This document shows positions 1 through 64,000 of a stretch of 64,000 bases of DNA, piece by piece (the stretch's first letter is position 1; the number at the start of each line of letters is the position of its first letter). The translations under genes were made by a program, and so were the position numbers. The notes beneath the pieces are model-generated. The model worked only from the letters and a program-made list of their open reading frames with translations, was not told the DNA's origin and ran no database searches. Source of the DNA: Candidatus Levyibacteriota bacterium (GTDB lineage: Bacteria; Patescibacteriota; Microgenomatia; Levybacterales; UBA12049); contig JACQHJ010000001.1 of the NCBI GenBank assembly GCA_016199085.1, positions 3,334 through 67,333 on the forward strand. Reading direction: 5' to 3'.

Positions 1-763
<763 letters not shown>

Positions 764-806
764 CTAGGTTAGTTTAATAGTAAAAGCAATATGCAAGTGC
801 TACAAT

Positions 807-2579
807 ATGGGCACGATGGATGAGGTTTCCCAAATAAGAGAAAAAATAGATTTAGTCTCCTTTATTTCAGAATATCTTCCCTTAAAGAAAATGGGAAGAA
901 ACTTTACGGTTGTCTGTCCTTTTCATAGTGAAAAAACACCATCTTTTGTCGTCTCTCCAGAGAGACAGATCTGGCATTGCTTTTCATGTTCGAAGGGTGG
1001 GGACGCGTATACCTTTTTAATGGAATACGAAAACATAGAGTTTGGCGAAGCTTTGCGAATCTTAGCCAAAAAAACCGGTATTGAACTTAGGCAATCAGAA
1101 TTTAGGAAAGGCCAGTCTTCTTTAAAAGAAAAACTTTTTGAAATTAATAAGCTTTCCTTAAAGTTTTATAAATATATCTTACTTGAACATAGCGCCGGAA
1201 AACCTGCAAGAGATTATCTTTTGGAAAAAAGAAAGCTAAATAAAGGCATTATTGATACTTTTGATTTAGGTTTTTCTCCAAACACTCAAAGCTCATTATC
1301 TGACTATTTGGTAAAGAAAAAAGGTTTTAAGCCTCAAGATCTTTTGGACGCCGGAATTTCAATTCAAAGAAACGGGAAACTGATGGATTTTTTCAGAAAC
1401 AGGATCATTTTTCCCCTTTTTGACCACAGGGGAAACGTTTCCGGTTTTTCAGGAAGAAGTCTAAATGAAACTGACATGCCAAAGTATATTAATACCAAAG
1501 AGACCCCTGTTTACCACAAGGGAAGTTTATTCTTCGGACTTAATTTGGCCAAAGAAGAGATAAAACAAAAAGCTGATGTCATTATAGTTGAAGGTGAATT
1601 TGACACAATTTCTCTATTTATGGAGGGAATTAAAAATGTAATTGCTATTAAAGGAACCGCTCTTACCGAAGAGCAGGTTACTCTAATCTCAAGATTTAGT
1701 CCAAAAGCTACACTTTGCTTGGACCAAGACGAAGCCGGATTTGAGGCAACCAAGCGAAGTTTACTTAACTTAGAGAAAAAAGGGTTAACAACCAATACGA
1801 TTGTTTTGGAAAATGCCAAAGATCCGGATGAAGCAATTAAAAAAGACCCAATTGCATTTAAAAAAGCGTTAAAAGAAGCAGTCAATATTTATGACTTTTT
1901 AATTTCAGCATATCTTTCTCAAAATCCAAAAGACACAATTGAAGGAAAGAAAAAAATCACCCAAAACCTTCTTCCTTTATTCTCACAGATCTCAAACGAA
2001 ATCATTAAAGAACACTACATTAAAAAATTAAGCACAAATTTGGATACTTCAATTGAAAGTATTAATAGGGAAATTGAAAAAATACAAAAACTTACCCAGG
2101 AAAAGATTGTCCCGCAATCTACAGACAAAAGACCGAGAAGGGAAATCTTAGAAGAATATTTACTTTCCTTAATTATTCAAAGCCCAAAACAAAAAGAAAC
2201 CTTGGAAGAAAACAAGAAGCTATTAAAAGACTATAAATTTGAGGTTCCTGCTTTTTTAAAAATCCTTGACAGCCTAAGTGTTTATTTTGCCAAAAACCAA
2301 AATTTTGACAATAGGCTTTTTTCAAATTACCTAGATAGCTCTCTGCAAAAATCATTTGATGTCTGCTTTTTGTATCCTCTTCCAAAACTAGATACATTTG
2401 AAAAATGGAGCCTGGAGGCAAAAAAAGTCAGCTTTGAGCTCTTAAATCTCTATGCCAAAGAAAGATTAAAAGAAATTACAGATGAGATTAAAAAAACTGA
2501 AGATAAAGAAAGCGCCAAAGCCCTAAAGCTAAAAGAAGAGTTTTCTGCCGTTTTAAGACTCCTTAGTCAAAAAGCCTGA
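807..2579 (+). CDS. dnaG: DNA primase
   Basis: N-terminal CHC2 zinc finger (CPFHSEKTPSF...HCFSCSKGGD) and a Toprim region (IIVEGEFDTISL...LCLDQDEAG). It sits directly upstream of rpoD, the conserved dnaG-rpoD arrangement. The true start may be the ATG at 816, which is leaderless after TGCTACAAT. Confidence 0.93.
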   Translation: MGTMDEVSQIREKIDLVSFISEYLPLKKMGRNFTVVCPFHSEKTPSFVVSPERQIWHCFSCSKGGDAYTFLMEYENIEFGEALRILAKKTGIELRQSEFRKGQSSLKEKLFEINKLSLKFYKYILLEHSAGKPARDYLLEKRKLNKGIIDTFDLGFSPNTQSSLSDYLVKKKGFKPQDLLDAGISIQRNGKLMDFFRNRIIFPLFDHRGNVSGFSGRSLNETDMPKYINTKETPVYHKGSLFFGLNLAKEEIKQKADVIIVEGEFDTISLFMEGIKNVIAIKGTALTEEQVTLISRFSPKATLCLDQDEAGFEATKRSLLNLEKKGLTTNTIVLENAKDPDEAIKKDPIAFKKALKEAVNIYDFLISAYLSQNPKDTIEGKKKITQNLLPLFSQISNEIIKEHYIKKLSTNLDTSIESINREIEKIQKLTQEKIVPQSTDKRPRREILEEYLLSLIIQSPKQKETLEENKKLLKDYKFEVPAFLKILDSLSVYFAKNQNFDNRLFSNYLDSSLQKSFDVCFLYPLPKLDTFEKWSLEAKKVSFELLNLYAKERLKEITDEIKKTEDKESAKALKLKEEFSAVLRLLSQKA

Positions 2580-2624
2580 AGTATTTAAAAAGTAACGAAT
2601 TTCTGCTAAAATAGATATACTTTT

Positions 2625-3701
2625 ATGAAGCAGCCCAATTTACTTTCCGAGATTGTTTCGAGTGCAAAAAAAAGAGGCTACATTACCCAAGAGGAAATTC
2701 TCGCACTTTTCCCAAAACCAGAAGAGCACCTAGAAGAGCTAGATAAGCTTTATGACAAGTTAATGTCCCAAGATATTGACGTTTTTGAATCAGTTGCCGC
2801 CCAAAACGAAGAAGAAAAGCCGATTGAAGACTTGGAAAAAGAACTAGAAGCATTAACCGTCCTTACTGAGGGAACGGTTTCAGATCCGGTGAGGATGTAT
2901 TTAAAAGAAATCGGCAGAATTCCGCTTTTAACTTTTGATCAGGAAATTAACCTTGCCAAAAAGGTAGAAAAAGGTGATAAAAAATCAAAGCAAGTTTTAA
3001 TCAATTCAAATTTAAGGCTAGTTGTCTCAATTGCCAAAAAATATGTAGGACGTGGACTTACCTTACTTGATCTTATTCAGGAAGGAAACCAAGGGCTTAT
3101 TAGAGCAGTTGAGAAATATGACTGGAGAAGAGGTTTTAAATTTTCAACCTATGCAACGTGGTGGATAAGACAATCTATAACAAGAGCGATAGCCGACCAG
3201 GCAAGAACAATCAGGATCCCTGTTCATATGGTTGAAAACATCAATAGGTTTTTAAGGGCTTCAAGAAAACTGATGCAAGAACTTGGCCGTGAGCCAACTC
3301 CCGAGGAAGTTGCAAAAGCTTTGGGAATTGAGCCAGATAAAGCTTTGGAGATTATTAAAATATCCCAAGAGCCCGCAAGTCTTGAATCTCCAGTAGGAGA
3401 TGAAGAAGACAGTAGACTAGGTGATTTTATCCACGATAGTTCTGCTCCGACTCTTTTTGATACGGCAAGTAGAGAACTTCTAAAAGAGCAAATTGAACAG
3501 GTTTTATCAACGCTTTCTGATAGAGAAAAAAGAGTTTTGGAAGAAAGATTTGGATTAAAAGATGGGAGACCAAAGACTTTGGAAGAAGTTGGTAAAATGT
3601 TTGCCGTAACAAGAGAAAGAATTAGACAAATTGAGGCCAAAGCGCTTAGAAAATTAAGACATCCATCAAGGGGAAATAAGCTCAAGGATTATCTAGGCTA
3701 A
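2625..3701 (+). CDS. rpoD: RNA polymerase sigma-70 (primary sigma factor)
   Basis: Region 1.2 ([16 protein letters not shown]), region 2 ([53 protein letters not shown]), and regions 3 and 4 ([29 protein letters not shown]). Confidence 0.95.
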
Positions 3702-5128
3702 GCAGTAACTACTCTGATTGTTGAAGTGCCACTTTTTGAAGTCCAATGATCTCCGTGTAGAGCAATAAAATTATCTCCTTTTTTGCAAAGGTTGGCGTCT
3801 TTAATTTTTGTTAAAGCTTTTTCAATATCTGACTTGGTTATTTCGCTTTTTTTGTCCAAAGAATCCTGATAAATAGGCATTACACCATAACTTAAGGAAA
3901 GCTTTCTGACAAGATCATCCTTAGGACAAAAGGCAAAAATAGGCACATGAGGTCTGTATCGGGATAGCATTCTGGCTGTTTTGCCGCTTTCGGTAAAGAT
4001 TAAAAACCCTTTTACAGTCTCTTTTTTTATCTTTAATACCTTGTAAAGGTTAAACGCACTATCGCAGACCATCTGGGATGTATCGGAAAGCTCGTAGGAA
4101 AAGACATTCCTAATATCCGGTACTCTATTCTTATTTTCACTATAAGAAACAACTTTTGTCATTATTGAAACGGCTTGGATAGGGTATTTCCCGCTTGCGG
4201 TTTCCCCAGATAGCATTACGCTATCTGTAAAATCATAGACTGCGTTGGCAACGTCAGATACTTCAGCACGCGTTGGGATAGGTCTTTGGGTCATAGACTC
4301 AAGCATCTGCGTTGCTGTTATTACCGGTATTCCTTTTTGAATACAGTCTCTGATTATTTGTTTTTGGTAGAAGGGAACTTCTTCTAAAGATAGTTCTACT
4401 CCAAGGTCTCCTCTTGCAATCATAATGACGTCAGATTGAGCGACAATGTTTTCTATATCTAAAATAGCCTTGGGAGTCTCAATTTTAGCTACAATACTTG
4501 CTTTAAGATTTAGTTTTTTCATCTCTTTTTTTAGATAGGCAATGTCTTTGGTGCTTCTGACAAAAGAGAGTGCGACAAAGTCAATTTCTTTTTCTTTGGC
4601 AAGTTTAAGACCAATTCTATCTCCGTCGTGAAGTACTGGAAAATCAAAGTCCAGATTGGCAATATTGATAGTCTTTTTATTTAGAAGAATACCTGAAGAC
4701 AATGATTGAAGATATGTTTTTCCGTTCTCAATTCTAACTATAAATTGAAACAGTCCATCATCTGCAGAAACTTTTTGGCCCTGCCTTAAAGAGCTTATGA
4801 TATCGGGCGGATTAAAAGATATTCCTTTTTCACTTATTCCTAAAGCTTTTGAGACGAGTACTTTTTCTCCGATCTCAATCACAATTTTGTCAAACGGCAA
4901 AGAAAGTCTTACTTCAGGTCCTTGAAGATCTAAGAGTGTGGCTATAGAGGAATTTAGTTTTTTGGCTATCCTTTTTACCCTGTCAATTCTTTCACTATGC
5001 CATTCTAGGTCACTATGTTTAAAATTAAACCTAAAAACATTTACACCAAGACCAATTAGTTCTTCTATTTTTTCCTCAGAGTCTGTTGAAGGGCCGATTG
5101 TGGCAATAATCTTAGTTTGTTTTTGCAT
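3698..5128 (-). CDS. pyk: pyruvate kinase
   Basis: N-terminus [11 protein letters not shown]..., then [20 protein letters not shown] and SGETA motifs. Length is 476 aa. Confidence 0.93.
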
Positions 5129-5171
5129 GATAAGTAATTTTACGGTATCTAAGATGGGGTGTAAAGGATTA

Positions 5172-5468
5172 TTAGCTAAAAGGGACGCCTCTTAAATCAT
5201 TTTCTGCAGCATATGTTCTTGCTCTATCCCTTCTTTGTAAAAAGATTACATATTCTTCCTTTGTTTGCACCCAAATCTCCCATTGCTTAGCAGATACGCT
5301 TCCATATACTGGCTCGGACGGTGGAGGTGGAATTTCTAGGGGCTCTGTTGGCCTAACTTCAATATGAACCGGTGGCGAAAATGCTTCTCTTTCTTTTCCT
5401 ACGCTGGGAGCAGCTATTACTGGTCTAGCAATAGTTCGTCTGGACCGAACTGGAACTGATAAAACCAT
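5172..5468 (-). CDS. hypothetical Pro-rich small protein
   Basis: 98-aa ORF co-directional between pyk and the GT39 gene. It is locally GC-richer and has no recognisable motif. Confidence 0.3.
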   Translation of the reverse strand: MVLSVPVRSRRTIARPVIAAPSVGKEREAFSPPVHIEVRPTEPLEIPPPPSEPVYGSVSAKQWEIWVQTKEEYVIFLQRRDRARTYAAENDLRGVPFS

Positions 5469-5566
5469 GGATATATTAATACTGTTATACTAGCTGTGAA
5501 AAGTCAATGGAGCATATATAGTGTTTTCACGTTGCTTTTAACGCTATTGCTTGCTAGAGATATTTT

Positions 5567-7210
5567 TTAATTACCTGATTCGATAACATCGCAGAAAAAT
5601 CTGGGGTTTTTGGCAATATCTTTTAAAACTCCTTCCGTTTCTCTTGCCGTTAAGCCTTGTGAGTCTACAAATTTTTCACCCTCTTTTTTTCTTTGTCTTT
5701 TTTGGACAATCGTGCCTCCGATTTTTTGGGTTTCTATTACATTTGAGATCTCATCTTCAAGGAAAACTGTTGCCCTAACAGCGTATTCTGGGGCATCAGA
5801 TTGAATTATTAAAAATCTTGTATCATATTTTTTATCCGCCTGGGCAAGTAAGCCTTCGTTTAATGTTTGTTTCTGTCCGCTCCAGAAAGGCAGATATCCG
5901 AAAGATTGCTTTCCGTGTGAATAATAAATATAGCCCCAAAGAGTATTAACATACAGTGGAGCAGTTACTGCACAGACTGAAAATTTATCTCCTTTCGCTT
6001 GTCTATATGTATAGTCAATAACCGCTTTTTCATCTTTTAGTAAAAATTGATCTCCTCCAAGCATTGACGTTGCCTTAAAGTTGTCTTTTGCCATTAAGTT
6101 GAGGTTTCCCAAAATTATGGCCAACAATAGAAGAAGTCCAAGGAATCTATAAGTTTTGTTATTTAAAATGTGATTAATGCCCAGTGCAAATAAAAGAGTA
6201 ACGGCACCAAAAATCGTCGTTTGGCCTACATGGACATTTAAAACTCCGCTTGAAAAGGCAAATAAAGGAAAAGTTGAGAAAACCCAGGCTAAAAGAAAAA
6301 TAAGCTCTGGTCTTTTCTTTTCCATTTTTACAGCCACTAAAACTAAAATAATAAAAATTGATAAAGCTAGAAAGTTATTAAACGAGAAAAAGGAGAAATA
6401 TAAAAGCTCGGAGAGTTTTTGGAAATAGTTGAAAAAGTTTTGAGAGATAATGACAAGATCCTGTCCGCTTGTGTAATAAAGCAGCGCTTTAAACCCCTGG
6501 AAATTCCATTTAAGCTCTGAGATTAAAAACGTGCTTAAAAGTAGAATTAAGAGCAAAGAATTTAGTACAAAGGTCTTAAGACTAATTTTTAGTTTGTAAT
6601 AGAGAAAAAAGATCGGATAAAAAAAGATAAGATAACCCAGATAGATATTTGATCCGGCAGATATGGCAAGGCCGACGACACTTATGGTAAGTCCAATATT
6701 TTTCTTTCTAAAAATAAATAGGGAAAGTCCTGTAAAAAAGATGATTGAGCCAATAACCATAAGTGAGGCATTAGATATAAGCTTGGAGAAGGCAAAAAAT
6801 TCATAAGAGAAGACCCACATGAGACAAGCAAGAATGCCAACCGATTTTTTCTCAAAGAGTAGTACCGAAACATAGTAGAGAACAAAGACCATTGAGAGAT
6901 CTAGGAGAATAAAGAAAAGCGCTGCAAAATTTACATTGAAGTTAAAAATTAAATAGACAGGGGCAAGAAGATAATACAAAAGGGGGCTATTAAATACTCC
7001 TGGTATATCTGTTTCTGGCCCTACAAGCTTTAGATCTCCTTTGGTAATAATCTCAACAATTCTTTGGGCGTCTCTTGCCTGATCATAGGCAAAAATAACA
7101 TTATCCCAAAGATTAAATACTCTTATAGAAAAACCGATTAAAAAAATAACTACGAGGGAGGATATTATAAGCCAGTTTTTCTTTAGAAACTGGGAAATTA
7201 ATAAATTCAT
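5567..7210 (-). CDS. polytopic membrane glycosyltransferase, GT-C fold (GT39/ArnT/PMT-like)
   Basis: More than 10 predicted TM helices. The N-terminal loop FAYDQARDAQR resembles the DE/DxD loop of ArnT/PMT enzymes. A soluble C-terminal domain follows. Confidence 0.7.
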   Translation of the reverse strand: MNLLISQFLKKNWLIISSLVVIFLIGFSIRVFNLWDNVIFAYDQARDAQRIVEIITKGDLKLVGPETDIPGVFNSPLLYYLLAPVYLIFNFNVNFAALFFILLDLSMVFVLYYVSVLLFEKKSVGILACLMWVFSYEFFAFSKLISNASLMVIGSIIFFTGLSLFIFRKKNIGLTISVVGLAISAGSNIYLGYLIFFYPIFFLYYKLKISLKTFVLNSLLLILLLSTFLISELKWNFQGFKALLYYTSGQDLVIISQNFFNYFQKLSELLYFSFFSFNNFLALSIFIILVLVAVKMEKKRPELIFLLAWVFSTFPLFAFSSGVLNVHVGQTTIFGAVTLLFALGINHILNNKTYRFLGLLLLLAIILGNLNLMAKDNFKATSMLGGDQFLLKDEKAVIDYTYRQAKGDKFSVCAVTAPLYVNTLWGYIYYSHGKQSFGYLPFWSGQKQTLNEGLLAQADKKYDTRFLIIQSDAPEYAVRATVFLEDEISNVIETQKIGGTIVQKRQRKKEGEKFVDSQGLTARETEGVLKDIAKNPRFFCDVIESGN

Positions 7211-7367
7211 GTTTTAGAACGCGAAATCTATATTATTAGTAACACAACGGATGAGCATTTGTAAACAGGCTTAAGATAACCTTGTTACGTTTACTTTATT
7301 CACCCGTTTTTTATATACGGCTATATTCTCTTTATATCTAAAAGAACTTATTTAGAAAATCTTAAAT

Positions 7368-7385
7368 TTTTAAGGAGGTGATATA
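7368..7385 (+). promoter_or_regulatory. strong Shine-Dalgarno (TAAGGAGGTG) 7 nt upstream of the small ORF
   Basis: taaggaggtgatataATG read directly from the sequence. Confidence 0.7.
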
Positions 7386-7523
7386 ATGAAAATACTAGCT
7401 CTCGCAGTTTTAGCTTTGGCATTTTCCTTTTTCGTAGGCAGTACTTTTGCCCAGACGGCAACTCCTACGCCAACAGTTACAGTGCCAACGCAAGCTCCAT
7501 CAACAGGCTTTGGAGGGGCTTAA
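7386..7523 (+). CDS. 45-aa secreted Thr/Pro-rich peptide (signal peptide plus TPTPTVTVPTQAPSTGFGGA)
   Basis: Perfect SD. N-terminal signal peptide MKILALAVLALAFSFFVGSTFA with an AQ cleavage context. The gene ends 5 nt before the sortase gene. It falls below the ORF-track size cutoff. Confidence 0.55.
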   Translation: MKILALAVLALAFSFFVGSTFAQTATPTPTVTVPTQAPSTGFGGA

Positions 7524-7528
7524 AATAA

Positions 7529-8140
7529 TTGAAAAAACTACTCTTTCCCATAGTATTTCTTATAGTGATAGTAATCCTAGGACTTACCTTAGGAAAAGAG
7601 TATGTGGGAAAGCAAACGACATTATCAAAGGATAACCTTATTAATTCTCCAATTACTTCTAATGTTACCTCTAAGGAAGTTGAAGAAAATTTCAGCATTC
7701 CCCAAACTCTTATCATTAAATCCCTAAGTGTTAACGCAGTAGTTGAACAGGTAGGAATGGATAGTGAGGGTAAAATGGATATTCCCAGTCAAGTTCAAAA
7801 CGTCGCCTGGTATAACTTAGGATATAAGCCTGGCGCAAAAGGCCCAGCTGTATTTGCAGGGCATTTAGATACAAAAACAGGAGATCCTGCAGTTTTTTAT
7901 AACATTGCAAATTTAAATAGCGGAGATACGATCAGCGTTATTGATGAAAACGGAAAGAAACTTACCTTTGAGGTTGAAAGGGTAGCTTCTTATGAATATA
8001 ATAAGTTTCCTCTACAAGAAGTCTTTGCAGATGCAAGCGCAAAAAGACTTAATTTAATAACCTGCGGAGGAGATTGGGATAAGCTTTCAAAAAACTATTC
8101 CAATAGAACTGTTGTGTATTCCGTATTGAAAGAGCAATAA
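7529..8140 (+). CDS. sortase family transpeptidase
   Basis: N-terminal TM anchor, conserved His (VFAGHLD), a TLxTC active-site motif (RLNLITCGG) and a conserved Arg (NRTVVYS). The start codon is TTG. Confidence 0.85.
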   Translation: MKKLLFPIVFLIVIVILGLTLGKEYVGKQTTLSKDNLINSPITSNVTSKEVEENFSIPQTLIIKSLSVNAVVEQVGMDSEGKMDIPSQVQNVAWYNLGYKPGAKGPAVFAGHLDTKTGDPAVFYNIANLNSGDTISVIDENGKKLTFEVERVASYEYNKFPLQEVFADASAKRLNLITCGGDWDKLSKNYSNRTVVYSVLKEQ

Positions 8141-8181
8141 GCCTGGATTTACCCCTCAATTTTTGTTAAAATATCTTACAT

Positions 8182-8253
8182 TCCGTGATAGCTCAATGGT
8201 AGAGCAGGTCGCTGTTAACGACAAGGTTCTAGGTTCGAGTCCTAGTCACGGAG
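8182..8253 (+). tRNA. tRNA-Asn (anticodon GTT)
   Basis: Cloverleaf folded by hand. Acceptor TCCGTGA/TCACGGA, D-arm GCTC...GAGC, anticodon stem GGTCG/CGACA with loop CTGTTAA (anticodon GTT), T-arm CTAGG-TTCGAGT-CCTAG, discriminator G. CCA is not encoded. The overall layout matches bacterial tRNA-Asn. Confidence 0.85.
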
Positions 8254-8311
8254 CTGCATATTTTAGCCTCAAGATTGACATTTATCATATTAGTCTTATA
8301 AGATAATATCA

Positions 8312-10009
8312 ATGCTTAGGGTTTTGAAAGCAAATTTATTGAAAAACAGGCTTTATACAGCTTTTTTCCTTCTGGTACTTTTTTTCTTTTCATTTCTCTT
8401 TGTTGGTACTAAGCCAGCGCTTTCGCAAAATGAAAACAATGAGGACACAAAAGTGGTTCAAATTAAACGTGATGGCAGGGAATTTACAACCAGAATCCTC
8501 AAAGAAGTTGCCGACCCGCTTTATCAAAGACCACAAAGAGAAGGAAGCCTTATAGTTAAATTCCGCCCAAACGTTTCCGAATCCGAACAAGACCAAATTA
8601 ATAAAACAATTGGTGTTTTAAAAACAGAGAAACTTTATCTTTCAAAAACAAAAAGAATTAAAGTCTCCCAAAGTAACGTTGAGAAAGCGCTTAATGCATA
8701 TAAAAGTAATGTTAACGTAGAATATGTAACGGTTGATCGTATAGCAAAAGCTCTCCTTACTCCCAATGATCCTTCCTTTTCCCAGCAATGGGGACTGACA
8801 AAAGTCGGTGCCGTGGGGACTTGGGATATTGCAACAAGCTCCTCACAAACCAGAATTGCAATTTTGGACTGTGGCATCTATGACAGCGCTTCAACATATA
8901 GGGGTCCTGATGGTAATTTTGGTCATCCTGATATTAGAGACAAAGTTATCTCTCGCGTCAATTTCACAACAGCACAAGACGCTGACGATTTTTGCAATCA
9001 CGGAACGCACGTTGCGGGAATAGCAGCAGCCTCAACCAATAATGGTATTGGTGTTGCAGGTTTAGGCTACAATGCAAGTATTGTTAATGTTAAAGTTTTG
9101 GGTGACAACGGCTCTGGTTCTTTCAGCTGGATTATTAACGGAATTTTATGGGCTTCAGGCTGCGACACTGATCCTTGCGGACCAAGACGGGCAGACATCA
9201 TTAATATGAGCCTTGGTGCAACAGGAACTTGCGATTTACTCCTTCAAGAAGCAATTGATAAAGCGTGGCAGCAGGGAATGGTTATTGTTGCTGCAGCTGG
9301 CAATAGCGGCGCAAATGGAGCAATAACGCCTGCAAACTGCAACAATGTCATTGGTGTAGCAGCTTCAGATCAAAACGACAACAAAGCCAGCTTTTCTAAT
9401 TTCGGACAAAACGTTGATGTGGCAGCTCCCGGGGTAAGCATTTTGTCCACAAACTATGTTGGAGGCTACTCTTCATTTAATGGCACTTCCATGGCTTCTC
9501 CTTTTGTTGCAGGACTTACTGCTTTAATTTGGAATACTTCATATAACACAACTAATAACGGTGTTGTTAACCGCATTTTCCAAACAGCCAATGCAAATAA
9601 ACTAGCCGGTTCAGTGTATGGAAGAATAGACGCTTATAGCGCAGTTATAGCAAACGGGGCAACACCAACACCTACGCTTACACCAACCCCAACTTTAACG
9701 CCAACGCCTACTCCTTCCCCAACGCCAACTCCTACGCCTTTAAGCTGTAGTGCGCCAACTATTTTAAGTCATTCAGATACAAATGTAACAAGAGGAGGAA
9801 CTGTAAGCTTTTCCTGGAATACTGTTTTAGGTGCAACAAGGTATAGGGTTCAAAGGCAAAATACTAACGGTTCATGGTCAACCCGTACAACAACCTCGGC
9901 AAAAAGCTTTAACGGAACAGACTCCTCAAATGATCCCAACTGGCGGGTATTTGTTTATTCAGGAAGTTGCACTCCGCTTCCTGGTCCCGCAACTGTTTTT
10001 GACCCGTAA
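8312..10009 (+). CDS. secreted subtilisin-like serine peptidase (S8) with TP-repeat linker and C-terminal Fn3-like domain
   Basis: Catalytic triad context DCGIYD, HGTHVAGI and GTSMASPFVAG. N-terminal signal/TM. A TPTPTLTPTPTLTPTPTPSPTPTPTP linker at about 9655-9745 nt. Confidence 0.9.
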   Translation: MLRVLKANLLKNRLYTAFFLLVLFFFSFLFVGTKPALSQNENNEDTKVVQIKRDGREFTTRILKEVADPLYQRPQREGSLIVKFRPNVSESEQDQINKTIGVLKTEKLYLSKTKRIKVSQSNVEKALNAYKSNVNVEYVTVDRIAKALLTPNDPSFSQQWGLTKVGAVGTWDIATSSSQTRIAILDCGIYDSASTYRGPDGNFGHPDIRDKVISRVNFTTAQDADDFCNHGTHVAGIAAASTNNGIGVAGLGYNASIVNVKVLGDNGSGSFSWIINGILWASGCDTDPCGPRRADIINMSLGATGTCDLLLQEAIDKAWQQGMVIVAAAGNSGANGAITPANCNNVIGVAASDQNDNKASFSNFGQNVDVAAPGVSILSTNYVGGYSSFNGTSMASPFVAGLTALIWNTSYNTTNNGVVNRIFQTANANKLAGSVYGRIDAYSAVIANGATPTPTLTPTPTLTPTPTPSPTPTPTPLSCSAPTILSHSDTNVTRGGTVSFSWNTVLGATRYRVQRQNTNGSWSTRTTTSAKSFNGTDSSNDPNWRVFVYSGSCTPLPGPATVFDP

Positions 10010-10040
10010 GACGCTAAGTGTAGTAGAATAAAAAGGATTT

Positions 10041-11093
10041 ATGAAAAAAGCTTTGGTATTTTTGTGCGTTATTTTACTTATTATTATCACAGTAGAGTCA
10101 TTATATATTTTTCAAAACAAATGGTTTAGGCAAAATATTGTTGAGAGCATTGTTAAACCAAAACCTATTCCAAAACCTTTAACTGCCTACACGTTTGAAA
10201 ACTTAAAAAAAACAAAGTTTCCCAAAAACCAAATAACACTAGGTCCTGTTATAAGCGAAACAAAGGATTTTTTTTCGCAAATGTTTTATTTTTCAGTACC
10301 CAAAACTCCGACAGGAAAGCAAATGGAAAAAGTGTCAGGGCTTGCCAATATTCCTAAAAAGAATGGGGAATATCCGGTGATTGTAATGCTTAGGGGGTTT
10401 ATTCCAGAGGAAAGTTATAAACCCGGGTCTGGAACCCAGCCTTCTGCAAGTCAGCTCGTAAAGAGCGGTTTTATAACACTTGCTCCGGATTTTTTAGGAT
10501 TTGGAGAGAGTGCAAGTAGTTCAGCAGATGCGTTTGAGGGAAGATTTCAGACATATACAACAGCTCTTACCCTGCTTTCATCTCTTCCCACTTTAAACAG
10601 CGGTTTAGAAAAGATTTACGCTGGAACCATCTCTGCAGATTTGGAAAAGATAGGGCTTTGGGGGCATAGTAACGGAGGTCATATTGCGCTATCAACTCTT
10701 GCCATAAGTGAGGTTTCGTATCCAACAGTTCTTTGGTCTCCTGTTTCCAAGTCTTTTCCTTATTCAATTTTGTATTACACCGATGAATATGATGACCAGG
10801 GAAAAGTTATGCGAAAATCTTTATCTGATTTTGAAAAGCTTTATGACGCAGAATTATTTTCCCCAGAAAAATATTACAAATGGATTAAAGCTCCTATAGA
10901 AATTAACCAGGGAACAGCGGATCAAGAAGTTTTGTACTGGTGGTCTGACGAATTAGTAGAAACCTTGAAAGAAAACAATATTCCTGTTACTTATTTTACC
11001 TATCCAGGGGCAAATCATAATCTGGTTCCATCAGGCTGGTCGAGTGCAGTTTTAAACACAATTGATTTTTATAAAAAGGAATTTAATAAGTAG
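10041..11093 (+). CDS. secreted alpha/beta-hydrolase (esterase/peptidase-like)
   Basis: Nucleophile elbow GHSNGG (LWGHSNGGHIAL), N-terminal signal anchor, and a downstream GTADQ/ANH pattern that fits a Ser-Asp-His triad. Confidence 0.75.
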   Translation: MKKALVFLCVILLIIITVESLYIFQNKWFRQNIVESIVKPKPIPKPLTAYTFENLKKTKFPKNQITLGPVISETKDFFSQMFYFSVPKTPTGKQMEKVSGLANIPKKNGEYPVIVMLRGFIPEESYKPGSGTQPSASQLVKSGFITLAPDFLGFGESASSSADAFEGRFQTYTTALTLLSSLPTLNSGLEKIYAGTISADLEKIGLWGHSNGGHIALSTLAISEVSYPTVLWSPVSKSFPYSILYYTDEYDDQGKVMRKSLSDFEKLYDAELFSPEKYYKWIKAPIEINQGTADQEVLYWWSDELVETLKENNIPVTYFTYPGANHNLVPSGWSSAVLNTIDFYKKEFNK

Positions 11094-11202
11094 CAAAACT
11101 TATTCTATGGATTATAAAGTAGTTATTATTGAAGAAAGCTAAGAAAAAGGGTTTGGTAAAGGAAATAGGTTCTAACACCCTTCATCCCACGGAGCAAAGT
11201 TT

Positions 11203-11964
11203 TTATTTACAATAATCGCTTGTTTTACCACTCTCATAATCCGAGGAAGGAAGTGACAAAACTTTCGCTTTGTCCTCGGAGGATATCCAGTCAAACCAAC
11301 AAACTGCATAACTCTCAATCTCATAAGTGTGTTTGGCAGCCCAAGCAGAATCTTTTGAAGACTCATTCTTTTGTCTGTAATCATAGGCTCCCCAGTCTAC
11401 AAAAGTATTAATCCCTTTCAAAGCGCTTGGCCCTCCTTTTGTCAAGCCCACCGCGGTTGCAATTACTTCCCCTTGCTTTACTTTCATAGGAGGGTAGACT
11501 TCTGTTGTTCTGGAATCCAGTCCTTTGGGCATTGGGAACTTTTCCGCAATAGCCTGGAATTTTGGCGTAAGCGTAAGCAAATGACCAAAGCGATACCTAA
11601 TTCCACAGGGATGAGCAAAGTCAAAAGTGTACTGAATTTCACCATTCACCGGATACCGGGCTCCGGCAATTACCTCGGCATCGTAAGGAGCAATAACCTT
11701 AATCTCGTCAGGACGGGAATTGTCAAATCTGAAGCCTCCGTGCGGTTTATAGTCTCCGCCTCTATACTGACCAGGGTAAAGAATTGATGTTGCCTTACTT
11801 ATATCTATTGGCATCTGAAAAACAAAGGGCTTAGGGCAGGATTCATATGACTTTGTAAATCGCTTGATTTCCCGCATTGGTAGGATCTTTTCCGGATCGC
11901 GGATCAACGCAGAAATCAGAAAGATTACAAATCCTGCCAGAACAACGAGTAATATTTTCTTCAT
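11203..11964 (-). CDS. hypothetical secreted protein
   Basis: Signal peptide MKKILLVVLAGFVIFLISA. No recognisable catalytic motif. Convergent with the hydrolase gene. Confidence 0.5.
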   Translation of the reverse strand: MKKILLVVLAGFVIFLISALIRDPEKILPMREIKRFTKSYESCPKPFVFQMPIDISKATSILYPGQYRGGDYKPHGGFRFDNSRPDEIKVIAPYDAEVIAGARYPVNGEIQYTFDFAHPCGIRYRFGHLLTLTPKFQAIAEKFPMPKGLDSRTTEVYPPMKVKQGEVIATAVGLTKGGPSALKGINTFVDWGAYDYRQKNESSKDSAWAAKHTYEIESYAVCWFDWISSEDKAKVLSLPSSDYESGKTSDYCK

Positions 11965-12015
11965 TACTTAAAATGTATCATATTTTTACTTCTGTTATAA
12001 TATCGCTACTCTTTA

Positions 12016-12399
12016 TTGAGCATGAAATCTAAATCACTTGGCGAACTTGAAAAACAGGTAATGGATATCGTTTGGGAGACTAAAAGTTGTTCAGCGCGTG
12101 ACGTTCTTGGTAAACTGAATCTCAAGAAGAAGTTAGCTTACACTACTATTGCAACAATTCTCCAAAGATTACATAACAAGGGGTTTGTTAAAAGAATAGA
12201 AGATAAAAGAGGATATCTTTATTCGCCAAAGCTAACAAGGAAATTCTACACTAAGAGCATTGCTCAGTCATTCTTAAGAAAATTTATTGATTCATTCGGT
12301 GACAGCGCAATTGCCTCATTTGCCCAAAGCGTTGATAAACTTCCCGAAAAAAAACGTGAATATTTTTTGCAACTACTTAAAACAAATGATAAGAGTTAA
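12016..12399 (+). CDS. BlaI/MecI/CopY-family winged-helix transcriptional repressor
   Basis: LGELEKQVMDIVWE...ARDVLGKL...YTTIATILQRLHNKGFVKRIEDKRGYLYSP is the penicillinase-repressor fold signature. Length is 127 aa. Confidence 0.85.
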   Translation: MSMKSKSLGELEKQVMDIVWETKSCSARDVLGKLNLKKKLAYTTIATILQRLHNKGFVKRIEDKRGYLYSPKLTRKFYTKSIAQSFLRKFIDSFGDSAIASFAQSVDKLPEKKREYFLQLLKTNDKS

Positions 12400-13390
12400 T
12401 AAAAACCTTGTTTTCTTTTCCGGATTGTTCCTTTTCGCAGGAACAATTTTATTCTTGGGCACTGAAAAATTCCTTCCCTTATTCACCCACGCCACATATT
12501 ATTGTCAATCATTTATTAATACCCATATGACCCCTATTCCGCATCTTTTAAGCACTACTCCGGTTGCGGTTTTAGTTATAATAGCGATAGTTTCATTTAC
12601 AAAATTACTTATTTTATTATTTAAAGCTTGGTTCATTAGACGTTCATTAGGAGGAGAAATAATAGCTGAAAGAAGAGTAGATGAACTTATAAGAAATCTT
12701 GGGTTGGAAAAACAAACAAGCATTGTTAAATCAAACAGGAAATTTGCTTTTTGCTTAGGTTTCCGCCGTCCCAAGATCTATTTATCAACTGGGCTAATTT
12801 CGAAACTATCTTTAAAGGAAATAGAAGCAGTTCTTAGGCATGAACAGTATCACTTAGAAAATCTTGATACATTGACTCAGATGATCGCTTCCACAGCTTA
12901 TTCTCTTTTTCCAATCTTTCCATTAGTGGGTGATCTTATTAAGAAATACAGAATAGAACGGGAAATACAAGCTGATAAATTTGCTGTTTCTAAAATAGGC
13001 AATACTTATCCTTTGGTTTCGGCTTTGAGAAAATTTCTTGCGTTTACAACAGTTGAAAATTTAGCTCTTGCTGCAATTGCCGATCAAGATACTCTTGAGC
13101 CAAGAATCTACTCACTTATTAATAAATCATACAATCGTAGGCAATTTCGATTAAAACACCTTTTGCTTACCATCTTTTCATCGCTTGTGATTGGAGCTAT
13201 CTTTATAACCCCAATTTATGCAAAAGAAATACACAGCGATAATCAGGATGTCGTAATGTTATGTGGTGATGGTGGAAAATGTGCCAATTCATGCACAACA
13301 AGTTTGCAAAATCTAAATAAATCAAAAAGACCCATTAATCAAATGTTTGGTGGAAAAAATGCTTCAAATCCATACAGCCTGGCACACTAA
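12386..13390 (+). CDS. BlaR1/MecR1-like M56 zinc metallopeptidase (membrane sensor-transducer partner of the BlaI-like repressor)
   Basis: HEXXH motif (LRHEQYHLEN) in a polytopic membrane protein, translationally coupled to the repressor. The start ATG at 12386 overlaps the repressor stop by 14 nt. The ORF-track start at 12287 is upstream read-through in another frame of the repressor. Confidence 0.7.
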   Translation: MIRVNKNLVFFSGLFLFAGTILFLGTEKFLPLFTHATYYCQSFINTHMTPIPHLLSTTPVAVLVIIAIVSFTKLLILLFKAWFIRRSLGGEIIAERRVDELIRNLGLEKQTSIVKSNRKFAFCLGFRRPKIYLSTGLISKLSLKEIEAVLRHEQYHLENLDTLTQMIASTAYSLFPIFPLVGDLIKKYRIEREIQADKFAVSKIGNTYPLVSALRKFLAFTTVENLALAAIADQDTLEPRIYSLINKSYNRRQFRLKHLLLTIFSSLVIGAIFITPIYAKEIHSDNQDVVMLCGDGGKCANSCTTSLQNLNKSKRPINQMFGGKNASNPYSLAH

Positions 13391-13445
13391 TACTTCGAAG
13401 ATCTCAACTTGACAGAATTAGTAGTATTTTACTACACTATGTAGT

Positions 13446-14246
13446 ATGTCTGTAAAAAAAGAAAAAGGCTCAATAACGAAAGTTAACATGACTGCTAGAT
13501 CAACAATTATTGCTTTGTTTTCCAAGATTACTGTTCCCCAGGCGCTAGTTTTACTTTTAATCATAGCTTCTTTTTTAATTGGAGTTTTATATACAAAAAT
13601 TCAATATCTTGAAAAAAACAGTGCCTTAGAAGCATTGCCTTCCGATCAAGCAGCCGGTGGCCAACAACAGCCTGCGCCGCAAATAAAAGTAAATATAAAA
13701 GATGTTGATATTAAAAATGAACCATATATAGGTGACCAAAACGCTTCGGTTGTCATGGCTTATTGGCTTGATTTTCAATGTCCGTTTTGCCAAAGATTTG
13801 AGACAGAGACCATGCCTTCCTTGGTTGAAAAATATGTAAATACGGGAAAACTTAAAATAGTTTTTAAAGATTTCCAATTCTTAGGTGAGGATTCGACAAC
13901 AGCAGGCCTTGCAGCAAACGCAGTTTGGGAACTAGCCCCTCAAAGCTATTCAACATGGCACAAAGCAATGTATGAAAAACAAGATGGTGAAAACGGAGGA
14001 TGGGGTAAAAAAGAAGACATAATTATTTTGACTAGAACTATATCAGGGATAAATGCTGATCAAGTATCAGCGCTTATGGATCAGAAAAGAGAAGCTTATC
14101 AGAATGAATTGGATGGAGATAATCAGGAAGGAACTAAGTTTGGGATATCAGGTACTCCGGGTTTTGTAATAGGAGAGCAATCTATAATTGGGGCACAACC
14201 CCTTTCAACTTTTACTCAAATAATTGATGCTCTTTTGGAAAAGTAA
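13446..14246 (+). CDS. DsbA-like thiol:disulfide oxidoreductase (thioredoxin fold, membrane-anchored)
   Basis: CPFC active site (WLDFQCPFCQRF), N-terminal TM anchor and DsbA-family length. Confidence 0.8.
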   Translation: MSVKKEKGSITKVNMTARSTIIALFSKITVPQALVLLLIIASFLIGVLYTKIQYLEKNSALEALPSDQAAGGQQQPAPQIKVNIKDVDIKNEPYIGDQNASVVMAYWLDFQCPFCQRFETETMPSLVEKYVNTGKLKIVFKDFQFLGEDSTTAGLAANAVWELAPQSYSTWHKAMYEKQDGENGGWGKKEDIIILTRTISGINADQVSALMDQKREAYQNELDGDNQEGTKFGISGTPGFVIGEQSIIGAQPLSTFTQIIDALLEK

Positions 14247-14258
14247 TAGGTTTTTTCA

Positions 14259-15404
14259 ATGATGCAATCTTTTTTATTCTCACTTACTCAGGTTTTCTCA
14301 AAGCCATCTTACATAGTTTTGTCAATTTTAGCTTTTGTTATTGCAATAACTCTTGCCATATGGCTTCCAAATATTAATTTTCTAGCTCATACTGCAACTT
14401 CGGATGTATATTCTTTTTCTCAAAAAGTTGGAATTATCGGCAGCGTTTTTGGTTCTATTCAAACGAATTTTACGCCTCTTTCCCAAACTATAACGTTTTT
14501 GGTTGCATTTCTTTTTGCAATAAACTTTAGTTTTTTTATTTATTTCTTTCTTCGCGCGGCAAGACTAAGCAAAGAAGCAGGAATTGGTACGTCTGGATTT
14601 CTCTTAGGGTTAATTGGAGTGGGTTGTGCTTCCTGCGGATCTGTTATTCTTTCTTCATTTTTAGGAATAGGCATAACTGCCGGTTTTATCGGCGTTTTGC
14701 CTTTGAAAGGAGCGGAGTTTGGATTACTTAGCATTCTTCTTTTAAGTATTTCTATTTACTTTCTTTCTAAAAAAATTAAAGACCCAATTGTGTGCAAAAC
14801 GAAACCTGCTACTTTTAAGTTTTTATTCAAAAATGTTCCTGCATGGGCTAAAGTTGCCATATTTATTTTTTTGGCGTTTGGCACAGGCGTTATATTTACC
14901 CAGAGGTATTTAAATGGAGAAGATATTATCAGACAAGCTCTTGCCGCAAAATTTGAAATGTTAAGCCAGAACGGTAACTCATCGTGTTTGGGAGATTTTA
15001 AAGATTCAATATCCACGATGCCTGATGATGCCCGCCTTCAGGGGTCATGTTGTTCTCCAATGAACATGCATAGATATAGCGAACAGATTGGAGGACTGAA
15101 GAAGTATAAAAATATTAAAGAGATTCCTCCAGACCCTTATGATATCGAGACGGAGCTTGCAAAAAAATTATTATCTCATTACGATGATAAATTAACTCCC
15201 AAGCAACAAAAAGCCTATGACTATGCCATGCAAAATTCAATGGAAAAAGGACCATGTTGTTGTAAATGCTGGAGATGGTACGTCTATGGAGGTTTAGGAA
15301 AGTTCTTGATTCAGAATTATAACTTTACAGGAGAGCAAATTACAGAAGTTTGGAATTTGTCCGACGGGTGCGGAGGTCAAGGAGATCACGTTAATCATAA
15401 ATAA
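14259..15404 (+). CDS. polytopic membrane protein with intramembrane CxxC and Cys-rich extracytoplasmic C-terminal domain (DsbB/VKOR-like role?)
   Basis: GVGCASCGSV sits in a TM helix. The C-terminal domain has CCSPMNMHRY, GPCCCKCWRW and CGGQGDHVNH. It lies immediately downstream of the DsbA-like gene. Confidence 0.5.
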   Translation: MMQSFLFSLTQVFSKPSYIVLSILAFVIAITLAIWLPNINFLAHTATSDVYSFSQKVGIIGSVFGSIQTNFTPLSQTITFLVAFLFAINFSFFIYFFLRAARLSKEAGIGTSGFLLGLIGVGCASCGSVILSSFLGIGITAGFIGVLPLKGAEFGLLSILLLSISIYFLSKKIKDPIVCKTKPATFKFLFKNVPAWAKVAIFIFLAFGTGVIFTQRYLNGEDIIRQALAAKFEMLSQNGNSSCLGDFKDSISTMPDDARLQGSCCSPMNMHRYSEQIGGLKKYKNIKEIPPDPYDIETELAKKLLSHYDDKLTPKQQKAYDYAMQNSMEKGPCCCKCWRWYVYGGLGKFLIQNYNFTGEQITEVWNLSDGCGGQGDHVNHK

Positions 15405-15883
15405 TGACAACTGAAAATAAAGTTATTATTGGCGGAACAGTTATAACAATACTGGCTATTATTGGAATATCTTTCTTGCTGACAAATAACTCATCTAGCA
15501 CTACCTCAATTCCCGATGAGCAAATAGTTGCCAGAAACGGTCTTCACTGGCATCCAAAACTCTCAATTGTAATTAAAGGACAAAAACAAGAATTAACTGA
15601 TGAGATTGGCTTGGGCAGCGTACACCAAAAAATGCATACACATACCCAAGATTATAAAGACGGATTGGTGCACATGGAAATGTCTGGTGTTGTTACCAAG
15701 GATGAAACAAAACTTAAAAATTTTTTCAGAATCTGGGGAAAAGAATTTAGCTCAACAAAAATATTTGATAAAGCAAATGGAAGCGATGGGAAAGTGAAGA
15801 TGATAGTTAATGGAAAAGAAAATACAGAGTTTGAAAACTATGAAATGCGTGATGGCGATAAAATAGAGATTTCGTATGAGTAG
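15404..15883 (+). CDS. hypothetical membrane-anchored His-rich protein
   Basis: TM anchor followed by HWHPKL...HQKMHTHTQD...HMEM. Overlaps the neighbouring genes by 1 and 8 nt, which suggests an operon. Confidence 0.5.
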   Translation: MTTENKVIIGGTVITILAIIGISFLLTNNSSSTTSIPDEQIVARNGLHWHPKLSIVIKGQKQELTDEIGLGSVHQKMHTHTQDYKDGLVHMEMSGVVTKDETKLKNFFRIWGKEFSSTKIFDKANGSDGKVKMIVNGKENTEFENYEMRDGDKIEISYE

Positions 15884-16076
15884 CAAAACGGTTGCAAAAT
15901 TAACCTGTCCCATATGCCAAAAGTTACAAACCGCAAAAATGCCTATTGATGCTTGTCAATATTTTTATAAATGCCAAAGTTGTGGTAAGATGCTAAAACC
16001 AAAAGAAGGAGACTGTTGTGTCTTCTGTTCATATGCAGATACAAAATGTCCGTCAAAGCAATCCACGTCAGCCTAA
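15876..16076 (+). CDS. small Cys-rich zinc-ribbon/metal-binding protein
   Basis: CPICQK...CQYFYKCQSCGK...GDCCVFCSYADTKCP, 66 aa. The start overlaps the upstream gene by 8 nt. Confidence 0.5.
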   Translation: MSSKTVAKLTCPICQKLQTAKMPIDACQYFYKCQSCGKMLKPKEGDCCVFCSYADTKCPSKQSTSA

Positions 16077-16083
16077 ATTCTAT

Positions 16084-17684
16084 ATGAATAAAGAGCTTTT
16101 AAATAAAATTTCCAGTATGCAAAAGGTGCTTATCGCTGTCTTTATTGCCTTTTTGTTTGTTGCCGGAATATATTTATATTTAAACCCACAAGATAAATTG
16201 TCTCAGTCGAAACAAACCGGAGAGTTTTCAAATGCAGTGAATAATTATCCTCTGGCAAAAACACCCGAAGTAGTAGAACTGAAAAATGGCGACAGTTATA
16301 ATCTTGCCGCAAGTATTGTAAAGAAAAATATAAAGGGTCAGGAGATAAAAATGCTTGCCTATAACGGTTCTATTCCGGGTCCGATTATTAAATTGTCTCA
16401 AGGTGCAGAAATTACAGTTAATTTCAAAAATGAGACCGATGTTGACTCAACAATTCATTCACACGGTGTAAGGGTTGATAATAAGTTCGATGGAGTGGCT
16501 GATGTAACCCAGAAAGCAGTGAAACCTGGAGAGAGCTTTAGTTATAAACTGAAATTTCCTGACGCTGGAATCTTTTGGTATCATCCTCACATCCGTGAGG
16601 ACTATGCGCAAGAACTAGGTATGTATGGGAATTATTTGGTTACGCCAACACAGAAGGATTACTGGGCAGAAGTTGACCGAGAAGAAACACTGTTTCTTGA
16701 TGACCTCCTGACAGAAAACGGAAAGATTGCCTTTTTTGATAGAAATATCGTTAACAACACGTTAATGGGGAGATTTGGTAACGTCATGTTAATTAACGCA
16801 GATGATAAATATCGTCTTTCAATTAAGCAAGGAGAAAGAGTCCGTTTTTATTTAACAAATGCTGCCAACACAAGAGTTTTTAATGCTTCAATTCCCAACG
16901 CTCAAATGCGCTTGGTTGGAGGAGATAACGGGAAATATGAACGGGAGGAATGGATCGATTCCGTACTTTTGGGGCCATCCGAGAGAGCAATTGTCGAAGT
17001 TTGGTTTGATAAGGCGGGAAAATATCAAATTATTCATAAAACTCCGGATAAAACATATACTCTGGGAACAATCTCAGTTGCAAAGAGTCCGGTTACCACC
17101 TCTTATCTTCTTACTCCCCGTGTAAACCAGGATTTTATAAATTCTCTTTCTTTCCTGCGCCCGCTTTTCACAAAGCCCGTTGACCAAAAACTCAATATAA
17201 CCGTAGATATGATGGGAATGAACCAGGGCTCAATGATGATGGGAGGAAACCAGTCAATGGGCATGCAGGATGATAATGACGGCGATAAAATTGAATGGGA
17301 AGACAATATGCAGATGATGAACGCTATGTCTACGAATAAAAACATAAAATGGAAATTAGTTGATGATCAAACAAAAAAAAAGAGAACATGGATATTAACT
17401 GGCAATTTAGAAAAGGTGAAAAAGTTAAGATTTCAATTTTTAACAATCCGAAATCCGAGCATCCAATGCAGCACCCAATACATATTCATGGCCAGAGGTT
17501 TTTAATTTTAAGTACGAATGGTGTATCAAACGATAACCTTGTTTGGAAAGATACTGCTCTTGTGCAAAAAGGCGACACCATGGAACTCTTGGTTGATATG
17601 GAAAACCCGGGAGACTGGCTAATACACTGCCATATCCCAGAACACATGGAAGCAGGGATGATGTCGCAGTTTAAAGTAATTTAA
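16084..17684 (+). CDS. multicopper oxidase (three-domain laccase/CueO-like), reading frame interrupted at an A9 homopolymer (about 17374-17382)
   Basis: Copper ligand motifs HSHGVRVDN and WYHPHIRED in the 5' ORF (16018..17505). HPIHIHGQRF and HCHIPEHMEAGMM (the T1 site) appear in the +1-frame ORF 17388..17684. The two parts overlap around a run of nine A. An N-terminal signal/TM is present. Confidence 0.8.
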
Positions 17685-17720
17685 AATTCTTTTCTTTGTA
17701 AATTTATCATATATTACCTC

Positions 17721-17749
17721 TTGACAAGTGTATTTTGGCAATGATATAT
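17721..17749 (+). promoter_or_regulatory. sigma70-type promoter TTGACA-N17-TGATATAT upstream of the ArsR-YHS gene
   Basis: Consensus -35 hexamer with a 17-nt spacer and an extended -10. This implies a leaderless start at 17764. Confidence 0.55.
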
Positions 17750-17765
17750 TCGAAATATCGAATAT
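17746..17765 (+). promoter_or_regulatory. candidate ArsR/SmtB operator: perfect 8-4-8 inverted repeat ATATTCGA-AATA-TCGAATAT
   Basis: Read directly from the sequence. It overlaps the -10 element and the start codon of the ArsR-family gene. Confidence 0.5.
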
Positions 17766-18252
17766 GTATTCAGAAGTATTTTTCTTTCATGCAAAGCTTT
17801 TGAAAGCCTTGTCCAATCCAAAGCGTCTTGAAATTCTCCAGCTTCTTAGGAATCAGCAGTTAACTGTAAGTGAGATTCAGGAAATGTTGAGTTTGCCCCA
17901 GGGAAATTTAAGCCAGCATCTTCAAGTCCTACGTTTATCCAAAGTAGTTGAGGCGAAACGAGATGGAAAACAAATCCACTATAAGGTCGCTCACAAAAAT
18001 TTCATTAAAGCTAGCGATTTAATGAGAGAAATTCTTATTGAGCAGCACCAAAATGACCCATTAATAAAAGATCTTGGTAGGAAAATGACAGATCTTGTTC
18101 CGCTCTCTTTAGATCCTGTATGCAAAATGAGATTAAGTCCAAAAACAGCATCTTTTATCTCAAAACTAAATGGTGATTCTTACTATTTCTGTGCATCCGG
18201 ATGCTTTGAAACTTTTAATAAAAATCCAAATAAATATATACGCAAAAAATAA
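17764..18252 (+). CDS. ArsR/SmtB-family metalloregulator fused to a C-terminal YHS/TRASH metal-binding domain
   Basis: HTH (LSNPKRLEILQLL...LTVSEIQEMLSLPQGNLSQHLQVLRLSKVV) plus a C-terminus CKMRLSPK...DSYYFCASGCFETFNKNP, which is the YHS signature. The start is taken at the ATG at 17764 (MYSEVFFF...). The ORF track uses an upstream GTG at 17728. Confidence 0.8.
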   Translation: MYSEVFFFHAKLLKALSNPKRLEILQLLRNQQLTVSEIQEMLSLPQGNLSQHLQVLRLSKVVEAKRDGKQIHYKVAHKNFIKASDLMREILIEQHQNDPLIKDLGRKMTDLVPLSLDPVCKMRLSPKTASFISKLNGDSYYFCASGCFETFNKNPNKYIRKK

Positions 18253-18255
18253 TTT

Positions 18256-19137
18256 ATGGAACTTTTAGTTAGTGCATCATTTATAGCAGCTTTTGTAGCA
18301 GGAATTGCAGCCTTGTTTGCCCCGTGCTGCGTAACAATACTTCTTCCCACATATCTTGCTTCTATTTTTAAGGATAGAACAACTGTTTTTCTAATGACAT
18401 TTATTTATTTTTTAGGTCTTTTGACAGTATTTATGCCGATTGGTTTAGGCGCAGTAGCCTTAACCCAAGTTTTTAGTGCTTATCACAACATTATTTTTTC
18501 CCTAGGTGCTATATTTTTGATATTTTTGGGTGTATTTTTACTTTTGGGCAGACAATTTTCTCTTCCGTTTAATGTACACCCCGAACTTAAAAAAGCAAGT
18601 GCTGGATCAGTATTTACTCTTGGAATATTTTCAGGTATTGCTACAACGTGCTGTGCGCCTGTACTAGCTGGGGTATTAACTCTTGCAGCACTGCCCGGAT
18701 CATTTCTGTTAGGAGGAGCATATACTCTTGCCTATGTTTTGGGAATGGTAGTTCCTCTTTTTATTATTGCCACAGTTTTAGACAGAGCAAAATTTACAAA
18801 GAAATTTTTTGCTTTCAGAAAAACCGTAGATTATTCCCTTTTTGGAAATAAAATCAGATTAACCCTTTCCAATCTCTTCTCAGGAGCGATGTTTTTGGTT
18901 CTTGGCATTATCGTTTTAAATCTTGCCAGAACAAACAATCTTACAGCGCATGCGTCTTATCAAGTAAGCATAAATATTTATCTGACAAGATTAACACAAT
19001 TTATCAGTCAGTATACAAAAATTATTCCTGAAGTGGCGTGGGCTTTTGTCTTCGTTTGCATTTTTCTTTTAATTGCCTTTCTTGCAGTTAAACAGCTTAG
19101 AGATGCAAAAAATATTAATAAAGAATCGAAATTATGA
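18256..19137 (+). CDS. DsbD_2/CcdA-like polytopic membrane protein with paired-Cys motifs
   Basis: About 8 TM helices. FAPCCVTILLP in TM1 and ATTCCAPVLAG in a later TM. Overlaps the downstream redoxin gene by 4 nt. Confidence 0.6.
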   Translation: MELLVSASFIAAFVAGIAALFAPCCVTILLPTYLASIFKDRTTVFLMTFIYFLGLLTVFMPIGLGAVALTQVFSAYHNIIFSLGAIFLIFLGVFLLLGRQFSLPFNVHPELKKASAGSVFTLGIFSGIATTCCAPVLAGVLTLAALPGSFLLGGAYTLAYVLGMVVPLFIIATVLDRAKFTKKFFAFRKTVDYSLFGNKIRLTLSNLFSGAMFLVLGIIVLNLARTNNLTAHASYQVSINIYLTRLTQFISQYTKIIPEVAWAFVFVCIFLLIAFLAVKQLRDAKNINKESKL

Positions 19138-19784
19138 AAGAAAATAAGCAAAATTTAATACTAATTGCGCTGATTGTAGGATTTATTATCCTTTTAATAG
19201 TTGTAGTTGTTGCGCTTGCCGATGATTCAAGTAAAACACCCCAAAATATAGAAGTTTCTAATCAGGATGATATGTCAGGTCATCACGAGTCAGCAGCGCC
19301 TGATGAAAATGCATTTAACTCGCTTCTTGGTAAAGTTGCTCCTAATTTTAATCTTAAAAGCTATGATGATAAGGAAATTGAACTTGAAAAACTTCGTGGG
19401 AAAAAAGTAGTAATCTTCTTTACTGAAGGGCTAATGTGTTATCCCGCTTGCTGGAATCAAATGGCGGCATTTGGTCAGGATAGCGCATTTAATAACAAAG
19501 ATGTGGTAACTTTAAATATTGCCGTTGATAATAAAAATGAATGGAAAGATGCTGTTGAGAAAATGCCTGAACTAGCCAAGACTACAGTGCTGTTTGACAA
19601 TAACAGAAGCGTTTCTAATGAGTATGGAGTACTTACCCTTGCCTCTTCAATGCATAAAGGGCAGTATCCGGGACACACATATTTAATTCTTGACAGAAAA
19701 GGCATTGTCAAGTTTATTTATGACGACCCGCAAATGGGTGTCAGAAATGATGAATTGAAAAAGGAACTTGAGAAAATAGAATAA
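19134..19784 (+). CDS. secreted redoxin/TlpA-ResA-like thiol-disulfide oxidoreductase
   Basis: Thioredoxin fold with a CYPAC active site (VVIFFTEGLMCYPACWNQ). N-terminal TM anchor. Confidence 0.75.
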   Translation: MKENKQNLILIALIVGFIILLIVVVVALADDSSKTPQNIEVSNQDDMSGHHESAAPDENAFNSLLGKVAPNFNLKSYDDKEIELEKLRGKKVVIFFTEGLMCYPACWNQMAAFGQDSAFNNKDVVTLNIAVDNKNEWKDAVEKMPELAKTTVLFDNNRSVSNEYGVLTLASSMHKGQYPGHTYLILDRKGIVKFIYDDPQMGVRNDELKKELEKIE

Positions 19785-19785
19785 A

Positions 19786-20763
19786 ATGAGTATTAAAAAT
19801 ATTAAAAAAAAGTATTTTAATAAAAAATCATTTAAAAAAATTAAGAAGTTTTTTAGCGAAAAGGGTCTTAAATCTTTATTAATTTTTCTTGTAATAATTG
19901 CCTCTTTCTTATCTGGAATACTATTTGATAAGGTAACAATACTTAAAAACGCTGAGAATATCAAGAATACGGAGGTTTTGGAGAATAATAAACAGACCGA
20001 AGACCTAACTAGGCTACAAGATAAAGTCCTTAAGGAAAATTATGTTTTTAAAATTAAATGGGGAGATTTGGGTAAAAGAATGGTTGAGGATGGTGTTATT
20101 GATAAAGAAAAGTTTGCCCAGGCCATAACTGGAGAAAACCAACTTCCAAAAGATTTGGATAAATACTTCTCTGACGGACAGGATAAAATAGAAATCAATC
20201 CGCAAAATGCACAATTTTGGGTTGATATTTTGTGGGGACTGGGTCTTGCCAACAAAAATAGGATTTTGGAAGAAGGTGCTATGAAGCAAAATGGAGATAC
20301 TTCTAATTTTGCTTCAACCGGAGGATGGACCCTGGGGCCCGAAGACCCAATGTCTATATATTCAAGATACTCATATATTAATCTTTCCCAAAGGGAGCAA
20401 GAGATTGTAGAAGAAATTGCAGGAAATATTTATAGGCCATGCTGTGGTAATTCAACAGCATTTCCTGACTGTAATCATGGAATGGCAATGCTTGGACTAA
20501 TAGAGCTAATGGTTTCTCAGGGATTTTCCAAAGACGAGATTTATAAAACGGCACTTGCGTTTAATACTTACTGGTTTCCAAATACTTATCTAAATACAGC
20601 TTATTATCTAGATATAAACGGTAAGGATTATAATAAAATATCTCCAAAAGAAATTCTATCTGAAAATTTTTCAAGCGCTATGGGGGCTCAAGCAATTGCA
20701 AAAGAATCTGAAGGTGTTGAGTGGCCTGCGCTTCAAAGTAGCGGAGGAAGCTGCGGAGCGTAG
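19786..20763 (+). CDS. hypothetical membrane-anchored extracytoplasmic protein with Cys cluster
   Basis: TM anchor, then RPCCGNSTAFPDCNHGMAM and a C-terminal GGSCGA. No known family recognised. Confidence 0.5.
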   Translation: MSIKNIKKKYFNKKSFKKIKKFFSEKGLKSLLIFLVIIASFLSGILFDKVTILKNAENIKNTEVLENNKQTEDLTRLQDKVLKENYVFKIKWGDLGKRMVEDGVIDKEKFAQAITGENQLPKDLDKYFSDGQDKIEINPQNAQFWVDILWGLGLANKNRILEEGAMKQNGDTSNFASTGGWTLGPEDPMSIYSRYSYINLSQREQEIVEEIAGNIYRPCCGNSTAFPDCNHGMAMLGLIELMVSQGFSKDEIYKTALAFNTYWFPNTYLNTAYYLDINGKDYNKISPKEILSENFSSAMGAQAIAKESEGVEWPALQSSGGSCGA

Positions 20764-20766
20764 AAA

Positions 20767-21204
20767 ATGAAAAACAATATTAGCATATCAATAAGAAATG
20801 CCGCAGTTTCGACTATTATCCTTTTGCTAATTTATATCTCGATTGTTTCATTTGTAAGCGGATGGGATTTTACCAAAGACCAATTTTCAAGATATTGGTA
20901 TTTTATCATAACGCTTGCGATAGGATTTGGCACTCAAGTTGGTTTTTACACCTATCTTAAAAATGCAATCAAACAAAATGCTTCGCCAAGGGTTTTGGCT
21001 GTTTCAGGGACAACCTCAACAGCGGCTATGATTTCATGCTGCGCCCATTATCTTGTAAATCTTTTGCCAATCTTAGGAGCAGTAGGTATTATTACTGTTA
21101 TTTCTCAATATCAAATTCAACTCTTCTGGGTAGGAATTGCTTTTAATTTTTTAGGAATAGCTTATATGGCAAATAAAGTTTACAAATTTTCAAAAGTAAT
21201 ATGA
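20767..21204 (+). CDS. small polytopic membrane protein with intramembrane CC motif
   Basis: 4 predicted TM helices with MISCCAHYL in TM3. Confidence 0.5.
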   Translation: MKNNISISIRNAAVSTIILLLIYISIVSFVSGWDFTKDQFSRYWYFIITLAIGFGTQVGFYTYLKNAIKQNASPRVLAVSGTTSTAAMISCCAHYLVNLLPILGAVGIITVISQYQIQLFWVGIAFNFLGIAYMANKVYKFSKVI

Positions 21205-21650
21205 GAAATAAATTAATTTTACTTTCGGTCTTAATAATAAGTTTAGCAATTCTTGCTTTTGTTATTTTGAAATTGCCAAGTCAAAACACCCAAACCCAAA
21301 TCCAACCAAAAAGTAAAACAAGTGTTTTATACGAATCAAAAACAGATGAAAAGGGATCAGTAGTAGTAGAGGTCAAGCCGCTTTCGTTAATACCAAAAGA
21401 CAATGTTTCATTTAATCTTACGTTTACGACCCATTCGGGTGATCTTAGCTATGATATTGCTGCTATTGCAAAACTTCAAGACGATAAGGGAAATACATCT
21501 AAAGCCCTATCCTGGACTGGAGGGAAAGGCGGACATCATCTATCGGGTATCCTTACATTCCCTAAACTATCAGAAGATGCTTGGGCTGTGACATTAACAA
21601 TTTCGGGAATTGATAATCAGGATAGGATTTTTGAATGGGAATTAAACTAA
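21201..21650 (+). CDS. hypothetical secreted beta-rich protein
   Basis: Signal anchor followed by a domain with an Ig-like composition (GGKGGHH). Overlaps its neighbours by 4 nt. Confidence 0.45.
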   Translation: MRNKLILLSVLIISLAILAFVILKLPSQNTQTQIQPKSKTSVLYESKTDEKGSVVVEVKPLSLIPKDNVSFNLTFTTHSGDLSYDIAAIAKLQDDKGNTSKALSWTGGKGGHHLSGILTFPKLSEDAWAVTLTISGIDNQDRIFEWELN

Positions 21651-21654
21651 GTAT

Positions 21655-21975
21655 ATGAAAAATAATTTAGTGGCCTGGGTTATAGGAGCGTTGGTTGTCG
21701 GAGGATTTTTTGGATTTTTAATCGGACAAAACAATCAGACATTTGAAAGAGACAGCATGAATGAAGCCGCCTCAATGATGAAAGATAACGGTTCTTACAT
21801 GATGCAGATGGGAAAAATGATGAGGGAAAACGGAATGATGATGCAAAATATGGGAACACAAATGGGAGATCAGGATTTTTCCCAAAAAGGTAAAGAATTG
21901 GAAGATAATGGAGGAATGATGGAGGAAAGAGGTTCCCAAATGAACGATCGCGGTAATGGAATGATGAACTATTAA
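21655..21975 (+). CDS. methionine-rich small membrane-anchored protein (putative Cu(I)-binding, Met-motif)
   Basis: After the TM anchor, 25 of about 80 residues are Met, in MxxM/MMxxM arrays (SYMMQMGKMMRENGMMMQNMGTQMG...GGMMEERGSQMNDRGNGMMNY). Confidence 0.6.
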   Translation: MKNNLVAWVIGALVVGGFFGFLIGQNNQTFERDSMNEAASMMKDNGSYMMQMGKMMRENGMMMQNMGTQMGDQDFSQKGKELEDNGGMMEERGSQMNDRGNGMMNY

Positions 21976-21983
21976 AAAAGGAG

Positions 21984-22256
21984 GTGAGAATAATGTTAAA
22001 ACCAATAGCATTAGCAAATGCGTCTGCAGTTGTTGCACTAGGCATTTATGTTTTGTGCTGGATTTTGGCGCTTGTTGCTCCTGACTTTCTTTTCGTTGTT
22101 GCCAAAAGCTGGTTTCATGCATTTAACATTGACAGCGCGCAGACTGCAGCTTCGCTAAACATTGTGGAATTGGCCTTAGGAGCAGTAGCGCTATCTGTAT
22201 TAGTCTGGGTAACTTTCTACGCCGGGGCTGTTTTGTACAATAAATGGGCAGAATAG
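21984..22256 (+). CDS. small two-TM membrane protein
   Basis: Strong SD (AAAGGAGGTGAG) 8 nt upstream. 90 aa, hydrophobic. Confidence 0.5.
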   Translation: MRIMLKPIALANASAVVALGIYVLCWILALVAPDFLFVVAKSWFHAFNIDSAQTAASLNIVELALGAVALSVLVWVTFYAGAVLYNKWAE

Positions 22257-22455
22257 ATCCTAGCGTTACCGATTAAGTTTTTACAGAGTGGTAATTATAG
22301 TATTTGGCGGGTTATATTTTTATGGAGGAAAATATTCAGCTACGGAGATTATACTTAAAACAAGTGCGTCGGGGGGATACCAGGGAGACGTAGTGATGGC
22401 AGGAATTGCTAACCCAAAAAAATACAAGGAGATAATCAGTAAATATTTCTAGTGA

Positions 22456-22484
22456 TTGACAAATATAAGAAGTCTTGCTAATAT
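22456..22484 (+). promoter_or_regulatory. sigma70 promoter TTGACA-N17-TGcTAATAT driving csoR
   Basis: Consensus -35 hexamer, 17-nt spacer and extended -10, read directly from the sequence. Confidence 0.6.
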
Positions 22485-22503
22485 ATCCCCTATAGGGGGA
22501 TAT
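22483..22503 (+). promoter_or_regulatory. CsoR-type operator: ATATCCCCTATAGGGGGATAT (C-tract/G-tract pseudo-palindrome)
   Basis: Overlaps the -10 element and +1, and lies 19 nt upstream of csoR. It has the same architecture as known CsoR operators (TACCC...GGGTA type). Confidence 0.65.
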
Positions 22504-22521
22504 CTGTAAAGAAAGAAAAAT

Positions 22522-22791
22522 ATGGCATATAGACCAAAAGATACTCAGGAAAGAATCATACACCGCCTTAAAATTGCCAGAGGACAACTGGACGCTGTTA
22601 TAAAAATGGTAGTAGAAGATAAATACTGCATTGATGTAATTCATCAATCCAAAGCTGTTCAGGAGGCATTGAAGCAAATAGACAACATAATGCTTGAAAA
22701 CCATTTACAAACCTGCGTTGGTGATTCTTTCAAAAGTGGTAATCAGAAAAAAGCAACAGAAGAGCTAATGCGGGTTTTTCGCAAAAACTAA
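22522..22791 (+). CDS. csoR: CsoR/RcnR-family copper-sensing repressor
   Basis: 89 aa. RIARGQLDAVIKMVVEDKYCIDVIHQSKAVQEAL...LQTC is the CsoR four-helix-bundle signature with Cys-His-Cys ligands. Confidence 0.85.
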   Translation: MAYRPKDTQERIIHRLKIARGQLDAVIKMVVEDKYCIDVIHQSKAVQEALKQIDNIMLENHLQTCVGDSFKSGNQKKATEELMRVFRKN

Positions 22792-22797
22792 ACAGAT

Positions 22798-23016
22798 ATG
22801 GATTTTACCTATGCCTATTTAATTGCCAGTATTTTACTATTATTTGTTTGGCTTTTTCCAGGTTACGTTGAAGCAGTTTGGAATTTAAAGGCAATTTCAG
22901 GAATTCTGATTGTCGGAATTCCTATCGAAGAACTTTTATTTGCGGCCTCTCTTGGCGCAATGTGGAGCAGTATTTACGAACATTTTAGTTGGTATAAATT
23001 CTCAAAAAAATTATAA
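22798..23016 (+). CDS. small two-TM membrane protein
   Basis: 72-aa hydrophobic ORF located between csoR and the ATPase gene. Confidence 0.4.
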   Translation: MDFTYAYLIASILLLFVWLFPGYVEAVWNLKAISGILIVGIPIEELLFAASLGAMWSSIYEHFSWYKFSKKL

Positions 23017-23048
23017 AGATTTATATAACTTAGGATATGAATAAAAAT

Positions 23049-23171
23049 ATGACTACATATATTTGTCCAATGCATAAAGAAGTGCAATTAGATAAACCCG
23101 GTAGATGCCCAAAGTGTGGCATGAAATTAGTTGAAAAAGGAAAGGAGAAAAACAATGAATGCTGCTGCTAA
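23049..23171 (+). CDS. 40-aa stand-alone YHS/TRASH-type metal-binding mini-ORF ending in CCC (possibly a frameshifted first metal-binding domain of the ATPase)
   Basis: MTTYICPMHKEVQLDKPGRCPKCGMKLVEKGKEKNNECCC. It nearly duplicates the ATPase N-terminus (IVYSCPMHSEVRSDKPGTCPKCGMRL). Its 3' end overlaps the ATPase start in a different frame. Confidence 0.5.
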   Translation: MTTYICPMHKEVQLDKPGRCPKCGMKLVEKGKEKNNECCC

Positions 23172-25404
23172 AAATGGAAAAATAATAGTTTATTCTTGCC
23201 CGATGCATTCGGAAGTTCGCTCAGACAAGCCCGGAACCTGTCCAAAATGCGGTATGAGGCTTATTGAAACAAAAGTGGAGAAAGACCACAAAGATGGAAA
23301 TCAAACTATGAAACACGGAGAGCATGTAATGCAGCCTACTTCTGAAATGTCATTCTGGGATAAATTCAAAATGAGCATGACCATGAGTATGGGTATGGAG
23401 CATGGAGGGTTGGCTGGGAGGGAGATGGCAAAACTTATGGAAGAGGATATTCGCAATAAGTTTTTCTTTGCACTTTTTTTATCGTTTCCGATTATTCTCT
23501 ATTCTCCACTTGGAACCCAATTTCTAAAAATAAGTTTGCCGGAACTTATTCCAACACCCTGGCTTTTGTTTTTACTCACAACTCCTGTTTTTTTCTATTC
23601 CGGATGGATTTTTTTGTATTCAACCTACAAAGCATTACAGGCGAAAACCTTAAATATGGCAGTTCTTATTGCGGTCGGTATTACAGCAGCTTATGTCTTT
23701 AGTGTTGTTTTGACTCTTCTTGGAAGCTTAGACTCGTATTATGAGGCTGCAGCACTTCTTATTACTTTTGTTCTCTTTGGGCACTGGATGGAAATGAAAT
23801 CAAGAAGGGGGACAACAGATGCTCTGCAGGCGCTTTTTAATTTAGTACCCCCTCAGGCAAGAATACTTAGAAACGGGAGAGAAGAACTTATCCCAACTTC
23901 CCAGGTAAAGCTTGGAGATATTATTATTCTTAAACCAGGAGATAAAGTGCCGGTTGACGGGCAAATCTTAGATGGCGAAACAGCAATAGATGAGTCTTTG
24001 GTAACGGGAGAGTCACTCCCGGTTGCCAAGAAAAAAGGAGATAATGTAATTGGAGGCTCAATTAATACTTCCGGTTCAGTTAGATTTAAAGCAACAAAAG
24101 TCGGAGAGGATACTGCTCTTGCTCAGATTGTTAAAATGGTAGAAACAGCGCAAAGCTCAAAAGCTCCGGGACAGAAAATTGCAGACAGGTTTGCAAAATA
24201 TCTCGTAATTGTTGCAGTCGGAGGCGGACTGCTAACTTTCTCAATCTGGTTTTTTGTAATTGGTCAAACTTTAATGTTTGCCTTAACTTTTGCAATTTCT
24301 ACTGTAGTAATAGCCTGTCCTGATGCCTTGGGGCTTGCCACGCCCACTGCTGTTGCAGTTGGAACAGGACTTGGTGCAAAGCACAATATCCTTATTAAGG
24401 ATGCACCCACCCTTGAGCAAGCTTCAAAAATTCAAGCAATAGTTTTAGATAAAACTGGGACTTTGACCCAAGGCAAACCTACCATTACCGACATCGTTTC
24501 CGCAGAAGGATTTTCGGAAAACGAAATCATTGAACTTGACGCAGCAGCGGAAGCCAAATCTTCTCATCCATTAAGTCAGGCAATTTTGGAGGAAGCAAAG
24601 AAAAGAAAATTAACTATTCCAACTAAGGTTGAAGGTTTTAAAAATCTTGCAGGACATGGGGTTGAGGCGAAAGTTTTAGGAAAGCACGTTCTTGTTGGAA
24701 CCGTAAAGCTTATGAATGATAGGAGCGTAGATATAACATCTTTACAAAAAGAAATTGATAGATTACTAATGCAGGGAAAAACAATTATGGTTTTGGCGGT
24801 TGATGGGGAAATTGCCGGAATAGCGGCAGCCTTAGATCCAATAAAAGAAAATGCAAAAATCGCAGTTGAGCGTATGAAAGAGCTTGGACTGGAAGTTGCT
24901 ATGATTACGGGAGACAATAAAAAAACCGGAGAATCAATTGGAAGGGAGCTTGGAATAGATAGGGTTTTTGCTGAAGTACTCCCCGAAGATAAAGCAAAAT
25001 ATGTTAAAAAACTTCAGGATGAAGGTAAATTCGTTGCAATGGTTGGAGATGGAGTTAATGATGCTCCGGCTCTTGCACAGGCTGACATTGGAATTGCAAT
25101 TGGTGCAGGAACAGATGTGGCAATTGAGACTGCAAAAATAGTCCTTATGAAATCAGATCCTCTTGATATTTTAAGAGCAATTAAGCTTTCAAAAGCAACC
25201 GTTACAAAAATGAAACAAAATCTATTCTGGGCATCGATTTACAATTTACTGGCAATTCCGATTGCCGCAGGAGTTTTATATCCTAAATTTGGCCTAGAAC
25301 TTCGTCCTGAGTTTGCAGCACTTCTTATGAGTGTATCCTCAATTATAGTAGCAACAAATGCAGTGCTTTTGAATAGAGCTGAAAAAAACCTGATAACTAT
25401 TTAA
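23155..25404 (+). CDS. copA: P1B-type heavy-metal (Cu+) translocating ATPase with N-terminal YHS domain and Met-rich segment; TM6 motif is CPD rather than CPC
   Basis: DKTGTLT, GDGVNDAPAL, SSHPLSQAI (HP motif), TM7 YN (SIYNLL), TM8 MSVSS, a TGES actuator motif, and an N-terminal CPMH...CPKCGM. The TM6 region reads IACPDALGLATPTA. The start is assigned at the ATG at 23155, which has a GGAGA SD. The ORF track uses a TTG at 23131. Confidence 0.9.
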   Translation: MNAAAKNGKIIVYSCPMHSEVRSDKPGTCPKCGMRLIETKVEKDHKDGNQTMKHGEHVMQPTSEMSFWDKFKMSMTMSMGMEHGGLAGREMAKLMEEDIRNKFFFALFLSFPIILYSPLGTQFLKISLPELIPTPWLLFLLTTPVFFYSGWIFLYSTYKALQAKTLNMAVLIAVGITAAYVFSVVLTLLGSLDSYYEAAALLITFVLFGHWMEMKSRRGTTDALQALFNLVPPQARILRNGREELIPTSQVKLGDIIILKPGDKVPVDGQILDGETAIDESLVTGESLPVAKKKGDNVIGGSINTSGSVRFKATKVGEDTALAQIVKMVETAQSSKAPGQKIADRFAKYLVIVAVGGGLLTFSIWFFVIGQTLMFALTFAISTVVIACPDALGLATPTAVAVGTGLGAKHNILIKDAPTLEQASKIQAIVLDKTGTLTQGKPTITDIVSAEGFSENEIIELDAAAEAKSSHPLSQAILEEAKKRKLTIPTKVEGFKNLAGHGVEAKVLGKHVLVGTVKLMNDRSVDITSLQKEIDRLLMQGKTIMVLAVDGEIAGIAAALDPIKENAKIAVERMKELGLEVAMITGDNKKTGESIGRELGIDRVFAEVLPEDKAKYVKKLQDEGKFVAMVGDGVNDAPALAQADIGIAIGAGTDVAIETAKIVLMKSDPLDILRAIKLSKATVTKMKQNLFWASIYNLLAIPIAAGVLYPKFGLELRPEFAALLMSVSSIIVATNAVLLNRAEKNLITI

Positions 25405-25613
25405 AGCCTTAAATAAACTCTGATAGTTGATAAATGGTGTTATCTTGGAAGTATCAAGCATGAACCAGATGGCTTAAATGATTTAGTAAAAGAATATAGA
25501 TTTGATATAGATACTTATAAAATTTTAAGCATATACATTTTAAACCCAAATAATCAAAAAAACATAAACCTTCTTAATAAAAGTTAATTGTACGATTTTG
25601 CTATAATCTACCC

Positions 25614-26156
25614 ATGGCAATTATTAAAAAAGACGAAGTTTCCTTAAGAAGCTTTTCGGATAAAGATTTTGTCAAACTATTTCAGCTTATTGATAAAAAT
25701 AGAAACCATATTGGACAGTGGCTTTCTTGGGTTTCCAAAACACATTCGGAAAAAGATGTTAAAAAAACTCTTTTAGAATGGAAAGAAAAAGACAAAAGAC
25801 AGGAAACGTTACATCTTAAAATCTTTTACAACCAAAGCTTTGTCGGAGTGATAAGTTTTAATACAATCTCTAAAGAAAATAAAAAAGCAGAGATTGGCTA
25901 TTGGCTAGACAAGAATTACCAGGGAAAAGGTATTATGACTAAAGCCTGCAAGCTTTTAATAGAACACGGATTTAATAAATTAAAGCTGCATCGAATTGAA
26001 ATTTCCTGCGCAGACGGAAATAGCAAAAGCTGCGCAATTCCTCAAAGATTGGGTTTTAAAAAAGAAGGATATTTCAAACAGGCAGGTTTGATAAACGGCA
26101 AATTTTTTGATGTTAACTGGTTTGGATTAGTTGTTAATGATTGGAAAAAGATTTAA
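25614..26156 (+). CDS. GNAT-family N-acetyltransferase (RimJ/RimL-like)
   Basis: IGYWLDKNYQGKGIMTKACKLLIEHGF...LHRIE has the acetyl-CoA-binding motif A pattern. The mRNA is leaderless after TGCTATAAT. Confidence 0.8.
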   Translation: MAIIKKDEVSLRSFSDKDFVKLFQLIDKNRNHIGQWLSWVSKTHSEKDVKKTLLEWKEKDKRQETLHLKIFYNQSFVGVISFNTISKENKKAEIGYWLDKNYQGKGIMTKACKLLIEHGFNKLKLHRIEISCADGNSKSCAIPQRLGFKKEGYFKQAGLINGKFFDVNWFGLVVNDWKKI

Positions 26157-26261
26157 ATACTACCACGTACAAAAATCACAGATATTTCGTCTAAAAATAG
26201 CTATAATCTTCTCAAAATTATTACAAAGATTTTATTTTAATTTTAAGGCAGGTGAACCTAT

Positions 26262-26510
26262 ATGGCAAAAACAAGAAAAGAGGAAATTAAAATTGACGGG
26301 GAACATTTAGTCAAGAAAGTAAAAGAACTAATAAAGGAAGGAAATATCAGAAAAATCACCATCAAAGACAAAAGCGGAAAGGAACTGATAACCTTTCCTT
26401 TAACAATCGGAGTAGTCGGAACCATGATTGCACCAGTCCTTGCCGCAATTGGAGCATTGGCTGCTTTAATGGCGGAATGCACAATTTCTGTAGAAAGAGA
26501 GGAGGAGTAG
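26262..26510 (+). CDS. DUF4342-like small protein with C-terminal hydrophobic helix
   Basis: AKTRKEEIKIDGEHLVKKVKELIKEGNIRKITIKDKSGKELITFPL followed by a TM segment. SD is GGCAGGTGA. Confidence 0.6.
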   Translation: MAKTRKEEIKIDGEHLVKKVKELIKEGNIRKITIKDKSGKELITFPLTIGVVGTMIAPVLAAIGALAALMAECTISVEREEE

Positions 26511-26514
26511 ATTC

Positions 26515-26667
26515 ATGAAGATAAATGCTAAGTGGCATAAAGCAAATAAAATGCCCAAAAATCCTTCCACTGAGCAAAGAATTGTTTGGCATAAAGACCA
26601 TATTAAAAATTGCAGTTGCTTTCCCGTTCCTGCAAAGCTTAAAGAAGAAATGGAAAAACGAGGATAA
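26515..26667 (+). CDS. 50-aa conserved-looking small protein (WHK...MPKNPSTEQRIVWHKDHIKNCSCFPVPAKL)
   Basis: Strong SD GAGGAGGAG 7 nt upstream. His/Cys pattern HxxH...CxC. Falls below the ORF-track cutoff. Confidence 0.45.
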   Translation: MKINAKWHKANKMPKNPSTEQRIVWHKDHIKNCSCFPVPAKLKEEMEKRG

Positions 26668-26714
26668 GCTTTCTAGTTGCATTTAAAAATTTGTAGGCGT
26701 ACGATTATAAATAA

Positions 26715-27128
26715 ATGAGACTAAATTCAGTCTATACATACATAAAAGTACTTTCTCTTATTGGCATAGGTCTTGCAATCTATCTTCTTTATGAACAATT
26801 CACAAATTCCCCATTTAGCCCCTGCAATATAAGCGAGACAATAAATTGCGACCCGATAGTAAAAGGAGAACTGGCAAAAACCTTTGGCATTTCCACACCC
26901 CTTTTGGGGTTATTGGGCTATGTCTTTATTTTTATTTTTTCCTTTTTGCAAAAGAAAAAAGCACTATTTTCCGTTGCAACATTTGGCTTTCTGTTTTGTC
27001 TTTGGATAGGTTACCGGGAATTATTTGAATTTAAGACAATTTGTCCAATCTGTATTGCCTGCACAACGGTAATCACGCTTATTTTCATTCTCTCATTTTT
27101 GATAGTCAAAAAGACAGTAAAAAACTAA
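26715..27128 (+). CDS. vitamin K epoxide reductase (VKOR) family protein
   Basis: Loop cysteines (SPCNISETINCDP) and the TM4 active site CPIC (TICPICIACTT), with four to five TM helices. Length is 137 aa. Confidence 0.8.
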   Translation: MRLNSVYTYIKVLSLIGIGLAIYLLYEQFTNSPFSPCNISETINCDPIVKGELAKTFGISTPLLGLLGYVFIFIFSFLQKKKALFSVATFGFLFCLWIGYRELFEFKTICPICIACTTVITLIFILSFLIVKKTVKN

Positions 27129-27187
27129 TATATTATCCCCGCAATTTATAAAGAAAAAGCTCTAAAATGATATAATAAACACCCAAA

Positions 27188-28180
27188 ATGAACAAAATTC
27201 CAAGAATTGTAACCATCAGCGGAGGAACAGGTAGCTATGTTGCCTTAATGGGTCTTAAAAAGTATCCTGTTAAGTTAACAGCTATTGTCACAATGGCCGA
27301 TAGTGGTGGATCAAGTGGAAAACTTAGGGATGAGTTAGGAGTCCTTCCCCCCGGAGACATCAGACAGTGTCTCGTTGCTTTGGCAGAGTCACCAAGATTA
27401 CTTAGGGAAATGTTTAACTACAGATTTGAAGAGGGAGGATTAAGGGGACATAGTTTTGGCAATATTTTCCTATCGACTCTTGCAAAACAGACGGGCAGTA
27501 TGAAAAAAGCAATTGCAGAAGTTGGTAAAATCTTAAGAATTAAAGGAAACGTTGTTCCTTCTACTTTTACAAAAAGCGATTTATGTGTTGACCTTGAAGA
27601 TGGGACAAGAATTATCGGAGAGACACATATAGATGTAGTTGAGAAGAAAGAAAAAAGGGCAAAAATAATAAAAGCCTATCTTTCTCCAAAAGCACAAATT
27701 AATCAAGATGCAAAAAGGGCAATAGAGAATGCAGATTTTATTTTAATAGGGCCTGGAGATCTTTATACAAGTATAATTCCAAGTCTTTTGGTAGAAGGAC
27801 TTCCAAAGGCAATTAGGAGCTCAAAGGCAAAAAAAATATTTATCATGAATCTTATGACAAAATACGGCCAAACAACAAGGTACAGCGCAAAAGATCATTT
27901 AATTGATCTTGAGAAATATCTCGGTAAAAATGTTATTGAATATATTCTAATTAATTCAAAAATGCCAAGGCAACAAACACTTTCCTGGTATGAAGAGTAC
28001 GAGGAATATCCAGTAAAAGACGATTTGGATAGTAAGAAATACAACATCATCAGAAAGAGTCTAATAAAAGACGTTTTAGTTTCTCAAAAAAGCTCAGATG
28101 AGCTAAGAAGAAGCATTATAAGACACAACTCTGAAAAATTAGCTAAAGAAATTGTCAATATTGTTACTGATTTAATTTAA
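27188..28180 (+). CDS. YvcK/CofD-family gluconeogenesis factor (UPF0052)
   Basis: IVTISGGTGSYVALMGLK...TMADSGGSSGKLRDELGVLPPGDIRQCL. Confidence 0.85.
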   Translation: MNKIPRIVTISGGTGSYVALMGLKKYPVKLTAIVTMADSGGSSGKLRDELGVLPPGDIRQCLVALAESPRLLREMFNYRFEEGGLRGHSFGNIFLSTLAKQTGSMKKAIAEVGKILRIKGNVVPSTFTKSDLCVDLEDGTRIIGETHIDVVEKKEKRAKIIKAYLSPKAQINQDAKRAIENADFILIGPGDLYTSIIPSLLVEGLPKAIRSSKAKKIFIMNLMTKYGQTTRYSAKDHLIDLEKYLGKNVIEYILINSKMPRQQTLSWYEEYEEYPVKDDLDSKKYNIIRKSLIKDVLVSQKSSDELRRSIIRHNSEKLAKEIVNIVTDLI

Positions 28181-28221
28181 AACCTCTTTTAAAAACCTTA
28201 AAGATATATAATAATAGATGA

Positions 28222-29754
28222 ATGTTTCCAATGTCTTTTTTAAAACCCCTAGATGATATTTTAAACAAAATCACAATGTACAGGTTGGTTTTGTATTACC
28301 TTATTTTCCTATGGCTAGCTGCATTTAACTTAAGTTTTTTTGGCTTTTTCCCATTTGGCTTTATAGAATTATTAATTTCCTCGGCAATAATAATTTCAGT
28401 AAGTTTTTTGACAAATAAATTACTTGCAAGAATTTTTAATACATTTACAAATCTTGAATCAGTTTATATTTCCGCTTTCATACTTATCTTGATAATAACT
28501 CCGGCAAGGAGTATAAACGAATACATTTTTATAATTCTGGCATCTTTCTTTGCAATGGCTTCAAAGTATATTTTAAGTTTCAATAAAAAACATGTTTTTA
28601 ATCCAGTGGCAATTTCTGTTTTGATAATGCTTTTATTTACCATAGGAGGGGCGAGTTGGTGGGTTGGTACTACAGTCATGTTGCTTCCGGTACTGTTTGG
28701 ACTGTTAGTTATTAGAAAGATTCAAAGAGCTAGTCTGGTTTTAACTTTTTTAATTACATCTCTTTCAGCCATGGAATTTTTTAGTGTGATTAGTGGATTT
28801 GATGCTTTGTTAATTTTACAAAACACACTTTTAGAATCCCCGCTTTTGTTTTTTGCATTTGTTATGTTAACAGAACCTTCAACTACACCTCCTAGGCAAA
28901 TCTTGCAGATTTATTACGGAGCAATTGTTGGAATACTATTCTATCCCCAAATTCACATCTCAAGCTTCTATTTTACCCCCGAAGCAGCGCTTGTTGCAGG
29001 AAACATATTTTCATATTTGGTAAGTCCTAAGGAGAAACTAACGCTTTCTTTAAAAGAAAAAATAAAATTATCCAAAGATACTTATGATTTTGTTTTTAAC
29101 CTTAACAAAAAATTTTCTTTTACTCCCGGTCAATATTTGGAATGGACTTTGGGATTTAAAAATCCTGACAGTAGAGGCAACAGAAGGTATTTTACAATCG
29201 CATCATCTCCAACAGAAGAAAATTTACGAATAGGAATTAAATTCTATCCTAATTCAAGCAGTTTTAAGAAAAATCTTTTCTCCTTAAAACCTGGAGATAA
29301 AATTATGGCAGGAAGTCTTTCCGGGGATTTTGTCTTGCCAGATGATGCAAACAAAAAACTCGTTTTTATTCTAGGAGGGATCGGAATAACTCCTTTTAGA
29401 AGCATAGTTAGGTATTTGTTGGATAAAAACATGAAGATTCCGGCTGTGGTTTTTTATTCCAATAAAGAAAAGTCAGATATCGTCTATAAAGATTTGTTAG
29501 ATCAAGCAGAGCAAAAACTTGGTATTAAGATAATCTATAATTTAACCGATTTGGAAAGTATTCCAAAAGATTGGAAGGGTGAAAAAGGAAGATTAGACGA
29601 GAATATGCTAAAAAAATACGTTTCTGATTATAAAGAAAGGATTTTCTATCTTTCGGGACCACATTCGATGGTTATGGGTTTTGAGGAAGTACTTGGGAAA
29701 ATGGGAATAAGTAAAACAAATATTAAAAAAGACTTTTTCCCTGGGTACGTATAG
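28222..29754 (+). CDS. membrane protein fused to FNR-like FAD/NAD(P)-binding oxidoreductase domain
   Basis: N-terminal region with about 7 TM helices. C-terminal RRYFTIASSP (an RxYS-type FAD site) and GGIGITPFRSI (an NAD-binding motif). Confidence 0.65.
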   Translation: MFPMSFLKPLDDILNKITMYRLVLYYLIFLWLAAFNLSFFGFFPFGFIELLISSAIIISVSFLTNKLLARIFNTFTNLESVYISAFILILIITPARSINEYIFIILASFFAMASKYILSFNKKHVFNPVAISVLIMLLFTIGGASWWVGTTVMLLPVLFGLLVIRKIQRASLVLTFLITSLSAMEFFSVISGFDALLILQNTLLESPLLFFAFVMLTEPSTTPPRQILQIYYGAIVGILFYPQIHISSFYFTPEAALVAGNIFSYLVSPKEKLTLSLKEKIKLSKDTYDFVFNLNKKFSFTPGQYLEWTLGFKNPDSRGNRRYFTIASSPTEENLRIGIKFYPNSSSFKKNLFSLKPGDKIMAGSLSGDFVLPDDANKKLVFILGGIGITPFRSIVRYLLDKNMKIPAVVFYSNKEKSDIVYKDLLDQAEQKLGIKIIYNLTDLESIPKDWKGEKGRLDENMLKKYVSDYKERIFYLSGPHSMVMGFEEVLGKMGISKTNIKKDFFPGYV

Positions 29755-31266
29755 TTATCCTAAACTTCTTCTAAAGACTGCTGCTTTTTCAATAAGTTTT
29801 CCAATTTGTTTTTTATTTTTAATGCCTTTGTAGATTCTTTCTGAAAGTGCTTGGTGAAGCTTTTCTTCTTTAGAAATAGGAAGAAGGCTTACTCCAAGAT
29901 AATCTTCAATTGCTTTTACGTCTTCTGCAATATCTTTTCCATACTTGGTATTTTTAGATAATTCTTCTAAAACTCTTTTGTTTAAAAACCCGCCCGCTTT
30001 TAAAAGGTCTGATTTTATATTTATGTAATATTTTTCAAGCAATTTAAGTTGTTTTTTATTTAGACTATTTAATCCTCTTCCTGTTCCAAGTAATTCGGGG
30101 GGAATTCCTATTGAATATAAGGAACCTGTTAGGGGAATTGCACGTGGCAATTTTATTTTCCCAACCCCCCTTGAATAACCAAATAATCCAGTGTGTTGGA
30201 CACGCTCTCTTCGTTTTGGGATATGCAAAGATATTTGATTAATTAATACTGACAGTTGTTCGATTGTATCTTTGTAATGTTTTTCAAAGATCTCAATTAT
30301 TCTAAGTAATTCTTTTTCCTCAGTTTTGGAAATTAGAACAGCTTGTTGTGTGGGAAGTATTTCTTCCAACTCTTTAATTGCTTTTATAACCTCTCTTTTA
30401 TCAAAGTCATATCTAAAAGCGCTTTGTATAGTGGTCGTTCTTACTCCTTTATATTCATTGGCAAATTGCCTGACAGTTCTTGGACTAATTCCACCCCTAA
30501 AAGGAAGAGCTGCGGCTCCAATTATGGGAAATAACGGAATCTTTAGTTTTTTCTCCAATAATCTAAATCTAGAAAGTGCGATTTTAATAGCCAAAACCGT
30601 AGGAACTATCCCTGAGTTAAGCGCAGGATCTGATCTTGCAAGATAAGGTCTTAAATATGGGGGAGTTTTCTTAAACCTTTTCTTGTACATTAATAAATAT
30701 TTTTTCAAAATATCGCTTGATTTAATAATCACTTCTGTTTGTTCAAATAATGGAATAACTCTTAAATTAGTCAGGATTTTATCCAATTTGTATAAAGAGT
30801 GTTTTAGGAAATGTACTTGTTGATAGGCTTTTTGAATTTCCAATATTTCTTCTGCTGTCTCAGTCATTGGTAAAATGACCTCAAAAATAGGAGGCGTTGG
30901 TAAGTTAAAATGTTTTGCAATTGATGCGGCTGATGCAAGGTTGATAAAAGCCCGTCCTACTCTAAATTCCGTTTCAACTTTGGGATTGGGAAGCCTGAAA
31001 GTTAAGAATTTTTCTTGTCCTAGGGGATTTTTTTTAAAATAATTGAAATGTTCTCCAAATAATCTTTCCAAGACTGATTCATCAACCAATTTACCCTCCC
31101 AGTCCCATTTATACTCTGTTGCACCCAGTTCAGAAAAAGAAAGATATGCTTCGTGTGCTTCGAACTGGCTTTGGATAAATTTTTCGTTATGCCAGTAGGG
31201 TTTACCCGCATGGTCTGGATGCTGGGTGACCATTGTGGCAGGAATTTTTCTCGTTATTTTTACCAT
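29755..31266 (-). CDS. pepcA: archaeal-type phosphoenolpyruvate carboxylase
   Basis: N-terminal IPATMVTQHPDHAG matches the PepcA signature (IPR..MSTQHPDN). The roughly 500-aa length fits the atypical archaeal-type PEPC rather than the about 900-aa bacterial Ppc. Confidence 0.75.
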   Translation of the reverse strand: MVKITRKIPATMVTQHPDHAGKPYWHNEKFIQSQFEAHEAYLSFSELGATEYKWDWEGKLVDESVLERLFGEHFNYFKKNPLGQEKFLTFRLPNPKVETEFRVGRAFINLASAASIAKHFNLPTPPIFEVILPMTETAEEILEIQKAYQQVHFLKHSLYKLDKILTNLRVIPLFEQTEVIIKSSDILKKYLLMYKKRFKKTPPYLRPYLARSDPALNSGIVPTVLAIKIALSRFRLLEKKLKIPLFPIIGAAALPFRGGISPRTVRQFANEYKGVRTTTIQSAFRYDFDKREVIKAIKELEEILPTQQAVLISKTEEKELLRIIEIFEKHYKDTIEQLSVLINQISLHIPKRRERVQHTGLFGYSRGVGKIKLPRAIPLTGSLYSIGIPPELLGTGRGLNSLNKKQLKLLEKYYINIKSDLLKAGGFLNKRVLEELSKNTKYGKDIAEDVKAIEDYLGVSLLPISKEEKLHQALSERIYKGIKNKKQIGKLIEKAAVFRRSLG

Positions 31267-31358
31267 ATTCAAATTTACCACCGCTAATAATAGCACAGCA
31301 GATGGTATTTGTCAGCGATATTACAAATATTTTTTGCAAAATTTGCTATGCTTTATTT

Positions 31359-31586
31359 ATGAAGAAAAGATGGTTTAAGGAAGTAGGATTAATTTATGTT
31401 CCAATAAATTGGAAGGGGTTTTTAATAACAGGATTTATTGCGATATTTTGTATAAACGTTTTTTTAGTGATTGATGCCAATTCTCATTCAGCGAGTGATA
31501 CTTTGTATGGTGTTTTTCCGTATGTGATACCAGCTCTAATAATCTTATATTTAATTGCAGTTAAGACATCAAAGCCTCGTAAGTAA
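31359..31586 (+). CDS. small two-TM membrane protein
   Basis: An internal ATG of ORF 31233..31586 gives MKKRWFKEVGLIYVPINWKGFLITGFIAIF..., avoiding overlap with the pepcA start. Confidence 0.35.
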   Translation: MKKRWFKEVGLIYVPINWKGFLITGFIAIFCINVFLVIDANSHSASDTLYGVFPYVIPALIILYLIAVKTSKPRK

Positions 31587-31589
31587 ATA

Positions 31590-32159
31590 TTAATTTTTAT
31601 ATTCCTCTTTAACTTTATCTGAATATTTCTCTAAAAGCTTTTTAAGCTTTGGATCTATGACAAACCTGCAATATGGATAATCTTTATTCCTGTCATAGTA
31701 ATTCTTGTGATAGTTTTCTGCTTCGTAAAATTCTTTAAACGGAGTAATTTCGGTAACAATAGGGTTTTTATAAACTCCTTCTTTTTCTAAATCTTTTTTT
31801 GATTTGACAGCTTGTTCTTTCTGAATATCGTCATGGTAAAAAATTGCAGATCTGTATTGGGTACCCATATCATTGCCCTGTTGGTTTAAAGTTGTTGGAT
31901 CGTGTGTATGCCAAAAAATATCAAGTATGGTTTCAAAAGATATTATCGATGGATCAAATTCTATTTGTATCGCCTCGGCATGACCTGTTTCTCCGCTACA
32001 GACCTGATCATAACTTGGATTTTCTACTGTTCCACCGCTATAGCCTGGTTTTACAGATAGAACACCTTTAAGTCTTTTAAAGACCGCTTCTGTACACCAA
32101 AAACACCCATTGGCAAGCGTTGCTACTTCTTTACTTATCATATTTTTTCGTAAACTCAT
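31590..32159 (-). CDS. msrA: peptide methionine sulfoxide reductase A
   Basis: [10 protein letters not shown] active-site motif. Typical MsrA length. The true start may be Met7 at 32141, which overlaps the upstream gene end by 11 nt. Confidence 0.9.
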
Positions 32160-32517
32160 CAGCTTCTTTTTCCTGTTTTTTTACTTCCTCTTTGGTTTGT
32201 CTTTCCAAAACAGAGTTTCTGTGTCCTAAAATCACGTGTCCAATTTCGTGAATAATAGTATATCGTATTTGATCTCTATTTTGAAACAAAAGCTCATCTG
32301 ATAGAAAGATAAGATGTTGATCTTTTAAATCATTTCCGGTAAAGGTAAAAGCCCATGCGTCCTCCATTGAGGCAAAAAACCAGCACGTTGAAGTAACAGT
32401 GTCAATGATATTTTGCGGAAAAGATAGAAGTGTTTCGCAAACAAATATTTTCATTTGCTTATTGCCTATCAGTTTTCCGTCAAAAGCTTGATAAATTTCT
32501 TTTAGGTCGTGTCTCAT
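32131..32517 (-). CDS. putative small Zn-metallopeptidase (HEXXH: [11 protein letters not shown])
   Basis: HEIGH motif near the C-terminus in a 128-aa protein, co-transcribed with msrA. A Cys-containing N-terminal region. Confidence 0.5.
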
Positions 32518-32582
32518 ATAAAGATTTTAACAAAAAACCTCTAACACTTGCTTTTTAATTGAAATCAAGATAATCTAGGAGC

Positions 32583-32927
32583 ATGGTTTACCTTCTTGTC
32601 AACTGGATAGTAAGCGCGATGGTTATTTTTAGCGTCGCTTACGTTCTTCCGGGTGCAGAAGTATTTGATTTTACTTCAGCCTTAGTTGTTGCTCTGGTTT
32701 TGGGAATAATAAATGCGCTACTTAAGCCAGTTTTAATAATACTTACTCTTCCGATAACAATTTTAACTCTTGGGCTCTTTACGTTTGTTTTAAATGCGCT
32801 TTTGATTCTTCTGGTAAGTAATATTGTTCCAGGATTTAGCGTAGACGGATTTTTAGCAGCACTAATCTTTGGTATAGCTTTATCCATAGTCAACACCTTT
32901 TTAAATAACTTTTTGCCCGGTAAATAG
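32583..32927 (+). CDS. DUF360/phage-holin-4-like 4-TM membrane protein
   Basis: 114 aa with four TM helices. VAYVLPGAEVFDFTSALVVALVLGIINALLKP is typical of the YvlD/holin-family-IV proteins. Confidence 0.65.
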   Translation: MVYLLVNWIVSAMVIFSVAYVLPGAEVFDFTSALVVALVLGIINALLKPVLIILTLPITILTLGLFTFVLNALLILLVSNIVPGFSVDGFLAALIFGIALSIVNTFLNNFLPGK

Positions 32928-32928
32928 T

Positions 32929-33507
32929 ATGTCTAAGAATTTAATTCCATTAATAATCGTTGCAGCTGTTATAATTATCGGAGCATTAGGAGTATATTTA
33001 GTCATGAACCAATCAAGTACAAATACAGATACCAATACCAACGTTAATTCTTTACAGAAAGCAGCTGGAAATACAAACCCTGCTTCTCCGACTCAAACCG
33101 GATCTCCGACTCCGGTTCCTACAATAGTTAGCTCTCAAACACTACCCGATGGTTTAAAAATCGATGATTATGCAATTGGAGACGGAGCTGAAGTAAAAAC
33201 AGGAGACACGATAGTTATGCACTATACTGGGACTTTTGAAAACGGGCAGAAATTTGATAGCTCTGTTGATAGAAATCAGCCGTTTGAAACAAAAATCGGA
33301 GCAGGCCAGGTTATTAAAGGATGGGATGAGGGAGTAATTGGAATGAAGGTAGGGGGCAAAAGAAGACTTACTGTTCCTGGCTCTTTAGCTTACGGAGAGC
33401 AGGGAATACCGGCACAAGATCAACAAGGTAAGGCAATTCCCGGACAGTATGCGATTCCTCCAAATGCAACGCTGATTTTTGAACTAGAATTATTACAGAT
33501 TAAATAA
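32929..33507 (+). CDS. secreted FKBP-type peptidyl-prolyl cis-trans isomerase
   Basis: Signal anchor, a Thr/Pro linker, then an FKBP domain (IVMHYTGTFENGQKFDSS...IKGWDEGVIGMKVGGKRRLTVPGSLAYG). Confidence 0.9.
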   Translation: MSKNLIPLIIVAAVIIIGALGVYLVMNQSSTNTDTNTNVNSLQKAAGNTNPASPTQTGSPTPVPTIVSSQTLPDGLKIDDYAIGDGAEVKTGDTIVMHYTGTFENGQKFDSSVDRNQPFETKIGAGQVIKGWDEGVIGMKVGGKRRLTVPGSLAYGEQGIPAQDQQGKAIPGQYAIPPNATLIFELELLQIK

Positions 33508-34495
33508 TCTGGGGTTTTAAATTTCCTACCAAACTTAATTTATCTTCAAGCTCCTCTTTGGTTAATAATCCTTGTTGAGCTCCTATTTTTTGGATAACGC
33601 TTGCAGAATTAACAGTTCCCCAAAGCATTGCCTCAGTCAAAGATTTTCCGTTTAAAATTGCCGTAATAAAGCCCGCATTGTACCCATCTCCCGCTCCTGT
33701 TTTTTCAACTACGTCTACTTTTAAAATATCTAAAAAGTGCGCTATATTATTTTGATCAAATGCAAACGATCCATTGCTGGAGTCGGTGATAATCACATTT
33801 TTTGCCCCAAGACTTTTTAAGCCAAATAATAATTTTTTAATATCGGTCTGGTCGTTACCCAAGTGCTTATCCGTTCCGAAAAGGATTTTTAATGCTTCCT
33901 GTTTATTAACAAATAAATAATCAGACATCTCGATTATTTCCATAACTAATCTTGATTTCTCATCAAGCTGCAGGGTCCCAGGATTAAAGAAAAGTTTTGA
34001 GCCGGTCTTTTTAACAAAATCCAAAGTTTTCTCGTATGCATTATGCCACTGTTTGCCAAGACTTGATAAATAGACAAATCTTGCAGAAGAGTTATCAAAT
34101 TCAAATAAATGTTGTCTTTCAACGTGTTCAACCAGAAGAGTCCTTTCGCCTTTAAAACTAAGACAGACTGAAAAAGAAGTGGATTTGTCTTTATCTTGTC
34201 TAACGAAAGCCGTATTGATATTTTCTTTTGCCAGCCTTGTCAAAATAAAGCTTGAAAACTCATCTCCGCCAATTTCTGCACAAAGACCGACCTTCTTACC
34301 AAGCCTTGAAACACCAACTGCCGTATTGCATGCATTTCCGCCAATATCTTTTAAATAGTTTTCTACATGTATTTTGTAACCGTAATCTATTAACAACTTT
34401 GACTTATCTTGATTTAAATCAAAGTGGGGATCGTCTTCGGGAATTTTTAAGAAGATATCTAATACCGCATCACCAATACAGAGAAGATCAAGCAT
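33500..34495 (-). CDS. PfkB-family carbohydrate kinase (ribokinase-like)
   Basis: GGNACNTAVGVSRLG, and a C-terminal VVEKTGAGDGYNAGF matching the GAGD anion-hole motif. Confidence 0.85.
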   Translation of the reverse strand: MLDLLCIGDAVLDIFLKIPEDDPHFDLNQDKSKLLIDYGYKIHVENYLKDIGGNACNTAVGVSRLGKKVGLCAEIGGDEFSSFILTRLAKENINTAFVRQDKDKSTSFSVCLSFKGERTLLVEHVERQHLFEFDNSSARFVYLSSLGKQWHNAYEKTLDFVKKTGSKLFFNPGTLQLDEKSRLVMEIIEMSDYLFVNKQEALKILFGTDKHLGNDQTDIKKLLFGLKSLGAKNVIITDSSNGSFAFDQNNIAHFLDILKVDVVEKTGAGDGYNAGFITAILNGKSLTEAMLWGTVNSASVIQKIGAQQGLLTKEELEDKLSLVGNLKPQII

Positions 34496-34541
34496 AACTA
34501 TATGTTAACTTAAATTATAGGCTCTGTACAGTAACCTTAAA

Positions 34542-34569
34542 TTGACTTCAACCTATAGTATGGTATAAT
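34542..34569 (+). promoter_or_regulatory. near-consensus sigma70 promoter TTGACT-N16-TGgTATAAT
   Basis: Read directly from the sequence. The -10 element ends 6 nt before position 34576. Confidence 0.6.
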
Positions 34570-34575
34570 CAGCCC

Positions 34576-35013
34576 ATGAGTCTAGATGAACGCCTAAGAA
34601 GAGTGGGAAAGGGTAGTCATCTTCGCGGCAGTATTACAGATGTAAGTCTATATGGTCCCCCAAGACAAGGAAGGAGACACGAGGGGGAAGCTGCTTCCGT
34701 TTCGCTTTTTGACCAGCAACCAAATCTACCCACTGAAGCTTCCCAGTCAGACGAACTCTATTTTCGTGCCGGAACGCCCTTTGCTAAATCTGTGCCTAAA
34801 ACACAACGTGAATTTGACGCATTGCCCTGGTGGTTCTTACCCTTTGGTCATACAGTAAGCCCAGGTAGGCTGGAACCAGACGAAAAGGTAACAACAAAAA
34901 TGGGTAATTTTGTTAAGATACACATACACGATATGGGAGATATTAGTAATGGATGGATAAATGTAGATAGTGGTGTACCAATTCCTCCTTTAAAAGGCCC
35001 CTTACTTAAATAA
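34576..35013 (+). other. GC-enriched 440-nt segment behind a strong promoter: candidate structured ncRNA or atypical (foreign) leaderless ORF of 145 aa
   Basis: Local GC is clearly above the window average. Overlapping ORFs are open in three frames. The encoded protein is G/P/R/E-rich, unlike the K/I/N-rich local proteome. Nested complementary segments are present (CCUGG..CUUAC..GUAAG..CCAGG; CCCCC..GGGGG). Confidence 0.4.
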
Positions 35014-35030
35014 GAAACTTTTATCAGCAC

Positions 35031-35059
35031 TTGACGTTATATAACATAATCTTTAAAAT
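35031..35059 (+). promoter_or_regulatory. promoter TTGACG-N17-TAAAAT for the LUD-domain gene (leaderless)
   Basis: Read directly from the sequence. The ATG at 35066 lies 6 nt after the -10 element. Confidence 0.5.
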
Positions 35060-35065
35060 TTCCTT

Positions 35066-35680
35066 ATGGATAAATGGTCAAAACCTGCTGATAGAAAGTC
35101 AATTCGGAAGGCAATGGATGCGTTAAGGAAAAATAAATTTAATGTGTTCTTGGTCGAAACGCCAGAAGATGCTAAAAAGAAATTCTTTGAGATAGTGCCA
35201 GAAGGCGCATCCATAATCAATAGTTCCTCAAAAACCCTTGACTCAATTGGAATAGCAAAAGAAATAAACGAATCAGGTAAATACGACAGTGTTAAAAATA
35301 AACTTAACTCAATGGATAGAAAAACACAGCATAGGCAAATGCAGCAATTAGGAAGTGCTCCCGAGTGGGCAGTAGGAAGCGTTCATGCTATTACTAAAGA
35401 CGGGCATGTTTTAATTGCTTCAAGGTCGGGAAGCCAGATCCCAGGATACGCATATGGCGCAGATCATGTAATCTGGGTAGCAGGAATACAAAAGATAGTT
35501 GAAAATATAAATGAGGGGATTAAGAGAATCTTTGAGTACTGTCTTGTCTTAGAAAGCAAAAGAGTACAGAAAGCTTATGGAATGGAAAAAAGCACGGTTT
35601 CAAAAATATTAATCTTTAATGAAGAAATAAATCCTGACAGAACGACAATTATTTTAATAAACCAGGCAATAGGCTTTTGA
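35066..35680 (+). CDS. LUD-domain protein (lactate-utilisation LutB/C-like, DUF162)
   Basis: 204 aa. VFLVETPEDAKKKFFEIVPEGASIINSSSKTL...GADHVIWVAGIQKIV matches the LUD fold pattern. Confidence 0.6.
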   Translation: MDKWSKPADRKSIRKAMDALRKNKFNVFLVETPEDAKKKFFEIVPEGASIINSSSKTLDSIGIAKEINESGKYDSVKNKLNSMDRKTQHRQMQQLGSAPEWAVGSVHAITKDGHVLIASRSGSQIPGYAYGADHVIWVAGIQKIVENINEGIKRIFEYCLVLESKRVQKAYGMEKSTVSKILIFNEEINPDRTTIILINQAIGF

Positions 35681-35720
35681 TGACTTTGACATTAGACCAG
35701 TTAACTATTATCATTTAATA

Positions 35721-36206
35721 ATGAAAATCATAAATTTATTTTTAGATAAACTTCTTTTAGAAAACATTGTCCTTGCTCACTGTGACATTCCTTGTGGTAT
35801 TTATGATCCACATAACGCTCAAATTGGAGCCCACACCGTAATTAGAATGACCCAGATGCTACAAGATCTAAAACGAGAAGATGAAGTAAAAGCAGAGCAT
35901 GATATAGCAAGACTTACCCATGTAAAAGAAGAACACGGGCATTTGGTCGAAGACGAACTGGGAACTTTAGAAAATGATTATTTTAAACCCGAACATTTCC
36001 AAGCACACCCTAACCTTAAAGACCTACTGGAAAAGGCAGTTAAACTTTCAATTAAGGTAAGACAAAACATTGATATGGAATCTGCCAAAGAACTTTTAGA
36101 AACGGTTCTACTTATCTCAGAAATATTCTATAAGACAAAAAATGTTACCCCAGTTAGAGTAAAAAGTGTCTATCCAACTGAGGGTGAAATCGTTACCTAC
36201 AAATAA
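35721..36206 (+). CDS. sodN: nickel superoxide dismutase precursor
   Basis: After a 19-aa propeptide the sequence reads HCDIPCGIYDP, which is the Ni-hook motif (HCxxPCGxY). Length is 161 aa. Confidence 0.85.
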   Translation: MKIINLFLDKLLLENIVLAHCDIPCGIYDPHNAQIGAHTVIRMTQMLQDLKREDEVKAEHDIARLTHVKEEHGHLVEDELGTLENDYFKPEHFQAHPNLKDLLEKAVKLSIKVRQNIDMESAKELLETVLLISEIFYKTKNVTPVRVKSVYPTEGEIVTYK

Positions 36207-36496
36207 TGCTTCTTTTGGCAAAATACAAAATCACAGGACACAGTATGGAACCTCTTTTAAAAAACGGAGATAAAATTATCGCAACTGGCCTTTTTTATTT
36301 ATTTCAATCACCTAAGATTAATGATATAGTTGTTTTTAAAGATAGCAAAGGCAAAGTATTTATTAAAAGGATAGAGAAGATTAATAAAGGAAAATACTTT
36401 ATGTTAGGAGAAAACAAAAAAGACAGCTTTGACAGTAGAAAATTTGGGGAAATAGTAAGAAATCAAATACTTGGAAAATTTATTTATAAAATATAA
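36206..36496 (+). CDS. sodX: NiSOD maturation peptidase (signal-peptidase-I/S26-like)
   Basis: ITGHSMEPLLKNGD (the S26 catalytic-Ser box) and a C-terminal GENKKDSFDSRKFG. It is translationally coupled to sodN, with the stop and start adjacent. Confidence 0.75.
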   Translation: MLLLAKYKITGHSMEPLLKNGDKIIATGLFYLFQSPKINDIVVFKDSKGKVFIKRIEKINKGKYFMLGENKKDSFDSRKFGEIVRNQILGKFIYKI

Positions 36497-37008
36497 TGCT
36501 ATTATCAGTTCTTTTGCTTTCAGTTATTGCATTTTTACTTATTCTTCTTTCTATGGTTTGGCCGCCTGATAGTCCTTGGGCTCCGTGGTGGAGAACAAAT
36601 ACAAAAACAGCAAAAGCGATTTGTAAGTTAGCTGATATTAACAATAAAGATATAGTTTATGATTTAGGTTGTGGAGATGGTGAAGTATTGATTCAATCTG
36701 CAAGAAGAGGTGCAAAAGGCGTTGGAATAGAGATTGATCCCTTAAGAGTAATAATCGCAAGGATAAGAGTATTTATTAACGGATTTGATGAGAAAATTGT
36801 TATAAAAAGAAATAATTTCTTTAATGAAAAATATAAAGATGCTACGGTTATTATTGTTTATTTAATTCCAAAGACATTAGACAAACTTTTGCCAAGGTTT
36901 AGGAAGCAATTAAAAAAAGGAACGAGAATCGTAAGTTACCGCTATGAAATGAAAATGCCTTTAAAAAAGGAAGATAAAGAAAACCACATAAGGCTTTATG
37001 TCATTTAA
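36496..37008 (+). CDS. class I SAM-dependent methyltransferase (membrane-anchored)
   Basis: Motif I reads VYDLGCGDGEVLIQSA. N-terminal TM. Confidence 0.75.
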   Translation: MLLSVLLLSVIAFLLILLSMVWPPDSPWAPWWRTNTKTAKAICKLADINNKDIVYDLGCGDGEVLIQSARRGAKGVGIEIDPLRVIIARIRVFINGFDEKIVIKRNNFFNEKYKDATVIIVYLIPKTLDKLLPRFRKQLKKGTRIVSYRYEMKMPLKKEDKENHIRLYVI

Positions 37009-37936
37009 ATCTTAGGACAAACCAGCGGATTTTATCCAAAACCTTATAAGCAAAATAGAGGTTTTTGTTGATAACCAAATCAAAACTTCCAATATATTCA
37101 ACATGCCTTGGCCCGTACCCTTGTTTAAATCTATGAAATCCATAGTAGATATTGTCGGGTTTGGGATCAACTACGTTTGCTGCTCCCCACATATCAAAAG
37201 TTTTAAGACCTAGTTTTTTGCCAAACTTTATTGCTTCCCACATAACAAGATTTGATGCCATAACCTCTCTGTATTTATCGCTTGATGCTCCGTATGGGTA
37301 GTAAAGAGTATCTCCTAATACAAATAAGACCCAGGTAGCTAAAGTTTGGTTTTTATAGACGGCTTTTAATAAATGAATGGAAAATTCTTTGTGGTTTTTG
37401 TTTTTGAAAGTTTCCCAAAGAGTCTTGTGATACTTTTCATTGTGAGCAAAGAATTTTTGTCTTTGAGTAGTTTCCCGGGTTAACTTCAAATACTGTTCAA
37501 AGCCTTTATCACTATTGTCTTCAATTACTTCCACTCCTTTTTTTTGGGCAAGTCTAATGTTATACCTGGTTTTTTGACTCATGTTTTTCAAAAGCTCTTC
37601 TTCAGACTTTGTTAAATCAAGTACAAAATTATATTTTGTAAAAATAGGATGAGCCGAAGGGTAGAAATTTTTAAAGTTATATTTTCTTTCCCCTACTTTT
37701 TCAACATTTGGTTCAATTTGAATAAAAATACAATTGTTGTTTTTCCCAATTTTGTAAAGGTCATCTAACATTTTTTGGGTAATATCGCCTCCCTTTGGAA
37801 AATAGCCGATTTTATAGTTTGTATAGGGAATTGAATGAATAGTTAATTGAAGATCGTTTTCTCTTACAACTTCTACTCCTGTTTTTTCTCTAAATTCTCC
37901 CCAAAAAGGGTGTTGCAACGGATGAATGTTTGTCAT
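37001..37936 (-). CDS. FemAB-family peptidoglycan peptide-bridge transferase
   Basis: FemAB (PF02388)-like sequence along the full length. 311 aa. Confidence 0.65.
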   Translation of the reverse strand: MTNIHPLQHPFWGEFREKTGVEVVRENDLQLTIHSIPYTNYKIGYFPKGGDITQKMLDDLYKIGKNNNCIFIQIEPNVEKVGERKYNFKNFYPSAHPIFTKYNFVLDLTKSEEELLKNMSQKTRYNIRLAQKKGVEVIEDNSDKGFEQYLKLTRETTQRQKFFAHNEKYHKTLWETFKNKNHKEFSIHLLKAVYKNQTLATWVLFVLGDTLYYPYGASSDKYREVMASNLVMWEAIKFGKKLGLKTFDMWGAANVVDPKPDNIYYGFHRFKQGYGPRHVEYIGSFDLVINKNLYFAYKVLDKIRWFVLRFK

Positions 37937-39789
37937 AGGTATTCGGGTACGTCTTCTTGCATTCTATTTAAGCTTTTCTCCAAAGTTCCTTCAGGAAGTT
38001 CTAAGATAAATCTTGAAACAATATTCATAGTTTTTTGTCCAAAGAAAAGACGTTTTCTTGAATACGTTAAGAATAGGTTTTCTTTCGCCCTTGTCATTCC
38101 AACATAACAAAGTCTTCTTTCTTCTTCAAGTTCGTGTTTATCCATAAGACTTCGGCTGTGGGGGAATAATCCTTCTTCCATGCCGACCATAAATACAACG
38201 GGAAATTCAAGACCCTTGGCCGCATGTAAAGTCATAAGGTTAACCGCATCTTTTTTACCCATTTCATCTTTTATATGGTCGGGCATATATTCTTGCTCAA
38301 CCAAAGAAACGTTTTCCAAAAAGTTTTGTAAAAGTGGAAAGGCAATGGCAACGGATCTAAGTTCTTTAATGTTTTCCAGTCTCTCGACGTCTTCTTCGTC
38401 TTTTTCATCATATAGGGAAAGATAATCCGTTTGTTTAAGAGCATTATCCATTAATTCAATTGTCTGTTTTTGACTTAAATCTTCTTCGGAAACATTTGTG
38501 CTAAATTCCAGAAACTTTTCAAATCTTCCCTTACCCAGTTTTTCAATTCTTTTTAGGGAAATTTTGTCTTTTGGATTAGCTAAAATCCTAAGATAGGATA
38601 AAACATCTTTTATTTCTTTTCTTTCATAAAATCTCGTTCCACCTATTAAAATATAAGGAATGCTTTGGTGAATAAATACTTCTTCAATAGATCTTGACTG
38701 AGCATTTGTTCTATAAAGGACGGCAAAGTCATAGTATCTAAGATGCGGATTTTGACTTTTTATTGCCTCAATTTCAGAAACTATAAATTCAGCCTCTTTT
38801 TGTTCATTGATTGCCTCAAATACGGAGACGTCTCTTCCTTCTTCATTTTCAGTCCAAAGTTTCAATACCGGGTGAGTGTTGTTTTTGGAAATAACAGCAG
38901 ATGCCGCATCTAAGATTTTTTGGGTTGACCTATAATTTTGGGACAGAGAAAAAGTTTTGGTATTTTTAAAATCTTCTTTAAATTTAGAAAGATTTAAAAA
39001 ATCAGCTCCTCTAAAACTATAAATGCTTTGGGAAAAATCTCCTACGACACAAACATTATTCCACTTTTTGGCTAGTAGTTTTGTTAAAAGGTATTGTGCG
39101 TGGTTTGTATCCTGATATTCGTCAATTAAAATATATTTAAATTTATTTTGGTATTTTTCCAAAACCAATGGGAAGGTTTTAAAAAGCTCAACTGTTTTTA
39201 AAATCAAATCGTCAAAATCCAAAGCTCCATTTTCTTTTAAAAGCTTTTGATAAATAACGTAAGCTCTCGCAACTATTTCTTGGAAGTGGCCCCTTGCGTA
39301 TGTAGGATAATTCTTCTCATCAATTAATTCATTCTTGGCCGAAGATATTGTTCCTAAAACCGAAGCGGGTTTATACTCTTTTGCGGAAATACCAAGCAGG
39401 GTAAAAGCTTCTTTGATTGCGTCTTTTTGATCCTGCGTGTCGTAAATGACGAAATTTTTGGGAACTCCTATAAAATGTCCGTCAATTCTTAATATCTTTG
39501 CACAAAGAGCATGGAATGTTGAAATCGTAGGAAGATCATGCATGCTTTTATTATTTTTCTGAAAATATTTCTGAATTCTTTCTTTCATTTCACCAGCTGC
39601 TTTATTCGTGAAAGTAGAAAGGAGAATATTTGTAGGATCAATGCCTTCTTCGATTAGGTTTATAACCCTATAGGTTAAAACTCTGGTTTTTCCGCTTCCT
39701 GCTCCTGCAAGTATGATCATGGGGCCGTCTTTTTGGATTACGGCTTCAATTTGTTCCCTGTTGAGGTCCTTGAGAAAGTCTTTGTTCAT
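37933..39789 (-). CDS. uvrD: ATP-dependent DNA helicase UvrD/PcrA
   Basis: Motif I AGAGSGKTRVLTYRV, and downstream helicase motifs (TFH, DEYQDTN, VGDxxQSIY, a GLEFPVVF-like box). The start is assigned at MNKDFLKDLNREQ (39789) to avoid the tpiA overlap. Confidence 0.9.
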   Translation of the reverse strand: MNKDFLKDLNREQIEAVIQKDGPMIILAGAGSGKTRVLTYRVINLIEEGIDPTNILLSTFTNKAAGEMKERIQKYFQKNNKSMHDLPTISTFHALCAKILRIDGHFIGVPKNFVIYDTQDQKDAIKEAFTLLGISAKEYKPASVLGTISSAKNELIDEKNYPTYARGHFQEIVARAYVIYQKLLKENGALDFDDLILKTVELFKTFPLVLEKYQNKFKYILIDEYQDTNHAQYLLTKLLAKKWNNVCVVGDFSQSIYSFRGADFLNLSKFKEDFKNTKTFSLSQNYRSTQKILDAASAVISKNNTHPVLKLWTENEEGRDVSVFEAINEQKEAEFIVSEIEAIKSQNPHLRYYDFAVLYRTNAQSRSIEEVFIHQSIPYILIGGTRFYERKEIKDVLSYLRILANPKDKISLKRIEKLGKGRFEKFLEFSTNVSEEDLSQKQTIELMDNALKQTDYLSLYDEKDEEDVERLENIKELRSVAIAFPLLQNFLENVSLVEQEYMPDHIKDEMGKKDAVNLMTLHAAKGLEFPVVFMVGMEEGLFPHSRSLMDKHELEEERRLCYVGMTRAKENLFLTYSRKRLFFGQKTMNIVSRFILELPEGTLEKSLNRMQEDVPEYL

Positions 39790-39807
39790 ACCGTATAATG
39801 ATACCAC

Positions 39808-40467
39808 ATGGATTCGCTTTTTATAGTCGCTAACCTTAAATCCAACAAGACTTATGCTGAGGCTAAGTTGTGGCTGGACACCTTTGACAGAATTGATAAA
39901 AATCTTTTGGAACAAAAAAAAGTTATCATTTGTCCCTCCTTTGTTTTACTTCAGACGTTTAAGACGTTTATTAGTCAAAATAACCTTAGAGTAAGTCTTG
40001 GAGCACAAACCGTTTCAAGCGTTGACGAAGGAGCTCATACGGGAGAGGTAAACGCAAAACAGATTAAAGATTTTGCAGACTATGTAATCATCGGCCATTC
40101 CGAGGAAAGAAAGCTTTTAAATGAATCAGACCCTCTGTTGCAGGAAAAAGTCAATCTAAGCCTTAAATACGGACTTACTCCTATCTATTGCGTGCAAAAT
40201 CAAGATACGTTTATTCCCCAAGGTGTAACAATAGTTGCCTATGAGCCGATATTTGCCATCGGATCTGGTACTCCCGATACCCCGTATAATGCAGGGAATG
40301 TAGCAAAAGCGATAAAAACAAAAGGAATACCTACGGTTTTATATGGGGGAAGCATAACTTTTACAAATGTTAAGGAATTTACTAAGGAATCTAGCTTAAG
40401 CGGAGTTTTAGTGGGAGGTGCAAGTCTTGAGGCACAAGAGTTTATCAAAATCATTAAAAATGCCTAA
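39808..40467 (+). CDS. tpiA: triosephosphate isomerase
   Basis: GHSEERK, AYEPIFAIGSG and YGGSIT motifs. Confidence 0.9.
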   Translation: MDSLFIVANLKSNKTYAEAKLWLDTFDRIDKNLLEQKKVIICPSFVLLQTFKTFISQNNLRVSLGAQTVSSVDEGAHTGEVNAKQIKDFADYVIIGHSEERKLLNESDPLLQEKVNLSLKYGLTPIYCVQNQDTFIPQGVTIVAYEPIFAIGSGTPDTPYNAGNVAKAIKTKGIPTVLYGGSITFTNVKEFTKESSLSGVLVGGASLEAQEFIKIIKNA

Positions 40468-41578
40468 AAATAAAGCCATTATCGCAATCGGGGTTTTTGT
40501 GGCCATTTTGGTCCTTATCGTTATTGCAAAAACTGCAAGTTTTTATCCTTTTTTGTTTCAGCTAATTTTTGACAAGGAAGTAAAACTAAAACAAGCAGAG
40601 CCGAGCAAAATAAACGTCCTCATTTTAGGAATTGGAGGAGGATCGCATGATGGCCCAAATTTAACTGATACGATAATTTTGGCAAATATTGACGGGGCCA
40701 AAAATAAAGTAACACTTACTTCAATCCCAAGGGATTTATGGATACCTGTTTTAGAAGGTGGCAATAAAAAAATTAATGAAGCTTATGCAAAAGGAGAAGT
40801 AAAAAGAAAGGGAGGAGGAATAGCACTTTCCGAAGCTGTAGTTGAAAATGTCACGGGACAACCAGTTGACTATGCCGTTAGAATTGATTTTAACGGGTTT
40901 GTAAGAGCGGTTGACATTATCGGAGGATTGGATATTATTGTTGATAAAACTCTGGATGATTACAGATATCCGATTAGCGGTAAAGAAGACGACACGTGTG
41001 GTTTCTCAGAAGAAGATATTCAGGCTTTTGTAGCAACTGAAAGCGCGGAACAAAAACTGGCAGAAAAATTCTCCTGCCGCTATAAACATTTACATTTTGA
41101 CGCCGGCCCTCAACATTTAGATGGAGAAATGGCACTTGAATTTGTTAGATCAAGACATGGAGTAAACGGTGAGGGAAGCGACTTTGCCAGAAGCAAAAGA
41201 CAGCAAAAAGTAATAACCGCTTTCAAAGATAAAATATTTTCCGCACAAACTCTCATTAATCCTGCCAAAATCTTAAGTCTATATGACATCTTAAAAGATA
41301 GTATTGATACAAATATAAAACAGGAAGAATTTGATGATTTCATAAGACTTGCTCAAAAAATGAAAGATGCTCAAATAACCAGTCTCGTTATCGATACGGG
41401 AGATGAGGTTAACGATAGACCGGGTCTTTTGGACGAGGCCCCATATAAAGAGGAATATAATTTCTTATCAGTTTTGATACCCAGGGTTGGAAACGGAGAC
41501 TTTTCAGAAATTCATCAGTATATTGACTGCCGGCTAAGCGGAGGAGAATGTCCTCTGACAACAAACTCTAAAAATTAA
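40460..41578 (+). CDS. LytR-CpsA-Psr (LCP) family cell-envelope phosphotransferase
   Basis: TM anchor followed by INVLILGIGGGSHDGPNLTDTIILANID. The start overlaps the tpiA stop. Confidence 0.85.
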   Translation: MPKNKAIIAIGVFVAILVLIVIAKTASFYPFLFQLIFDKEVKLKQAEPSKINVLILGIGGGSHDGPNLTDTIILANIDGAKNKVTLTSIPRDLWIPVLEGGNKKINEAYAKGEVKRKGGGIALSEAVVENVTGQPVDYAVRIDFNGFVRAVDIIGGLDIIVDKTLDDYRYPISGKEDDTCGFSEEDIQAFVATESAEQKLAEKFSCRYKHLHFDAGPQHLDGEMALEFVRSRHGVNGEGSDFARSKRQQKVITAFKDKIFSAQTLINPAKILSLYDILKDSIDTNIKQEEFDDFIRLAQKMKDAQITSLVIDTGDEVNDRPGLLDEAPYKEEYNFLSVLIPRVGNGDFSEIHQYIDCRLSGGECPLTTNSKN

Positions 41579-43667
41579 TTTTATATAATTTAGCCTCACC
41601 TTTTTGATAAATAATTTCTCCTAAGCTTTTAATATTTTCCTCATTTAGCTCAGGATACTTTTCTTTTTCAAGTAAAGAGACAACAATATATGAAGCATTG
41701 TATTTTTTGATAATTTCCTTTGCCGTCTCAACATTTTTGGTTGTATAAAAAGTTTTAACATCATCCACTCTTGGTCCGACAACGTCGTAAGTTCCTCTCC
41801 AAAGCCATTCATGGACTGGCCAGCCCATGATTGTTGGAAGGCCAGTATTAGCAGAAATTCTGGCATAATCCGTATAAGAATCTCCTACTGCTTCAATTAC
41901 CACAGGCTGACCCTTAATATTAATATTTAACCAGTTTATTAAATCAAAATCCTCAGGATGAGTGGTACTTAGATATTTTGTTCCATCAAGCCCTTTATAG
42001 ATTTTCAAATTATCGTAATATGAATTGATCGCAAAAATCGGGTAGGAAAAAACCAAGTACAAAAGAATAAGTGTTGGGATAAAAAACAGTACCAATGTTT
42101 TTTTATTTCTTAAATGCATTAATATTTTTACGATTATGTACCCGCATGACAGCGAAAGCATAATAAAGGCTTCATAAGTTAACTTAAACATCGTGTTTGC
42201 TCTGTAATGGGCTGGATAAATATCTTTTACGTAGATTATTTCAGGAATAAGGATAAGAAGAGTGGAGAGTATTATTAGAAATGCTACAAAAATATCGCTT
42301 TTTGTAGTTTTATAATTTCTCTTAAATTTTAAAAACAGAATAAAAGAGATGACGAAAAAATAGAAGAATCCATAAAGAATAATAAGTTGCCAGATGGGAG
42401 ATGTCTGACAGTGATTTGATTCGAAAAGTAATGGGCCAAGTTTTCCCATTTTGGTTAGAATTTCCGGTGCACAGATAACTCCAATGCCCGAGACGAACGG
42501 CTTGAAGTTAACGCTGAAAGGAAGAGAGAAAGCAAAAAAACCTACTCCTAAAATAAAGACAGATGAAAAAAAGTTTGAAAAAGAAACCTTTTTATGAAAG
42601 CTGATAAGTAAAATTATCAAAAACGTAAGCAAACCGTAAATTATTCCATCCCATGCATTTGTCATGTACATTACAGCAAGTAAGAATGACAAAATCCCAA
42701 TATAAAGCTTCTTGACGTTTTCCTCTAAAAGCATTGCAAATATTAAGCCTATTGACAAAAGCACAATCGGAATATCTAAAACATGACCATGCAGGTCAGA
42801 GACTACGAAGGAATATAATGGAAATTCATGAATTGTAAATTGAATAAATCTTGTTGCGTTTGGATACCAATATCCGTTTGGAAAACTAAGCGGCAAAAAA
42901 GGAAGATTCCAGAAAACAATAGGATGGTCCTGCGGTATGTAAGCTTTAAAGAAAGCATAGATTGTTGTTAGGTTTCCTGAAAGAGCGACTAGGCTTGCTG
43001 AAAGAATTGAAGCAACAGCTGATTTTAAGGAAAATCTTTTATTGTCGAATAAATTTAGAACCAGAGAGAAAACCTGGGTAAAAGTTAAGGCAAATAAAAG
43101 ACCAAGCATTAGATTGTAACCAATGTTTGAAGCAATACCGGAAAGTTTTAAAAGTACGGCTGTTATTAAGTGTCCGAAATAATAATAATTTATCGAAAAG
43201 TTTGTATACCACATATCCTTTGGCGGAAAATAGTCGCTTCTTAGGATTGAATTTACAAAACCAAAGTCCATGAATTTCTCAAGGCCGTTGATGTTGGGCA
43301 TATTCCCTCTTATAAAAGACCAAAATATTAAAGCAAGCAAAAACAAAGCTTCCTCAATAATTATTAGCCTTAAGCTTTCCTTTAGTATTTTCCTAAAATC
43401 TATTTTTCTTAAAAGATACAAATTTAAAAAGAGGAATAAAAACAAAACGAAGATGATTTCAGAAAACGAGAATTTAAATATCTTAAGAAAAGAAAGAATG
43501 AAAACACTATACGAGATAAGAGCTATGCCGATTGTTTTTCCAAAAATATAACCTTTGTCTTTAAAGTTTTTAAAAAGAATTGAAGTTATTGGAAAAAACA
43601 ATGCGCCAATGATTAAGAAAACAAACCAAAATCTTAAAATAGAGAATAAATCAATTAAATCTAGCAT
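41568..43667 (-). CDS. DUF2298 / Chlor_Arch_YYY-type polytopic membrane protein (GT-C-like) with C-terminal soluble domain
   Basis: About 15 TM helices. The YYY motif reads SINYYYFGHL. A C-terminal domain of about 200 aa. Confidence 0.7.
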   Translation of the reverse strand: MLDLIDLFSILRFWFVFLIIGALFFPITSILFKNFKDKGYIFGKTIGIALISYSVFILSFLKIFKFSFSEIIFVLFLFLFLNLYLLRKIDFRKILKESLRLIIIEEALFLLALIFWSFIRGNMPNINGLEKFMDFGFVNSILRSDYFPPKDMWYTNFSINYYYFGHLITAVLLKLSGIASNIGYNLMLGLLFALTFTQVFSLVLNLFDNKRFSLKSAVASILSASLVALSGNLTTIYAFFKAYIPQDHPIVFWNLPFLPLSFPNGYWYPNATRFIQFTIHEFPLYSFVVSDLHGHVLDIPIVLLSIGLIFAMLLEENVKKLYIGILSFLLAVMYMTNAWDGIIYGLLTFLIILLISFHKKVSFSNFFSSVFILGVGFFAFSLPFSVNFKPFVSGIGVICAPEILTKMGKLGPLLFESNHCQTSPIWQLIILYGFFYFFVISFILFLKFKRNYKTTKSDIFVAFLIILSTLLILIPEIIYVKDIYPAHYRANTMFKLTYEAFIMLSLSCGYIIVKILMHLRNKKTLVLFFIPTLILLYLVFSYPIFAINSYYDNLKIYKGLDGTKYLSTTHPEDFDLINWLNINIKGQPVVIEAVGDSYTDYARISANTGLPTIMGWPVHEWLWRGTYDVVGPRVDDVKTFYTTKNVETAKEIIKKYNASYIVVSLLEKEKYPELNEENIKSLGEIIYQKGEAKLYKINF

Positions 43668-45292
43668 TTTGAATTAATATTGTAGATTATAAATCCATCT
43701 TTAGTATTTTCAAATACTTTTTTAAAGTTTTTATCAAAAAAACTTTTATTAACGACTGCATCTTCGTTATTTAAGTTAATATCGACATAATTTAGATGAA
43801 AATTTAAAGACTGTTTGCAGAAGTACTCCAAGTCACTGGTATTTAATAACTTTTTTCTGATATCATCCCTTTTTTGCGTGTTATACCCCTGGCTCCAGGC
43901 AAAATATGGCCAGCCTAAGAATATTTTCCTTCCAGCAAGGGATGCGTAGTTATAGAGATACTGGTTGTTTAAAAACACAGCGTTTTTACTCGTATTTTCC
44001 ATTATCCATGAAATATTTTTGTTCTTGGGATAATCAGAAAGAGTAATCTTTGAATCATTTAAGATTGGGAAAAAGTCTATTATTCCAGAGAGCGTTAAAA
44101 AGAAAAACAAGACTACGACTAAAGGTTTAAAGATATTTCTTTTTTTCCAAAGAATATATAAGGCAAAAGCCGAAAACATACCCCCGACAATTATGGAAAA
44201 ATTAAAAAACTTATGATTGGCTGCAATCTCCGGAGAAAACTGAATTAAATTTGCAACTATGAAAAGACTAACAAAAGAGATAAGAATCTTTTTGTTAAGT
44301 TTATTTGTAAGAAAAAATCCTAAAGGTATTAAAAAGATATTAAATCCAAGGTTGTAAAACCAATAATTTACAAAGCTAACCAGATTTAGATTTTCAACCA
44401 GGTAGCCTGGATTAATTGCAATTGCAGATTCTGATGGCACTTGGGAAAGGAATAAATACTGTGGAAGGGCAATGATACCCCCGATTAAAAGTACTAAGAA
44501 AATATATATGCGTTTTTCTTTTAAAAATATTAACATACAAGCTAAAACAAGAGCAGTCATTAAAAACACAGCAATATTTAAAAGGAAAGACAATCCAAAA
44601 ACGATTGCTATTAAAAAAGTTTTCTCAAAATTTTTGTGTTTTGTATGCTCATTAAACTTAAGTATTAAATAGATAATAAGAAGTGACAAGGCATAAGAGA
44701 GGGCAACGTGCCTTTGGTTTGTATAGATATTTAGGTTCCAAAAAGCTGACACAATGCTATTGTCATAAGGGCCAAACGAAGCAAATTTAGTGCTAGTTAA
44801 AACTGCATAAATTGAATCTAAAGACAATCCATTTTTGGCAAAATAATTAACAAAACTAAGTGTTGAGTTAAACAGGAAAAGAATAACGCTAAGTACTCCA
44901 ACAGCTTTTGATTTGAATATTTCTTTTGCAAAAAAATAGATCATTAATATTAGAAGGGTAAAACCAAAAATAGATGGAATATTTAGAGCAAGGTCAATTC
45001 TAAGTCCGATTTTTTCCAAAAAACCCACTAAAAGATAAAAAAGAAAATGATATTTTATTGCTGGACCGGAAAACAGGGGGTATTGCGGTGGAAGATTATC
45101 CCCAATTGAAAAGGATCTAATTAAAGGAATGTGACTTGAGAAGTCGCTCCAGGCTTTTGATCCAATCATCATTGAGCTACCACTATAAGAAAAGCTTGAA
45201 AACATAAGCCACGAGGAGAAAATTAAGGCACCTATTAAAATTACAATTTCTACAAAGTGCAATTTTAGGATATTTTGCAATCTAAGTTTCAT
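43661..45292 (-). CDS. polytopic membrane glycosyltransferase-like protein (GT-C)
   Basis: About 12 TM helices and a C-terminal soluble domain. Overlaps the neighbouring genes. Confidence 0.55.
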   Translation of the reverse strand: MKLRLQNILKLHFVEIVILIGALIFSSWLMFSSFSYSGSSMMIGSKAWSDFSSHIPLIRSFSIGDNLPPQYPLFSGPAIKYHFLFYLLVGFLEKIGLRIDLALNIPSIFGFTLLILMIYFFAKEIFKSKAVGVLSVILFLFNSTLSFVNYFAKNGLSLDSIYAVLTSTKFASFGPYDNSIVSAFWNLNIYTNQRHVALSYALSLLIIYLILKFNEHTKHKNFEKTFLIAIVFGLSFLLNIAVFLMTALVLACMLIFLKEKRIYIFLVLLIGGIIALPQYLFLSQVPSESAIAINPGYLVENLNLVSFVNYWFYNLGFNIFLIPLGFFLTNKLNKKILISFVSLFIVANLIQFSPEIAANHKFFNFSIIVGGMFSAFALYILWKKRNIFKPLVVVLFFFLTLSGIIDFFPILNDSKITLSDYPKNKNISWIMENTSKNAVFLNNQYLYNYASLAGRKIFLGWPYFAWSQGYNTQKRDDIRKKLLNTSDLEYFCKQSLNFHLNYVDINLNNEDAVVNKSFFDKNFKKVFENTKDGFIIYNINSKC

Positions 45293-46568
45293 TATCAACA
45301 AGTTTGGCAACTTTTTGGCCAAGTTCTACGGCATAATTTGTACCCCTGTCCCAGGGATATACCTGTTCAATATTTGCCAAAAAGACATTTTCAAAAGGAG
45401 TTTTAAAAGAGGGAAGGATTTTTGAGTAATTAACGGGAATTATAGGCTGAGCAAAAGGAGCTTTAAAAAGCTGGTAGTCTATTATATTTTTGGCATAGTC
45501 GGGATTAATTCTTTTTAGGTATGGGTCAAATATTTTTAACAGCTCCTCCTTTGTAATCTTAAAGTACAAATCATCACTGGCTTTATAGTTTCCTAAATAT
45601 AAAAGATGTTCGTTATCGTAATATTTTTTATCGATGAGATTAGTATGTTCAACAATTGCCATTACAGGTGCTTTTTTATCGCAGACATTTAGCCAATAAG
45701 TGCCTTCCCTAAAGAAAGGCTTCTTAAGTCTTAAGAATAAGTTTGTTGCGCCTAGTCCTTTTAGTTTCCCCAAACTCTCTTTGTATTTAGCAGGAAGAGT
45801 AGGAGCGATTTTAAGAAAAAGGAAAGATGGAGTAGTTACAATTATTTTGTCAAAGTTTTCATTTTCTATTTCTCCGTTTTGATATTGAATTTTTAAGTTT
45901 GTTTGGTTTTTCCCATCTAGCTCTAAAATTTCTGTTTGGAAAAAAACCTTACCCTTTTTTGCCTCAACTTCTCTAACAAGCGCCTTGGCAAATTCTAGAA
46001 ATCCTTTAGCCGGATAAGCAAGTGAAGGAGTTCTTTTTTGAATTCTTGCCCAAAACCAAGCAAGAGAAACGTTTCTGGAAAACTTACCGAATTTATTGAC
46101 AAAAAGTGGTTCCCAGATCATTTGATAGGATTTTTTTCCCATTAATTTTGGCAAGACAGTTGCGGCGTTGTATTTTTCCAGTACTTTCCAAAACGGTTCA
46201 TATCTTAAAAATCCTACAATAATACCCATTCTTAGTCTGTCCACTAAGGAAAGAAGGGGAAACTTCAAAACTGTAATCGGAGAATCAAACTGGTAAATAT
46301 TGTTTTCTACAAATACGGAAGTCTTAGGTCTTTTAATTATTACTCGGTAGTTAATTTCTTTGGCAAGACCTAGGATATATTTATCATTGGTAAACCAGTG
46401 GTGGTAGTGTTTTTCTAAAGACCAATCCCAATTTTTCTCTTTATATCCGATTGCAAGTCCTCCGGGACTCGGATCTCTTTCAAATATTTTAACATCGTGT
46501 CCTTTTTTAACTAATTCAAACCCTGCAGCAAGGCCTGCAAAGCCTGCGCCGATAATTGCTATTTTCAT
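45282..46568 (-). CDS. FAD-dependent oxidoreductase (amine-oxidase/protoporphyrinogen-oxidase-like Rossmann)
   Basis: N-terminal MKIAIIGAGFAGLAAGFEL...VKIFERDPSPGG dinucleotide-binding motif. Confidence 0.7.
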   Translation of the reverse strand: MKIAIIGAGFAGLAAGFELVKKGHDVKIFERDPSPGGLAIGYKEKNWDWSLEKHYHHWFTNDKYILGLAKEINYRVIIKRPKTSVFVENNIYQFDSPITVLKFPLLSLVDRLRMGIIVGFLRYEPFWKVLEKYNAATVLPKLMGKKSYQMIWEPLFVNKFGKFSRNVSLAWFWARIQKRTPSLAYPAKGFLEFAKALVREVEAKKGKVFFQTEILELDGKNQTNLKIQYQNGEIENENFDKIIVTTPSFLFLKIAPTLPAKYKESLGKLKGLGATNLFLRLKKPFFREGTYWLNVCDKKAPVMAIVEHTNLIDKKYYDNEHLLYLGNYKASDDLYFKITKEELLKIFDPYLKRINPDYAKNIIDYQLFKAPFAQPIIPVNYSKILPSFKTPFENVFLANIEQVYPWDRGTNYAVELGQKVAKLVDNET

Positions 46569-47956
46569 AGTGAAATGGTTCCCCTAGAGACAAGAAGCAG
46601 TAAACCACCTATCAAGGCTATTAATAGGCCAATGGCTCCAGCGGTAATTATAGTAGCATTACCCGTTGGTGGTAAAGGGGTAGTTGGAGTCGGGCTTGAG
46701 ATGGCAACAGATGGCGTTATCGTTAAAGTTGAAGTAAGAGTCGGACTTTGTATTAAAGAGGAGGTAGGACTTAAAGAGACGGTTTGAGACGTGGTTGGCG
46801 TAAGCGTTGGAGATTTTGTCGGAGTCGGCGAGCCAGATTCTGTGCTAATTTGAGATCCGGATGCGTTAACCATAAAGGCTTGGGTAATTGTCTTTACCGC
46901 TCCGGTTGAATCTTTGGCAACTATAGTTATTGTATGATCACCGGGAGGAAGTTCTTGGTCTGGTCTGTATTTCCAATTTCCGTTTGCATCAGCCTTAACG
47001 TCTGCTGTTATTTGAGTTTCGGAATTGATAATAATCTGCACGGTTTCATTAGCTGGTGCTGTCCCTTTAAACTCAGGTTGATTGTCTACAAAAGCCTGGT
47101 CCTTTTGAGGAGTTAAAATTTGAGGATTTCTTTTTGTTTCAGGAGCAACTAGGCTGCTACTAAAAGAAGGGAAGCTTTCGGTAGTTAAAGCCGTAGTAGC
47201 TGGCGTTGTATTGATTGTAAAATCATAATCATTTGAAAGTGTAATAAAAGGTACAGGATCGCTTTGTTCGGATAACAAAACTGCATTTGACCTAAGTCCG
47301 TCTCCAAAGGCCAAAAGTTTTAGGATTTGTCCTTTTTCGAGTTTAAAATATGTGGCAAGGTTAGAAGTTCTCAGGGAATTTAAAGGAAGAAGATATGTCC
47401 CATCATTTTTGGAAAGAGTAGAGATTACTTGTGAATTATCTGTCGTAAGATAAATAATTGCTTCGCCTGGGCTAACTCCGGTTGGAAGCATTAGTTTTCC
47501 ACTCATTGGATTTTGTTGCTCTGGTTGGTTTTCAATTGCGCTTCCAGTTGTTGCTTCAAAGGGATTTGCATTATTTAAATAGGTATCGTTACTACTAATT
47601 ATTGAAAAATAATATTTTGCGTCAGGTTTTAGGTTTCTAACTGTAATGTTATGAATATTGTAGCTATTGATGCTTCCTGAATTTTGGTCTCTATCATCAA
47701 GGGCAGATTGCCCAAGGGATTGGCTTTCCCCAAAGCTTAACGCTCCCGTTACTTTGTCTTCTGTATAATAAGAAACGGTAAAAGATTCTTGGGTAATATT
47801 ACTTATTCTTACTTCTTGAGGATCATGCGAGGGGCCAGCTCTAATTGAGAATATTCCACCCTCTCTTACTAAAAAAGTCGTAACGCCGATTCCAATAGCA
47901 ATAAGAAGTATACCTAGTAGATTAGGTATTTTTTTATTCCAAATACTTTCCCTCAT
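46565..47956 (-). CDS. sortase-anchored surface protein (LPPTG) with Ig/Fn3-like domains and S/T/P-rich stalk
   Basis: N-terminal signal anchor. The C-terminus reads ...SPTPTTPLPPTGNATIITAGAIGLLIALIGGLLLLVSRG, which is LPXTG plus a hydrophobic segment plus a basic residue. Confidence 0.75.
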   Translation of the reverse strand: MRESIWNKKIPNLLGILLIAIGIGVTTFLVREGGIFSIRAGPSHDPQEVRISNITQESFTVSYYTEDKVTGALSFGESQSLGQSALDDRDQNSGSINSYNIHNITVRNLKPDAKYYFSIISSNDTYLNNANPFEATTGSAIENQPEQQNPMSGKLMLPTGVSPGEAIIYLTTDNSQVISTLSKNDGTYLLPLNSLRTSNLATYFKLEKGQILKLLAFGDGLRSNAVLLSEQSDPVPFITLSNDYDFTINTTPATTALTTESFPSFSSSLVAPETKRNPQILTPQKDQAFVDNQPEFKGTAPANETVQIIINSETQITADVKADANGNWKYRPDQELPPGDHTITIVAKDSTGAVKTITQAFMVNASGSQISTESGSPTPTKSPTLTPTTSQTVSLSPTSSLIQSPTLTSTLTITPSVAISSPTPTTPLPPTGNATIITAGAIGLLIALIGGLLLLVSRGTISL

Positions 47957-48279
47957 GGACTTAATTCGCCTCCTACAGATTCCCGAGCACTATTTGTTCC
48001 TTCATTGGATTCTGTAACGGTTGGCGTGGGAAGCGGTGAAAGGCCTTGTTCCACTTGATCTTCTGAGACTTCAAAGGTATAGCTTGGTTCAATAATCTCT
48101 CTTTTTTTAAGTTCTTCAATAGTTTTCAAATCAAAATCAGGGTTTATAAAAAGAATTTGTTTGTTTACATCTTGGGGGATGGTGGAAGTCCTAAAACTAT
48201 GGTAAATGTTAAAAACAACCCATAGGATTACAACAATAACTAGGGGAACCAATAATATTAAAACGTCTTTTCTTTTCAT
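47953..48279 (-). CDS. small membrane-anchored protein (possible PilP-like)
   Basis: TM anchor and an acidic soluble tail. Overlaps its neighbours by 4 nt. Confidence 0.35.
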   Translation of the reverse strand: MKRKDVLILLVPLVIVVILWVVFNIYHSFRTSTIPQDVNKQILFINPDFDLKTIEELKKREIIEPSYTFEVSEDQVEQGLSPLPTPTVTESNEGTNSARESVGGELSP

Positions 48280-48285
48280 ATAAAA

Positions 48286-48897
48286 TTACTCTTTATAAAA
48301 TACTTTTCCTTGTAAATTAAATTGCAATGAATTATCAAAAGCAGACATGTTTATACTGATGTTTGAAACATCGGTAACTCTTTGCATATTTTCAACTTTT
48401 TCTAAAAATGCCAATGCATTTTCTATTGTTCCTTTAGCGGTAATATTGAAAGTATAGTAGTAAAAATCTCCCTTTTTTGAATAAACGATATTTGATGCTT
48501 GAATACTGACAAGTTTCATAGAACTATTTACTACAAGAGTTTGTAATTGTCCTGTAATTTTTGGTGCCTCCGTGTTTTTAGGAACTGTTTCATAAATAAT
48601 CGGAAGATCGTCTTGTATACTGTTATATTTTGTTTGTAAAACCGAAAGATTATTAATTTTCTGCTCAAGTCTGTCGCTAACGAATTTCGCGTCCTCAAGT
48701 TGTTTTTGCAAGTTTGCGATGGTAGAAAGGGTCGGATTAATGGCAAAAAGTGCAAGGATAATAATTGCAATAAGAGTTAAAACAACTGTTGTAAACTTCT
48801 GGGCTTTTTCTTTTTTAAAGTCTGGAATAAGCTCCAAATATTTACTGTATTTCTCTTTATTCGCCTTTTTAAATAATTTATTAATTATTGTCTTCAT
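48286..48897 (-). CDS. PilO-like type IV pilus assembly protein
   Basis: Short cytoplasmic N-terminus, one TM, a coiled coil (IANLQKQLEDAKFVSDRLEQKINNL), then a beta-rich domain. It is paired with the PilN-like gene. Confidence 0.5.
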   Translation of the reverse strand: MKTIINKLFKKANKEKYSKYLELIPDFKKEKAQKFTTVVLTLIAIIILALFAINPTLSTIANLQKQLEDAKFVSDRLEQKINNLSVLQTKYNSIQDDLPIIYETVPKNTEAPKITGQLQTLVVNSSMKLVSIQASNIVYSKKGDFYYYTFNITAKGTIENALAFLEKVENMQRVTDVSNISINMSAFDNSLQFNLQGKVFYKE

Positions 48898-49444
48898 ATT
48901 CGCTTGCTATTGGTTTTAGTTTAGCCGTGATGTTAATTACAATTATGGCACTACTTGTTTTTGTTTCAATTTTCCCTATACTGACGCTTTCGATGTTTTC
49001 ATATGTTTTTAGCTTATTCGTGAAGCTGCTGAGAGCTGCAACTGAGTCGGCATTTATTTCTATAGCTATAGAATCAGAAGAAAGAGAAACTTTAGTAAAA
49101 TTAATTCCTGGTTCCGCAAGGTTTAAAATATCTTTATAAATCTGTATTTTTTTTGCTCCTATCTGGGAGAAGTTTTGGGCAATAGACAGTCTGTCTTGTA
49201 AATTGCGATATTCGTCTTCCTGTTTTTTAAATGCTACTACAATAGCCTGTTTTTGTTTTATCTTAGTATGAAGATCAACGAGTTGCTGGTCGAGGCCGAA
49301 TCTCCAAAGAAACGCACCCAAAGCGATAAGCTCGGTGATAATGATTAAAACCCTTCCTACGCTTAAGGCCCAATTGATAATTCTTTCAAATAAATCACTC
49401 TTTTGGTCTTTGACTAAATTTATGGAAACAAAGCGTTTTGCCAT
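48881..49444 (-). CDS. PilN-like type IV pilus assembly protein
   Basis: N-terminal RFVSINLVKDQ (PilN starts ..INLLP..), one TM, a coiled coil, and a C-terminus IAIEINADSVAALSSFTNKLKTYENIESVSIGKIE typical of PilN. Confidence 0.55.
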   Translation of the reverse strand: MAKRFVSINLVKDQKSDLFERIINWALSVGRVLIIITELIALGAFLWRFGLDQQLVDLHTKIKQKQAIVVAFKKQEDEYRNLQDRLSIAQNFSQIGAKKIQIYKDILNLAEPGINFTKVSLSSDSIAIEINADSVAALSSFTNKLKTYENIESVSIGKIETKTSSAIIVINITAKLKPIASEYEDNN

Positions 49445-49491
49445 GCTAAATTTAGTCTAGGGGTTTTTGAGCTTTTTGTCAAAAGAAAAAG

Positions 49492-49788
49492 TTACTTTTT
49501 AGCCTTGGAAGATCTGGTTTTTGGAGTTTTCGGGGCAACCTTTTTCTTTGGCGCTGTTTTTATAAGTTTTGAGAGTCTTGATTTGATTCTGGCAGCTTTG
49601 TTTTTATGAATAAGCTTATTTTTGGCAATTTTATCGGTTAGTTGCACTGCTTTTCTGACAGCCTCGGATGACGGTTTTTTAATGGCTTGGCTTACTGCTT
49701 TTTTAAATTTTGCCTTAAGTAGAGAATTTCTTTGTGTTCTAATTTTGTCTTTTCTTAACTTTTTCTTAGCTGATTTTATTACTGGCAT
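49492..49788 (-). CDS. rpsT: 30S ribosomal protein S20 with Lys-rich C-terminal extension
   Basis: MPVIKSAKKKLRKDKIRTQRNSLLKAKFKKAV... matches the S20 N-terminus. Confidence 0.75.
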   Translation of the reverse strand: MPVIKSAKKKLRKDKIRTQRNSLLKAKFKKAVSQAIKKPSSEAVRKAVQLTDKIAKNKLIHKNKAARIKSRLSKLIKTAPKKKVAPKTPKTRSSKAKK

Positions 49789-49827
49789 GGCGCTATTTTA
49801 GCATGTTATACTGTATAAAACAACACT

Positions 49828-51495
49828 ATGCCGAAAGATTTTTTGAAAAAAAGTATAAGTCTTATCCTCCAGAGACAAAATAATATTTTATCCGCAGCCT
49901 TCGTCATAATGGCAACAATTATTTTTTCCCAAGTTTTGGGTCTTATAAGACAAAGACTTTTAGCAAGTATTTTCGGCGCATCTAATACTTTGGGTATCTA
50001 TTTTGCGTCTTCAAAAATGCCTGAATTTTTGTTTCAGCTTATTATTGCAGGAGCGCTTTCATCTGCTTTTATTCCTGTTTTTTCTGATTTTTTGGCCAAA
50101 GGAAAAGAAAAAGAGGCTCATAATGTCGCTTCAACTTTACTTGCACTTAGTCTTATTATTTTTTGTATTTTTGCCGTTTTTTTATTTATCTTTGCTCATG
50201 GTATTTCAGCAATCCTTGCTCCCGGATTTAGTCCCGAGCAGCTTGACTTAATGACTAGTCTTACAAGAATTATTATTTTTGGAGAAATAATCTTTATCGT
50301 TGGAAGCTTTCTTTCTGCCATGCTTCAATCTTATAACCATTTTTTTATTCCCGGTATCGCATCTTCACTTTATAACCTTGGGATAATCTTAAGCATCCTT
50401 TTTCTACATGAAACCTTTGGTATTTATTCGGCTGCATATGGAGTAATCTTGGGTGCTCTGATTTTTGTTTTAGCTCAGGTTCCGCTTATCAGAAAACTCG
50501 GTTTTTCTTTTAGGCCGACACTTTCTTTGGATTTTATTAAAAATAGCGCGGTAATGGATATTTTTAAGTTAATTTGGCCAAGGACGCTTTCGATTGCCAT
50601 TTTTCAACTGGGGACTTTGGTAACGGTTACTCTTGTATCTTACCTGCAAAATCCGGGAAGAAATTATGTAATTTTGGACTTTGCCCAAACCCTTGCTTTT
50701 GCGCCGGTTGCATTAATAGGACAGTCAATTGCCCAGGCGGCATTTCCGGTTTTATCTAAAGAAAAAGACAGACTTTCTGATTTTAAAGTGACATTTATGA
50801 CGAGTTTTACCCAGCTTTTATATTTAATCCTTCCCATCTCAATACTCCTTCTTGTATTAAGAATTCCTCTTGTAAGACTGGTTTACGGAGCATCGGCCTT
50901 TGACTGGGACGCTACGGTTTTAACCGGAAGGACTCTGGCATTTTTCAGTATTTCTTTGTTTGCCCAAGCTCTTTCATATCTAACTTCAAGAGGATTCTAT
51001 GCACTACATGATACAAAAACGCCGCTTGTAATCGGAGCAATCACCACATTTTTAATGATTATAACAAGTGCTATCTTTATTTTTGTCTATCAGTTTGGCA
51101 TAGAAAGTATAGCTTTGGCTTTTTCGATTGGTTCAATATTAAATTTCTTAATTATGTTTATATTTTTGGATATTAAAGTCGGAGGATTTGATAAGAAAAC
51201 TTTTCTTATCAATATGTCAAAAATCTCCCTTGCCTCGTTTTTCACCGCTTTTGCTTTATATGTCCCGATAAAACTTTTAGATCAATTAGTCTTTGATACC
51301 ACCAAAACAGTTAACCTCATTCTTTTAACTGGAATATCAAGCTTTATCGGACTTTCTCTGTATCTTTTCTTAACCTGGCTTTTTAATGTTAAGGAAGCAA
51401 CCATGTTTGTACTTCTATTTAAAAGAATTGGAGATTGGAGACAGATTCTTAAAAAGAGTGAAGAGACAATTGACGGAACAAGACTTAACCCGTAG
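49828..51495 (+). CDS. murJ: lipid II flippase MurJ (MviN)
   Basis: 14-TM MOP-superfamily profile. N-terminal region LGLIRQRLLASIFGASNTLGIYFASSKMPEFLFQLIIAGALSSAFIPVFS. Confidence 0.9.
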   Translation: MPKDFLKKSISLILQRQNNILSAAFVIMATIIFSQVLGLIRQRLLASIFGASNTLGIYFASSKMPEFLFQLIIAGALSSAFIPVFSDFLAKGKEKEAHNVASTLLALSLIIFCIFAVFLFIFAHGISAILAPGFSPEQLDLMTSLTRIIIFGEIIFIVGSFLSAMLQSYNHFFIPGIASSLYNLGIILSILFLHETFGIYSAAYGVILGALIFVLAQVPLIRKLGFSFRPTLSLDFIKNSAVMDIFKLIWPRTLSIAIFQLGTLVTVTLVSYLQNPGRNYVILDFAQTLAFAPVALIGQSIAQAAFPVLSKEKDRLSDFKVTFMTSFTQLLYLILPISILLLVLRIPLVRLVYGASAFDWDATVLTGRTLAFFSISLFAQALSYLTSRGFYALHDTKTPLVIGAITTFLMIITSAIFIFVYQFGIESIALAFSIGSILNFLIMFIFLDIKVGGFDKKTFLINMSKISLASFFTAFALYVPIKLLDQLVFDTTKTVNLILLTGISSFIGLSLYLFLTWLFNVKEATMFVLLFKRIGDWRQILKKSEETIDGTRLNP

Positions 51496-51506
51496 AATAC
51501 GCTTCT

Positions 51507-53231
51507 ATGCAATATCAACAGATTCGTAACTTCGCCATCATTGCCCATGTTGACCATGGCAAATCAACTCTTGCAGATAGATTTCTGGAAATTACCAATA
51601 CCATTGGCAAAGACAAGCTCAAAGAGCAGTTTTTGGATCAAAGTCCAATTTCAAGAGAACGCGGTATTACGATAAAACTGGCACCTGTAAGGATGAAGTA
51701 TAAACTTTGGGAAAAAGAATATACCCTTGATTTAATCGATACTCCGGGTCACATGGATTTTTCCTATGAAGTATCAAGAACTTTAGCAGCGTGCGAAGGA
51801 GCTATACTTTTGGTTGATGCAACAAAAGGGATTCAGGCTCAAACAGTTGCCCATTTTAATGCGGCTAAAAAAGAAAATCTAAAACTAATTGCCGTGGTAA
51901 ACAAAATTGATCTTGATAGTGCCAATACAAAAGAAGTTACAAAAGATATAGTTGAATTGTTTGGATTTAAAGAGGAAGAAGTTCATTTTGTAAGCGCAAA
52001 AACAGGAGAAAACGTAGATAAACTTTTGCAAGCAGTTGTAGAAAAAATTCCACCTCCAAAAGTTTCTGAAAACGATCCTTTCAGGGCCTTGGTTTTTGAC
52101 GCTATCTTCGATGAACATAGGGGCGTAATTATTTTTATTAAAGTTGTTGGCGGAAGGGTTAAAAAACACGACCAGATTGAATTTATTCAAAGTAAAACCA
52201 AAGTTTTGGTTTCAGAAGTTGGCTTTTTCTCTCCCAGTCTTATAGGAAAAGAAGAACTGAGTGAGGGCGAAATTGGCTATGTCGTAACAGGTATTAAAGA
52301 CATTAGGCTTACAAGAGTAGGAGATACACTTAGATTCTTAGGATCAAACGTCTCTCCTTTAACAGGTTACGATATGCCAAAACCAATGGTTTTTTTCGGG
52401 GTTTATCCCAAATCCTCTAATGAATACGTCCACCTAAGAGAGGCTTTAAATAAACTTGCCTTAAACGATGGTTCTCTTACTGTTACAAACGAATATTCGG
52501 CATTTTTGGGAAGCGGTTTTAGGGTAGGATTCTTAGGACTCTTGCACGCTGAAATTGTTAAGGAAAGATTAAACCAGGAGCAAAACATAAACCCTCTTTT
52601 AACAATGCCAAGAGTTTTATACAAAGAAGAAAACGGTGAAATGCTCGAGCCCTATATGAACCTTTCTATTTTTGTTCCGGCAGATTATGTAGGAGCTGTT
52701 TTAACCGTTGCCCAAAACAAACGAGGAACACTACTTGATATGTCATATCACAAGCAAAATGCCATTTTAAAATATGAAATGCCATATTCAATGTTTATAA
52801 GAGGACTTTCTTCAGATCTTAAAAGCGTTTCTTCGGGTTTTGCAAGCTTGGATTACGAAATTTTGGGATATAAAAAAGCTGACCTTGTAAAAATGGATAT
52901 TTTGATAAACGACAATATAATCGATGTTTTATCAGAGCTTGTTTATAGTGACGAAGCTGTTTTTGTAGCCAGGGAAAGAATAGCAAAATTAAAAGAAAAT
53001 CTGCCAAAACAGCAGTATAAACAGGTAATCCAAGCAGCTATCGGTGCAAAAATTTTGGCAAGAACAGAAATTTCCCCTTTTCGAAAAGACGTTTTAGCAA
53101 AGATGTCAGGAGGAGATAGAACAAGAAAAGATAAGCTTTTGGAAGCACAGAAAAAAGGAAAATCAAAACTTATTAATATTTCTAAGGTGGAAATTCCTCA
53201 AAAAGCGCTTTTATCAATGATTGAAAGCTAG
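51507..53231 (+). CDS. lepA: elongation factor 4 (LepA)
   Basis: IRNFAIIAHVDHGKSTL, DTPGHMDF and NKID G-motifs, plus the LepA-specific C-terminal domain. Confidence 0.93.
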   Translation: MQYQQIRNFAIIAHVDHGKSTLADRFLEITNTIGKDKLKEQFLDQSPISRERGITIKLAPVRMKYKLWEKEYTLDLIDTPGHMDFSYEVSRTLAACEGAILLVDATKGIQAQTVAHFNAAKKENLKLIAVVNKIDLDSANTKEVTKDIVELFGFKEEEVHFVSAKTGENVDKLLQAVVEKIPPPKVSENDPFRALVFDAIFDEHRGVIIFIKVVGGRVKKHDQIEFIQSKTKVLVSEVGFFSPSLIGKEELSEGEIGYVVTGIKDIRLTRVGDTLRFLGSNVSPLTGYDMPKPMVFFGVYPKSSNEYVHLREALNKLALNDGSLTVTNEYSAFLGSGFRVGFLGLLHAEIVKERLNQEQNINPLLTMPRVLYKEENGEMLEPYMNLSIFVPADYVGAVLTVAQNKRGTLLDMSYHKQNAILKYEMPYSMFIRGLSSDLKSVSSGFASLDYEILGYKKADLVKMDILINDNIIDVLSELVYSDEAVFVARERIAKLKENLPKQQYKQVIQAAIGAKILARTEISPFRKDVLAKMSGGDRTRKDKLLEAQKKGKSKLINISKVEIPQKALLSMIES

Positions 53232-54664
53232 AGCGCCAGAAGAAGTATAGCTCCGATAAAGGCCATTAGCACTCCGATTGCACCAATTGTGATAAGTTCG
53301 GTTGGTCCTGTTGGTGGTAGAGGTGAAGGACTTGCAATAGACTCGGTTGGGGAAGCTTCGCTTCCTCCCTCGACGGTAACTTTGGCAGTACATGTTCCAG
53401 TCGCGCTTACCTTACCATTTTCATCGGTAATAGTTGCAACGGCATTAAATGTTCCTGAAGTTGCGTAAGTATGGGAAACCAAAACGCTTACAGAATTTGT
53501 TCCTACCCCTCCCGCATCCGTTACTTCCTGAGTTTGTCCGTCTCCAAACGTAAAACTGACTTTACTAATTGCAGCATCCGTACTTGATCCATTTGCAGTT
53601 AAATTAACTGAAAAAGGCGCTGTTCCGCTTGTCGCAGGATCAAGGTTAAGACTTGAGCAAGTTAGGGTTTCTGCCTGTCCTGCAGTTGTCGGAGTCGGAG
53701 TAAGGGTAAGTGTAGGAGAAGTTGTAACAGTAACAGTTGTTGATGCGGCTGTTATATTTATAGGCGTGGAACATCCTGGGGTTTGTAAACCCTGGTTGTC
53801 TGTTATTGTGGCAGATGCCGTGTAGCTTCCCGCTTTATCATATGTATGACCTGCTGAGGCTGTAGCAAGCGGAGTTCCATAACCTTCGGTCCCTTCCGCG
53901 CCATCAGATGGACTAATGTCTGTTCCGTCTCCGAAATCAATTTTTATACCCGCTACGCTTCCGTCATTGTCACTTCCAGTTGCGGTAAGTTTAACTGTGT
54001 ACGGCGCTTGTCCGCTTGTTGGCTTATCCAAAGAAAGATCCACGCAAACTGGTGCCTGTGAAGTCGTAGATTTTATATTAACAGAGCCTCCGGAAAGACC
54101 GGAAATAAGATTTGATCCGACTTCATCGGTATTAGTGGTTCCGCCTTGGGATATAAGTTGGCTTTGATTTCCGAATGTGACCTGAGTCGGAACATTTTCT
54201 TCTGTTGGAGCAATTGCCTTAAAAGTAACACTGGCTATTTTTGTTCTCGTTGTTAATACATTTTGTTGAGTTCCGCCGACAGACATAGCAACCGTTATCG
54301 TGCCGGGGCCGTAGTCAGGCCCTATGGGGATACTTGGAGTGAAAGTAGAGCCGTCAGCCGACGGCCATTGGGAAACAACAAAACTTCCCTCCATGGTTGC
54401 AAGCTTTGTTGAATCATACGACAGGACAAGCTTAACGTAGGAAATCTGGTTAATATTTGAGGGATCAATATAAATATCAAAGCTGACGTTTTCCCCTACA
54501 TTTTTTGTTTGGGGAGTGGGTAACATTGAAAGCGTGGTCGCAGCTTCTGCCGCGGATCTTGTTCTTTGCTGCTGACCCACTAAATACACGGTAACGGGAA
54601 TTGCGATTAGAAGCACAATGATAAAGCCAAAGAACAAAAGTTTTTTGCCCGATAACAACGACAT
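53228..54664 (-). CDS. sortase-anchored surface protein (LPPTG) with PKD/Ig-like repeats
   Basis: Signal anchor, TVTVTTSPTLTLTPTPT repeats, and a C-terminus ...ASPSPLPPTGPTELITIGAIGVLMAFIGAILLLAL. Confidence 0.75.
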   Translation of the reverse strand: MSLLSGKKLLFFGFIIVLLIAIPVTVYLVGQQQRTRSAAEAATTLSMLPTPQTKNVGENVSFDIYIDPSNINQISYVKLVLSYDSTKLATMEGSFVVSQWPSADGSTFTPSIPIGPDYGPGTITVAMSVGGTQQNVLTTRTKIASVTFKAIAPTEENVPTQVTFGNQSQLISQGGTTNTDEVGSNLISGLSGGSVNIKSTTSQAPVCVDLSLDKPTSGQAPYTVKLTATGSDNDGSVAGIKIDFGDGTDISPSDGAEGTEGYGTPLATASAGHTYDKAGSYTASATITDNQGLQTPGCSTPINITAASTTVTVTTSPTLTLTPTPTTAGQAETLTCSSLNLDPATSGTAPFSVNLTANGSSTDAAISKVSFTFGDGQTQEVTDAGGVGTNSVSVLVSHTYATSGTFNAVATITDENGKVSATGTCTAKVTVEGGSEASPTESIASPSPLPPTGPTELITIGAIGVLMAFIGAILLLAL

Positions 54665-54796
54665 ATTTTAGATTAACTTTATCGTATAGAAAATGCATCT
54701 TTGTGTCAAGGTTAAAAGCTTAAATATTGACATTAAAAAACTTTTACGTTAAAATCAAGCAGTCACTTACGAGGAGTGATATTTTTTAGGCAAAAT

Positions 54797-55093
54797 ATGT
54801 CAAAAATAAACATAAAACCACTATTTGATAACGTTTTAATAAAACCTCTTCAAGCTGAGGAAAAAACGGCTTCAGGCATTATCCTTCCCGACAGCGCCAA
54901 AGAAAAACCTCAAATGGGAGAAATTGTAGCTGTTGGAGAAGGCAAAATTACCCCCAAAGGAGATAAGGAGCCAATGGTTGTAAAGGTAGGACAAAAAGTA
55001 ATGTACAAAAAATGGGGAGGAGACGAAGCAAAAATGGGGAATCAGGAATATATACTCGTAAAACAAGGTGATATTCTAGCTGTTGTAAGTTAA
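54797..55093 (+). CDS. groES: co-chaperonin GroES
   Basis: [49 protein letters not shown] is GGAG. The start is assigned at 54797; the ORF track uses 54776. Confidence 0.93.
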
Positions 55094-55094
55094 T

Positions 55095-56732
55095 ATGGCA
55101 AAACAAATATTATATTCAGAAGAAGCAAGAAGCAAATTACAAAGCGGTGTTGACCAGTTAGCTAAAGCTGTGGCGACGACACTTGGTCCTAAAGGAAGAA
55201 ATGTTGCAGTCGACAAAAAATGGGGAGCTCCAAGCGTAATCCACGACGGCGTAACCGTTGCCAAAGAGATAGAACTTAAGGATCCGTTTGAAAATATGGG
55301 GGCACAGCTTGTAAAAGAAGCAGCTTCCAAAACCGCAGACGTTGCCGGAGATGGGACGACAACCGCAACTGTTCTTGCCGCCTCAATTGTTGATGAGGGA
55401 ATTAAAAATATAACCGCAGGCGCAAATCCGATGCTTTTAAAAAGAGGATTAGAAGAAGCAAGCAGAGCAGTAGTTGAGTTTATTAAGGGCAGGGCAAAAA
55501 ATATTAATATCAAAAACGATGCCGAAATCTCTCAGGTTGCAACAATTTCAGCAGGCGACGAAGTAATCGGAAAGCTTGTTGCAGAAGCATTGCAAAAGGT
55601 GGGTAAAGACGGAGTCGTTTCGGTTGAAGAAGGAAGAGGCTTAACGACAGAAATCGAGTATAAAGAAGGAATGGAATTTGATAAAGGATATGCCAGTGCA
55701 TATTTTGTCACTAATCCAGACAGGATGGAAACCGAAGTAGAAGATCCCCATATTTTAATTACCGATAAAAAGTTATCCAATCTCCAAGAATTCGTTCCTT
55801 TTCTTGAAAACTTAGTTAAAGTTTCCAAAAATCTTGTTATTATTGCAGACGATGTTGAAGGAGAAGTTTTGGCGCTTTTGGTAGTAAACAAATTAAAAGG
55901 AATACTAAATACAGTTGCAATTAAAGCACCTGGATTTGGAGATCGAAGAAAAGAAATGTTAGAAGATATAGCAATTCTAACTGGGGCAACAGTAATTAGT
56001 GAGGACACGGGAAGAAAATTTGATTCAGTTACGGTTGAAGATTGTGGAAGAGCAGATAAGGTTTGGGCAGATAAGGAAAACACAAGAATAATCGGCGGAA
56101 AAGGAAGTAAGCAAGCTTTAACTGCAAGAGTCTCCCAGATTAAAAAAGCAATTGAAGCCTCAACATCCGATTTTGATAAAGAAAAACTTTCCGAAAGACT
56201 GGCAAAATTAGCTGGTGGAGTAGCCGTTATAAATGTCGGTGCCGCAACTGAAGTTGAGATGAAAGAGAAAAAAGAAAGAGTTATCGACGCAGTTGCCGCA
56301 ACAAAAGCAGCTCTAGAAGAAGGAATAGTAAGTGGCGGTGGAGTAGTTTTACTTGAAGCGATTAAAGCGTTAGAGCCAAAATTACTCAAAAATATTCCAG
56401 GTGAAGGTGACCAGGCAACAGGAGTGTCTATACTTAGAAAAGCCTTGGAAGCGCCAACCAGAAAACTTGCCGAGAATGCAGGAATCAACGGAGACGTGGT
56501 TATCGATAACATCGCAAAAAAAGAATCAGGTTTTGGATACAACGTACTTACAAACACATATGTAGATATGATAAAGATGGGTATTATAGATCCGGTAAAA
56601 GTAACCAGAAGCGCAGTTGAAAATGCTGTCTCGGTTGCGACAATGATACTTACGACAGAAAGCTTAGTAACTGATTTGCCTGATGAGAAGAAAGATGCTC
56701 CGGGAATGCCCCCAGGTGGAATGGATTACTAA
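55095..56732 (+). CDS. groEL: chaperonin GroEL
   Basis: [23 protein letters not shown], and a C-terminal GGM-like tail [10 protein letters not shown]. Confidence 0.96.
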
Positions 56733-56793
56733 CTCCTTAAGTCTTTAAACTCTGCGGTTTTTTTATTTGATTTTTTAGGATATAATAAACCAC

Positions 56794-57633
56794 ATGAGAA
56801 AGTTGCTTTTCATTTTAGCTTGTTTTTTAATAGCTTTCTTAATCTTTGGTTTGGTAGTTTACCTTCTTGGCAAGCGTCCTGAAAAAGGAGCTTTGCAGAT
56901 TACTTCAAATCCTAAAGCCCAAGTTTATGTTGATTCCAAACTCGTCGGAGAAACACCGCTTTGTCTTTGCGAAGCAAAAGACATGTTAAACTCCGGAGAA
57001 TATACGATAAGACTTGTTCCAAAAGCAGGAAACTTTGAACCCTTCCAGAGAAAAATAACCATTAGCCCGAAAGTCCTAACAGTTGTCGATAGAACTTTTT
57101 CCCAGACTGCGCTTTCCCAAGCAAGTATAATTACGCTTGCCAAAATTGACGACAAAAACGACGCACAAATTTCAGTCATCTCATTTCCTACGGACGCACA
57201 AGTTTATCTAGACAGTGAGTTGGTTGGTCAAAGCCCTCTTCTTCTAAAAAACATTACCCAGTCTGATCATGAAGTAAAAGTTATTAGACAAGGTTATAAA
57301 GATAAAACAGTTAGAATAAAAACTGTTCTTGGATATAAACTGGAAACCGTAATCTATCTTGGTATTGATCCACAGATTGCAACCAGTTCTGCAACTTTAA
57401 TTTCTTCACCTTCGGCACAAACAGTTGCAACAGAGGAGAAAATAACAATCCTTAGTACTCCAACAGGATTTTTAAGAGTAAGGGAGACCCCAAATACAGC
57501 TGGTGCAGAAGTTGGCAGAGTCAATCCCGACGAAACCTACGATTTACTAGACGAACAAAGCGGTTGGTATAAAATTAAGCTTGAAAATGGGATAGAGGGT
57601 TGGGTAAGTGCTCAGTACGCTAAGAAACAATAA
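56794..57633 (+). CDS. membrane-anchored PEGA-domain / bacterial SH3 (SH3b) domain protein
   Basis: Two PEGA-like repeats (VYVDSKLVGETPL, VYLDSELVGQSPL) and a C-terminal SH3b-like domain (GFLRVRETPNTAGAEVGRV...GWYKIKLENGIEGWVSAQY). Confidence 0.7.
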   Translation: MRKLLFILACFLIAFLIFGLVVYLLGKRPEKGALQITSNPKAQVYVDSKLVGETPLCLCEAKDMLNSGEYTIRLVPKAGNFEPFQRKITISPKVLTVVDRTFSQTALSQASIITLAKIDDKNDAQISVISFPTDAQVYLDSELVGQSPLLLKNITQSDHEVKVIRQGYKDKTVRIKTVLGYKLETVIYLGIDPQIATSSATLISSPSAQTVATEEKITILSTPTGFLRVRETPNTAGAEVGRVNPDETYDLLDEQSGWYKIKLENGIEGWVSAQYAKKQ

Positions 57634-57643
57634 TCTCCATAAC

Positions 57644-58141
57644 TTACTTAATCTTGTTTAAAAATGAATCCATGTCTTTTGTATTTTTAAGAATAAAAAT
57701 TCTTTTTGTGTCTTTATGTTTACTCAAAATTTCTAATATTGTTTTTCTAGAAAAAAGTAAGCATTTTTTTATTAGCATAAAAGTTAATCTCTCTTTTAGA
57801 TACTCGGGCATATCGGGTCTGGTGGTTCCTCTATAGGAAAGTCTCCTTTTTAAAATACGATATAAAGATAACCATTTAGGTAGGTCAAGAAAGATAACCA
57901 CATCAGCGGAATTGATTCTTTTATCAAGTGTTCTTTTATAGTTTCCATCCATGATCCACTTTTCTCTATTAATAAATTCTTCAATTATCTTATCCCATTC
58001 TTCACGGCTGACCTGGATAAAATTCTTTTTATGAAAATATGTATCAAGATGGATAACGGGAAGATTTAGTTTCTTACCAAGTATTTTTGAAAACGTAGAT
58101 TTTCCTGATCCTGTATTACCAATTACGATTATTTTAAGCAC
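57644..58141 (-). CDS. P-loop NTPase (topology-modulation/adenylate-kinase-like AAA family)
   Basis: A Walker A motif GNTGSGKST within IIVIGNTGSGKSTFSKIL. 165 aa. Confidence 0.7.
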   Translation of the reverse strand: MLKIIVIGNTGSGKSTFSKILGKKLNLPVIHLDTYFHKKNFIQVSREEWDKIIEEFINREKWIMDGNYKRTLDKRINSADVVIFLDLPKWLSLYRILKRRLSYRGTTRPDMPEYLKERLTFMLIKKCLLFSRKTILEILSKHKDTKRIFILKNTKDMDSFLNKIK

Positions 58142-58170
58142 ATAAAGATTATATCAAAGTTAAAAAGCGA

Positions 58171-59127
58171 TCAGAAAGCAGAGTTAGGGCTTACGAAATA
58201 AATTAAAACTACAACCATAATTACCCAAATAATTACAGAGGTTAAAAGCGGTTTATCAGAAAGCAAAACTCTTTCCGGACTTTCCCCTTCATGTTTTTCA
58301 TAAATGTCTTGAAGATAACGCATTAGCCCGTAAACAACAGGTAAGATTGTTATCATAAGCCACTTTCTTTCAAAAAAAGCTGATAGAGTATCTGGAACCA
58401 AGACGCTGACATTTAATCTAAATCCCCCCGGATTTTCCAGGAAAGTAAAAAGGGAATATGCAATAAATGTAGAAGTTGCAAAAATAGATGCGTAGACGTC
58501 TAAAAGTCTGTCTGAATAATGTGAGAGCGATTCTCTGGTTGCTGCAATATCTGCTTCTTTGTTTGCCGATAGAAGAGTTAACTCCGATCTTCTTTTTCCA
58601 ATTGCGATAAAAAGCGAAATGGAAATTGTAGTAAGTAAAAGCCAGACTGAAATATGAAGTCCGGTTGCAAATTCTCCTCCGTAGACTCTTAAAATATAAC
58701 CGCTGGCAATTGCCAAAATGTCTACAACAGCCAGAGATTTTAGAAACATCGAGTAAAAAAACTGAATAAAAAGATAAACTATTCCGATTGCAAAAAAAGT
58801 TGGGGTAATACCTTTAGCAAGATAAAGTGATGCGACAATAAGTAGTACTGCAAAGCTTATCCCAAACGAAACAGGTATATCTCCATGAGCTATGGGCCTG
58901 AATTTTTTAAAAGGATGGAGTCTGTCTTTTTTAATATCAAAGATATCGTTGATGATATAAGTTGCGGAAGATAGTCCGCAAAAAACAATAAATGCTCCGA
59001 TTGCATTGGTAAGAAATTGAGCATCAAAAAGTCCTCCGGCAAAAGTAATAGGGGCAAAAACGGCAAAGTTTTTGATCCATTGCCTTGGTCTGACTAATCT
59101 TAGTATGTTAAAAGCGAGTTTTATCAT
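58171..59127 (-). CDS. UbiA-family decaprenyl-phosphate phosphoribosyltransferase-like (DPPR synthase-like)
   Basis: LVRPRQWIKNFAVFAP...NDIFDIKKDRLHPFKKFRPIAHGDI is the signature of the DPPR-synthase subfamily of UbiA prenyltransferases. About 8 TM helices. Confidence 0.75.
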   Translation of the reverse strand: MIKLAFNILRLVRPRQWIKNFAVFAPITFAGGLFDAQFLTNAIGAFIVFCGLSSATYIINDIFDIKKDRLHPFKKFRPIAHGDIPVSFGISFAVLLIVASLYLAKGITPTFFAIGIVYLFIQFFYSMFLKSLAVVDILAIASGYILRVYGGEFATGLHISVWLLLTTISISLFIAIGKRRSELTLLSANKEADIAATRESLSHYSDRLLDVYASIFATSTFIAYSLFTFLENPGGFRLNVSVLVPDTLSAFFERKWLMITILPVVYGLMRYLQDIYEKHEGESPERVLLSDKPLLTSVIIWVIMVVVLIYFVSPNSAF

Positions 59128-60187
59128 TAATCCTTCTTATTAATAACTGCAAAAATAAAATTCCTCCGAAAGCCAGTATTACAAGCATTATTATAGCAAA
59201 AAGCTTTCCTTGACTTGATAAAACAAGTGCAAGGCTTCCTAAAATTGCTGAAACTATCCAATAAAATGCCGCAACAGATCTTTGACTAAAACCAAGGCCT
59301 AGCAAAAGGTGATGCAAGTGTTTTTTGTCATGCCAAAAAGGAGATTTGCCGGACAGAATTCTTCTAAGTATTGTAAAAAGACCGTCAGTCATAGGTATTC
59401 CCATAACAAGTATTGCTGTTGCAAGTTTTGCACTTGAAAGAATAGAGGCAATAGCAAGGAGAAGATAAATAGCTGTTGCACCGTATCCGGGAAATATTTT
59501 CGCAGGATAAAAATTAAAAACCAAAAAGCCCAAAGATGCCCCGGCGATTATGAAAGAAAGAGTCGCAGCGGTAATACTAGACTGGTCTGCGATAGAAAAA
59601 CGAAGACTTAAAATTCCAATTACAATTGCAGAGATTGCAACAATACCTGGCATTTGCCCGTCGACACCTTTGCTCCAATTTAACATGTTCATAACCCAGA
59701 CTATCCAGATAACGGCTATTAAATCCGATAATACTGAAATAACGGGGATATTCACAAAGGGAATCTGAATTGCATTTAGATACAATATTCCCCCAAACGG
59801 ATTTGTTATAAAAGGGATGTTGGCTCCCATTAAAACTACGAATACTGCACAGCCTATGTTTATCAAAAATCTAACATAAGGGGAGATATCGAATTTATCA
59901 TCAATAATTCCCGCAACAAGCGAAACAAAAGCAGCCAAAAACGCTGCAACGATAATTTTATCAAAGGGAATAAAAATTAGACTTGCCACAAACACTCCAA
60001 TAAAAAGAGGAATACCGCCTCCTCTTGGAACAGGGTTTTTATGAATTATCGCAGGGTGTTTATGTTTTTTAGGATCATCGACAACCTTATATTTCTTTAA
60101 AAAATACAAAGAGACTGGAATTGTAACAACCGTTATAAGAAGTGAAATTAAAAATGGAAAAATGACAACCCAGTTTAAGTCTAGCAT
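59108..60187 (-). CDS. GT4-family polyprenyl-phosphate N-acetylhexosamine-1-phosphate transferase (MraY/WecA-like)
   Basis: DDKFD (the DDxxD motif) and a VMNMLNWSKGVDG loop in a 10-TM protein. Overlaps the UbiA gene by 20 nt. Confidence 0.8.
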   Translation of the reverse strand: MLDLNWVVIFPFLISLLITVVTIPVSLYFLKKYKVVDDPKKHKHPAIIHKNPVPRGGGIPLFIGVFVASLIFIPFDKIIVAAFLAAFVSLVAGIIDDKFDISPYVRFLINIGCAVFVVLMGANIPFITNPFGGILYLNAIQIPFVNIPVISVLSDLIAVIWIVWVMNMLNWSKGVDGQMPGIVAISAIVIGILSLRFSIADQSSITAATLSFIIAGASLGFLVFNFYPAKIFPGYGATAIYLLLAIASILSSAKLATAILVMGIPMTDGLFTILRRILSGKSPFWHDKKHLHHLLLGLGFSQRSVAAFYWIVSAILGSLALVLSSQGKLFAIIMLVILAFGGILFLQLLIRRINDKTRF

Positions 60188-60543
60188 TATAAAATAAGCA
60201 GTAATGTTTTTAAAATAAATACAAAAATCATCACAGAAATTAGAAGGTTAACCGAGCCTACAATTCTTGCAAGTAAAGGATTATTCTTTTGATACAAAAC
60301 GGAACTAAATCCTAAATTAAAAACAAAAATAAAAATATATAAAGCTACGGGAATAAAAATTCCGTAACCTTGCGTCAATCTTTCATTTCCCCAGGGCAAT
60401 TGATTGAAAATTGGAATGTATGGGGGAATATTTTTTAAGTTTAATAAAATAAATATAATCGTTAAGACAAGGATAAGAAAGCTAAGTCCAAATACCCCTA
60501 AAGTAATTCTGTCTTTTTTAATGTCGCTAAAGAATTTTCTCAT
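60187..60543 (-). CDS. small 3-4 TM membrane protein
   Basis: 118 aa, hydrophobic. Overlaps its neighbours by 1 and 17 nt, which suggests an operon with the glycosyltransferases. Confidence 0.45.
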   Translation of the reverse strand: MRKFFSDIKKDRITLGVFGLSFLILVLTIIFILLNLKNIPPYIPIFNQLPWGNERLTQGYGIFIPVALYIFIFVFNLGFSSVLYQKNNPLLARIVGSVNLLISVMIFVFILKTLLLIL

Positions 60544-62008
60544 AAATATCTACACCGTTTATATTCATTTTATGAAGGTATTGTGGAATTGCAAAAGGAA
60601 ACTTGGCGACGTTTCCCATTATGATGATAAGCTTGGGTTTTGCCTTTTTAAGCCCTTCAAGGGTATTTGACATTCCGTCCTCATAACTTGTTATATGATA
60701 GGCAACAGTATATCTTCCCGGAGGAAGTTTATTGGTCAACTTATACACCTGGGCATTGTTTCCCCAAATAAAAATATTGTCTTTTTCACCTGCAACTCTA
60801 TTAATATAACTTGCAAGTTCATAGTCATTGGGAGTATTGCCGTCAAAAAATCTTTGATATTGATAAACATTCTTTTGGTTTGCTAAAAACTGCACAAAAT
60901 TTTGATAATAAAAGACTGTTTTTATATAAAAACTAAAGTTGGTGATAAGTAAAAATAGCGTTACGATTAAGACAAGTAAACTGAATTTAAAAAATTTATT
61001 TTTTAGCATTACAAGACCTATTAAAAGACAAAGTGCAGGTATAGCAACTAAGACGTAATGCGTATATGGTCTTTGCGAGAAAAACGCATTAAACAAAGAA
61101 AAGACTAACCAAATAAAGATAAAAATTTGATTATTTCCCAAAACTTTTCTTTTTATAAAAAGAAACGAAAGAGATAAAGCTACAATTGCCAGCTTTAAAA
61201 TCAAAAGTCCCTGGGGAATAATGAATTTATTGCCATATCCAACATAGCCAATATTGTTTGCAAAAGTTGCTTTGATGAAATATGGGAATGCGCCGTTTAA
61301 TACAAAATAGAGAGTAACTAATAAAATCGGCAGACAAAACCCTATTATTAAAGGGGAGATATTCTTTATTTCGGAAAGTATATTTTGGGGTTTAAATATA
61401 TCCCTAAAGTTTTTAGCAAAGTTTGCAAAAAACAAAAAGACTAAAAACGCCGCAAAGTCAAAACCCCCAACTATCTTAAACAAAAAGGAAATTCCTAAAG
61501 TTAAGCCTGCTAAAAATAACACTTTATATCTTTTTGAATTTGTGTGGTCTAAGGATCTGACGACCAAAAATCCTGCTGCGATATTAAAAAACAACATAAA
61601 GTTTTCTGCATTGGCAATGTTTCCTTCAATTAAAGGAAGGCCGAAAAGAAAGGCAAATGTAATTGTTGCTACATATGAAGCCTTATCATTTTCCAAAAGT
61701 TTTTTACATAGTTTAAAAAATACACCAAGTGTTAATACGCCAAAGATTAAAGACGTAAGTCTAAGCATGAATTGATCGGCGCCAAACAATCCGTAGAGAA
61801 GATAAAGAAAGGGAGGTTTGTTGTCAAAGATGTCTCTATACAATAGTCTTCCGTTATCTATACCAAGACCTAGTGTTTGATATATACCTTCGTCTCCATA
61901 CCAATAAGGTTCGAAAAGAGAAGGGAATCTAAGAAAGAAGAAAACCACCCAAATAATCAGAAGAAACCAGAAGTTCTTGCTTTTCTCTAACCTTTCCAAT
62001 AGTCTCAT
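60527..62008 (-). CDS. GT-C membrane glycosyltransferase (GT39/ArnT/PMT-like)
   Basis: The first extracytoplasmic loop reads PYWYGDEGIY, matching the conserved DE motif of ArnT/PMT. About 12 TM helices. Confidence 0.75.
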   Translation of the reverse strand: MRLLERLEKSKNFWFLLIIWVVFFFLRFPSLFEPYWYGDEGIYQTLGLGIDNGRLLYRDIFDNKPPFLYLLYGLFGADQFMLRLTSLIFGVLTLGVFFKLCKKLLENDKASYVATITFAFLFGLPLIEGNIANAENFMLFFNIAAGFLVVRSLDHTNSKRYKVLFLAGLTLGISFLFKIVGGFDFAAFLVFLFFANFAKNFRDIFKPQNILSEIKNISPLIIGFCLPILLVTLYFVLNGAFPYFIKATFANNIGYVGYGNKFIIPQGLLILKLAIVALSLSFLFIKRKVLGNNQIFIFIWLVFSLFNAFFSQRPYTHYVLVAIPALCLLIGLVMLKNKFFKFSLLVLIVTLFLLITNFSFYIKTVFYYQNFVQFLANQKNVYQYQRFFDGNTPNDYELASYINRVAGEKDNIFIWGNNAQVYKLTNKLPPGRYTVAYHITSYEDGMSNTLEGLKKAKPKLIIIMGNVAKFPFAIPQYLHKMNINGVDIYEKIL

Positions 62009-62012
62009 AAAA

Positions 62013-63506
62013 TTATAATTTCTCTGTTACCTTATATTCTAACCTTTTTCCAAGCATAAGTTGAGTATGAGAAATTAGAGCAGGTAATGCTGAGAGGAAA
62101 AAGCCTACAATCGGAAGAAGTAAAAGCTCTAAGGGAAACAGGAGCTGTCGTTTTTTAGAGACATGATGATGTTTTGGTCTTTGTCTAAAGTCTATGATTA
62201 TCATCGCAACTGTTGCTATAAGACAAATTGTAAGAATAAAACCGGCTAGTCTTGGAAGGTTGTAGCCCAAAGTCGTTCTGGCAAAAACAGGATTTACCAA
62301 AGGCATAATGTTTGCCGCAATCGTGATAATAAACCAGTTTACGGGCCAAAGGAAATGATCAAGTAGTACATTTGCCAAAAGCAAGGTTTTTCGAACAAAC
62401 GGAACTCCGGGAACCGTTAATGCCCATTTAATAAACAGGGGATCATCGGATGCTCCCCAGCTCCAGCGTCTTTCCTGCTGATATTTGTTTTTTAAAGATT
62501 TAAAATATGAAGACGAAAGCGGCGCATCCATAGATGTTTTTAGAAATATCGGCTCCATCCAAACTTGCCCTTTCATTTTGAAGAATGCCTTAAAGAATAT
62601 TCTATAATCTTCAGGGATTACGTCGGTATCCCAAAATCCTATTCTTTGAAGAAGTTTTAAAGAAAGAGAATAGGTAGAATTTGAAACAAGTCTGTCTTTT
62701 TGGACTAAAAGGCCGGTTCTCCAAAGACTTCCGAAAAATGAAATTATTCTTATAGGTGCCGGTACATTCCAGAAATTATTGTAGTTTACGTTTGCCGATT
62801 GCCAGAATTTATTGTACTTTAATTCATCTTTTAGAAAGCTATAGGAAAGATAAGAAAAATACTGGGGATCAAAAATTGAGTCAGCATCAACAGAGGAAAT
62901 TGTTGTAAAGTCTTCATCTATAATACCACCCTTAACAAGTTTTTTATAGGCAATTTTTCCTCCATAAGCTTCATTTGACGATTTTCCTTTTACCTCCCCT
63001 TTGATATCGGGATGGTAGGTTGCAAAGATATCTCCAAAGACGCCTTTAAATTCGTTGATTAAAATTGTCGCTGTTTTCCTAGCTCCTTCCTCTCTTTTCT
63101 CCATAGCCAGAACAACAAAAATCCGTTTCGTTGGGAAAGTCTGCTCGGCAAGGCTTTTTATTCCTACTCTAATCTTATCTACGTTTTCCTGGTAGTTTGG
63201 AATAACCAGAATATGTGTCATTTTTTCAAAGTTTTCCAGTGGTCTTGCAAGCTCCAGCCAATTCTGGCTTTCAGCCTGCTTGATTTTCCTTGAAGCAACA
63301 AAGGCAGTTATAGCAAGGGAGAATGATTTATAAAACCAATAGACGTCAAAAAAAAGAATAAAATATGCAACAGCCCAGGGGATAAAAAAAGATCCCCAGA
63401 CAGGGAATAATATTAAAGACCATGAAACAAAACCGGGAAGAATTTCCAAAGCTCTTCTAGTTTTTATAGGATAGGTAGTAAATATATGGTCAAAAAAACT
63501 TGTCAT
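62013..63506 (-). CDS. membrane-bound processive GT2 glycosyltransferase (QxxRW)
   Basis: A GT2 catalytic domain flanked by TM helices. Contains QQERRWSWG (QxxRW) and a DAD/DxD region (SSVDADS). Confidence 0.75.
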   Translation of the reverse strand: MTSFFDHIFTTYPIKTRRALEILPGFVSWSLILFPVWGSFFIPWAVAYFILFFDVYWFYKSFSLAITAFVASRKIKQAESQNWLELARPLENFEKMTHILVIPNYQENVDKIRVGIKSLAEQTFPTKRIFVVLAMEKREEGARKTATILINEFKGVFGDIFATYHPDIKGEVKGKSSNEAYGGKIAYKKLVKGGIIDEDFTTISSVDADSIFDPQYFSYLSYSFLKDELKYNKFWQSANVNYNNFWNVPAPIRIISFFGSLWRTGLLVQKDRLVSNSTYSLSLKLLQRIGFWDTDVIPEDYRIFFKAFFKMKGQVWMEPIFLKTSMDAPLSSSYFKSLKNKYQQERRWSWGASDDPLFIKWALTVPGVPFVRKTLLLANVLLDHFLWPVNWFIITIAANIMPLVNPVFARTTLGYNLPRLAGFILTICLIATVAMIIIDFRQRPKHHHVSKKRQLLFPLELLLLPIVGFFLSALPALISHTQLMLGKRLEYKVTEKL

Positions 63507-64000
63507 ATGTTAAAAACTGTTTTAGCGTTTTGAGTAGTTTTCAGATCTACCTCTTTTTGGGAAATAGCTTTAATTTCGGCAATTTTTCCTCCCGTAATTA
63601 TAACATAGGACGGCTCATTTCTTCCACCTCTTTTAGGCTCGGGACTAAGGAATGGCGCATCAGTTTCGGTGAGAATTCTCTCAATAGGCGTATTTCTGCA
63701 AAGATCAGGTAGGCTGACTGTTTCTCCTGGTGCAAGCCCTTTATAAGTAATATTGCCGTCAAACCCAATATAAAAGCCTAAATCTAGAGCTTGACTTAGG
63801 ACATCTAAAGCTCCCGCAAAGCAATGAAACATCCCTGGAATCTTATGTAATTTATCTTTATTTTCCTTGAGAATTTCGATTATATCTTCTCCGGCATGCC
63901 TATTGTGTATTTGGAGAGGAAGGTTAAGCTCGTAAGCTATTTGAATTTGAGTTAGAAAAACCTCTTTTTGAATTTTTGGATCAACTATGCCGTTTGATTT
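63503..64000 (-). CDS. tatD: TatD-family metal-dependent hydrolase, C-terminal part (gene continues past window end)
   Basis: MFHCFAGALD and TETDAPFLSP motifs. The upstream frame stays open to position 64000 (…LHKIPGMFHCF). Confidence 0.8.
   Translation of the reverse strand, partial: KSNGIVDPKIQKEVFLTQIQIAYELNLPLQIHNRHAGEDIIEILKENKDKLHKIPGMFHCFAGALDVLSQALDLGFYIGFDGNITYKGLAPGETVSLPDLCRNTPIERILTETDAPFLSPEPKRGGRNEPSYVIITGGKIAEIKAISQKEVDLKTTQNAKTVFNI

Follow-up and report, generated by a model that had tools for sequence, protein, structure and literature searches.

The question raised by this locus is whether a P1B-type pump that carries CPD as its CPx motif, and a 40-codon open reading frame (mini-ORF) that overlaps its start out of frame, are genuine, and what their products would do. 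The locus belongs to a copper-regulated operon of an uncultured candidate-phyla-radiation bacterium of the Microgenomates/Levybacteria type and was analyzed within a window (the whole stretch of DNA under study) of 64 kb; all features described below lie on the forward strand, except for one palindrome to which no strand was assigned. The CPD pump and the overlapping mini-ORF are real biology, not error, and are only modestly unusual. The mini-ORF is read here, at a probability of about 0.6, as a putative separately translated HMBD micro-protein that would be coupled to a CopB-like CPD pump in a CsoR-controlled operon.

Operon layout and proposed copper control

The operon is proposed to begin with the promoter and CsoR box and to continue through csoR, the decayed relic of a membrane-protein gene, and the mini-ORF to the pump. 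It would be copper-inducible and under CsoR repression, with the pump region at its distal end. A promoter-like site 5' of csoR (22456..22484; TTGACA, 17-nt spacer, TAATAT, with TG preceding the second hexamer) is proposed purely from its match to the consensus at 10 of 12 positions. Its -10 hexamer is overlapped by a palindrome (22483..22503), ATATCCCC-TATAG-GGGGATAT, with 8-nt arms that are 100% complementary; this putative CsoR box is the sole match to its pattern within the 64-kb window and is similar to the published boxes ATACCCCnnnGGGGTAT and TATACCCnnnnnGGGTATA (PMC5057107). The csoR gene (22522..22791) encodes an 89-aa copper-sensing repressor of the CsoR/RcnR family (Pfam Trns_repr_metal, PF02583, 82 bits), for which the best NCBIfam match, RicR, fell under its cut-off. 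The translation contains Y35, C36, H61, C65, and E81, in the Cu(I)-type x-C-H-C pattern, and the family match, the ligands C36/H61/C65, and the GC-rich palindromic operator at the promoter together point to a CsoR. Such a gene was located 4 kb or less from the pump in 27 of 80 related loci.

The genes 5' of csoR (20767..22256), assigned from sequence and Pfam to the same metal island, encode a 145-aa membrane protein with a CCAHY motif, a 149-aa protein, a 106-aa Met-rich protein, and a DUF5676 protein. Among the 80 related loci, 13-17 have homologs of these genes at most 4 kb from the pump, and homologs also occur in L083 and L086. Between csoR and the mini-ORF lies a 72-aa ORF with a Lycopene_cyc domain by Pfam (22798..23016). 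Alignment to the intact gene of a related locus, L085 (4254-4949), identified it as the relic of a 231-aa gene with an internal deletion, in which 22798-22851 corresponds to the gene start and 22843-23016 to the gene end. No structured RNA or riboswitch was matched in 22200-23400 (Rfam, E<=1).

The pump and its lineage

The pump gene (23155..25404) encodes a 749-aa P1B-type heavy-metal ATPase of a CopB-like CPD sub-lineage. Its frame is open from a TTG at 23131, and the ATG at 23155 is the likely start. The protein passed the cut-offs of TIGR01525 (612 bits versus 346) and TIGR01511 (589 versus 397), matched E1-E2_ATPase and Hydrolase in Pfam, and contains DKTGT (24448-24462), TGES, GDGxND, the HP dipeptide within SSHP (24559-24570), and a CPx helix, which together make it a P1B-type ATPase. 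Among proteins of solved structure, AfCopA and LpCopA came closest (E about 1e-165). The N-terminus consists of an HMBD (23197..23256, CPMH ... CPKCGM; Pfam HMBD, 46.3 bits), which aligns with LpCopA residues 31-64, and a Met-rich segment, MSMTMSMGM (23371..23397), just before the first membrane helix, with His residues scattered; an extended form of the latter, [FLM]K[MVL]S[ML]xMxMGMEHxG[LI]AGREMA, is present in 87 of 120 close homologs.

The CPD motif (TGT CCT GAT, 24316..24324, residues 388-390) lies within IACPDALGLATP and places D390 opposite LpCopA C384. In TM2, E213 of the motif FGHWMEMK (23776..23799) aligns with LpCopA E205, and YN (25240-25245) and MSVSS (25327-25341) provide Y696/N697 and M725...S729 as the equivalents of LpCopA Y688/N689 and M717/S721. 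The residues of the LpCopA/AfCopA Cu(I) pathway (M148, E205, C382, Y688, N689, M717, and S721) are thus kept, the one exception being the Asp. All the motifs that an earlier note on this DNA had reported (YN, MSVSS, SSHP, and the Met-rich stretch) were located in the pump. That note had also taken CPD as probably not a sequencing error and had proposed an alignment to see whether it defines a clade. It does: CPD was found in all 120 of the closest homologs, none of which has CPC, in all 80 GTDB species loci compared (from Patescibacteria and some archaea), in the four best-scoring 50%-cluster representatives, and in two further ones. This invariance across homologs and loci marks CPD as a trait of a clade, not an error. 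At least 571 stretches of species-representative genomes contain CPD matches.

The earlier description of the protein as a CopA departing from a near-invariant CPC did not hold. The TM2 motif GHWxEM is common to the CPD and CPH classes, whereas the CPC class has G(K/R)xLEA; the TM8 motif SSIIVA.NA is common to the CPD clade and the CopB-type pumps; and in a neighbor-joining tree (constructed with no bootstrap) CPD adjoins CPH, away from CPC. By these motifs and this tree, the pump clade groups with the CopB-type CPH pumps. Since the relatives are of the CPH type, the Asp is just one base change away from His (CAT to GAT); the two nucleotide changes that had been counted are correct when the starting point is Cys. 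When compared with CopA (P1B-1), the pump has YN and MxxSS, but CPC is absent and the score against NF007952 was 579 bits versus a cut-off of 1316. When compared with CopB (P1B-3, CPH), it shares GHWxEM, MSxS(S/T)..IVA.NA, YN, and its neighborhood in the tree, but has Asp for His after the proline and no His-rich N-terminus; some CPH pumps (P0180, P0190, and the pump of L086) carry an HMBD as well. LpCopA (3RFU) and AfCopA (7R0G) resemble it in the Cu(I)-pathway residues save one, and LpCopA also in the type of N-terminal HMBD; in contrast, the pump has Asp for the second Cys of CPC, and CopB-type motifs in TM2 and TM8.

The literature has included a CPD subtype since 2017, when clade VIc, which is P1B-3-like, was described (Cubillas 2017; PMC5552934). 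Judged against that description, the window pump agrees in CPD, YN(x)4P, MSxSS, few N-terminal His residues, and CPH-type neighbors. The members of VIc in that publication, three proteins of alphaproteobacteria, exceed the window pump in length and differ from it at the N-terminus. The branch that contains the window pump is from Patescibacteria and archaea, combines an HMBD with the conserved Met-rich segment, and stands at roughly 50% identity. CueA of Bradyrhizobium liaoningense, which is CsoR-regulated (PMC5057107), was considered as a characterized CPD pump and set aside, its motif being CPC.

The pump would therefore be no oddity within its group: it is probably an ordinary member of a large CopB-like sub-lineage that carries Asp after the TM4 proline, in place of the His of CopB and the Cys of CopA, and it is predicted to export cytosolic copper via a site made of Cys-S, Met-S, and Asp-O ligands, not an all-sulfur one. 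An unlikely though serious alternative is that it is not a CopA-like Cu(I) exporter and that the carboxylate alters its cargo (Cu(II) or another divalent ion), its affinity, or its role (cuproprotein loading versus detoxification). Consistent with this, the Asp position presumably equals that of the Glu of PEGL in P2-type ATPases, a binder of hard cations; 12 of 80 loci have a canonical CPC pump 4 kb or less from the CPD one, a sign that the latter may do a different, non-redundant job; and no functional study of any CPD pump was found in the searchable literature. Against it stand the conservation of all other Cu(I)-pathway residues, a regulator of the Cu(I) type with its CsoR box, the Met-rich character of the N-terminus and of neighboring proteins, and the reassignment of the nearest class, the CPH-type CopB pumps, to Cu(I) (PMC7558416).

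Identity of the mini-ORF

The mini-ORF (23049..23171) encodes 40 residues, MTTYICPMHKEVQLDKPGRCPKCGMKLVEKGKEKNNECCC; an alternative ATG at 23037 would give 44 aa; of the two, L085 conserves the start at 23049. Its domain is the HMBD (PF19335, 59.4 bits versus a gathering cut-off of 23.6, E-value 3e-16), and it matched the N-terminal metal-binding domain (MBD) of LpCopA in PDB 8OVL by phmmer (E = 3.9e-6, residues 39-64). It keeps the CPMH and CPxCGM knuckles and ends in ...NECCC-TAA. The structure and metal site of the LpCopA-type HMBD, a three-stranded sheet with a rubredoxin-knuckle fold, have been described (PDB 8OVL, PMC11970713), and the Ag+/Cu+ ligands in that domain are the Met of CPMH and the Cys and Met of CxxCGM (PMC11970713). 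The domain had at first been labeled YHS, and this label was dropped: YHS (PF04945) was not matched in the mini-ORFs at E<=1 or in the pump at E<=0.01 in Pfam searches. The peptide likewise lacks an MxCxxC motif and had no HMA match in Pfam. One paper that cites PF19335 was left aside for the HMBD since it describes an MxCxxC/Atx1-like protein.

The mini-ORF had been described as nearly duplicating the N-terminal domain of the pump, which overstates their likeness. The two HMBDs are 68% identical both in protein and in DNA, with synonymous sites saturated (pS 0.78), so the divergence is old, and a recent tandem duplication of the pump HMBD was rejected. The 44-aa peptide, the 40-aa peptide, and P0001 were each looked up by exact sequence in the protein collection searched, with no match. 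About 30 small proteins consisting of an HMBD only were found in public data, several of them named "heavy metal-binding domain-containing protein" by NCBI.

Conservation and selection

The arrangement recurs in L081, a diverged second organism from an independent sample and assembly, with the same out-of-frame 17-nt overlap (847-863 in L081) and the same NECCC* end. That a genuine metal-binding-domain ORF reaches into the pump start in another frame is borne out by this recurrence and by the HMBD match. The mini-ORF of L081 is conserved as an HMBD and is preceded by a strong AAGGAG-N6-ATG. The ratio dN/dS for the mini-ORF is about 0.1 (omega 0.03-0.12 over three pairs); between the window and L081, a 25-codon core differs at 7.5 of 13.2 synonymous sites and 7.5 of 61.8 non-synonymous sites (Fisher p = 0.001; binomial p = 0.002-0.009), and synonymous changes are about five-fold above the neutral expectation. 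Because the exact arrangement of mini-ORF and pump was found in just two instances (the window and L081) and in none of the 80 GTDB loci, this estimate is based on very few sites. The pump genes of the two are saturated at synonymous sites (dS about 2), and over the same divergence the mini-ORF has acquired no stop codon, indel, or ligand loss. A metagenome scan with the junction pattern AATGAATGYTGYTGYTAAAAATG gave one unrelated chance match (L084) and no further copies of the junction. Homologs annotated from "MH(S/P)EV..." were considered as further split loci and rejected: L082 and L083 have a normal upstream ATG and no mini-ORF, so that the annotated starts reflect just the choice of start codon.

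The poor Shine-Dalgarno sequence before the window mini-ORF was rejected as an argument against its translation, since leaders that are A-rich and lack such a sequence are common in the window: SD-like motifs precede the first ATG of only 6 of 47 long ORFs, and the csoR leader is likewise A-rich.

Related loci provide the material for a different view of the mini-ORF. The homology between L085 and the window (83% over 312 nt) extends from the Lycopene_cyc gene across the HMBD to a point exactly before the pump ATG, beyond which L085 has a fragment of an ICMT-like gene, with the HMBD fused to the ICMT-like tail. In L086, an HMBD ORF with a linker from a CPD-type pump stands in front of a swapped-in CPH pump. 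Such HMBD 5' pieces, left by recombination, make a relic origin of the mini-ORF plausible. That it is nothing but a functionless recombination scar, the 5' HMBD end of an old gene before a joined pump cassette with only incidental translation, is judged improbable. The exact end of the L085 homology, the stranded piece in L086, the deletion in the neighboring Lycopene_cyc ORF, itself a relic, and the rarity of the arrangement all suit a scar. It fits poorly with the persistence of the same junction in two lineages so diverged that their pump genes have reached synonymous saturation, with an intact ORF in which all ligands are conserved and synonymous changes are enriched, and with the strong ribosome-binding site in L081.

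The favored reading takes the mini-ORF as a gene of its own. A rearrangement or a one-base insertion probably split off the 5' HMBD module, and selection would then have kept the peptide. It would be a separate gene for a rubredoxin-knuckle HMBD peptide of roughly 4.5 kDa, translated from its own A-rich leader, and the peptide may serve as a soluble cytosolic Cu(I) binder, as buffer, sensor, or donor for the pump. When the LpCopA MBD core was added in trans, the activity of the truncated pump was unchanged in vitro (PMC11970713), which argues against a simple role in metal delivery. Of the three options that the earlier note had offered, an independently translated metallochaperone-like peptide fits best.

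A bolder version has two parts and is quite improbable: that the free, pump-coupled 40-residue HMBD peptide represents an unrecognized kind of copper chaperone or sensor (a rubredoxin-knuckle acting in trans on a CopB-like pump, perhaps with a tandem-HMBD isoform produced by +1 frameshifting), and that the TM4 Asp gives the CPD lineage a selectivity or chemistry apart from those of CopA and CopB.

The junction between the two frames

The pump start and the mini-ORF end overlap by 17 nt (23155..23171, as in L081). The pump reads ATG AAT GCT GCT GCT AAA, and the mini-ORF, whose frame is one base behind, reads AAT GAA TGC TGC TGC TAA, with its stop 14 nt beyond the pump ATG. The CCC tail of the peptide may be just an out-of-frame reading of the N-A-A-A codons of the pump. 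The Shine-Dalgarno sequence of the pump, AGGAG (23143..23147, with a 7-nt spacer to the ATG at 23155; GGGAG in L081), lies inside the mini-ORF, and this location together with the stop past the pump ATG suggests that the two are translationally coupled.

It is very improbable that the two ORFs are a single gene read by programmed +1 frameshifting or transcriptional slippage in the A/G-rich stretch 23131-23154. Such a gene would produce a tandem-HMBD pump and also, from ribosomes that terminate at 23171, a free HMBD, as a mirror-image counterpart of E. coli copA/CopA(Z). The +1 frame is open from 23131, and one base less in GAAAAAGGAA fuses the frames; the window is longer there than the L085 DNA by exactly one base, in GAAAAA(G)GAA; a CPD pump with tandem HMBDs in frame is known (P0112); E. 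coli copA is a precedent; and AGGAG lies immediately 5' of AAA-AAC, an SD-like element near the shift site being a known +1 stimulator in prfB. However, the AAAAAC run is not conserved, L081 having AAAGAT, and no slippery site is common to the window and L081, the two sequences compared. The candidate shift site includes neither a rare codon nor a stop codon, and five A in a row are too few for transcription to slip efficiently. Folding of the overlap RNA revealed no stimulating structure (z = +2.17; 199 of 200 shuffles fold better). The pump has a canonical SD, AGGAG-N7-ATG, and a complete HMBD of its own, and about 79% of its relatives use one HMBD and about 20% none. The features of programmed frameshifting of the copA/CopA(Z) or prfB type are thus absent, and the earlier suggestion of a recoding site, which would have to shift by +1, finds no specific support. 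A frameshift-split tandem domain remains as no more than a possible evolutionary origin, given the extra base relative to L085; the split is old and common to L081.

That the split is a homopolymer error of assembly or sequencing, and CPD a base-call error in its codon, is already effectively refuted: the region is A-rich and L055 shows a probable error of this kind (an extra A in the A6 run after the HMBD, on a 5x-coverage contig), but the same frame relation is present in the independent assembly of L081 and CPD is invariant in 200 independent sequences.

Comparison with other small copper-binding products

[quoted passage not shown] CopA(Z) is an HMA domain with a ferredoxin-like fold produced by -1 frameshifting inside copA, whereas the mini-ORF encodes an HMBD, lies upstream, and has its own start and no evident frameshift signal. 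The copA frameshift precedent is attributed to Meydan 2017 and Drees 2017, as these appear in references 175 and 176 of PMC7558416. In csoR-copZ-copA operons, the gene of a small metal-binding protein (CopZ/Atx1) is likewise directly upstream of a CsoR-controlled pump, but that protein has about 70 residues and the mini-ORF peptide about 40. The outcome may be like that of CopZ or CopA(Z), reached by a different fold. The LpCopA MBD core (8OVL) differs in being tethered, with an autoinhibitory tail before it, from the free 40-residue peptide, which has a Lys-rich stretch and the C-terminal CCC as features of its own.

Significance

Neither the CPD pump nor the mini-ORF overturns current understanding. 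Two lessons for annotation follow from the locus: the peptide is missing as a called product in the collection searched, and the database entry for the pump begins within its HMBD. The mini-ORF is a natural HMBD apart from its pump, and bears on the debate over whether the task of such domains is metal delivery or sensing alone (PMC11970713). CPD pumps are widespread in Patescibacteria and some archaea, often beside a canonical CopA. With Asp at the very ligand position that tells CopA (Cys) from CopB (His), this lineage constitutes a natural experiment on P1B selectivity.

Affiliation of the CPD pump

The P-type ATPase (749 aa, ATG 23155 to 25404, forward strand) had its best database match in P0001 (100% identity), a Candidatus Levybacteria MAG protein whose NCBI annotation is copper-translocating P-type ATPase. 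All motifs listed in the earlier note were located where expected on the forward strand: CPD (residues 388-390, TGT CCT GAT, 24316-24324), SSHP (24559-24570), YN (25240-25245), MSVSS (25327-25341), and the Met-rich stretch MSMTMSMGM (23371-23397). Relative to the window (23155-23205), the P0001 entry begins at MHSEV, within the HMBD (PF19335). This type of shortened start is found in about 20 of 120 close homologues, and a normal upstream ATG is present in the window and in both such homologues checked (L082 and L083).

Among database homologues, the 120 best matches (77-100% identity) all read IACPDALGLATP. Scanning a single genome for each species gave at least 571 matching stretches, from which 80 loci were retained; these belong to many classes of Patescibacteria and to a few Bathyarchaeota and Micrarchaeota MAGs, and the pump is of the CPD type in every one. 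When 50%-identity cluster representatives were searched exhaustively, the four with the highest scores and two further ones proved to be CPD pumps (48-62% identity), followed by CPC (CopA-type) pumps at up to about 50% and CPH (CopB-type) pumps at 41-46%. CPD is therefore a lineage trait and not a sequencing error, in agreement with the earlier note, and the comparison with P1B-ATPase families proposed there confirmed that it does define a lineage. The subtype was described earlier for three alphaproteobacterial pumps, which were grouped with P1B-3 (PMC5552934); a literature search turned up no study of the function of a CPD pump.

The description of the protein as a CopA with an altered CPC motif stood for CPD but not for the CopA label. 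In a neighbor-joining tree, CPD pumps adjoin CPH pumps, apart from CPC pumps. They share with CopB the TM2 motif GHW(M/L/I/F)EM and the TM8 motif MSxS(S/T)..IV..NA, whereas CPC pumps have G(K/R)xLEA and MAxSSVSVV.NS, respectively. By tree and motifs, the CPD lineage is judged to be closer to CopB than to CopA. The two nucleotide changes previously thought necessary are not required, since one base suffices from a CPH ancestor (CAY to GAY). No solved structure was nearer to the pump than AfCopA and LpCopA; in the alignment with LpCopA, D390 takes the position of C384, and the equivalents of M148, E205, C382, Y688, N689, M717, and S721 are all retained. In 12 of the 80 species-level loci (L010, L011, L016, L042, L043, L047, L053, L054, L057, L062, L066, and L075), a canonical CPC pump is encoded no more than 4 kb from the CPD pump, nearly always on the same strand, which suggests that the two neighbors are non-redundant.

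The segment KFKMSMTMSMGMEHGGLAGREMA (23359-23430), which lies after the HMBD and ahead of the first membrane helix, is near-invariant among CPD pumps of the Patescibacteria branch (a strict pattern matched 87 of 120); the N-terminal stretches inspected of more distant CPD representatives did not show this type of segment. It may provide an extra Cu(I)-binding platform. Sequence comparison places the pump as a normal member of a large, previously noticed, uncharacterised CopB-like CPD lineage.

Operon layout and copper regulation

The pump is preceded on the forward strand by a promoter-like site matching the consensus (TTGACA-17-TAATAT, 22456-22484), a CsoR-family repressor gene (89 aa, 22522-22791, Pfam 82 bits), an ORF of 72 aa that matches Lycopene_cyc (22798-23016), and the mini-ORF (23049-23171, or from 23037). 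The translated repressor contains Y35, C36, H61, C65, and E81, which are the Cu(I)-ligand and second-shell positions of M. tuberculosis CsoR. The -10 hexamer is overlapped by a CsoR-box-like perfect 8+8 palindrome, ATATCCCC-TATAG-GGGGATAT (22483-22503), which is unique within the 64-kb window and is similar to CsoR boxes in the literature (PMC5057107). Eight related loci have boxes of this kind, placed in L052, for example, immediately before the pump, and 27 of the 80 loci have a CsoR gene no farther than 4 kb from the pump. The products of the genes at 20767-22256 are a CCAHY membrane protein of 145 aa, a protein of 149 aa with a single N-terminal helix, a 106-aa protein in which Met is very abundant (MMQMGKMMRENGMMMQNMG), and a DUF5676 protein; genes of these types are found repeatedly beside CPD pumps of other genomes. 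The repressor residues, the box, and the recurrent neighbors point to induction by copper, from which copper is inferred to be the pump substrate.

The Lycopene_cyc ORF retains ~18 codons from the start and ~55 from the end of a 231-aa gene, the ~480 nt between them having been deleted in frame, and is probably a relic in decay; an intact counterpart is present in the related Patescibacteria MAG L085 (4254-4949). SD-like motifs precede only 6 of the 47 first ATGs of long ORFs in the window, and many starts have A-rich leaders.

Identity and origin of the mini-ORF

The 40-aa mini-ORF had been taken for a YHS domain nearly duplicating that of the pump. YHS gave no match and was rejected; Pfam assigns HMBD with 59.4 bits, compared with 46.3 bits for the pump's own N-terminal copy, and the two copies are just 68% identical in DNA and protein, with saturated synonymous sites. 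Among solved structures, the closest is the metal-binding core at the N-terminus of LpCopA (PDB 8OVL, E = 3.9e-6), which is built as a three-stranded sheet with a rubredoxin knuckle. This domain binds Ag+/Cu+ through the CPMH Met, the second Cys of CxxC, and the CGM Met, and its authors assign it a sensing/regulatory role and not delivery (PMC11970713). These Met/Cys/Met residues are all found in the mini-ORF. The reported overlap with the pump start in another frame was verified: the mini-ORF end (AAT GAA TGC TGC TGC TAA) and the pump start (ATG AAT GCT GCT GCT AAA) overlap by 17 nt, one base out of register. The A-rich run near the junction (within 23100-23200) reads GAAAAAGGAAAGGAG, and AGGAG lies inside the mini-ORF on the forward strand, 7 nt before the pump ATG.

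L085 DNA is 83% identical to the window through the Lycopene_cyc end, the intergenic stretch, and the HMBD up to 23154, the last homologous base, immediately before the pump ATG. Beyond it, L085 has a C-terminal fragment of an ICMT-like methyltransferase. The small ORF at L085 4980-5183 is chimeric, joining the HMBD module MTTYICPMHKEIQSEKPGRCPKCGMKLVEK to a tail like an ICMT/PEMT-type methyltransferase C-terminus; it lies between Lycopene_cyc and DUF5676 genes in a metal island, with an intact ICMT gene 1.3 kb upstream. At L086 2287-4062, an ORF resembling the 5' end of a CPD pump (an HMBD with a typical linker) ends in TAA; after a single codon comes the start ATG of a CPH (CopB-type) pump carrying an HMBD itself, all without a change of frame, as would be expected had a cassette been replaced and an HMBD piece stranded. 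L086 represents a second route to a free HMBD beside an HMBD-carrying pump. At L055 340-520, on a contig of 5x coverage, one additional A within an A6 run puts the only HMBD of the CPD pump out of frame; an error or a pseudogene is the probable explanation. The three cases indicate that HMBD-coding 5' modules do get stranded, and that in these metal islands the A-rich stretch after the HMBD is often the site of breakpoints and indels. The mini-ORF very likely began as such a stranded module.

Conservation and selection

A profile search identified P0121, a 54-aa called protein on Logan contig L081 from a different sample. It is 76% identical to the mini-ORF product, with a common end, KLVEKG(K/R)EK(N/D)NECCC before the stop. 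The L081 small ORF is preceded by AAGGAG-N6-ATG, and the next gene is a CPD-type pump starting MNAVAKN..., with a 17-nt overlap in the same relative frame as in the window. Synonymous sites of the window and L081 pumps are saturated (dS about 2), and the two mini-ORFs show no stop codon, indel, or ligand loss between them. In a 25-codon core, 7.5 differences were counted at 13.2 synonymous sites versus 7.5 at 61.8 non-synonymous sites (omega about 0.12; Fisher p = 0.001; binomial p = 0.002-0.009), and the HMBD homologue of L085 gave omega of 0.03-0.04 against both the window and L081 ORFs. The conserved junction and the omega values argue for selection on the peptide, with few sites behind the signal, and suggest that the mini-ORF is now functional. 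Small HMBD-only proteins are already in databases. An independently translated peptide, one of the options of the earlier note, is favored, and the mini-ORF is best described from these comparisons as a rare, conserved, stand-alone HMBD micro-protein gene.

Recoding would instead fuse the two ORFs into a tandem-HMBD pump by a +1 shift anywhere in 23131-23168, and an in-frame pump of this kind exists (P0112). However, AAA-AAC after AGGAG is the sole good slip site, and it reads AAA-GAT in L081. The candidate region lacks a slow codon, and 199 of 200 shuffled versions fold better than it does (z = +2.17). An SD, an ATG, and an HMBD belong to the pump itself, and most relatives carry one HMBD and about a fifth none. 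Recoding is accordingly considered very improbable. The related frameshift-split idea is kept solely as a possible evolutionary origin, the window having one extra base relative to L085, GAAAAA(G)GAA. A fresh copy of the pump HMBD was rejected on the identity figures and the saturated synonymous sites, and a sequencing artefact is ruled out by conservation in L081 and the low omega, including that of the third homologue, L085.

Proposed mechanism

The earlier observation was thus confirmed and its interpretation was right in part only. The model proceeds from the observed operon layout, domain identities, CPD conservation, and conservation and selection signature of the overlapping mini-ORF. 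Copper would free the box from CsoR, and a single transcript would yield the HMBD peptide and then the pump via coupling across the 17-nt overlap. The peptide may bind Cu(I) at a Met/Cys/Met (or Cys/His/Cys/Cys) site and could serve as a cytosolic buffer, sensor, or donor; addition of the LpCopA domain in trans left activity unaffected (PMC11970713), which calls for caution about a simple delivery model. The pump would then export copper through Cys388, Asp390, and Met725.

Follow-up and report, generated by a model that had tools for sequence, protein, structure and literature searches.

Behind a near-consensus promoter in the stretch of DNA analysed here (64,000 nt; hereafter, the window) lies an element of 440 nt that is rich in GC within an AT-rich genome, and a preliminary description of the locus proposed it as either a structured non-coding RNA or a foreign leaderless open reading frame. 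The question is therefore whether the element acts as an RNA or encodes a protein, and, in the latter case, where the gene comes from. The evidence described below makes it very likely that the element contains a real protein-coding gene, which belongs, though very divergent, to a small protein family of one Levybacteria sub-lineage (CPR/Patescibacteria) and has predicted leaderless expression. The features of the locus are listed in Table 1.

Table 1. Positions of the sequence features in and around the element (window coordinates)
Feature	Position	Strand	Remarks
-10-like TAACAT of the divergent pfkB	34502..34507	-	6 nt before the pfkB ATG at 34495
-35 hexamer TTGACT	34542..34547	+	TTGAC kept in the window, L001, L003, L006, L007 and L010
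Promoter spacer AACCTATAGT, possible operator	34550..34559	+	
Extended -10 TGgTATAAT	34561..34569	+	TGnTATAAT in all orthologous slots, also in L012-L015
ATG start codon and predicted transcription start site (5'-AUG, leaderless mRNA)	34576..34578	+	6 nt after TATAAT
Protein-coding ORF, 145 codons	34576..35013	+	GenBank hypothetical protein HY344_00230, Candidatus Levybacteria MAG
Shadow ORF, 68 aa, frame +2	34652..34858	+	Not a gene; 5-13 stops in orthologues
Motif 1, YFRAGTPFAKSVPKT	34759..34803	+	Aligned to family-core F-x-x-G-x-x-(L/F)-Y-x-x-PPT
Shadow ORF, 60 aa	34848..35030	-	Not a gene; every orthologue has stops in all minus-strand frames
Motif 2, TTKMGNF	34891..34911	+	Aligned to family-core T-(E/D/N)-(I/M)-G-(I/L)-F-(G/A)
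Motif 3, GWINVDSGVPIPP	34951..34989	+	Aligned to family-core W-(L/V)-D-x-x-R-x-(I/V)-x-(P/S)
LUD-domain gene promoter TTGACG-17-TAAAAT	35031..35059	+	6 nt before ATG 35066; conserved in L006

Composition and open reading frames of the element

The GC content of the element was compared with that of the window on two scales. The 200-nt windows starting from 34581 to 34681 reached 0.50, the maximum of the whole 64 kb (mean 0.358, sd 0.049), and the markedly higher GC reported in the preliminary description was thus correct on this scale. On the 440-nt scale, however, it was limited: the value of 0.441 lay only in the top 3.7%, and five other regions equalled or exceeded it. The last ~120 nt of the element were at the genome level. 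When the codon positions of the ORF were analysed separately, GC1, GC2 and GC3 were 0.57, 0.46 and 0.30, as compared with 0.44, 0.34 and 0.29 in the 61 other ORFs. The excess was confined to positions 1 and 2 (z 2.4 and 2.0), while GC3 (0.303 against 0.293 +/- 0.040 for the genome, z 0.25) was native, and the codon-usage score for synonymous codons was also inside the range of the genome. The high GC of the element is therefore explained by the amino-acid composition of its product, with the silent positions keeping the AT bias of the genome. The product, a hydrophilic protein of 145 residues, is enriched in P (9.7%), G (9.7%), R (6.9%), H and W. It had been described as rich in G, P, R and E, and this was right for the first three residues but not for E (5.5% vs 5.2%).

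Three overlapping open frames had been noted, and all of them were found, of 145 and 68 aa on the plus strand and of 60 aa on the minus strand (Table 1). Frame +1 of the ORF contains no stop over 145 codons, as compared with 3-15 stops in each of the other five frames, and only 13 of 100,000 composition-matched shuffles left this frame open. For the 68-aa frame +2, the similarity among orthologues consisted of one 17-residue HSP (E 0.004) and nothing else.

Promoter geometry and the predicted leaderless start

The promoter TTGACT-16-TGgTATAAT, reported to end 6 nt before 34576, was confirmed at this position, and with a score of 11/12 it was the best promoter-like site in the region 33500-36500. 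TTGACT and TATAAT (34564-34569) are separated by a 16-nt spacer with TG at 34561-34562, and the six nucleotides CAGCCC lie between TATAAT and the ATG at 34576. In the proposed mechanism, this strong sigma-70-type promoter would drive the ORF, and because its last base lies 6 nt before the ATG, transcription would begin at the A of the ATG; the transcription start site should be this A, as judged from the standard sigma-70 geometry. The transcript would have neither a leader nor a Shine-Dalgarno sequence, and the ribosome would initiate at the 5'-terminal AUG.

The same geometry was observed at other genes of the window. A -10 hexamer exactly 6 nt before the start was found for 6 of the 62 ORFs, as compared with 0.3 expected, and these include the Pfam-confirmed LUD (35066) and Ni-SOD (35721) genes and three others. 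The gap between the -10 hexamer and the start was 6-9 nt in 12 of the 62, and only 9 of the 62 had Shine-Dalgarno-like 4-mers. In the orthologous slots, which are described below, the gap to the ATG was conserved at 6-8 nt. Because the neighbouring bona fide LUD and Ni-SOD genes have exactly this geometry and the orthologues conserve it, the mRNA of the ORF is very probably leaderless. From the sequence geometry, leaderless starts appear to be common in this Levybacteria genome.

Leaderless protein genes of bacteria have been mapped genome-wide in Mycobacterium, Streptomyces and Deinococcus. The gene analysed here resembles them in the -10 located 6 nt before the ATG, the predicted +1 at the A of the start codon, the lack of a Shine-Dalgarno sequence and the recurrence of this geometry at other genes of the same genome. 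Unlike those mapped cases, the generality of leaderless starts in Levybacteria is deduced from the spacing of promoters and start codons. No description of leaderless transcription in CPR/Patescibacteria was found in the searchable literature. The frequent leaderless geometry in this Levybacteria genome is relevant to how genes are called and start sites annotated in Patescibacteria.

The promoter spacer was also highly conserved. Its 8-nt core CCTATAGT was identical in nine related loci, in which the ORF bodies have diverged to about 30% amino acid identity, and the full 10-mer AACCTATAGT was seen in six loci compared. The 10-mer plus the -10 occurs only once in the window. When metagenomes were scanned with the conserved pattern of promoter plus start, only the L001 genome again (L004) and the unrelated contig L005 were returned; in the latter, the same 18-mer lies ahead of a different gene, and this was treated as coincidental. 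L001 and L004 derive from Hainich H43 samples. On the pfkB side, the block ATATGTTAAC is conserved in the window, L001, L003, L006 and L010, has one substitution in L007 and is degenerate in L012 and L013. The downstream gene had been described as having its own promoter, which proved right: TTGACG-17-TAAAAT ends at 35059, 6 nt before the ATG at 35066.

The syntenic slot and the protein family

Ten distinct related contigs cover the slot divergent from pfkB; nine of them carry an ORF there, and the tenth, L006, has a 39-codon remnant. Contigs with a pfkB of 59-77% identity to the one in the window contain an ORF of 110-178 aa at the same place and in the same orientation, preceded by TGnTATAAT, 6-8 nt and ATG. 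These slot ORFs had no match in Pfam. They contain no stops in frame +1, as compared with 1-19 in the other five frames, follow the order GC1 > GC2 > GC3 throughout, and all of those measured showed a GC excess of 7-9 points. The gene heads a same-strand Ni-SOD/LUD redox cluster (LUD, Ni-SOD, SodX protease and methyltransferase), and the region between the slot gene and LUD differs among the relatives, with HxlR, as in L001 and L007, DUF1003 or nothing. The frame of only 39 codons in the decayed slot of L006, the closest relative, indicates that the protein is dispensable, and the ORF of the window could likewise be on its way to decay. The slot ORFs of more distant relatives (L012-L015) show no detectable similarity.

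The core of the family consists of unnamed small Levybacteria proteins encoded next to pfkB, in L001, L003, L007-L009 and L010. The core members match one another in frame +1 only, with E values of 1e-8 to 1e-20 in tblastn and BLASTP over 74-142 residues. In DNA, their best blastn HSPs were 16-40 nt with E values of 4e-5 to 0.8. A 36-nt deletion distinguishes L003 from L001 and is in frame. The ORF of the window is more divergent: its BLASTP similarity to the family was weak (E 0.009-0.19), and tblastn of the ORF against the family gave nothing. Its protein scored 10 bits against the HMM of the core, above all 3000 shuffles and in a collinear alignment, and its summed semi-global score against the family (z = 4.5) was reached by none of 1000 shuffles, with three collinear motifs (Table 1). 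The slot, the orientation and the promoter are all the same as in the core family. We thus assign the ORF to the family because of the synteny, the shared promoter and the shuffle statistics, the BLAST similarity being weak. In the decayed slot of L006, a possible out-of-frame remnant of motif 2, ATGGGAAACTTT, was seen.

The amino acid identity within the family is 26-38%, where the neighbouring genes reach 69-84%, and the gene evolves several times faster than its neighbours. The dN/dS ratio was 0.46 for L001/L003, with only 18 differing codons, and 1.5 for L007/L008, with only about six differences, numbers too small to demonstrate purifying selection; the substitutions were saturated in the distant pairs. 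In the two close pairs, the synonymous divergence was below that of the neighbouring genes, and this low divergence could hint at a constraint at the nucleotide level. L001 and L003 also share a block in which their identity is unusually high, which suggests recombination at this place.

Taxonomically restricted (orphan) small proteins that evolve fast are often intrinsically disordered. The family shares with such proteins the confinement of its homologues to a narrow lineage without a domain match, the hydrophilic composition with about half disorder-promoting residues, the low AlphaFold confidence, the rapid divergence and, from the truncation in L006, the dispensability. Unlike in many orphans, its position in the genome is strictly conserved, its near-consensus promoter is highly conserved, and the members of its core show clear conservation at the protein level. 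The element is an ordinary, if very fast-evolving, orphan small protein gene, and its family is so far known from one sub-lineage of Candidatus Levybacteria only. The locus clearly exemplifies a gene that keeps its position while evolving extremely fast, behind a promoter far better conserved than the coding sequence, and it could be of use in work on the turnover of orphan genes in reduced genomes.

Alternative readings and the possible function of the product

The element could instead be a structured RNA, either a new large non-coding RNA or a divergent RNase P RNA, 6S RNA, tmRNA or SRP RNA, in which the open frames are incidental. The strong and conserved promoter, the highest local GC of the window, the three complementary segments and the low synonymous divergence of the two close pairs would all fit such an RNA. 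However, a scan of the whole window with Rfam 15 at the gathering score gave only a tRNA (8182..8253) and nothing at the element, and a relaxed scan of 34400-35150 gave four chance-level matches of 12-14.5 bits (E >=5), none of them to RNase P, tmRNA, 6S, SRP or any large non-coding RNA. These scans also leave nothing to sustain the weak resemblance to the P18 region of RNase P that had been mentioned for one stretch. Folding of the 440 nt was worse than that of dinucleotide shuffles on both strands (z +1.35 and +0.96 for the plus and minus strands), and two orthologues gave z of +0.55 (L007) and -0.05 (L001). The nested complementary segments of the preliminary description do exist, but as local hairpins they showed no stability beyond that of dinucleotide shuffles (z +1.22, +0.09 and -1.13). 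RNAalifold on six orthologues yielded an essentially absent consensus (-1.75 kcal/mol, 16 pairs over 462 columns), with a power limited by the poor DNA alignment. A terminator-like hairpin inside the ORF (34680-34712) was also considered and was not better than shuffles (z -1.1); the terminator-like sites in the scan were fewer than expected by chance. Furthermore, the strict periodicity of GC along the codon positions, the single stop-free frame in ten independent slot sequences and the similarity of orthologues, which is significant in protein, in one frame only, and little or none in DNA, all speak against an RNA. The locus thus has only superficial features in common with large non-coding RNAs such as RNase P RNA, 6S, tmRNA, OLE, GOLLD, ROOL and raiA, namely a strong promoter followed by a few hundred nt, a locally GC-rich composition in an AT-rich genome and complementary segments; it differs from them in that it matches no covariance model, lacks any thermodynamic excess and shows no conserved structure, and in its codon periodicity and the conservation of the protein. 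We therefore regard a structured RNA as extremely unlikely, and the candidate put forward in the preliminary description is not upheld. The main value of this analysis is this clean negative result: a locally GC-rich segment that follows a strong promoter, within the AT-rich genome of a CPR bacterium, looked like a candidate non-coding RNA and proved to be an orphan gene for a protein.

If the element is translated, it could still be a recently acquired gene from a GC-richer source, by horizontal transfer or as a remnant of a mobile element. The GC above that of the surroundings, the variable gene content between the ORF and LUD among relatives, the hint of recombination between L001 and L003, and the finding of only the protein itself among 5.8 billion protein clusters and 1.84 billion representatives are compatible with this origin. 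The sole non-self match, P0002 (phmmer against the 1.84 billion representatives, E 4.5e-6), was rejected; it is a 698-aa tandem-repeat translation, probably of a eukaryotic satellite, in which one weak 40-residue match recurs eight times and so adds up to the score. On the other side, the ORF has the GC3 of its host and carries its surplus of GC in the first two codon positions only; for this reason it is not recently foreign. The identical codon-position pattern and the 7-9 point excess in all slot ORFs measured, together with the syntenic position and the native-type leaderless promoter conserved across Levybacteria, also speak against acquisition. No relatives of the ORF were found in the phage, plasmid and IMG/VR (viral contig) collections, and no part of the element is duplicated elsewhere in the window, as would be looked for in a repeat or a diversity-generating retroelement. 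A foreign origin is accordingly judged highly improbable, so that, of the proposal of a foreign leaderless ORF, the ORF stands and its leaderless expression is very probable, but not its foreignness. Somewhat less improbable, yet still unlikely, is that the frame is non-functional or decaying, being translated as noise or as a proto-gene, and that the promoter is the conserved feature, serving read-through into LUD and sodN or the regulation of pfkB. The far better conservation of the promoter, including its spacer, than of the ORF body, the 39 codons left in L006, the two dN/dS values, the slot ORFs of more distant relatives without detectable similarity, and a stretch from the stop codon of the ORF to the LUD promoter in which no intrinsic terminator was noted are consistent with this explanation. 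Against it, ten slot sequences are stop-free over 110-178 codons from a leaderless ATG, with a chance of 0 to 1.8e-4 each; the core family shows similarity in protein only (E 1e-8 to 1e-20), while the DNA has diverged to near randomness; the 36-nt indel keeps the frame; and LUD and sodN have their own promoters.

Taking the ORF as a functional gene, we searched the protein of the window and its family in Pfam, NCBIfam, PHROGs, PADLOC and the profiles of PDB sequences, and no match was obtained. AlphaFold2 predicted no confident fold, with pLDDT values of 32 for the window protein (two-sequence alignment) and 37 for P0003 (single sequence). About half of the residues of the product are disorder-promoting, and its relatives are basic, with a pI of about 10.4-10.7. 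One tentative possibility is a basic, for the most part disordered protein with a polyanion, for example nucleic acid or the ribosome, as its binding partner. Alternatively, and with equally low confidence, it may act with the redox-stress genes of the same strand, LUD, Ni-SOD, the SodX protease and the methyltransferase. His-rich or ATCUN-like N-termini were considered as a nickel link to Ni-SOD, and this candidate was rejected with the finding that L001 and L003 lack any histidine. Going further, the gene might encode a CPR protein selected for its composition, disordered and acting in stress or in nucleic-acid binding, or a dual-function transcript with a constrained RNA, under the control of an operator in the spacer. 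This idea is based on the near-invariant leaderless promoter, including the spacer, and on a protein that would be free to diverge beyond recognition (L012-L015) or to be cut short (L006), with a constraint mainly on its basic, hydrophilic and probably disordered composition, and the low synonymous divergence might suggest the dual-function transcript; we hold it to be rather doubtful. The tryptic peptides of the predicted product include AGTPFAK, EFDALPWWFLPFGHTVSPGR and IHIHDMGDISNGWINVDSGVPIPPLK.

Coding signal and start of the GC-rich element

The GC-rich element is a lineage-restricted, fast-evolving small protein gene, already annotated as hypothetical, and its start is probably leaderless; what the preliminary description had observed is largely real. 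The 145-aa product of the main frame, designated here the orphan gene, is identical to the deposited hypothetical protein HY344_00230 (Candidatus Levybacteria MAG, 143-kb contig). Three overlapping open frames, two on the plus strand and one on the minus strand, are present as described. The main frame has no stops, as compared with 3–15 in the other five frames, and only 13 of 100,000 composition-matched shuffles kept such a frame open. The GC contents of its three codon positions were 0.57/0.46/0.30, against means of 0.44/0.34/0.29 for the remaining 61 long ORFs in the window, and this periodicity is a coding signature.

The high GC content reported for 440 nt holds for the peak, which reached 0.50 in 200-nt windows starting at 34581-34681 and is the maximum of the 64 kb (mean 0.358, sd 0.049), but at the 440-nt scale the value was 0.441 (top 3.7%), and the last ~120 nt are at the genome level. 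The excess GC lies at codon positions 1 and 2 alone (z 2.4 and 2.0), while GC3 has the genome value (z 0.25), and therefore the GC-richness reflects the amino-acid composition and not the foreign origin that had been proposed. The product contains 9.7% P, 6.9% R and 9.7% G, as compared with 4.0%, 3.3% and 6.1% in the other ORFs, and H and W are also raised.

The proposed promoter, TTGACT-N16-TGgTATAAT ending 6 nt before 34576, is present and is the top sigma-70-like site in 33500-36500 (11 of 12 matches, extended -10). In the standard sigma-70 geometry the -10 element spans -12 to -7, and thus the 6 nt between TATAAT and the ATG would place +1 on the A of the ATG. The downstream LUD-domain gene has its own promoter, as had been noted, and its spacing and that of the Ni-SOD gene are identical to the spacing of the orphan gene, which supports the earlier suggestion of a leaderless ORF. 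In 6 of the 62 long ORFs of the window, the gap between a good -10 hexamer and the start was exactly 6 nt (0.3 expected), a -10-like hexamer ended 6–9 nt before the start in 12 (~1.5 expected), and Shine-Dalgarno-like 4-mers were found upstream of only 9. From these counts, we infer that the leaderless start is characteristic of this genome and not a sign of foreignness. The literature searched contained no paper describing this geometry in CPR/Patescibacteria, and leaderless genes, apparently frequent in this CPR genome, are one of two points of wider interest.

Features of the orphan-gene locus and of its counterparts on contigs from other genomes (L001–L015)
Feature	Location	Strand	Detail
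-35 TTGACT	34542-34547	+	16-nt spacer next
Promoter spacer AACCTATAGT	34550..34559	+	includes palindrome CTATAG
Extended -10	TG 34561-34562, TATAAT 34564-34569	+	then 6 bases CAGCCC, ATG at 34576
Orphan gene, main ORF	34576..35013	+	145 codons
Overlapping shorter frame	34652..34858	+	68 aa
Overlapping shorter frame	34848..35030	-	60 aa
LUD-domain gene	TAAAAT end 35059, ATG 35066	+	spacing as in orphan gene
Ni-SOD gene	TATCAT end 35714, ATG 35721	+	spacing as in orphan gene
Divergent pfkB		-	TAACAT + 6 nt + ATG, also fits leaderless geometry
Examples of leaderless geometry	25614, 32517 (-), 34576, 35066, 35721, 57644..58141 (-)
LUD, Ni-SOD, SodX-like S26/S24 peptidase, PrmA-like methyltransferase	35066..37008	+	same-strand cluster, in this order
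Orphan-LUD interval	window 35014..35065; L001 3646..3972; L012 1589..2053; L015 1534..1983
Slot ORF, L001 (= L004)			122 aa
Slot ORF, L003			110 aa
Slot ORFs, L007, L008, L009			145 aa
Slot ORF, L010			139 aa
Slot ORF, L012			123 aa
Slot ORF, L013			178 aa
Slot ORF, L014			118 aa
Slot ORF, L015			152 aa

A structured non-coding RNA had been offered as the other reading of the element, and the computational evidence, as far as it goes, refutes it. At gathering thresholds, Rfam 15 returned nothing in the whole window but a tRNA at 8182..8253 (+, 67.5 bits), and a permissive scan of 34400-35150 gave four matches to snRNA, lncRNA and sRNA families at 12–14.5 bits, which are chance matches (E of 5 or more). 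The element folded no better than its dinucleotide shuffles (z +1.35 and +0.96 for the plus and minus strands), nor did two orthologous elements (z +0.55 and -0.05), and the RNAalifold consensus of six orthologues, 462 columns long, had 16 pairs and an energy of -1.75 kcal/mol. The complementary segments listed in favor of an RNA do exist, but as three hairpins their z values against shuffles were +1.22, +0.09 and -1.13. Within the ORF, codons 36-45 (34680..34712, +) include a hairpin that resembles a terminator, CGAGG.GGAAG-CUG-CUUCC.GUUUCG (-11 kcal/mol), with CUUUUUG after it; the hairpin was no better than shuffles (z -1.1), and L001 contained no equivalent on inspection.

The slot divergent from pfkB in related genomes

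Searches with the window protein found only itself in 5.8 billion clusters (word index) and in 1.84 billion representatives (full phmmer), apart from a single extra match, P0002, which is a repeat-inflated artefact. Relatives were reached through the neighbors, the LUD protein leading to the syntenic contig L001 and the pfkB protein to graded orthologues of 59–86% identity. Every contig covering the slot divergent from pfkB, except L006, has an ORF without a Pfam match there; L011 ends inside the promoter and so does not cover the ORF. Each slot ORF is preceded by TGnTATAAT and 6–8 nt before the ATG, and has no stops in frame +1 (1–19 in the other frames) and GC1 > GC2 > GC3. In the eight loci measured (window and L001–L013), the slot CDS was 5–9 GC points above its own locus.

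The slot proteins of L001/L003, L007–L009 and L010 form a core family with mutual BLASTP similarity (E 1e-7 to 1e-20). The similarity is confined to frame +1 against frame +1, with one 17-residue HSP elsewhere (E 0.004); blastn was marginal (best HSPs 16–40 nt, E 4e-5 to 0.8), and a clean in-frame 36-nt deletion separates L003 from L001. The window protein is far more divergent than the core members (BLASTP E 0.009–0.19). It matched the core-family HMM collinearly at 10 bits, more than any of 3000 shuffles of its sequence, and its summed semi-global alignment to the family had z = 4.5, reached by 0 of 1000 shuffles. Three collinear motifs, F-x-A-G...P-(P/K)-T, T-x-(M/I)-G-x-F and W-(I/L/V)-(N/D)-x-x-(S/R)-x-(I/P)-x-P, are aligned between them. 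Judged from these alignments, the window protein is a member of the core family despite its strong divergence. For L012–L015, which are more distant, no similarity of the slot ORFs to the core, or among themselves, could be detected.

The point of insertion between the orphan gene and LUD varies, with an HxlR-type regulator in L001, L003 and L007–L010, a DUF1003 protein in L012 and L015, and nothing in the window and L006; LUD itself is missing in L013 and L014.

Divergence of the gene and conservation of its promoter

Between genomes, the orphan protein is 26–38% identical where pfkB, LUD and SodN are 69–84% identical. L006, whose pfkB is the closest to that of the window (86%), has kept both flanking promoters intact. 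The reading frame that starts at the corresponding leaderless ATG has just 39 codons there, in a slot of 323 nt (1529..1851, minus strand of the locus) as compared with about 570, and what may be an out-of-frame trace of the MGNF motif is visible. The gene appears to be decayed or truncated in this closest relative, and is therefore dispensable.

In two close pairs, dN/dS of the orphan gene was 0.46 and 1.5, on few substitutions, and its dS was below that of its neighbors in both (0.115 against 0.54–0.57; 0.010 against 0.04–0.10). An RNA-level signal behind the low dS was looked for, and none was found. Between L001 (3160..4000) and L003, a block of ~840 bp is 93–100% identical where the flanking genes are 82–93%, with dS of 0.115 and 0.19 inside and 0.40–0.57 in the flanks. 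The pattern points to recent recombination or to a local constraint of another kind; recombination is the simplest explanation, because the block spans the adjacent HxlR gene and spacers as well as the orphan gene.

Across related loci, the promoter is conserved far above the ORF body; the former is almost invariant and the latter hyper-divergent, a contrast that is the other of the two points of wider interest. Although the sequence of a promoter spacer is not usually constrained, the 8-nt core CCTATAGT is identical in nine related loci (L001, L003, L004 and L006–L011), as is the extended -10, and six aligned loci show the full 10-mer. With two extra spacer bases and the -10 attached, the motif is unique within the window. 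The conserved spacer may be an operator. The 18-mer CCTATAGTATGGTATAAT, with 6 nt and then ATGAGT after it, also occurs on the unrelated contig L005 (ORJL010884059.1, 1498..1527; GC 0.44), directly after a tRNA gene and before an unrelated 255-aa ORF likewise beginning MSL; this is probably a coincidence.

Product and gene neighborhood

The slot proteins are without exception hydrophilic (GRAVY -0.2 to -0.7) and basic (pI 9.5–10.7; 8.1 for the window protein), and about half of each consists of disorder-promoting residues. Pfam, NCBIfam, PHROG, PADLOC and PDB-sequence searches gave no match for any slot protein tested. The AlphaFold2 pLDDT values of 32 and 37 are consistent with disorder, but also with the very shallow alignments used. 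The orphan gene heads the same-strand run of LUD, Ni-SOD (Sod_Ni, 3.8e-34), peptidase and methyltransferase genes, which looks like an oxidative-stress neighborhood. Its product might be disordered and basic and either bind a polyanion or play a part in the redox-stress context, although any specific version of such a role is at best rather unlikely. The cluster is conserved in L001, L006–L010 and L012–L015, apart from the LUD gene in two of them, and across pfkB from the cluster, relatives carry additional genes for FKBP, a DUF360/holin_4_2 protein and, upstream, MsrA.

Follow-up and report, generated by a model that had tools for sequence, protein, structure and literature searches.

In this DNA of a Candidatus Levybacteria member (CPR/Microgenomatia), minus-strand genes for the pilus scaffold proteins PilN and PilO are followed by genes for a small membrane protein and for a protein with a sortase-type sorting signal. 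The original prediction, made from the 64-kb stretch analyzed here (the window), was that a PilN/PilO-like pair is co-transcribed with an LPPTG-anchored, Ig/Fn3-like protein with no pilM, pilin or secretin nearby. It was suggested that this may reflect a hybrid surface appendage or an adhesin delivered through the pilus platform.

Operon structure and promoter

49454..49482, minus strand: promoter-like TTGACA-N17-TAGACT (sequence; hexamers shared with orthologous upstream regions)
48881..49444, minus strand: pilN-like gene, 187 aa (Pfam, PDB profile, AF2/Foldseek, N-terminal motif)
48286..48897, minus strand: pilO, 203 aa (Pfam PilO, PDB profile, NCBI name)
47953..48279, minus strand: small bitopic membrane protein, 108 aa (alignment of 22 orthologs)
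46565..47956, minus strand: 463-aa surface protein (Pfam, AF2, Foldseek)
N-terminal part of the 463-aa protein: signal/TM helix aa 4-31; FN3-like domain 47-136; second beta-sandwich 151-247
C-terminal part of the 463-aa protein: Big_13 Ig-like domain 279-363; disordered Pro/Thr stalk 368-427; LPPTG 428-432; TM helix 434-457; basic tail
46661..46675, minus strand: LPPTG sortase-type sorting motif of the 463-aa protein (read from sequence)
45282..46568, minus strand: FAD-dependent oxidoreductase, PRK07233 family (NCBIfam NF005560, 385 bits; Pfam Amino_oxidase)
41568..45322, minus strand: polytopic membrane proteins, both large (one of 553 aa without a family match, the other a DUF2298/Chlor_Arch_YYY protein)
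7529..8140, plus strand: sortase, closest to class F (Pfam Sortase, 69.9 bits; NCBIfam class_F_sortase)

An open reading frame check of the window gives the minus-strand order pilN-like, pilO, 108-aa membrane protein and 463-aa protein. The overlaps of 17 nt (pilN-like/pilO) and 4 nt (108-aa/463-aa) match the original prediction exactly, and a 6-nt gap separates pilO from the 108-aa protein gene. The promoter-like element ends ~9 nt 5' of the pilN ATG; therefore, the pilN mRNA is predicted to be nearly leaderless. Both hexamers, around a spacer of variable sequence, recur in 77 of the 85 distinct regions upstream of orthologous pilN genes, including those of lineages with another gene ahead of pilN. 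Since the hexamers are conserved, pilN opens the transcription unit and pilM is not co-transcribed with it. In 78-81 of 82 loci the junctions measure 10 nt or less; the small and large protein genes share an ATGA overlap (4 nt, stop/start) in 71 of the 82. The four genes are one operon with its own conserved promoter, as the tight junctions and the promoter before pilN show. The best explanation is that the small protein gene is translationally coupled to the gene for the large, putatively wall-anchored protein and that both are coupled to pilN-pilO.

The operon continues past the module into the FAD oxidoreductase and GT-C-type (glycosylation) genes. The FAD oxidoreductase gene is next in the operon and overlaps the 463-aa protein gene by 4 nt; nearly all loci, even rearranged ones, have it after the module. 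No convincing minus-strand terminator was found ahead of the two polytopic membrane protein genes, which probably share a transcript with the module. In one related locus (L113), their positional counterparts match PMT_2.

PilN and PilO

In the PilO protein, a conserved motif in the cytoplasmic N-terminus precedes a TM helix, a coiled coil and a ferredoxin-like domain. The protein scores 41.5 bits against Pfam PilO (GA 22; E 1.9e-10) and aligns to 138 of the 145 positions of the model. PDB profile matches include M. xanthus PilO (1.9e-10) and P. aeruginosa PilO 2rjz (1.8e-4), and an identical protein is named 'type 4a pilus biogenesis protein PilO' by NCBI. Membership in the PilO family is firm.

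The PilN-like protein begins with a short cytoplasmic segment carrying S-I-N-L-V; a TM helix and a long coiled coil lead to a C-terminal beta-beta-alpha-beta-beta domain. The window copy is borderline against Pfam PilN (21.0 bits, E 3.6e-4), below the GA of 22.8; 14 of 22 orthologs match at E<=0.01 (best 8.4e-9). The top PDB profile match is M. xanthus PilN (E 0.098). In Foldseek, the AF2 model (pLDDT 85.6) matches the periplasmic domains of PulL, XcpY and EpsL (TM 0.73-0.78), and also T. thermophilus PilN 4bhq. The PilN fold and family membership are supported, and the PilN/PilO assignment of the original prediction is upheld by the PilO score, the PilN orthologs and the match of the model to GspL/PilN periplasmic domains. 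The [S]-I-N-L motif is present in 88 of 93 distinct PilN orthologs, despite overall identity down to ~32%. The N-terminus of canonical PilN is established to bind PilM (cited in PMC6916266, PMC13319060), and the S-I-N-L motif resembles it in sequence.

The small and large envelope proteins and the sortase

In an alignment of 22 orthologs, the N-terminal TM helix of the 108-aa protein carries an invariant Trp20 and is accompanied by a conserved ~35-aa extracellular segment, TSTI..QI.PI.P.FD.KTI..LK.R. The tail is disordered and Pro/Thr/Ser-rich. No family was matched in Pfam, NCBIfam or PDB.

The 463-aa protein matches Pfam Big_13 (46.8 bits) and the FN3-like Pur_ac_phosph_N domain, and its AF2 model has a pLDDT of ~90 across three beta-sandwich domains. 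Its matches in Foldseek are limited to generic strings of FN3/Ig domains and to adhesins, SiiE among them, with no PilP/PilQ-like fold. An invariant Ala40 is consistent with signal peptidase I cleavage. The C-terminus (...TPLPPTGNATIITAGAIGLLIALIGGLLLLVSRGTISL) contains LPPTG, a hydrophobic stretch and Arg. The predicted Ig/Fn3-like protein with LPPTG therefore holds for the window copy; among 73 distinct orthologs, the canonical motif occurs in just 12, and the others mostly have [ILV][PSA][SP]PG ([ILV]-x-x-P-G). The Gly of the motif is invariant, and 55 of the 73 have a basic C-terminal tail. There are ~470 full-length homologs, and all source-named taxa among them are Levybacteria or 'Patescibacteria group'. 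Mean distances are 0.89 for the large protein vs 0.90 and 0.99 for PilN/PilO; since it evolves no faster than these, it is unlike typical fast-evolving adhesins.

The window sortase scores 144 bits against NCBIfam class_F_sortase, below the 166-bit cut-off, and is a candidate enzyme for LPPTG processing of the 463-aa protein. It is closest to class F, and no class C sortase is present.

Conservation of the module and absence of pilus core genes

The original prediction called for a search for this synteny in related genomes, and it recurs: all four genes of the module occur in every related locus whose DNA is long enough to show them (78 of 78). Where 1.9 kb or more lies downstream of pilO (78 loci), the small and large protein genes are always present, and pilN always is where 0.7 kb or more lies upstream (86 loci). 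However, synteny alone is weak evidence of function and the co-occurrence is partly inheritance, since a ~20-kb neighbourhood is collinear across most loci, unrelated housekeeping genes (groEL, lepA, rpsT) included. The collinear genes encode or comprise a PEGA protein, groEL/ES, a PKD protein, lepA, murJ, rpsT and the module, and beyond it the FAD oxidoreductase, GT-C, lytR, tpiA and uvrD. The module and the FAD oxidoreductase gene stay joined where the upstream gene is EF-G-like, not rpsT (L029-31, L067, L101, L105). PilN covaries in rate with the large protein no more than with the rpsT control (0.61 for both), so this test does not separate the large protein from the control.

Across all frames of the window, a search for PilB/T-type Walker A motifs and for class III (prepilin) signal peptides found neither, and none of its other proteins is PilM-, PilC- or secretin-like. 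The claim that pilM, pilin and secretin are missing nearby is correct for the window and also for the 112 related loci screened, where pilB/T and pilC are missing as well and the ~10 kb around the module is free of pilus core genes.

Comparison with known systems

By sequence and by fold (TM helix, coiled coil, ferredoxin-like domain), PilN and PilO are homologs of those in the type IVa PilM-PilN-PilO(-PilP-PilQ) subcomplex of Pseudomonas, Myxococcus and Thermus. The adjacent N-then-O gene order and the I-N-L-type motif are also shared, and two more envelope genes occupy the pilP/pilQ positions. Unlike that subcomplex, a conserved promoter replaces the upstream pilM, the downstream proteins (a tiny bitopic protein and a sortase-type beta-sandwich protein) are not PilP/PilQ homologs, and the organism has no outer membrane. 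The monoderm type IVa pili of Streptococcus sanguinis, Clostridium and Saccharibacteria TM7x likewise have a single membrane, PilN/PilO and no secretin, and face the same problem of anchoring to or crossing peptidoglycan (PMC6916266), but their pilMNO genes are grouped with pilB/C/D and pilins (PMC12206443, PMC6916266). The PilO of Firmicutes is enlarged (56.6 kDa) and has been speculated to be the wall anchor of the machine (PMC6916266), whereas the Levybacteria PilO is of canonical size and is followed by separate proteins.

Litorilinea aerophila (Chloroflexota) also has pilN and pilO without pilM, pilP or pilQ, together with a peptidoglycan-attachment device (PMC13319060). Its PilN and PilO-LysM are encoded beside an archaellum cluster and were proposed to be a wall-bridging scaffold (PMC13319060). 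The LysM domain is non-covalent and fused to PilO, whereas the Levybacteria device would be a separate protein covalently anchored by sortase; filament genes are adjacent in Litorilinea and none lies near the Levybacteria module.

The PilN-like model has its best structural matches in GspL-family domains of type II secretion (GspL/GspM(/GspC)), and PilO matches GspM models weakly, far below family cut-offs. However, there is no GspL cytoplasmic domain, GspE/F/D or pseudopilin. Like Gram-positive LPXTG substrates (MSCRAMM-like), the 463-aa protein has an N-terminal signal, tandem Ig/FN3-like domains, a Pro/Thr-rich wall-spanning stalk and LPPTG with a hydrophobic segment and basic tail, and the genome encodes a sortase. 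Unlike them, it is locked into a pilN-pilO operon, its motif drifts in most orthologs and it evolves no faster than machinery genes. The Pam pilus of CPR (PamA/B pilins, PamC/D chaperones, PamR anchor) is another CPR-specific surface structure with Ig/FN3-like domains and a membrane-anchored terminator (bioRxiv 10.64898/2026.03.03.709456), but the 463-aa protein fits none of the Pam family models, and chaperone-like genes are absent. The neighbouring PKD protein scores 22 bits against the PamR model (cut-off 300 bits).

Possible roles of the operon

The explanation tentatively preferred here is that PilN and PilO are genuine type IV filament scaffold proteins, co-expressed with envelope partners that possibly link the platform to peptidoglycan. 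The Levybacteria pilN and pilO have been uncoupled from pilM and lead an envelope operon under its own conserved promoter. PilN may still bind a PilM-like cytoplasmic partner encoded elsewhere through the S-I-N-L motif, and PilN/PilO would form a membrane ring. The large protein would be Sec-exported and wall-anchored by sortase, with three beta-sandwich domains on a Pro/Thr stalk. It and the small protein may be lineage-specific partners that contact PilN/PilO and join the platform to peptidoglycan or the cell surface, filling a PilP/PilQ/TsaP-like anchoring role by different means in a bacterium without an outer membrane. The chloroflexotal PilO-LysM fusion (PMC13319060) and the enlarged Firmicutes PilO, with its speculated anchoring role (PMC6916266), are precedents for such a peptidoglycan tie. 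This explanation is supported by the firm PilO, the PilN fold and family, the retained S-I-N-L motif, the invariant module and its survival of upstream rearrangement, the conserved promoter, and the sorting signal and sortase in the same window. Against it, pilM, pilB, pilC, pilD and pilins are absent from the window and the 112 loci, and most orthologs of the large protein lack a canonical LPXTG motif. Folded domains of LPXTG proteins are also normally displayed away from the membrane.

Several other observations against this explanation would favor the absence of any physical link, which is possible but somewhat doubtful. PilN/PilO would then be ordinary pilus assembly proteins with their other genes elsewhere. 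The small, LPPTG, oxidoreductase and GT-C genes would be independent envelope genes of very small genomes, passed on vertically within one compact operon, and at most the LPPTG protein would act as a surface adhesin co-regulated with pilus genes. The neighbourhood is collinear, the tight junctions extend into FAD oxidoreductase and GT-C-like genes, whose products are unlikely to be pilus parts, the modeled fold of the large protein looks like that of a generic adhesin, and rate covariation is no better than for rpsT. However, pilM-pilN-pilO is normally contiguous in type IVa systems, other CPR included (PMC12206443, PMC6744442), and is replaced here by an equally invariant pilN-pilO-small-large block that has a conserved promoter, outlasts rearrangement of its upstream border and encodes a large protein that is not fast-evolving. 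Exaptation, in which PilN/PilO would no longer serve a classical type IV pilus but act as a membrane scaffold for a different envelope structure or for display and glycosylation of the wall protein, is unlikely. It would fit the lack of nearby pilus core genes, the envelope biogenesis neighbours (murJ, an LCP-family gene, femAB, PMT-like GT-C, UbiA, GT4) and the co-option of PilM/N/O homologs in flagellar motors and of PilN/PilO in the bacterial archaellum (PMC10823254, PMC13319060). However, the conserved PilM-type binding motif of PilN suggests that PilN has kept its canonical cytoplasmic partner, published work describes genes for pilus machinery as widespread across CPR classes (PMC6744442, PMC12206443), and no alternative filament genes were seen nearby.

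It is very improbable that the pilus platform exports or polymerises the LPPTG protein, as cargo or as a tip adhesin, to give a hybrid type IV/sortase appendage, which was the role first suggested for this protein. The genes are co-transcribed, and type IV pilus proteins aid secretion through the wall in Clostridium perfringens, a distant precedent (PMC11580942). However, platform-dependent delivery is not indicated because the protein has its own Sec-type N-terminal signal, with the invariant Ala40, and a sortase-type C-terminal signal. A hybrid appendage is likewise not indicated because there is no class C sortase; the protein also has no class III signal peptide or YPKN pilin motif and is unmatched by Pam pilus models. 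If the preferred link between PilN/PilO and the wall is true, the operon would represent a way of tying the base of a pilus to the cell wall in CPR bacteria that have no outer membrane.

Gene order, coupling and promoter

The module is a minus-strand set of four genes encoding a PilN-like protein, PilO, a small protein and a large protein. The minus-strand reading frames of the original prediction, with their 17-nt and 4-nt overlaps, agree with the ORF coordinates (window positions). The prediction did not mention that the next gene downstream, a FAD oxidoreductase, also overlaps the large-protein gene by 4 nt. The window belongs to a Candidatus Levybacteria genome (CPR/Patescibacteria, Microgenomatia), and a 143-kb Levybacteria contig is on record with identical PilO, PilN-like and large proteins.

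48881-49444, minus strand, pilN-like gene (187 aa)
48286-48897, minus strand, pilO (203 aa), sharing 17 nt with the pilN-like gene
47953-48279, minus strand, small-protein gene (108 aa), after a 6-nt gap from pilO
46565-47956, minus strand, large-protein gene (463 aa), overlapping the small-protein gene by 4 nt
45282-46568, minus strand, FAD oxidoreductase of the PRK07233 family, overlapping the large-protein gene by 4 nt
down to 41568, minus strand, two large polytopic membrane proteins after the FAD oxidoreductase, one of them DUF2298/Chlor_Arch_YYY

The junctions are 10 nt or shorter in 78 (pilN to pilO), 81 (pilO to small) and 81 (small to large) of 82 distinct loci, and the small- and large-protein genes overlap by exactly 4 nt in 71 of the 82. 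The module genes are translationally coupled. The operon runs on into the FAD oxidoreductase and the large membrane proteins (41568-46568, minus strand); in one related locus, L113 (6099-9310), the membrane protein is PMT_2. Near the operon, 58171-63506 on the minus strand encodes a PMT/PMT_2 protein, a UbiA prenyltransferase, a GT4 and a GT2. These neighbours and the operon's downstream genes look like a lipid-linked glycosylation neighbourhood, which might serve O-glycosylation of the Pro/Thr/Ser stalks of surface proteins.

rpsT and pilN are separated by 47 nt. Within this gap lies the element TTGACA-N17-TAGACT (49454-49482, minus strand), with its end about 9 nt from the pilN ATG. Both hexamers are kept in 77 of 85 distinct loci while the spacer sequence varies, and this includes divergent lineages with a different upstream gene. 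This phylogenetic footprint points to a genuine promoter and to a transcript with almost no leader. pilN is thereby placed first in its transcription unit, and pilM is not co-transcribed. In the divergent related loci L029-L031 and L033, the -10 box is ~34 nt upstream of the ATG, with a short inverted repeat in between. One lineage (L003, 8472-9386, plus strand) has a 304-aa protein inserted between rpsT and pilN; its N-terminal half is Pro/Ala/Thr-rich, and it has no Pfam match and no resemblance to PilM.

Identity of PilO and PilN

The PilO assignment is secure. The protein scores 41.5 bits against Pfam PF04350, above the curated threshold (GA) of 22, and spans positions 3-140 of the 145 in the model. 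A PDB profile search with a 14-homolog profile matches Myxococcus xanthus PilO (1.9e-10) and Pseudomonas aeruginosa PilO (1.8e-4). Sequence and alignment give a bitopic topology with a coiled coil, and a pilN-like gene is immediately upstream in all 86 loci with at least 0.7 kb of upstream DNA. NCBI already names this protein PilO. The other three module proteins bear hypothetical or generic annotations. The cytoplasmic N-terminus of PilO (residues 16-37; gene 48286-48897, minus strand) contains a strongly conserved motif, Y..YLELIPDFKKEKAQKFTT, in which Tyr16, Pro24, Lys27, Glu29 and Lys33 are invariant.

The membership of PilN is well supported at the family level, but the window copy alone is borderline by HMM, with 21.0 bits against Pfam PF05137 (GA 22.8). 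Its ortholog in L003 scores 23.4 bits, and 14 of 22 orthologs match Pfam PilN at E<=0.01 (best 8.4e-9). The best PDB profile match is M. xanthus PilN, which is colinear but weak (E 0.098). An AlphaFold2 model built with 30 homologs (pLDDT 85.6) has a disordered N-terminus, a ~100-residue helix (10-107) and then a beta-beta-alpha-beta-beta domain. In Foldseek the C-terminal domain is closest to the GspL-family periplasmic domains of PulL, XcpY and EpsL (TM 0.73-0.78), and Thermus thermophilus PilN (4bhq) is also matched with probability 1.0. The protein thus has the PilN/GspL-type architecture of a TM helix, a coiled coil and a C-terminal ferredoxin-like periplasmic domain. The predicted PilN identity therefore stands for the family and its fold, and the window copy by itself falls just below the threshold. 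Between the PilN and PilO profiles, hhalign gave no significant match.

The short cytoplasmic N-terminus of PilN carries S-I-N-L-[LIV] in 88 of 93 distinct orthologs, whose overall identity falls to about 32%. In sequence this resembles INLLP, the N-terminal motif that binds PilM, and in canonical systems PilM is bound by the PilN N-terminus (PMC6916266, PMC13319060). The conservation of the motif argues that a cytoplasmic partner of PilN may have been retained.

The small and large proteins

The ortholog alignment of the small protein shows an invariant Trp within the N-terminal TM helix, then a conserved extracellular segment of ~35 residues and a Pro/Thr/Ser-rich tail. The protein has no match among Pfam, NCBIfam or PDB families. 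The large protein was modeled with 30 homologs and has the following parts.

aa 4-31, N-terminal helix
aa 47-136, FN3-like beta-sandwich, confidently folded
aa 151-247, second beta-sandwich, confidently folded
aa 279-363, Big_13 beta-sandwich, confidently folded
aa 368-427, disordered Pro/Thr stalk
aa 428-432 (46661-46675, minus strand), LPPTG, from the sequence
aa 434-457, C-terminal TM helix, followed by Arg458

The window copy has a complete sortase-substrate signal, consisting of LPPTG, a hydrophobic segment, a positive tail and an N-terminal signal. Ala40 is invariant in an x-x-A|x-P context that fits cleavage by signal peptidase I. A retained N-terminal membrane anchor was considered because the N-terminus is unusually conserved, and was set aside since the neighbouring PKD/LPPTG protein has the same conservation and an AxA-type site. 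LPPTG is present in only 12 of 73 distinct orthologs; most of the others have [ILV][PSA][SP]PG, the Gly is invariant, and 55 of the 73 have a basic C-terminal tail. Sortase anchoring is therefore well founded in the window copy, whereas for the family overall it is uncertain. Either the sortases of CPR bacteria take a broader motif, or many of the drifted orthologs (L005-L112) are merely membrane-anchored at the C-terminus.

Against the PDB, Foldseek matched the large-protein model solely to generic FN3/Ig strings and to adhesins, for example SiiE. Similarity to the PilP HR region or to secretins was sought in the downstream proteins (Pfam and NCBIfam, with Foldseek on the large-protein model) and none was found. 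The YPK motif of sortase-pilus pilins (YPKN) is absent from the large-protein sequence. The only sortase in the window (7529-8140, plus strand; Pfam Sortase 69.9 bits) is 39 kb away and nearest to class F, with an NCBIfam score of 144 bits that is under the 166-bit cut-off. A sortase-assembled Gram-positive pilus, which would have a YPKN pilin motif, an E-box and its own class C sortase in the locus, was rejected on these two grounds. Membership in the Pam pilus, a separately described CPR pilus (PamA/B/C/D/R), was also rejected, since the module proteins have no NCBIfam Pam match (bioRxiv 10.64898/2026.03.03.709456).

The span 7529-10009 on the plus strand covers this sortase and, after it, a 565-aa mycosin-like subtilisin protease that has a Pro/Thr linker and whose C-terminal domain is FN3-like. 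The sole other window protein with the same kind of sorting signal is a 478-aa LPPTG protein (53228-54664, minus strand) that combines a cohesin-like domain with two PKD domains. Its gene keeps its place between groES and lepA in nearly every related locus. The protein is not a PamR, scoring 22 bits against an NCBIfam cut-off of 300 bits.

Conservation and absent pilus genes

Related loci were collected from a one-genome-per-species scan (28 loci) and a metagenome scan seeded with 6 distant PilO sequences (80 more). Both scans returned the module's own locus as the sole kind. The predicted synteny holds throughout: the small and large proteins are found in 78/78 loci where 1.9 kb or more of DNA follows pilO, and pilN in each of the 86 eligible loci. 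The module is also intact where the upstream border is rearranged (L029-31, L067, L101 and L105). In most loci the whole ~20-kb neighbourhood is collinear, including groEL, lepA, murJ, rpsT, tpiA and uvrD.

No pilM, pilin or secretin gene was predicted nearby, and none was found. PilB/PilT-type Walker A motifs and class III signal peptides are absent from all frames of the 64-kb window and from 3,787 ORFs of 112 related loci (~20 kb each), and no PilM-like, PilC-like or secretin genes were seen in the window or those loci. The position upstream of pilN is taken by rpsT or an EF-G-like gene and the conserved promoter, and a PilM-like gene was seen in none of the loci. According to published surveys (PMC6744442, PMC12206443), genes for pilus machinery occur widely across CPR classes and usually co-localise, which makes the arrangement in Levybacteria unusual. 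A literature search on pili of Levybacteria returned nothing.

Rate covariation was analyzed by mirror-tree in 29 loci with rpsT as a control. The partial correlation is 0.70 for PilN-PilO and 0.55-0.61 for the large protein, which is not separated from the control (up to 0.61). The evolutionary rate of the large protein does not exceed that of PilN/PilO.

Other genes in the window

At 35721-36496 (plus strand) the window encodes a nickel superoxide dismutase, with 118 bits to Sod_Ni, and directly after it a short S26-type peptidase. The two have the usual arrangement of a SodN/SodX maturation pair, which here occurs in a CPR genome. The window also has an archaeal-type PEP carboxylase (PEPcase_2, 459 bits) and a copper-handling cluster, in which a multicopper oxidase and a P-type ATPase are accompanied by thioredoxin/DsbA-like genes and a VKOR homolog. 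Together these occupy 29755-31296 (minus strand) and 16018-17505, 23131-25404 and 26715-27128 (plus strand).

Interpretation

In the favoured reading, PilN/PilO would be the filament-platform proteins of Levybacteria, and the small protein and the wall-anchored large protein would be their partners in the envelope, fastening the platform to the wall or the surface. This reading is plausible but tentative. A functional link is favoured because the near-universal pilM-pilN-pilO contiguity is replaced by an equally invariant pilN-pilO-small-large order under its own promoter, because the genes are translationally coupled, because the block persists across a rearranged upstream border and because the large protein is not faster-evolving than PilN/PilO. 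Against tying to the wall are the ~20-kb collinearity that includes housekeeping genes, the tight coupling that extends to the FAD oxidoreductase and GT-C/PMT_2-like membrane proteins, the resemblance of the large protein to an ordinary surface adhesin, the degenerate sorting motif of most orthologs and the mirror-tree result. It is somewhat unlikely that PilN/PilO and the downstream proteins have no physical link at all, and quite unlikely that PilN/PilO were exapted to a role outside a pilus. The original prediction of a hybrid appendage, or of an adhesin delivered through the pilus platform, is very improbable, since the large protein carries its own Sec and sortase signals and has no pilin features.

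Tying of the platform to the wall has a more specific form, in which Levybacteria evolved a PilM-uncoupled PilN/PilO and a tiny bitopic protein serves as the adaptor that physically connects it to a protein attached covalently to peptidoglycan by sortase. This form is unlikely as it stands. If true, it would be a previously undescribed stapling of a type IV filament platform, or of an exapted PilN/PilO scaffold, to a single-membrane cell wall, and for one lineage it would explain both the anchoring of such machines in the wall and their passage across it.

Pili are thought to be central to the attachment of CPR bacteria to their hosts, and PilN/PilO are already known in CPR. How the type IV pili of bacteria without an outer membrane are anchored to peptidoglycan and pass through it is an acknowledged open question (PMC6916266). 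Chloroflexota have pilN and a pilO-LysM without pilM/P/Q (PMC13319060), and there is speculation that the enlarged PilO of Firmicutes anchors the machine to peptidoglycan or helps it cross (PMC6916266). Both precedents show that devices for wall attachment can go together with PilN/PilO. In the literature searched, no pilN-pilO operon that lacks pilM and is coupled to a sortase-type protein is described. A phylum-wide invariant operon pairing PilN/PilO with a putatively covalent wall-anchored protein offers concrete candidate components. If the link is not real, the module is an ordinary pilN-pilO pair within a compact envelope operon; if it is real, the module would be a third independent solution beside the PilO-LysM of Chloroflexota and the enlarged PilO of Firmicutes.
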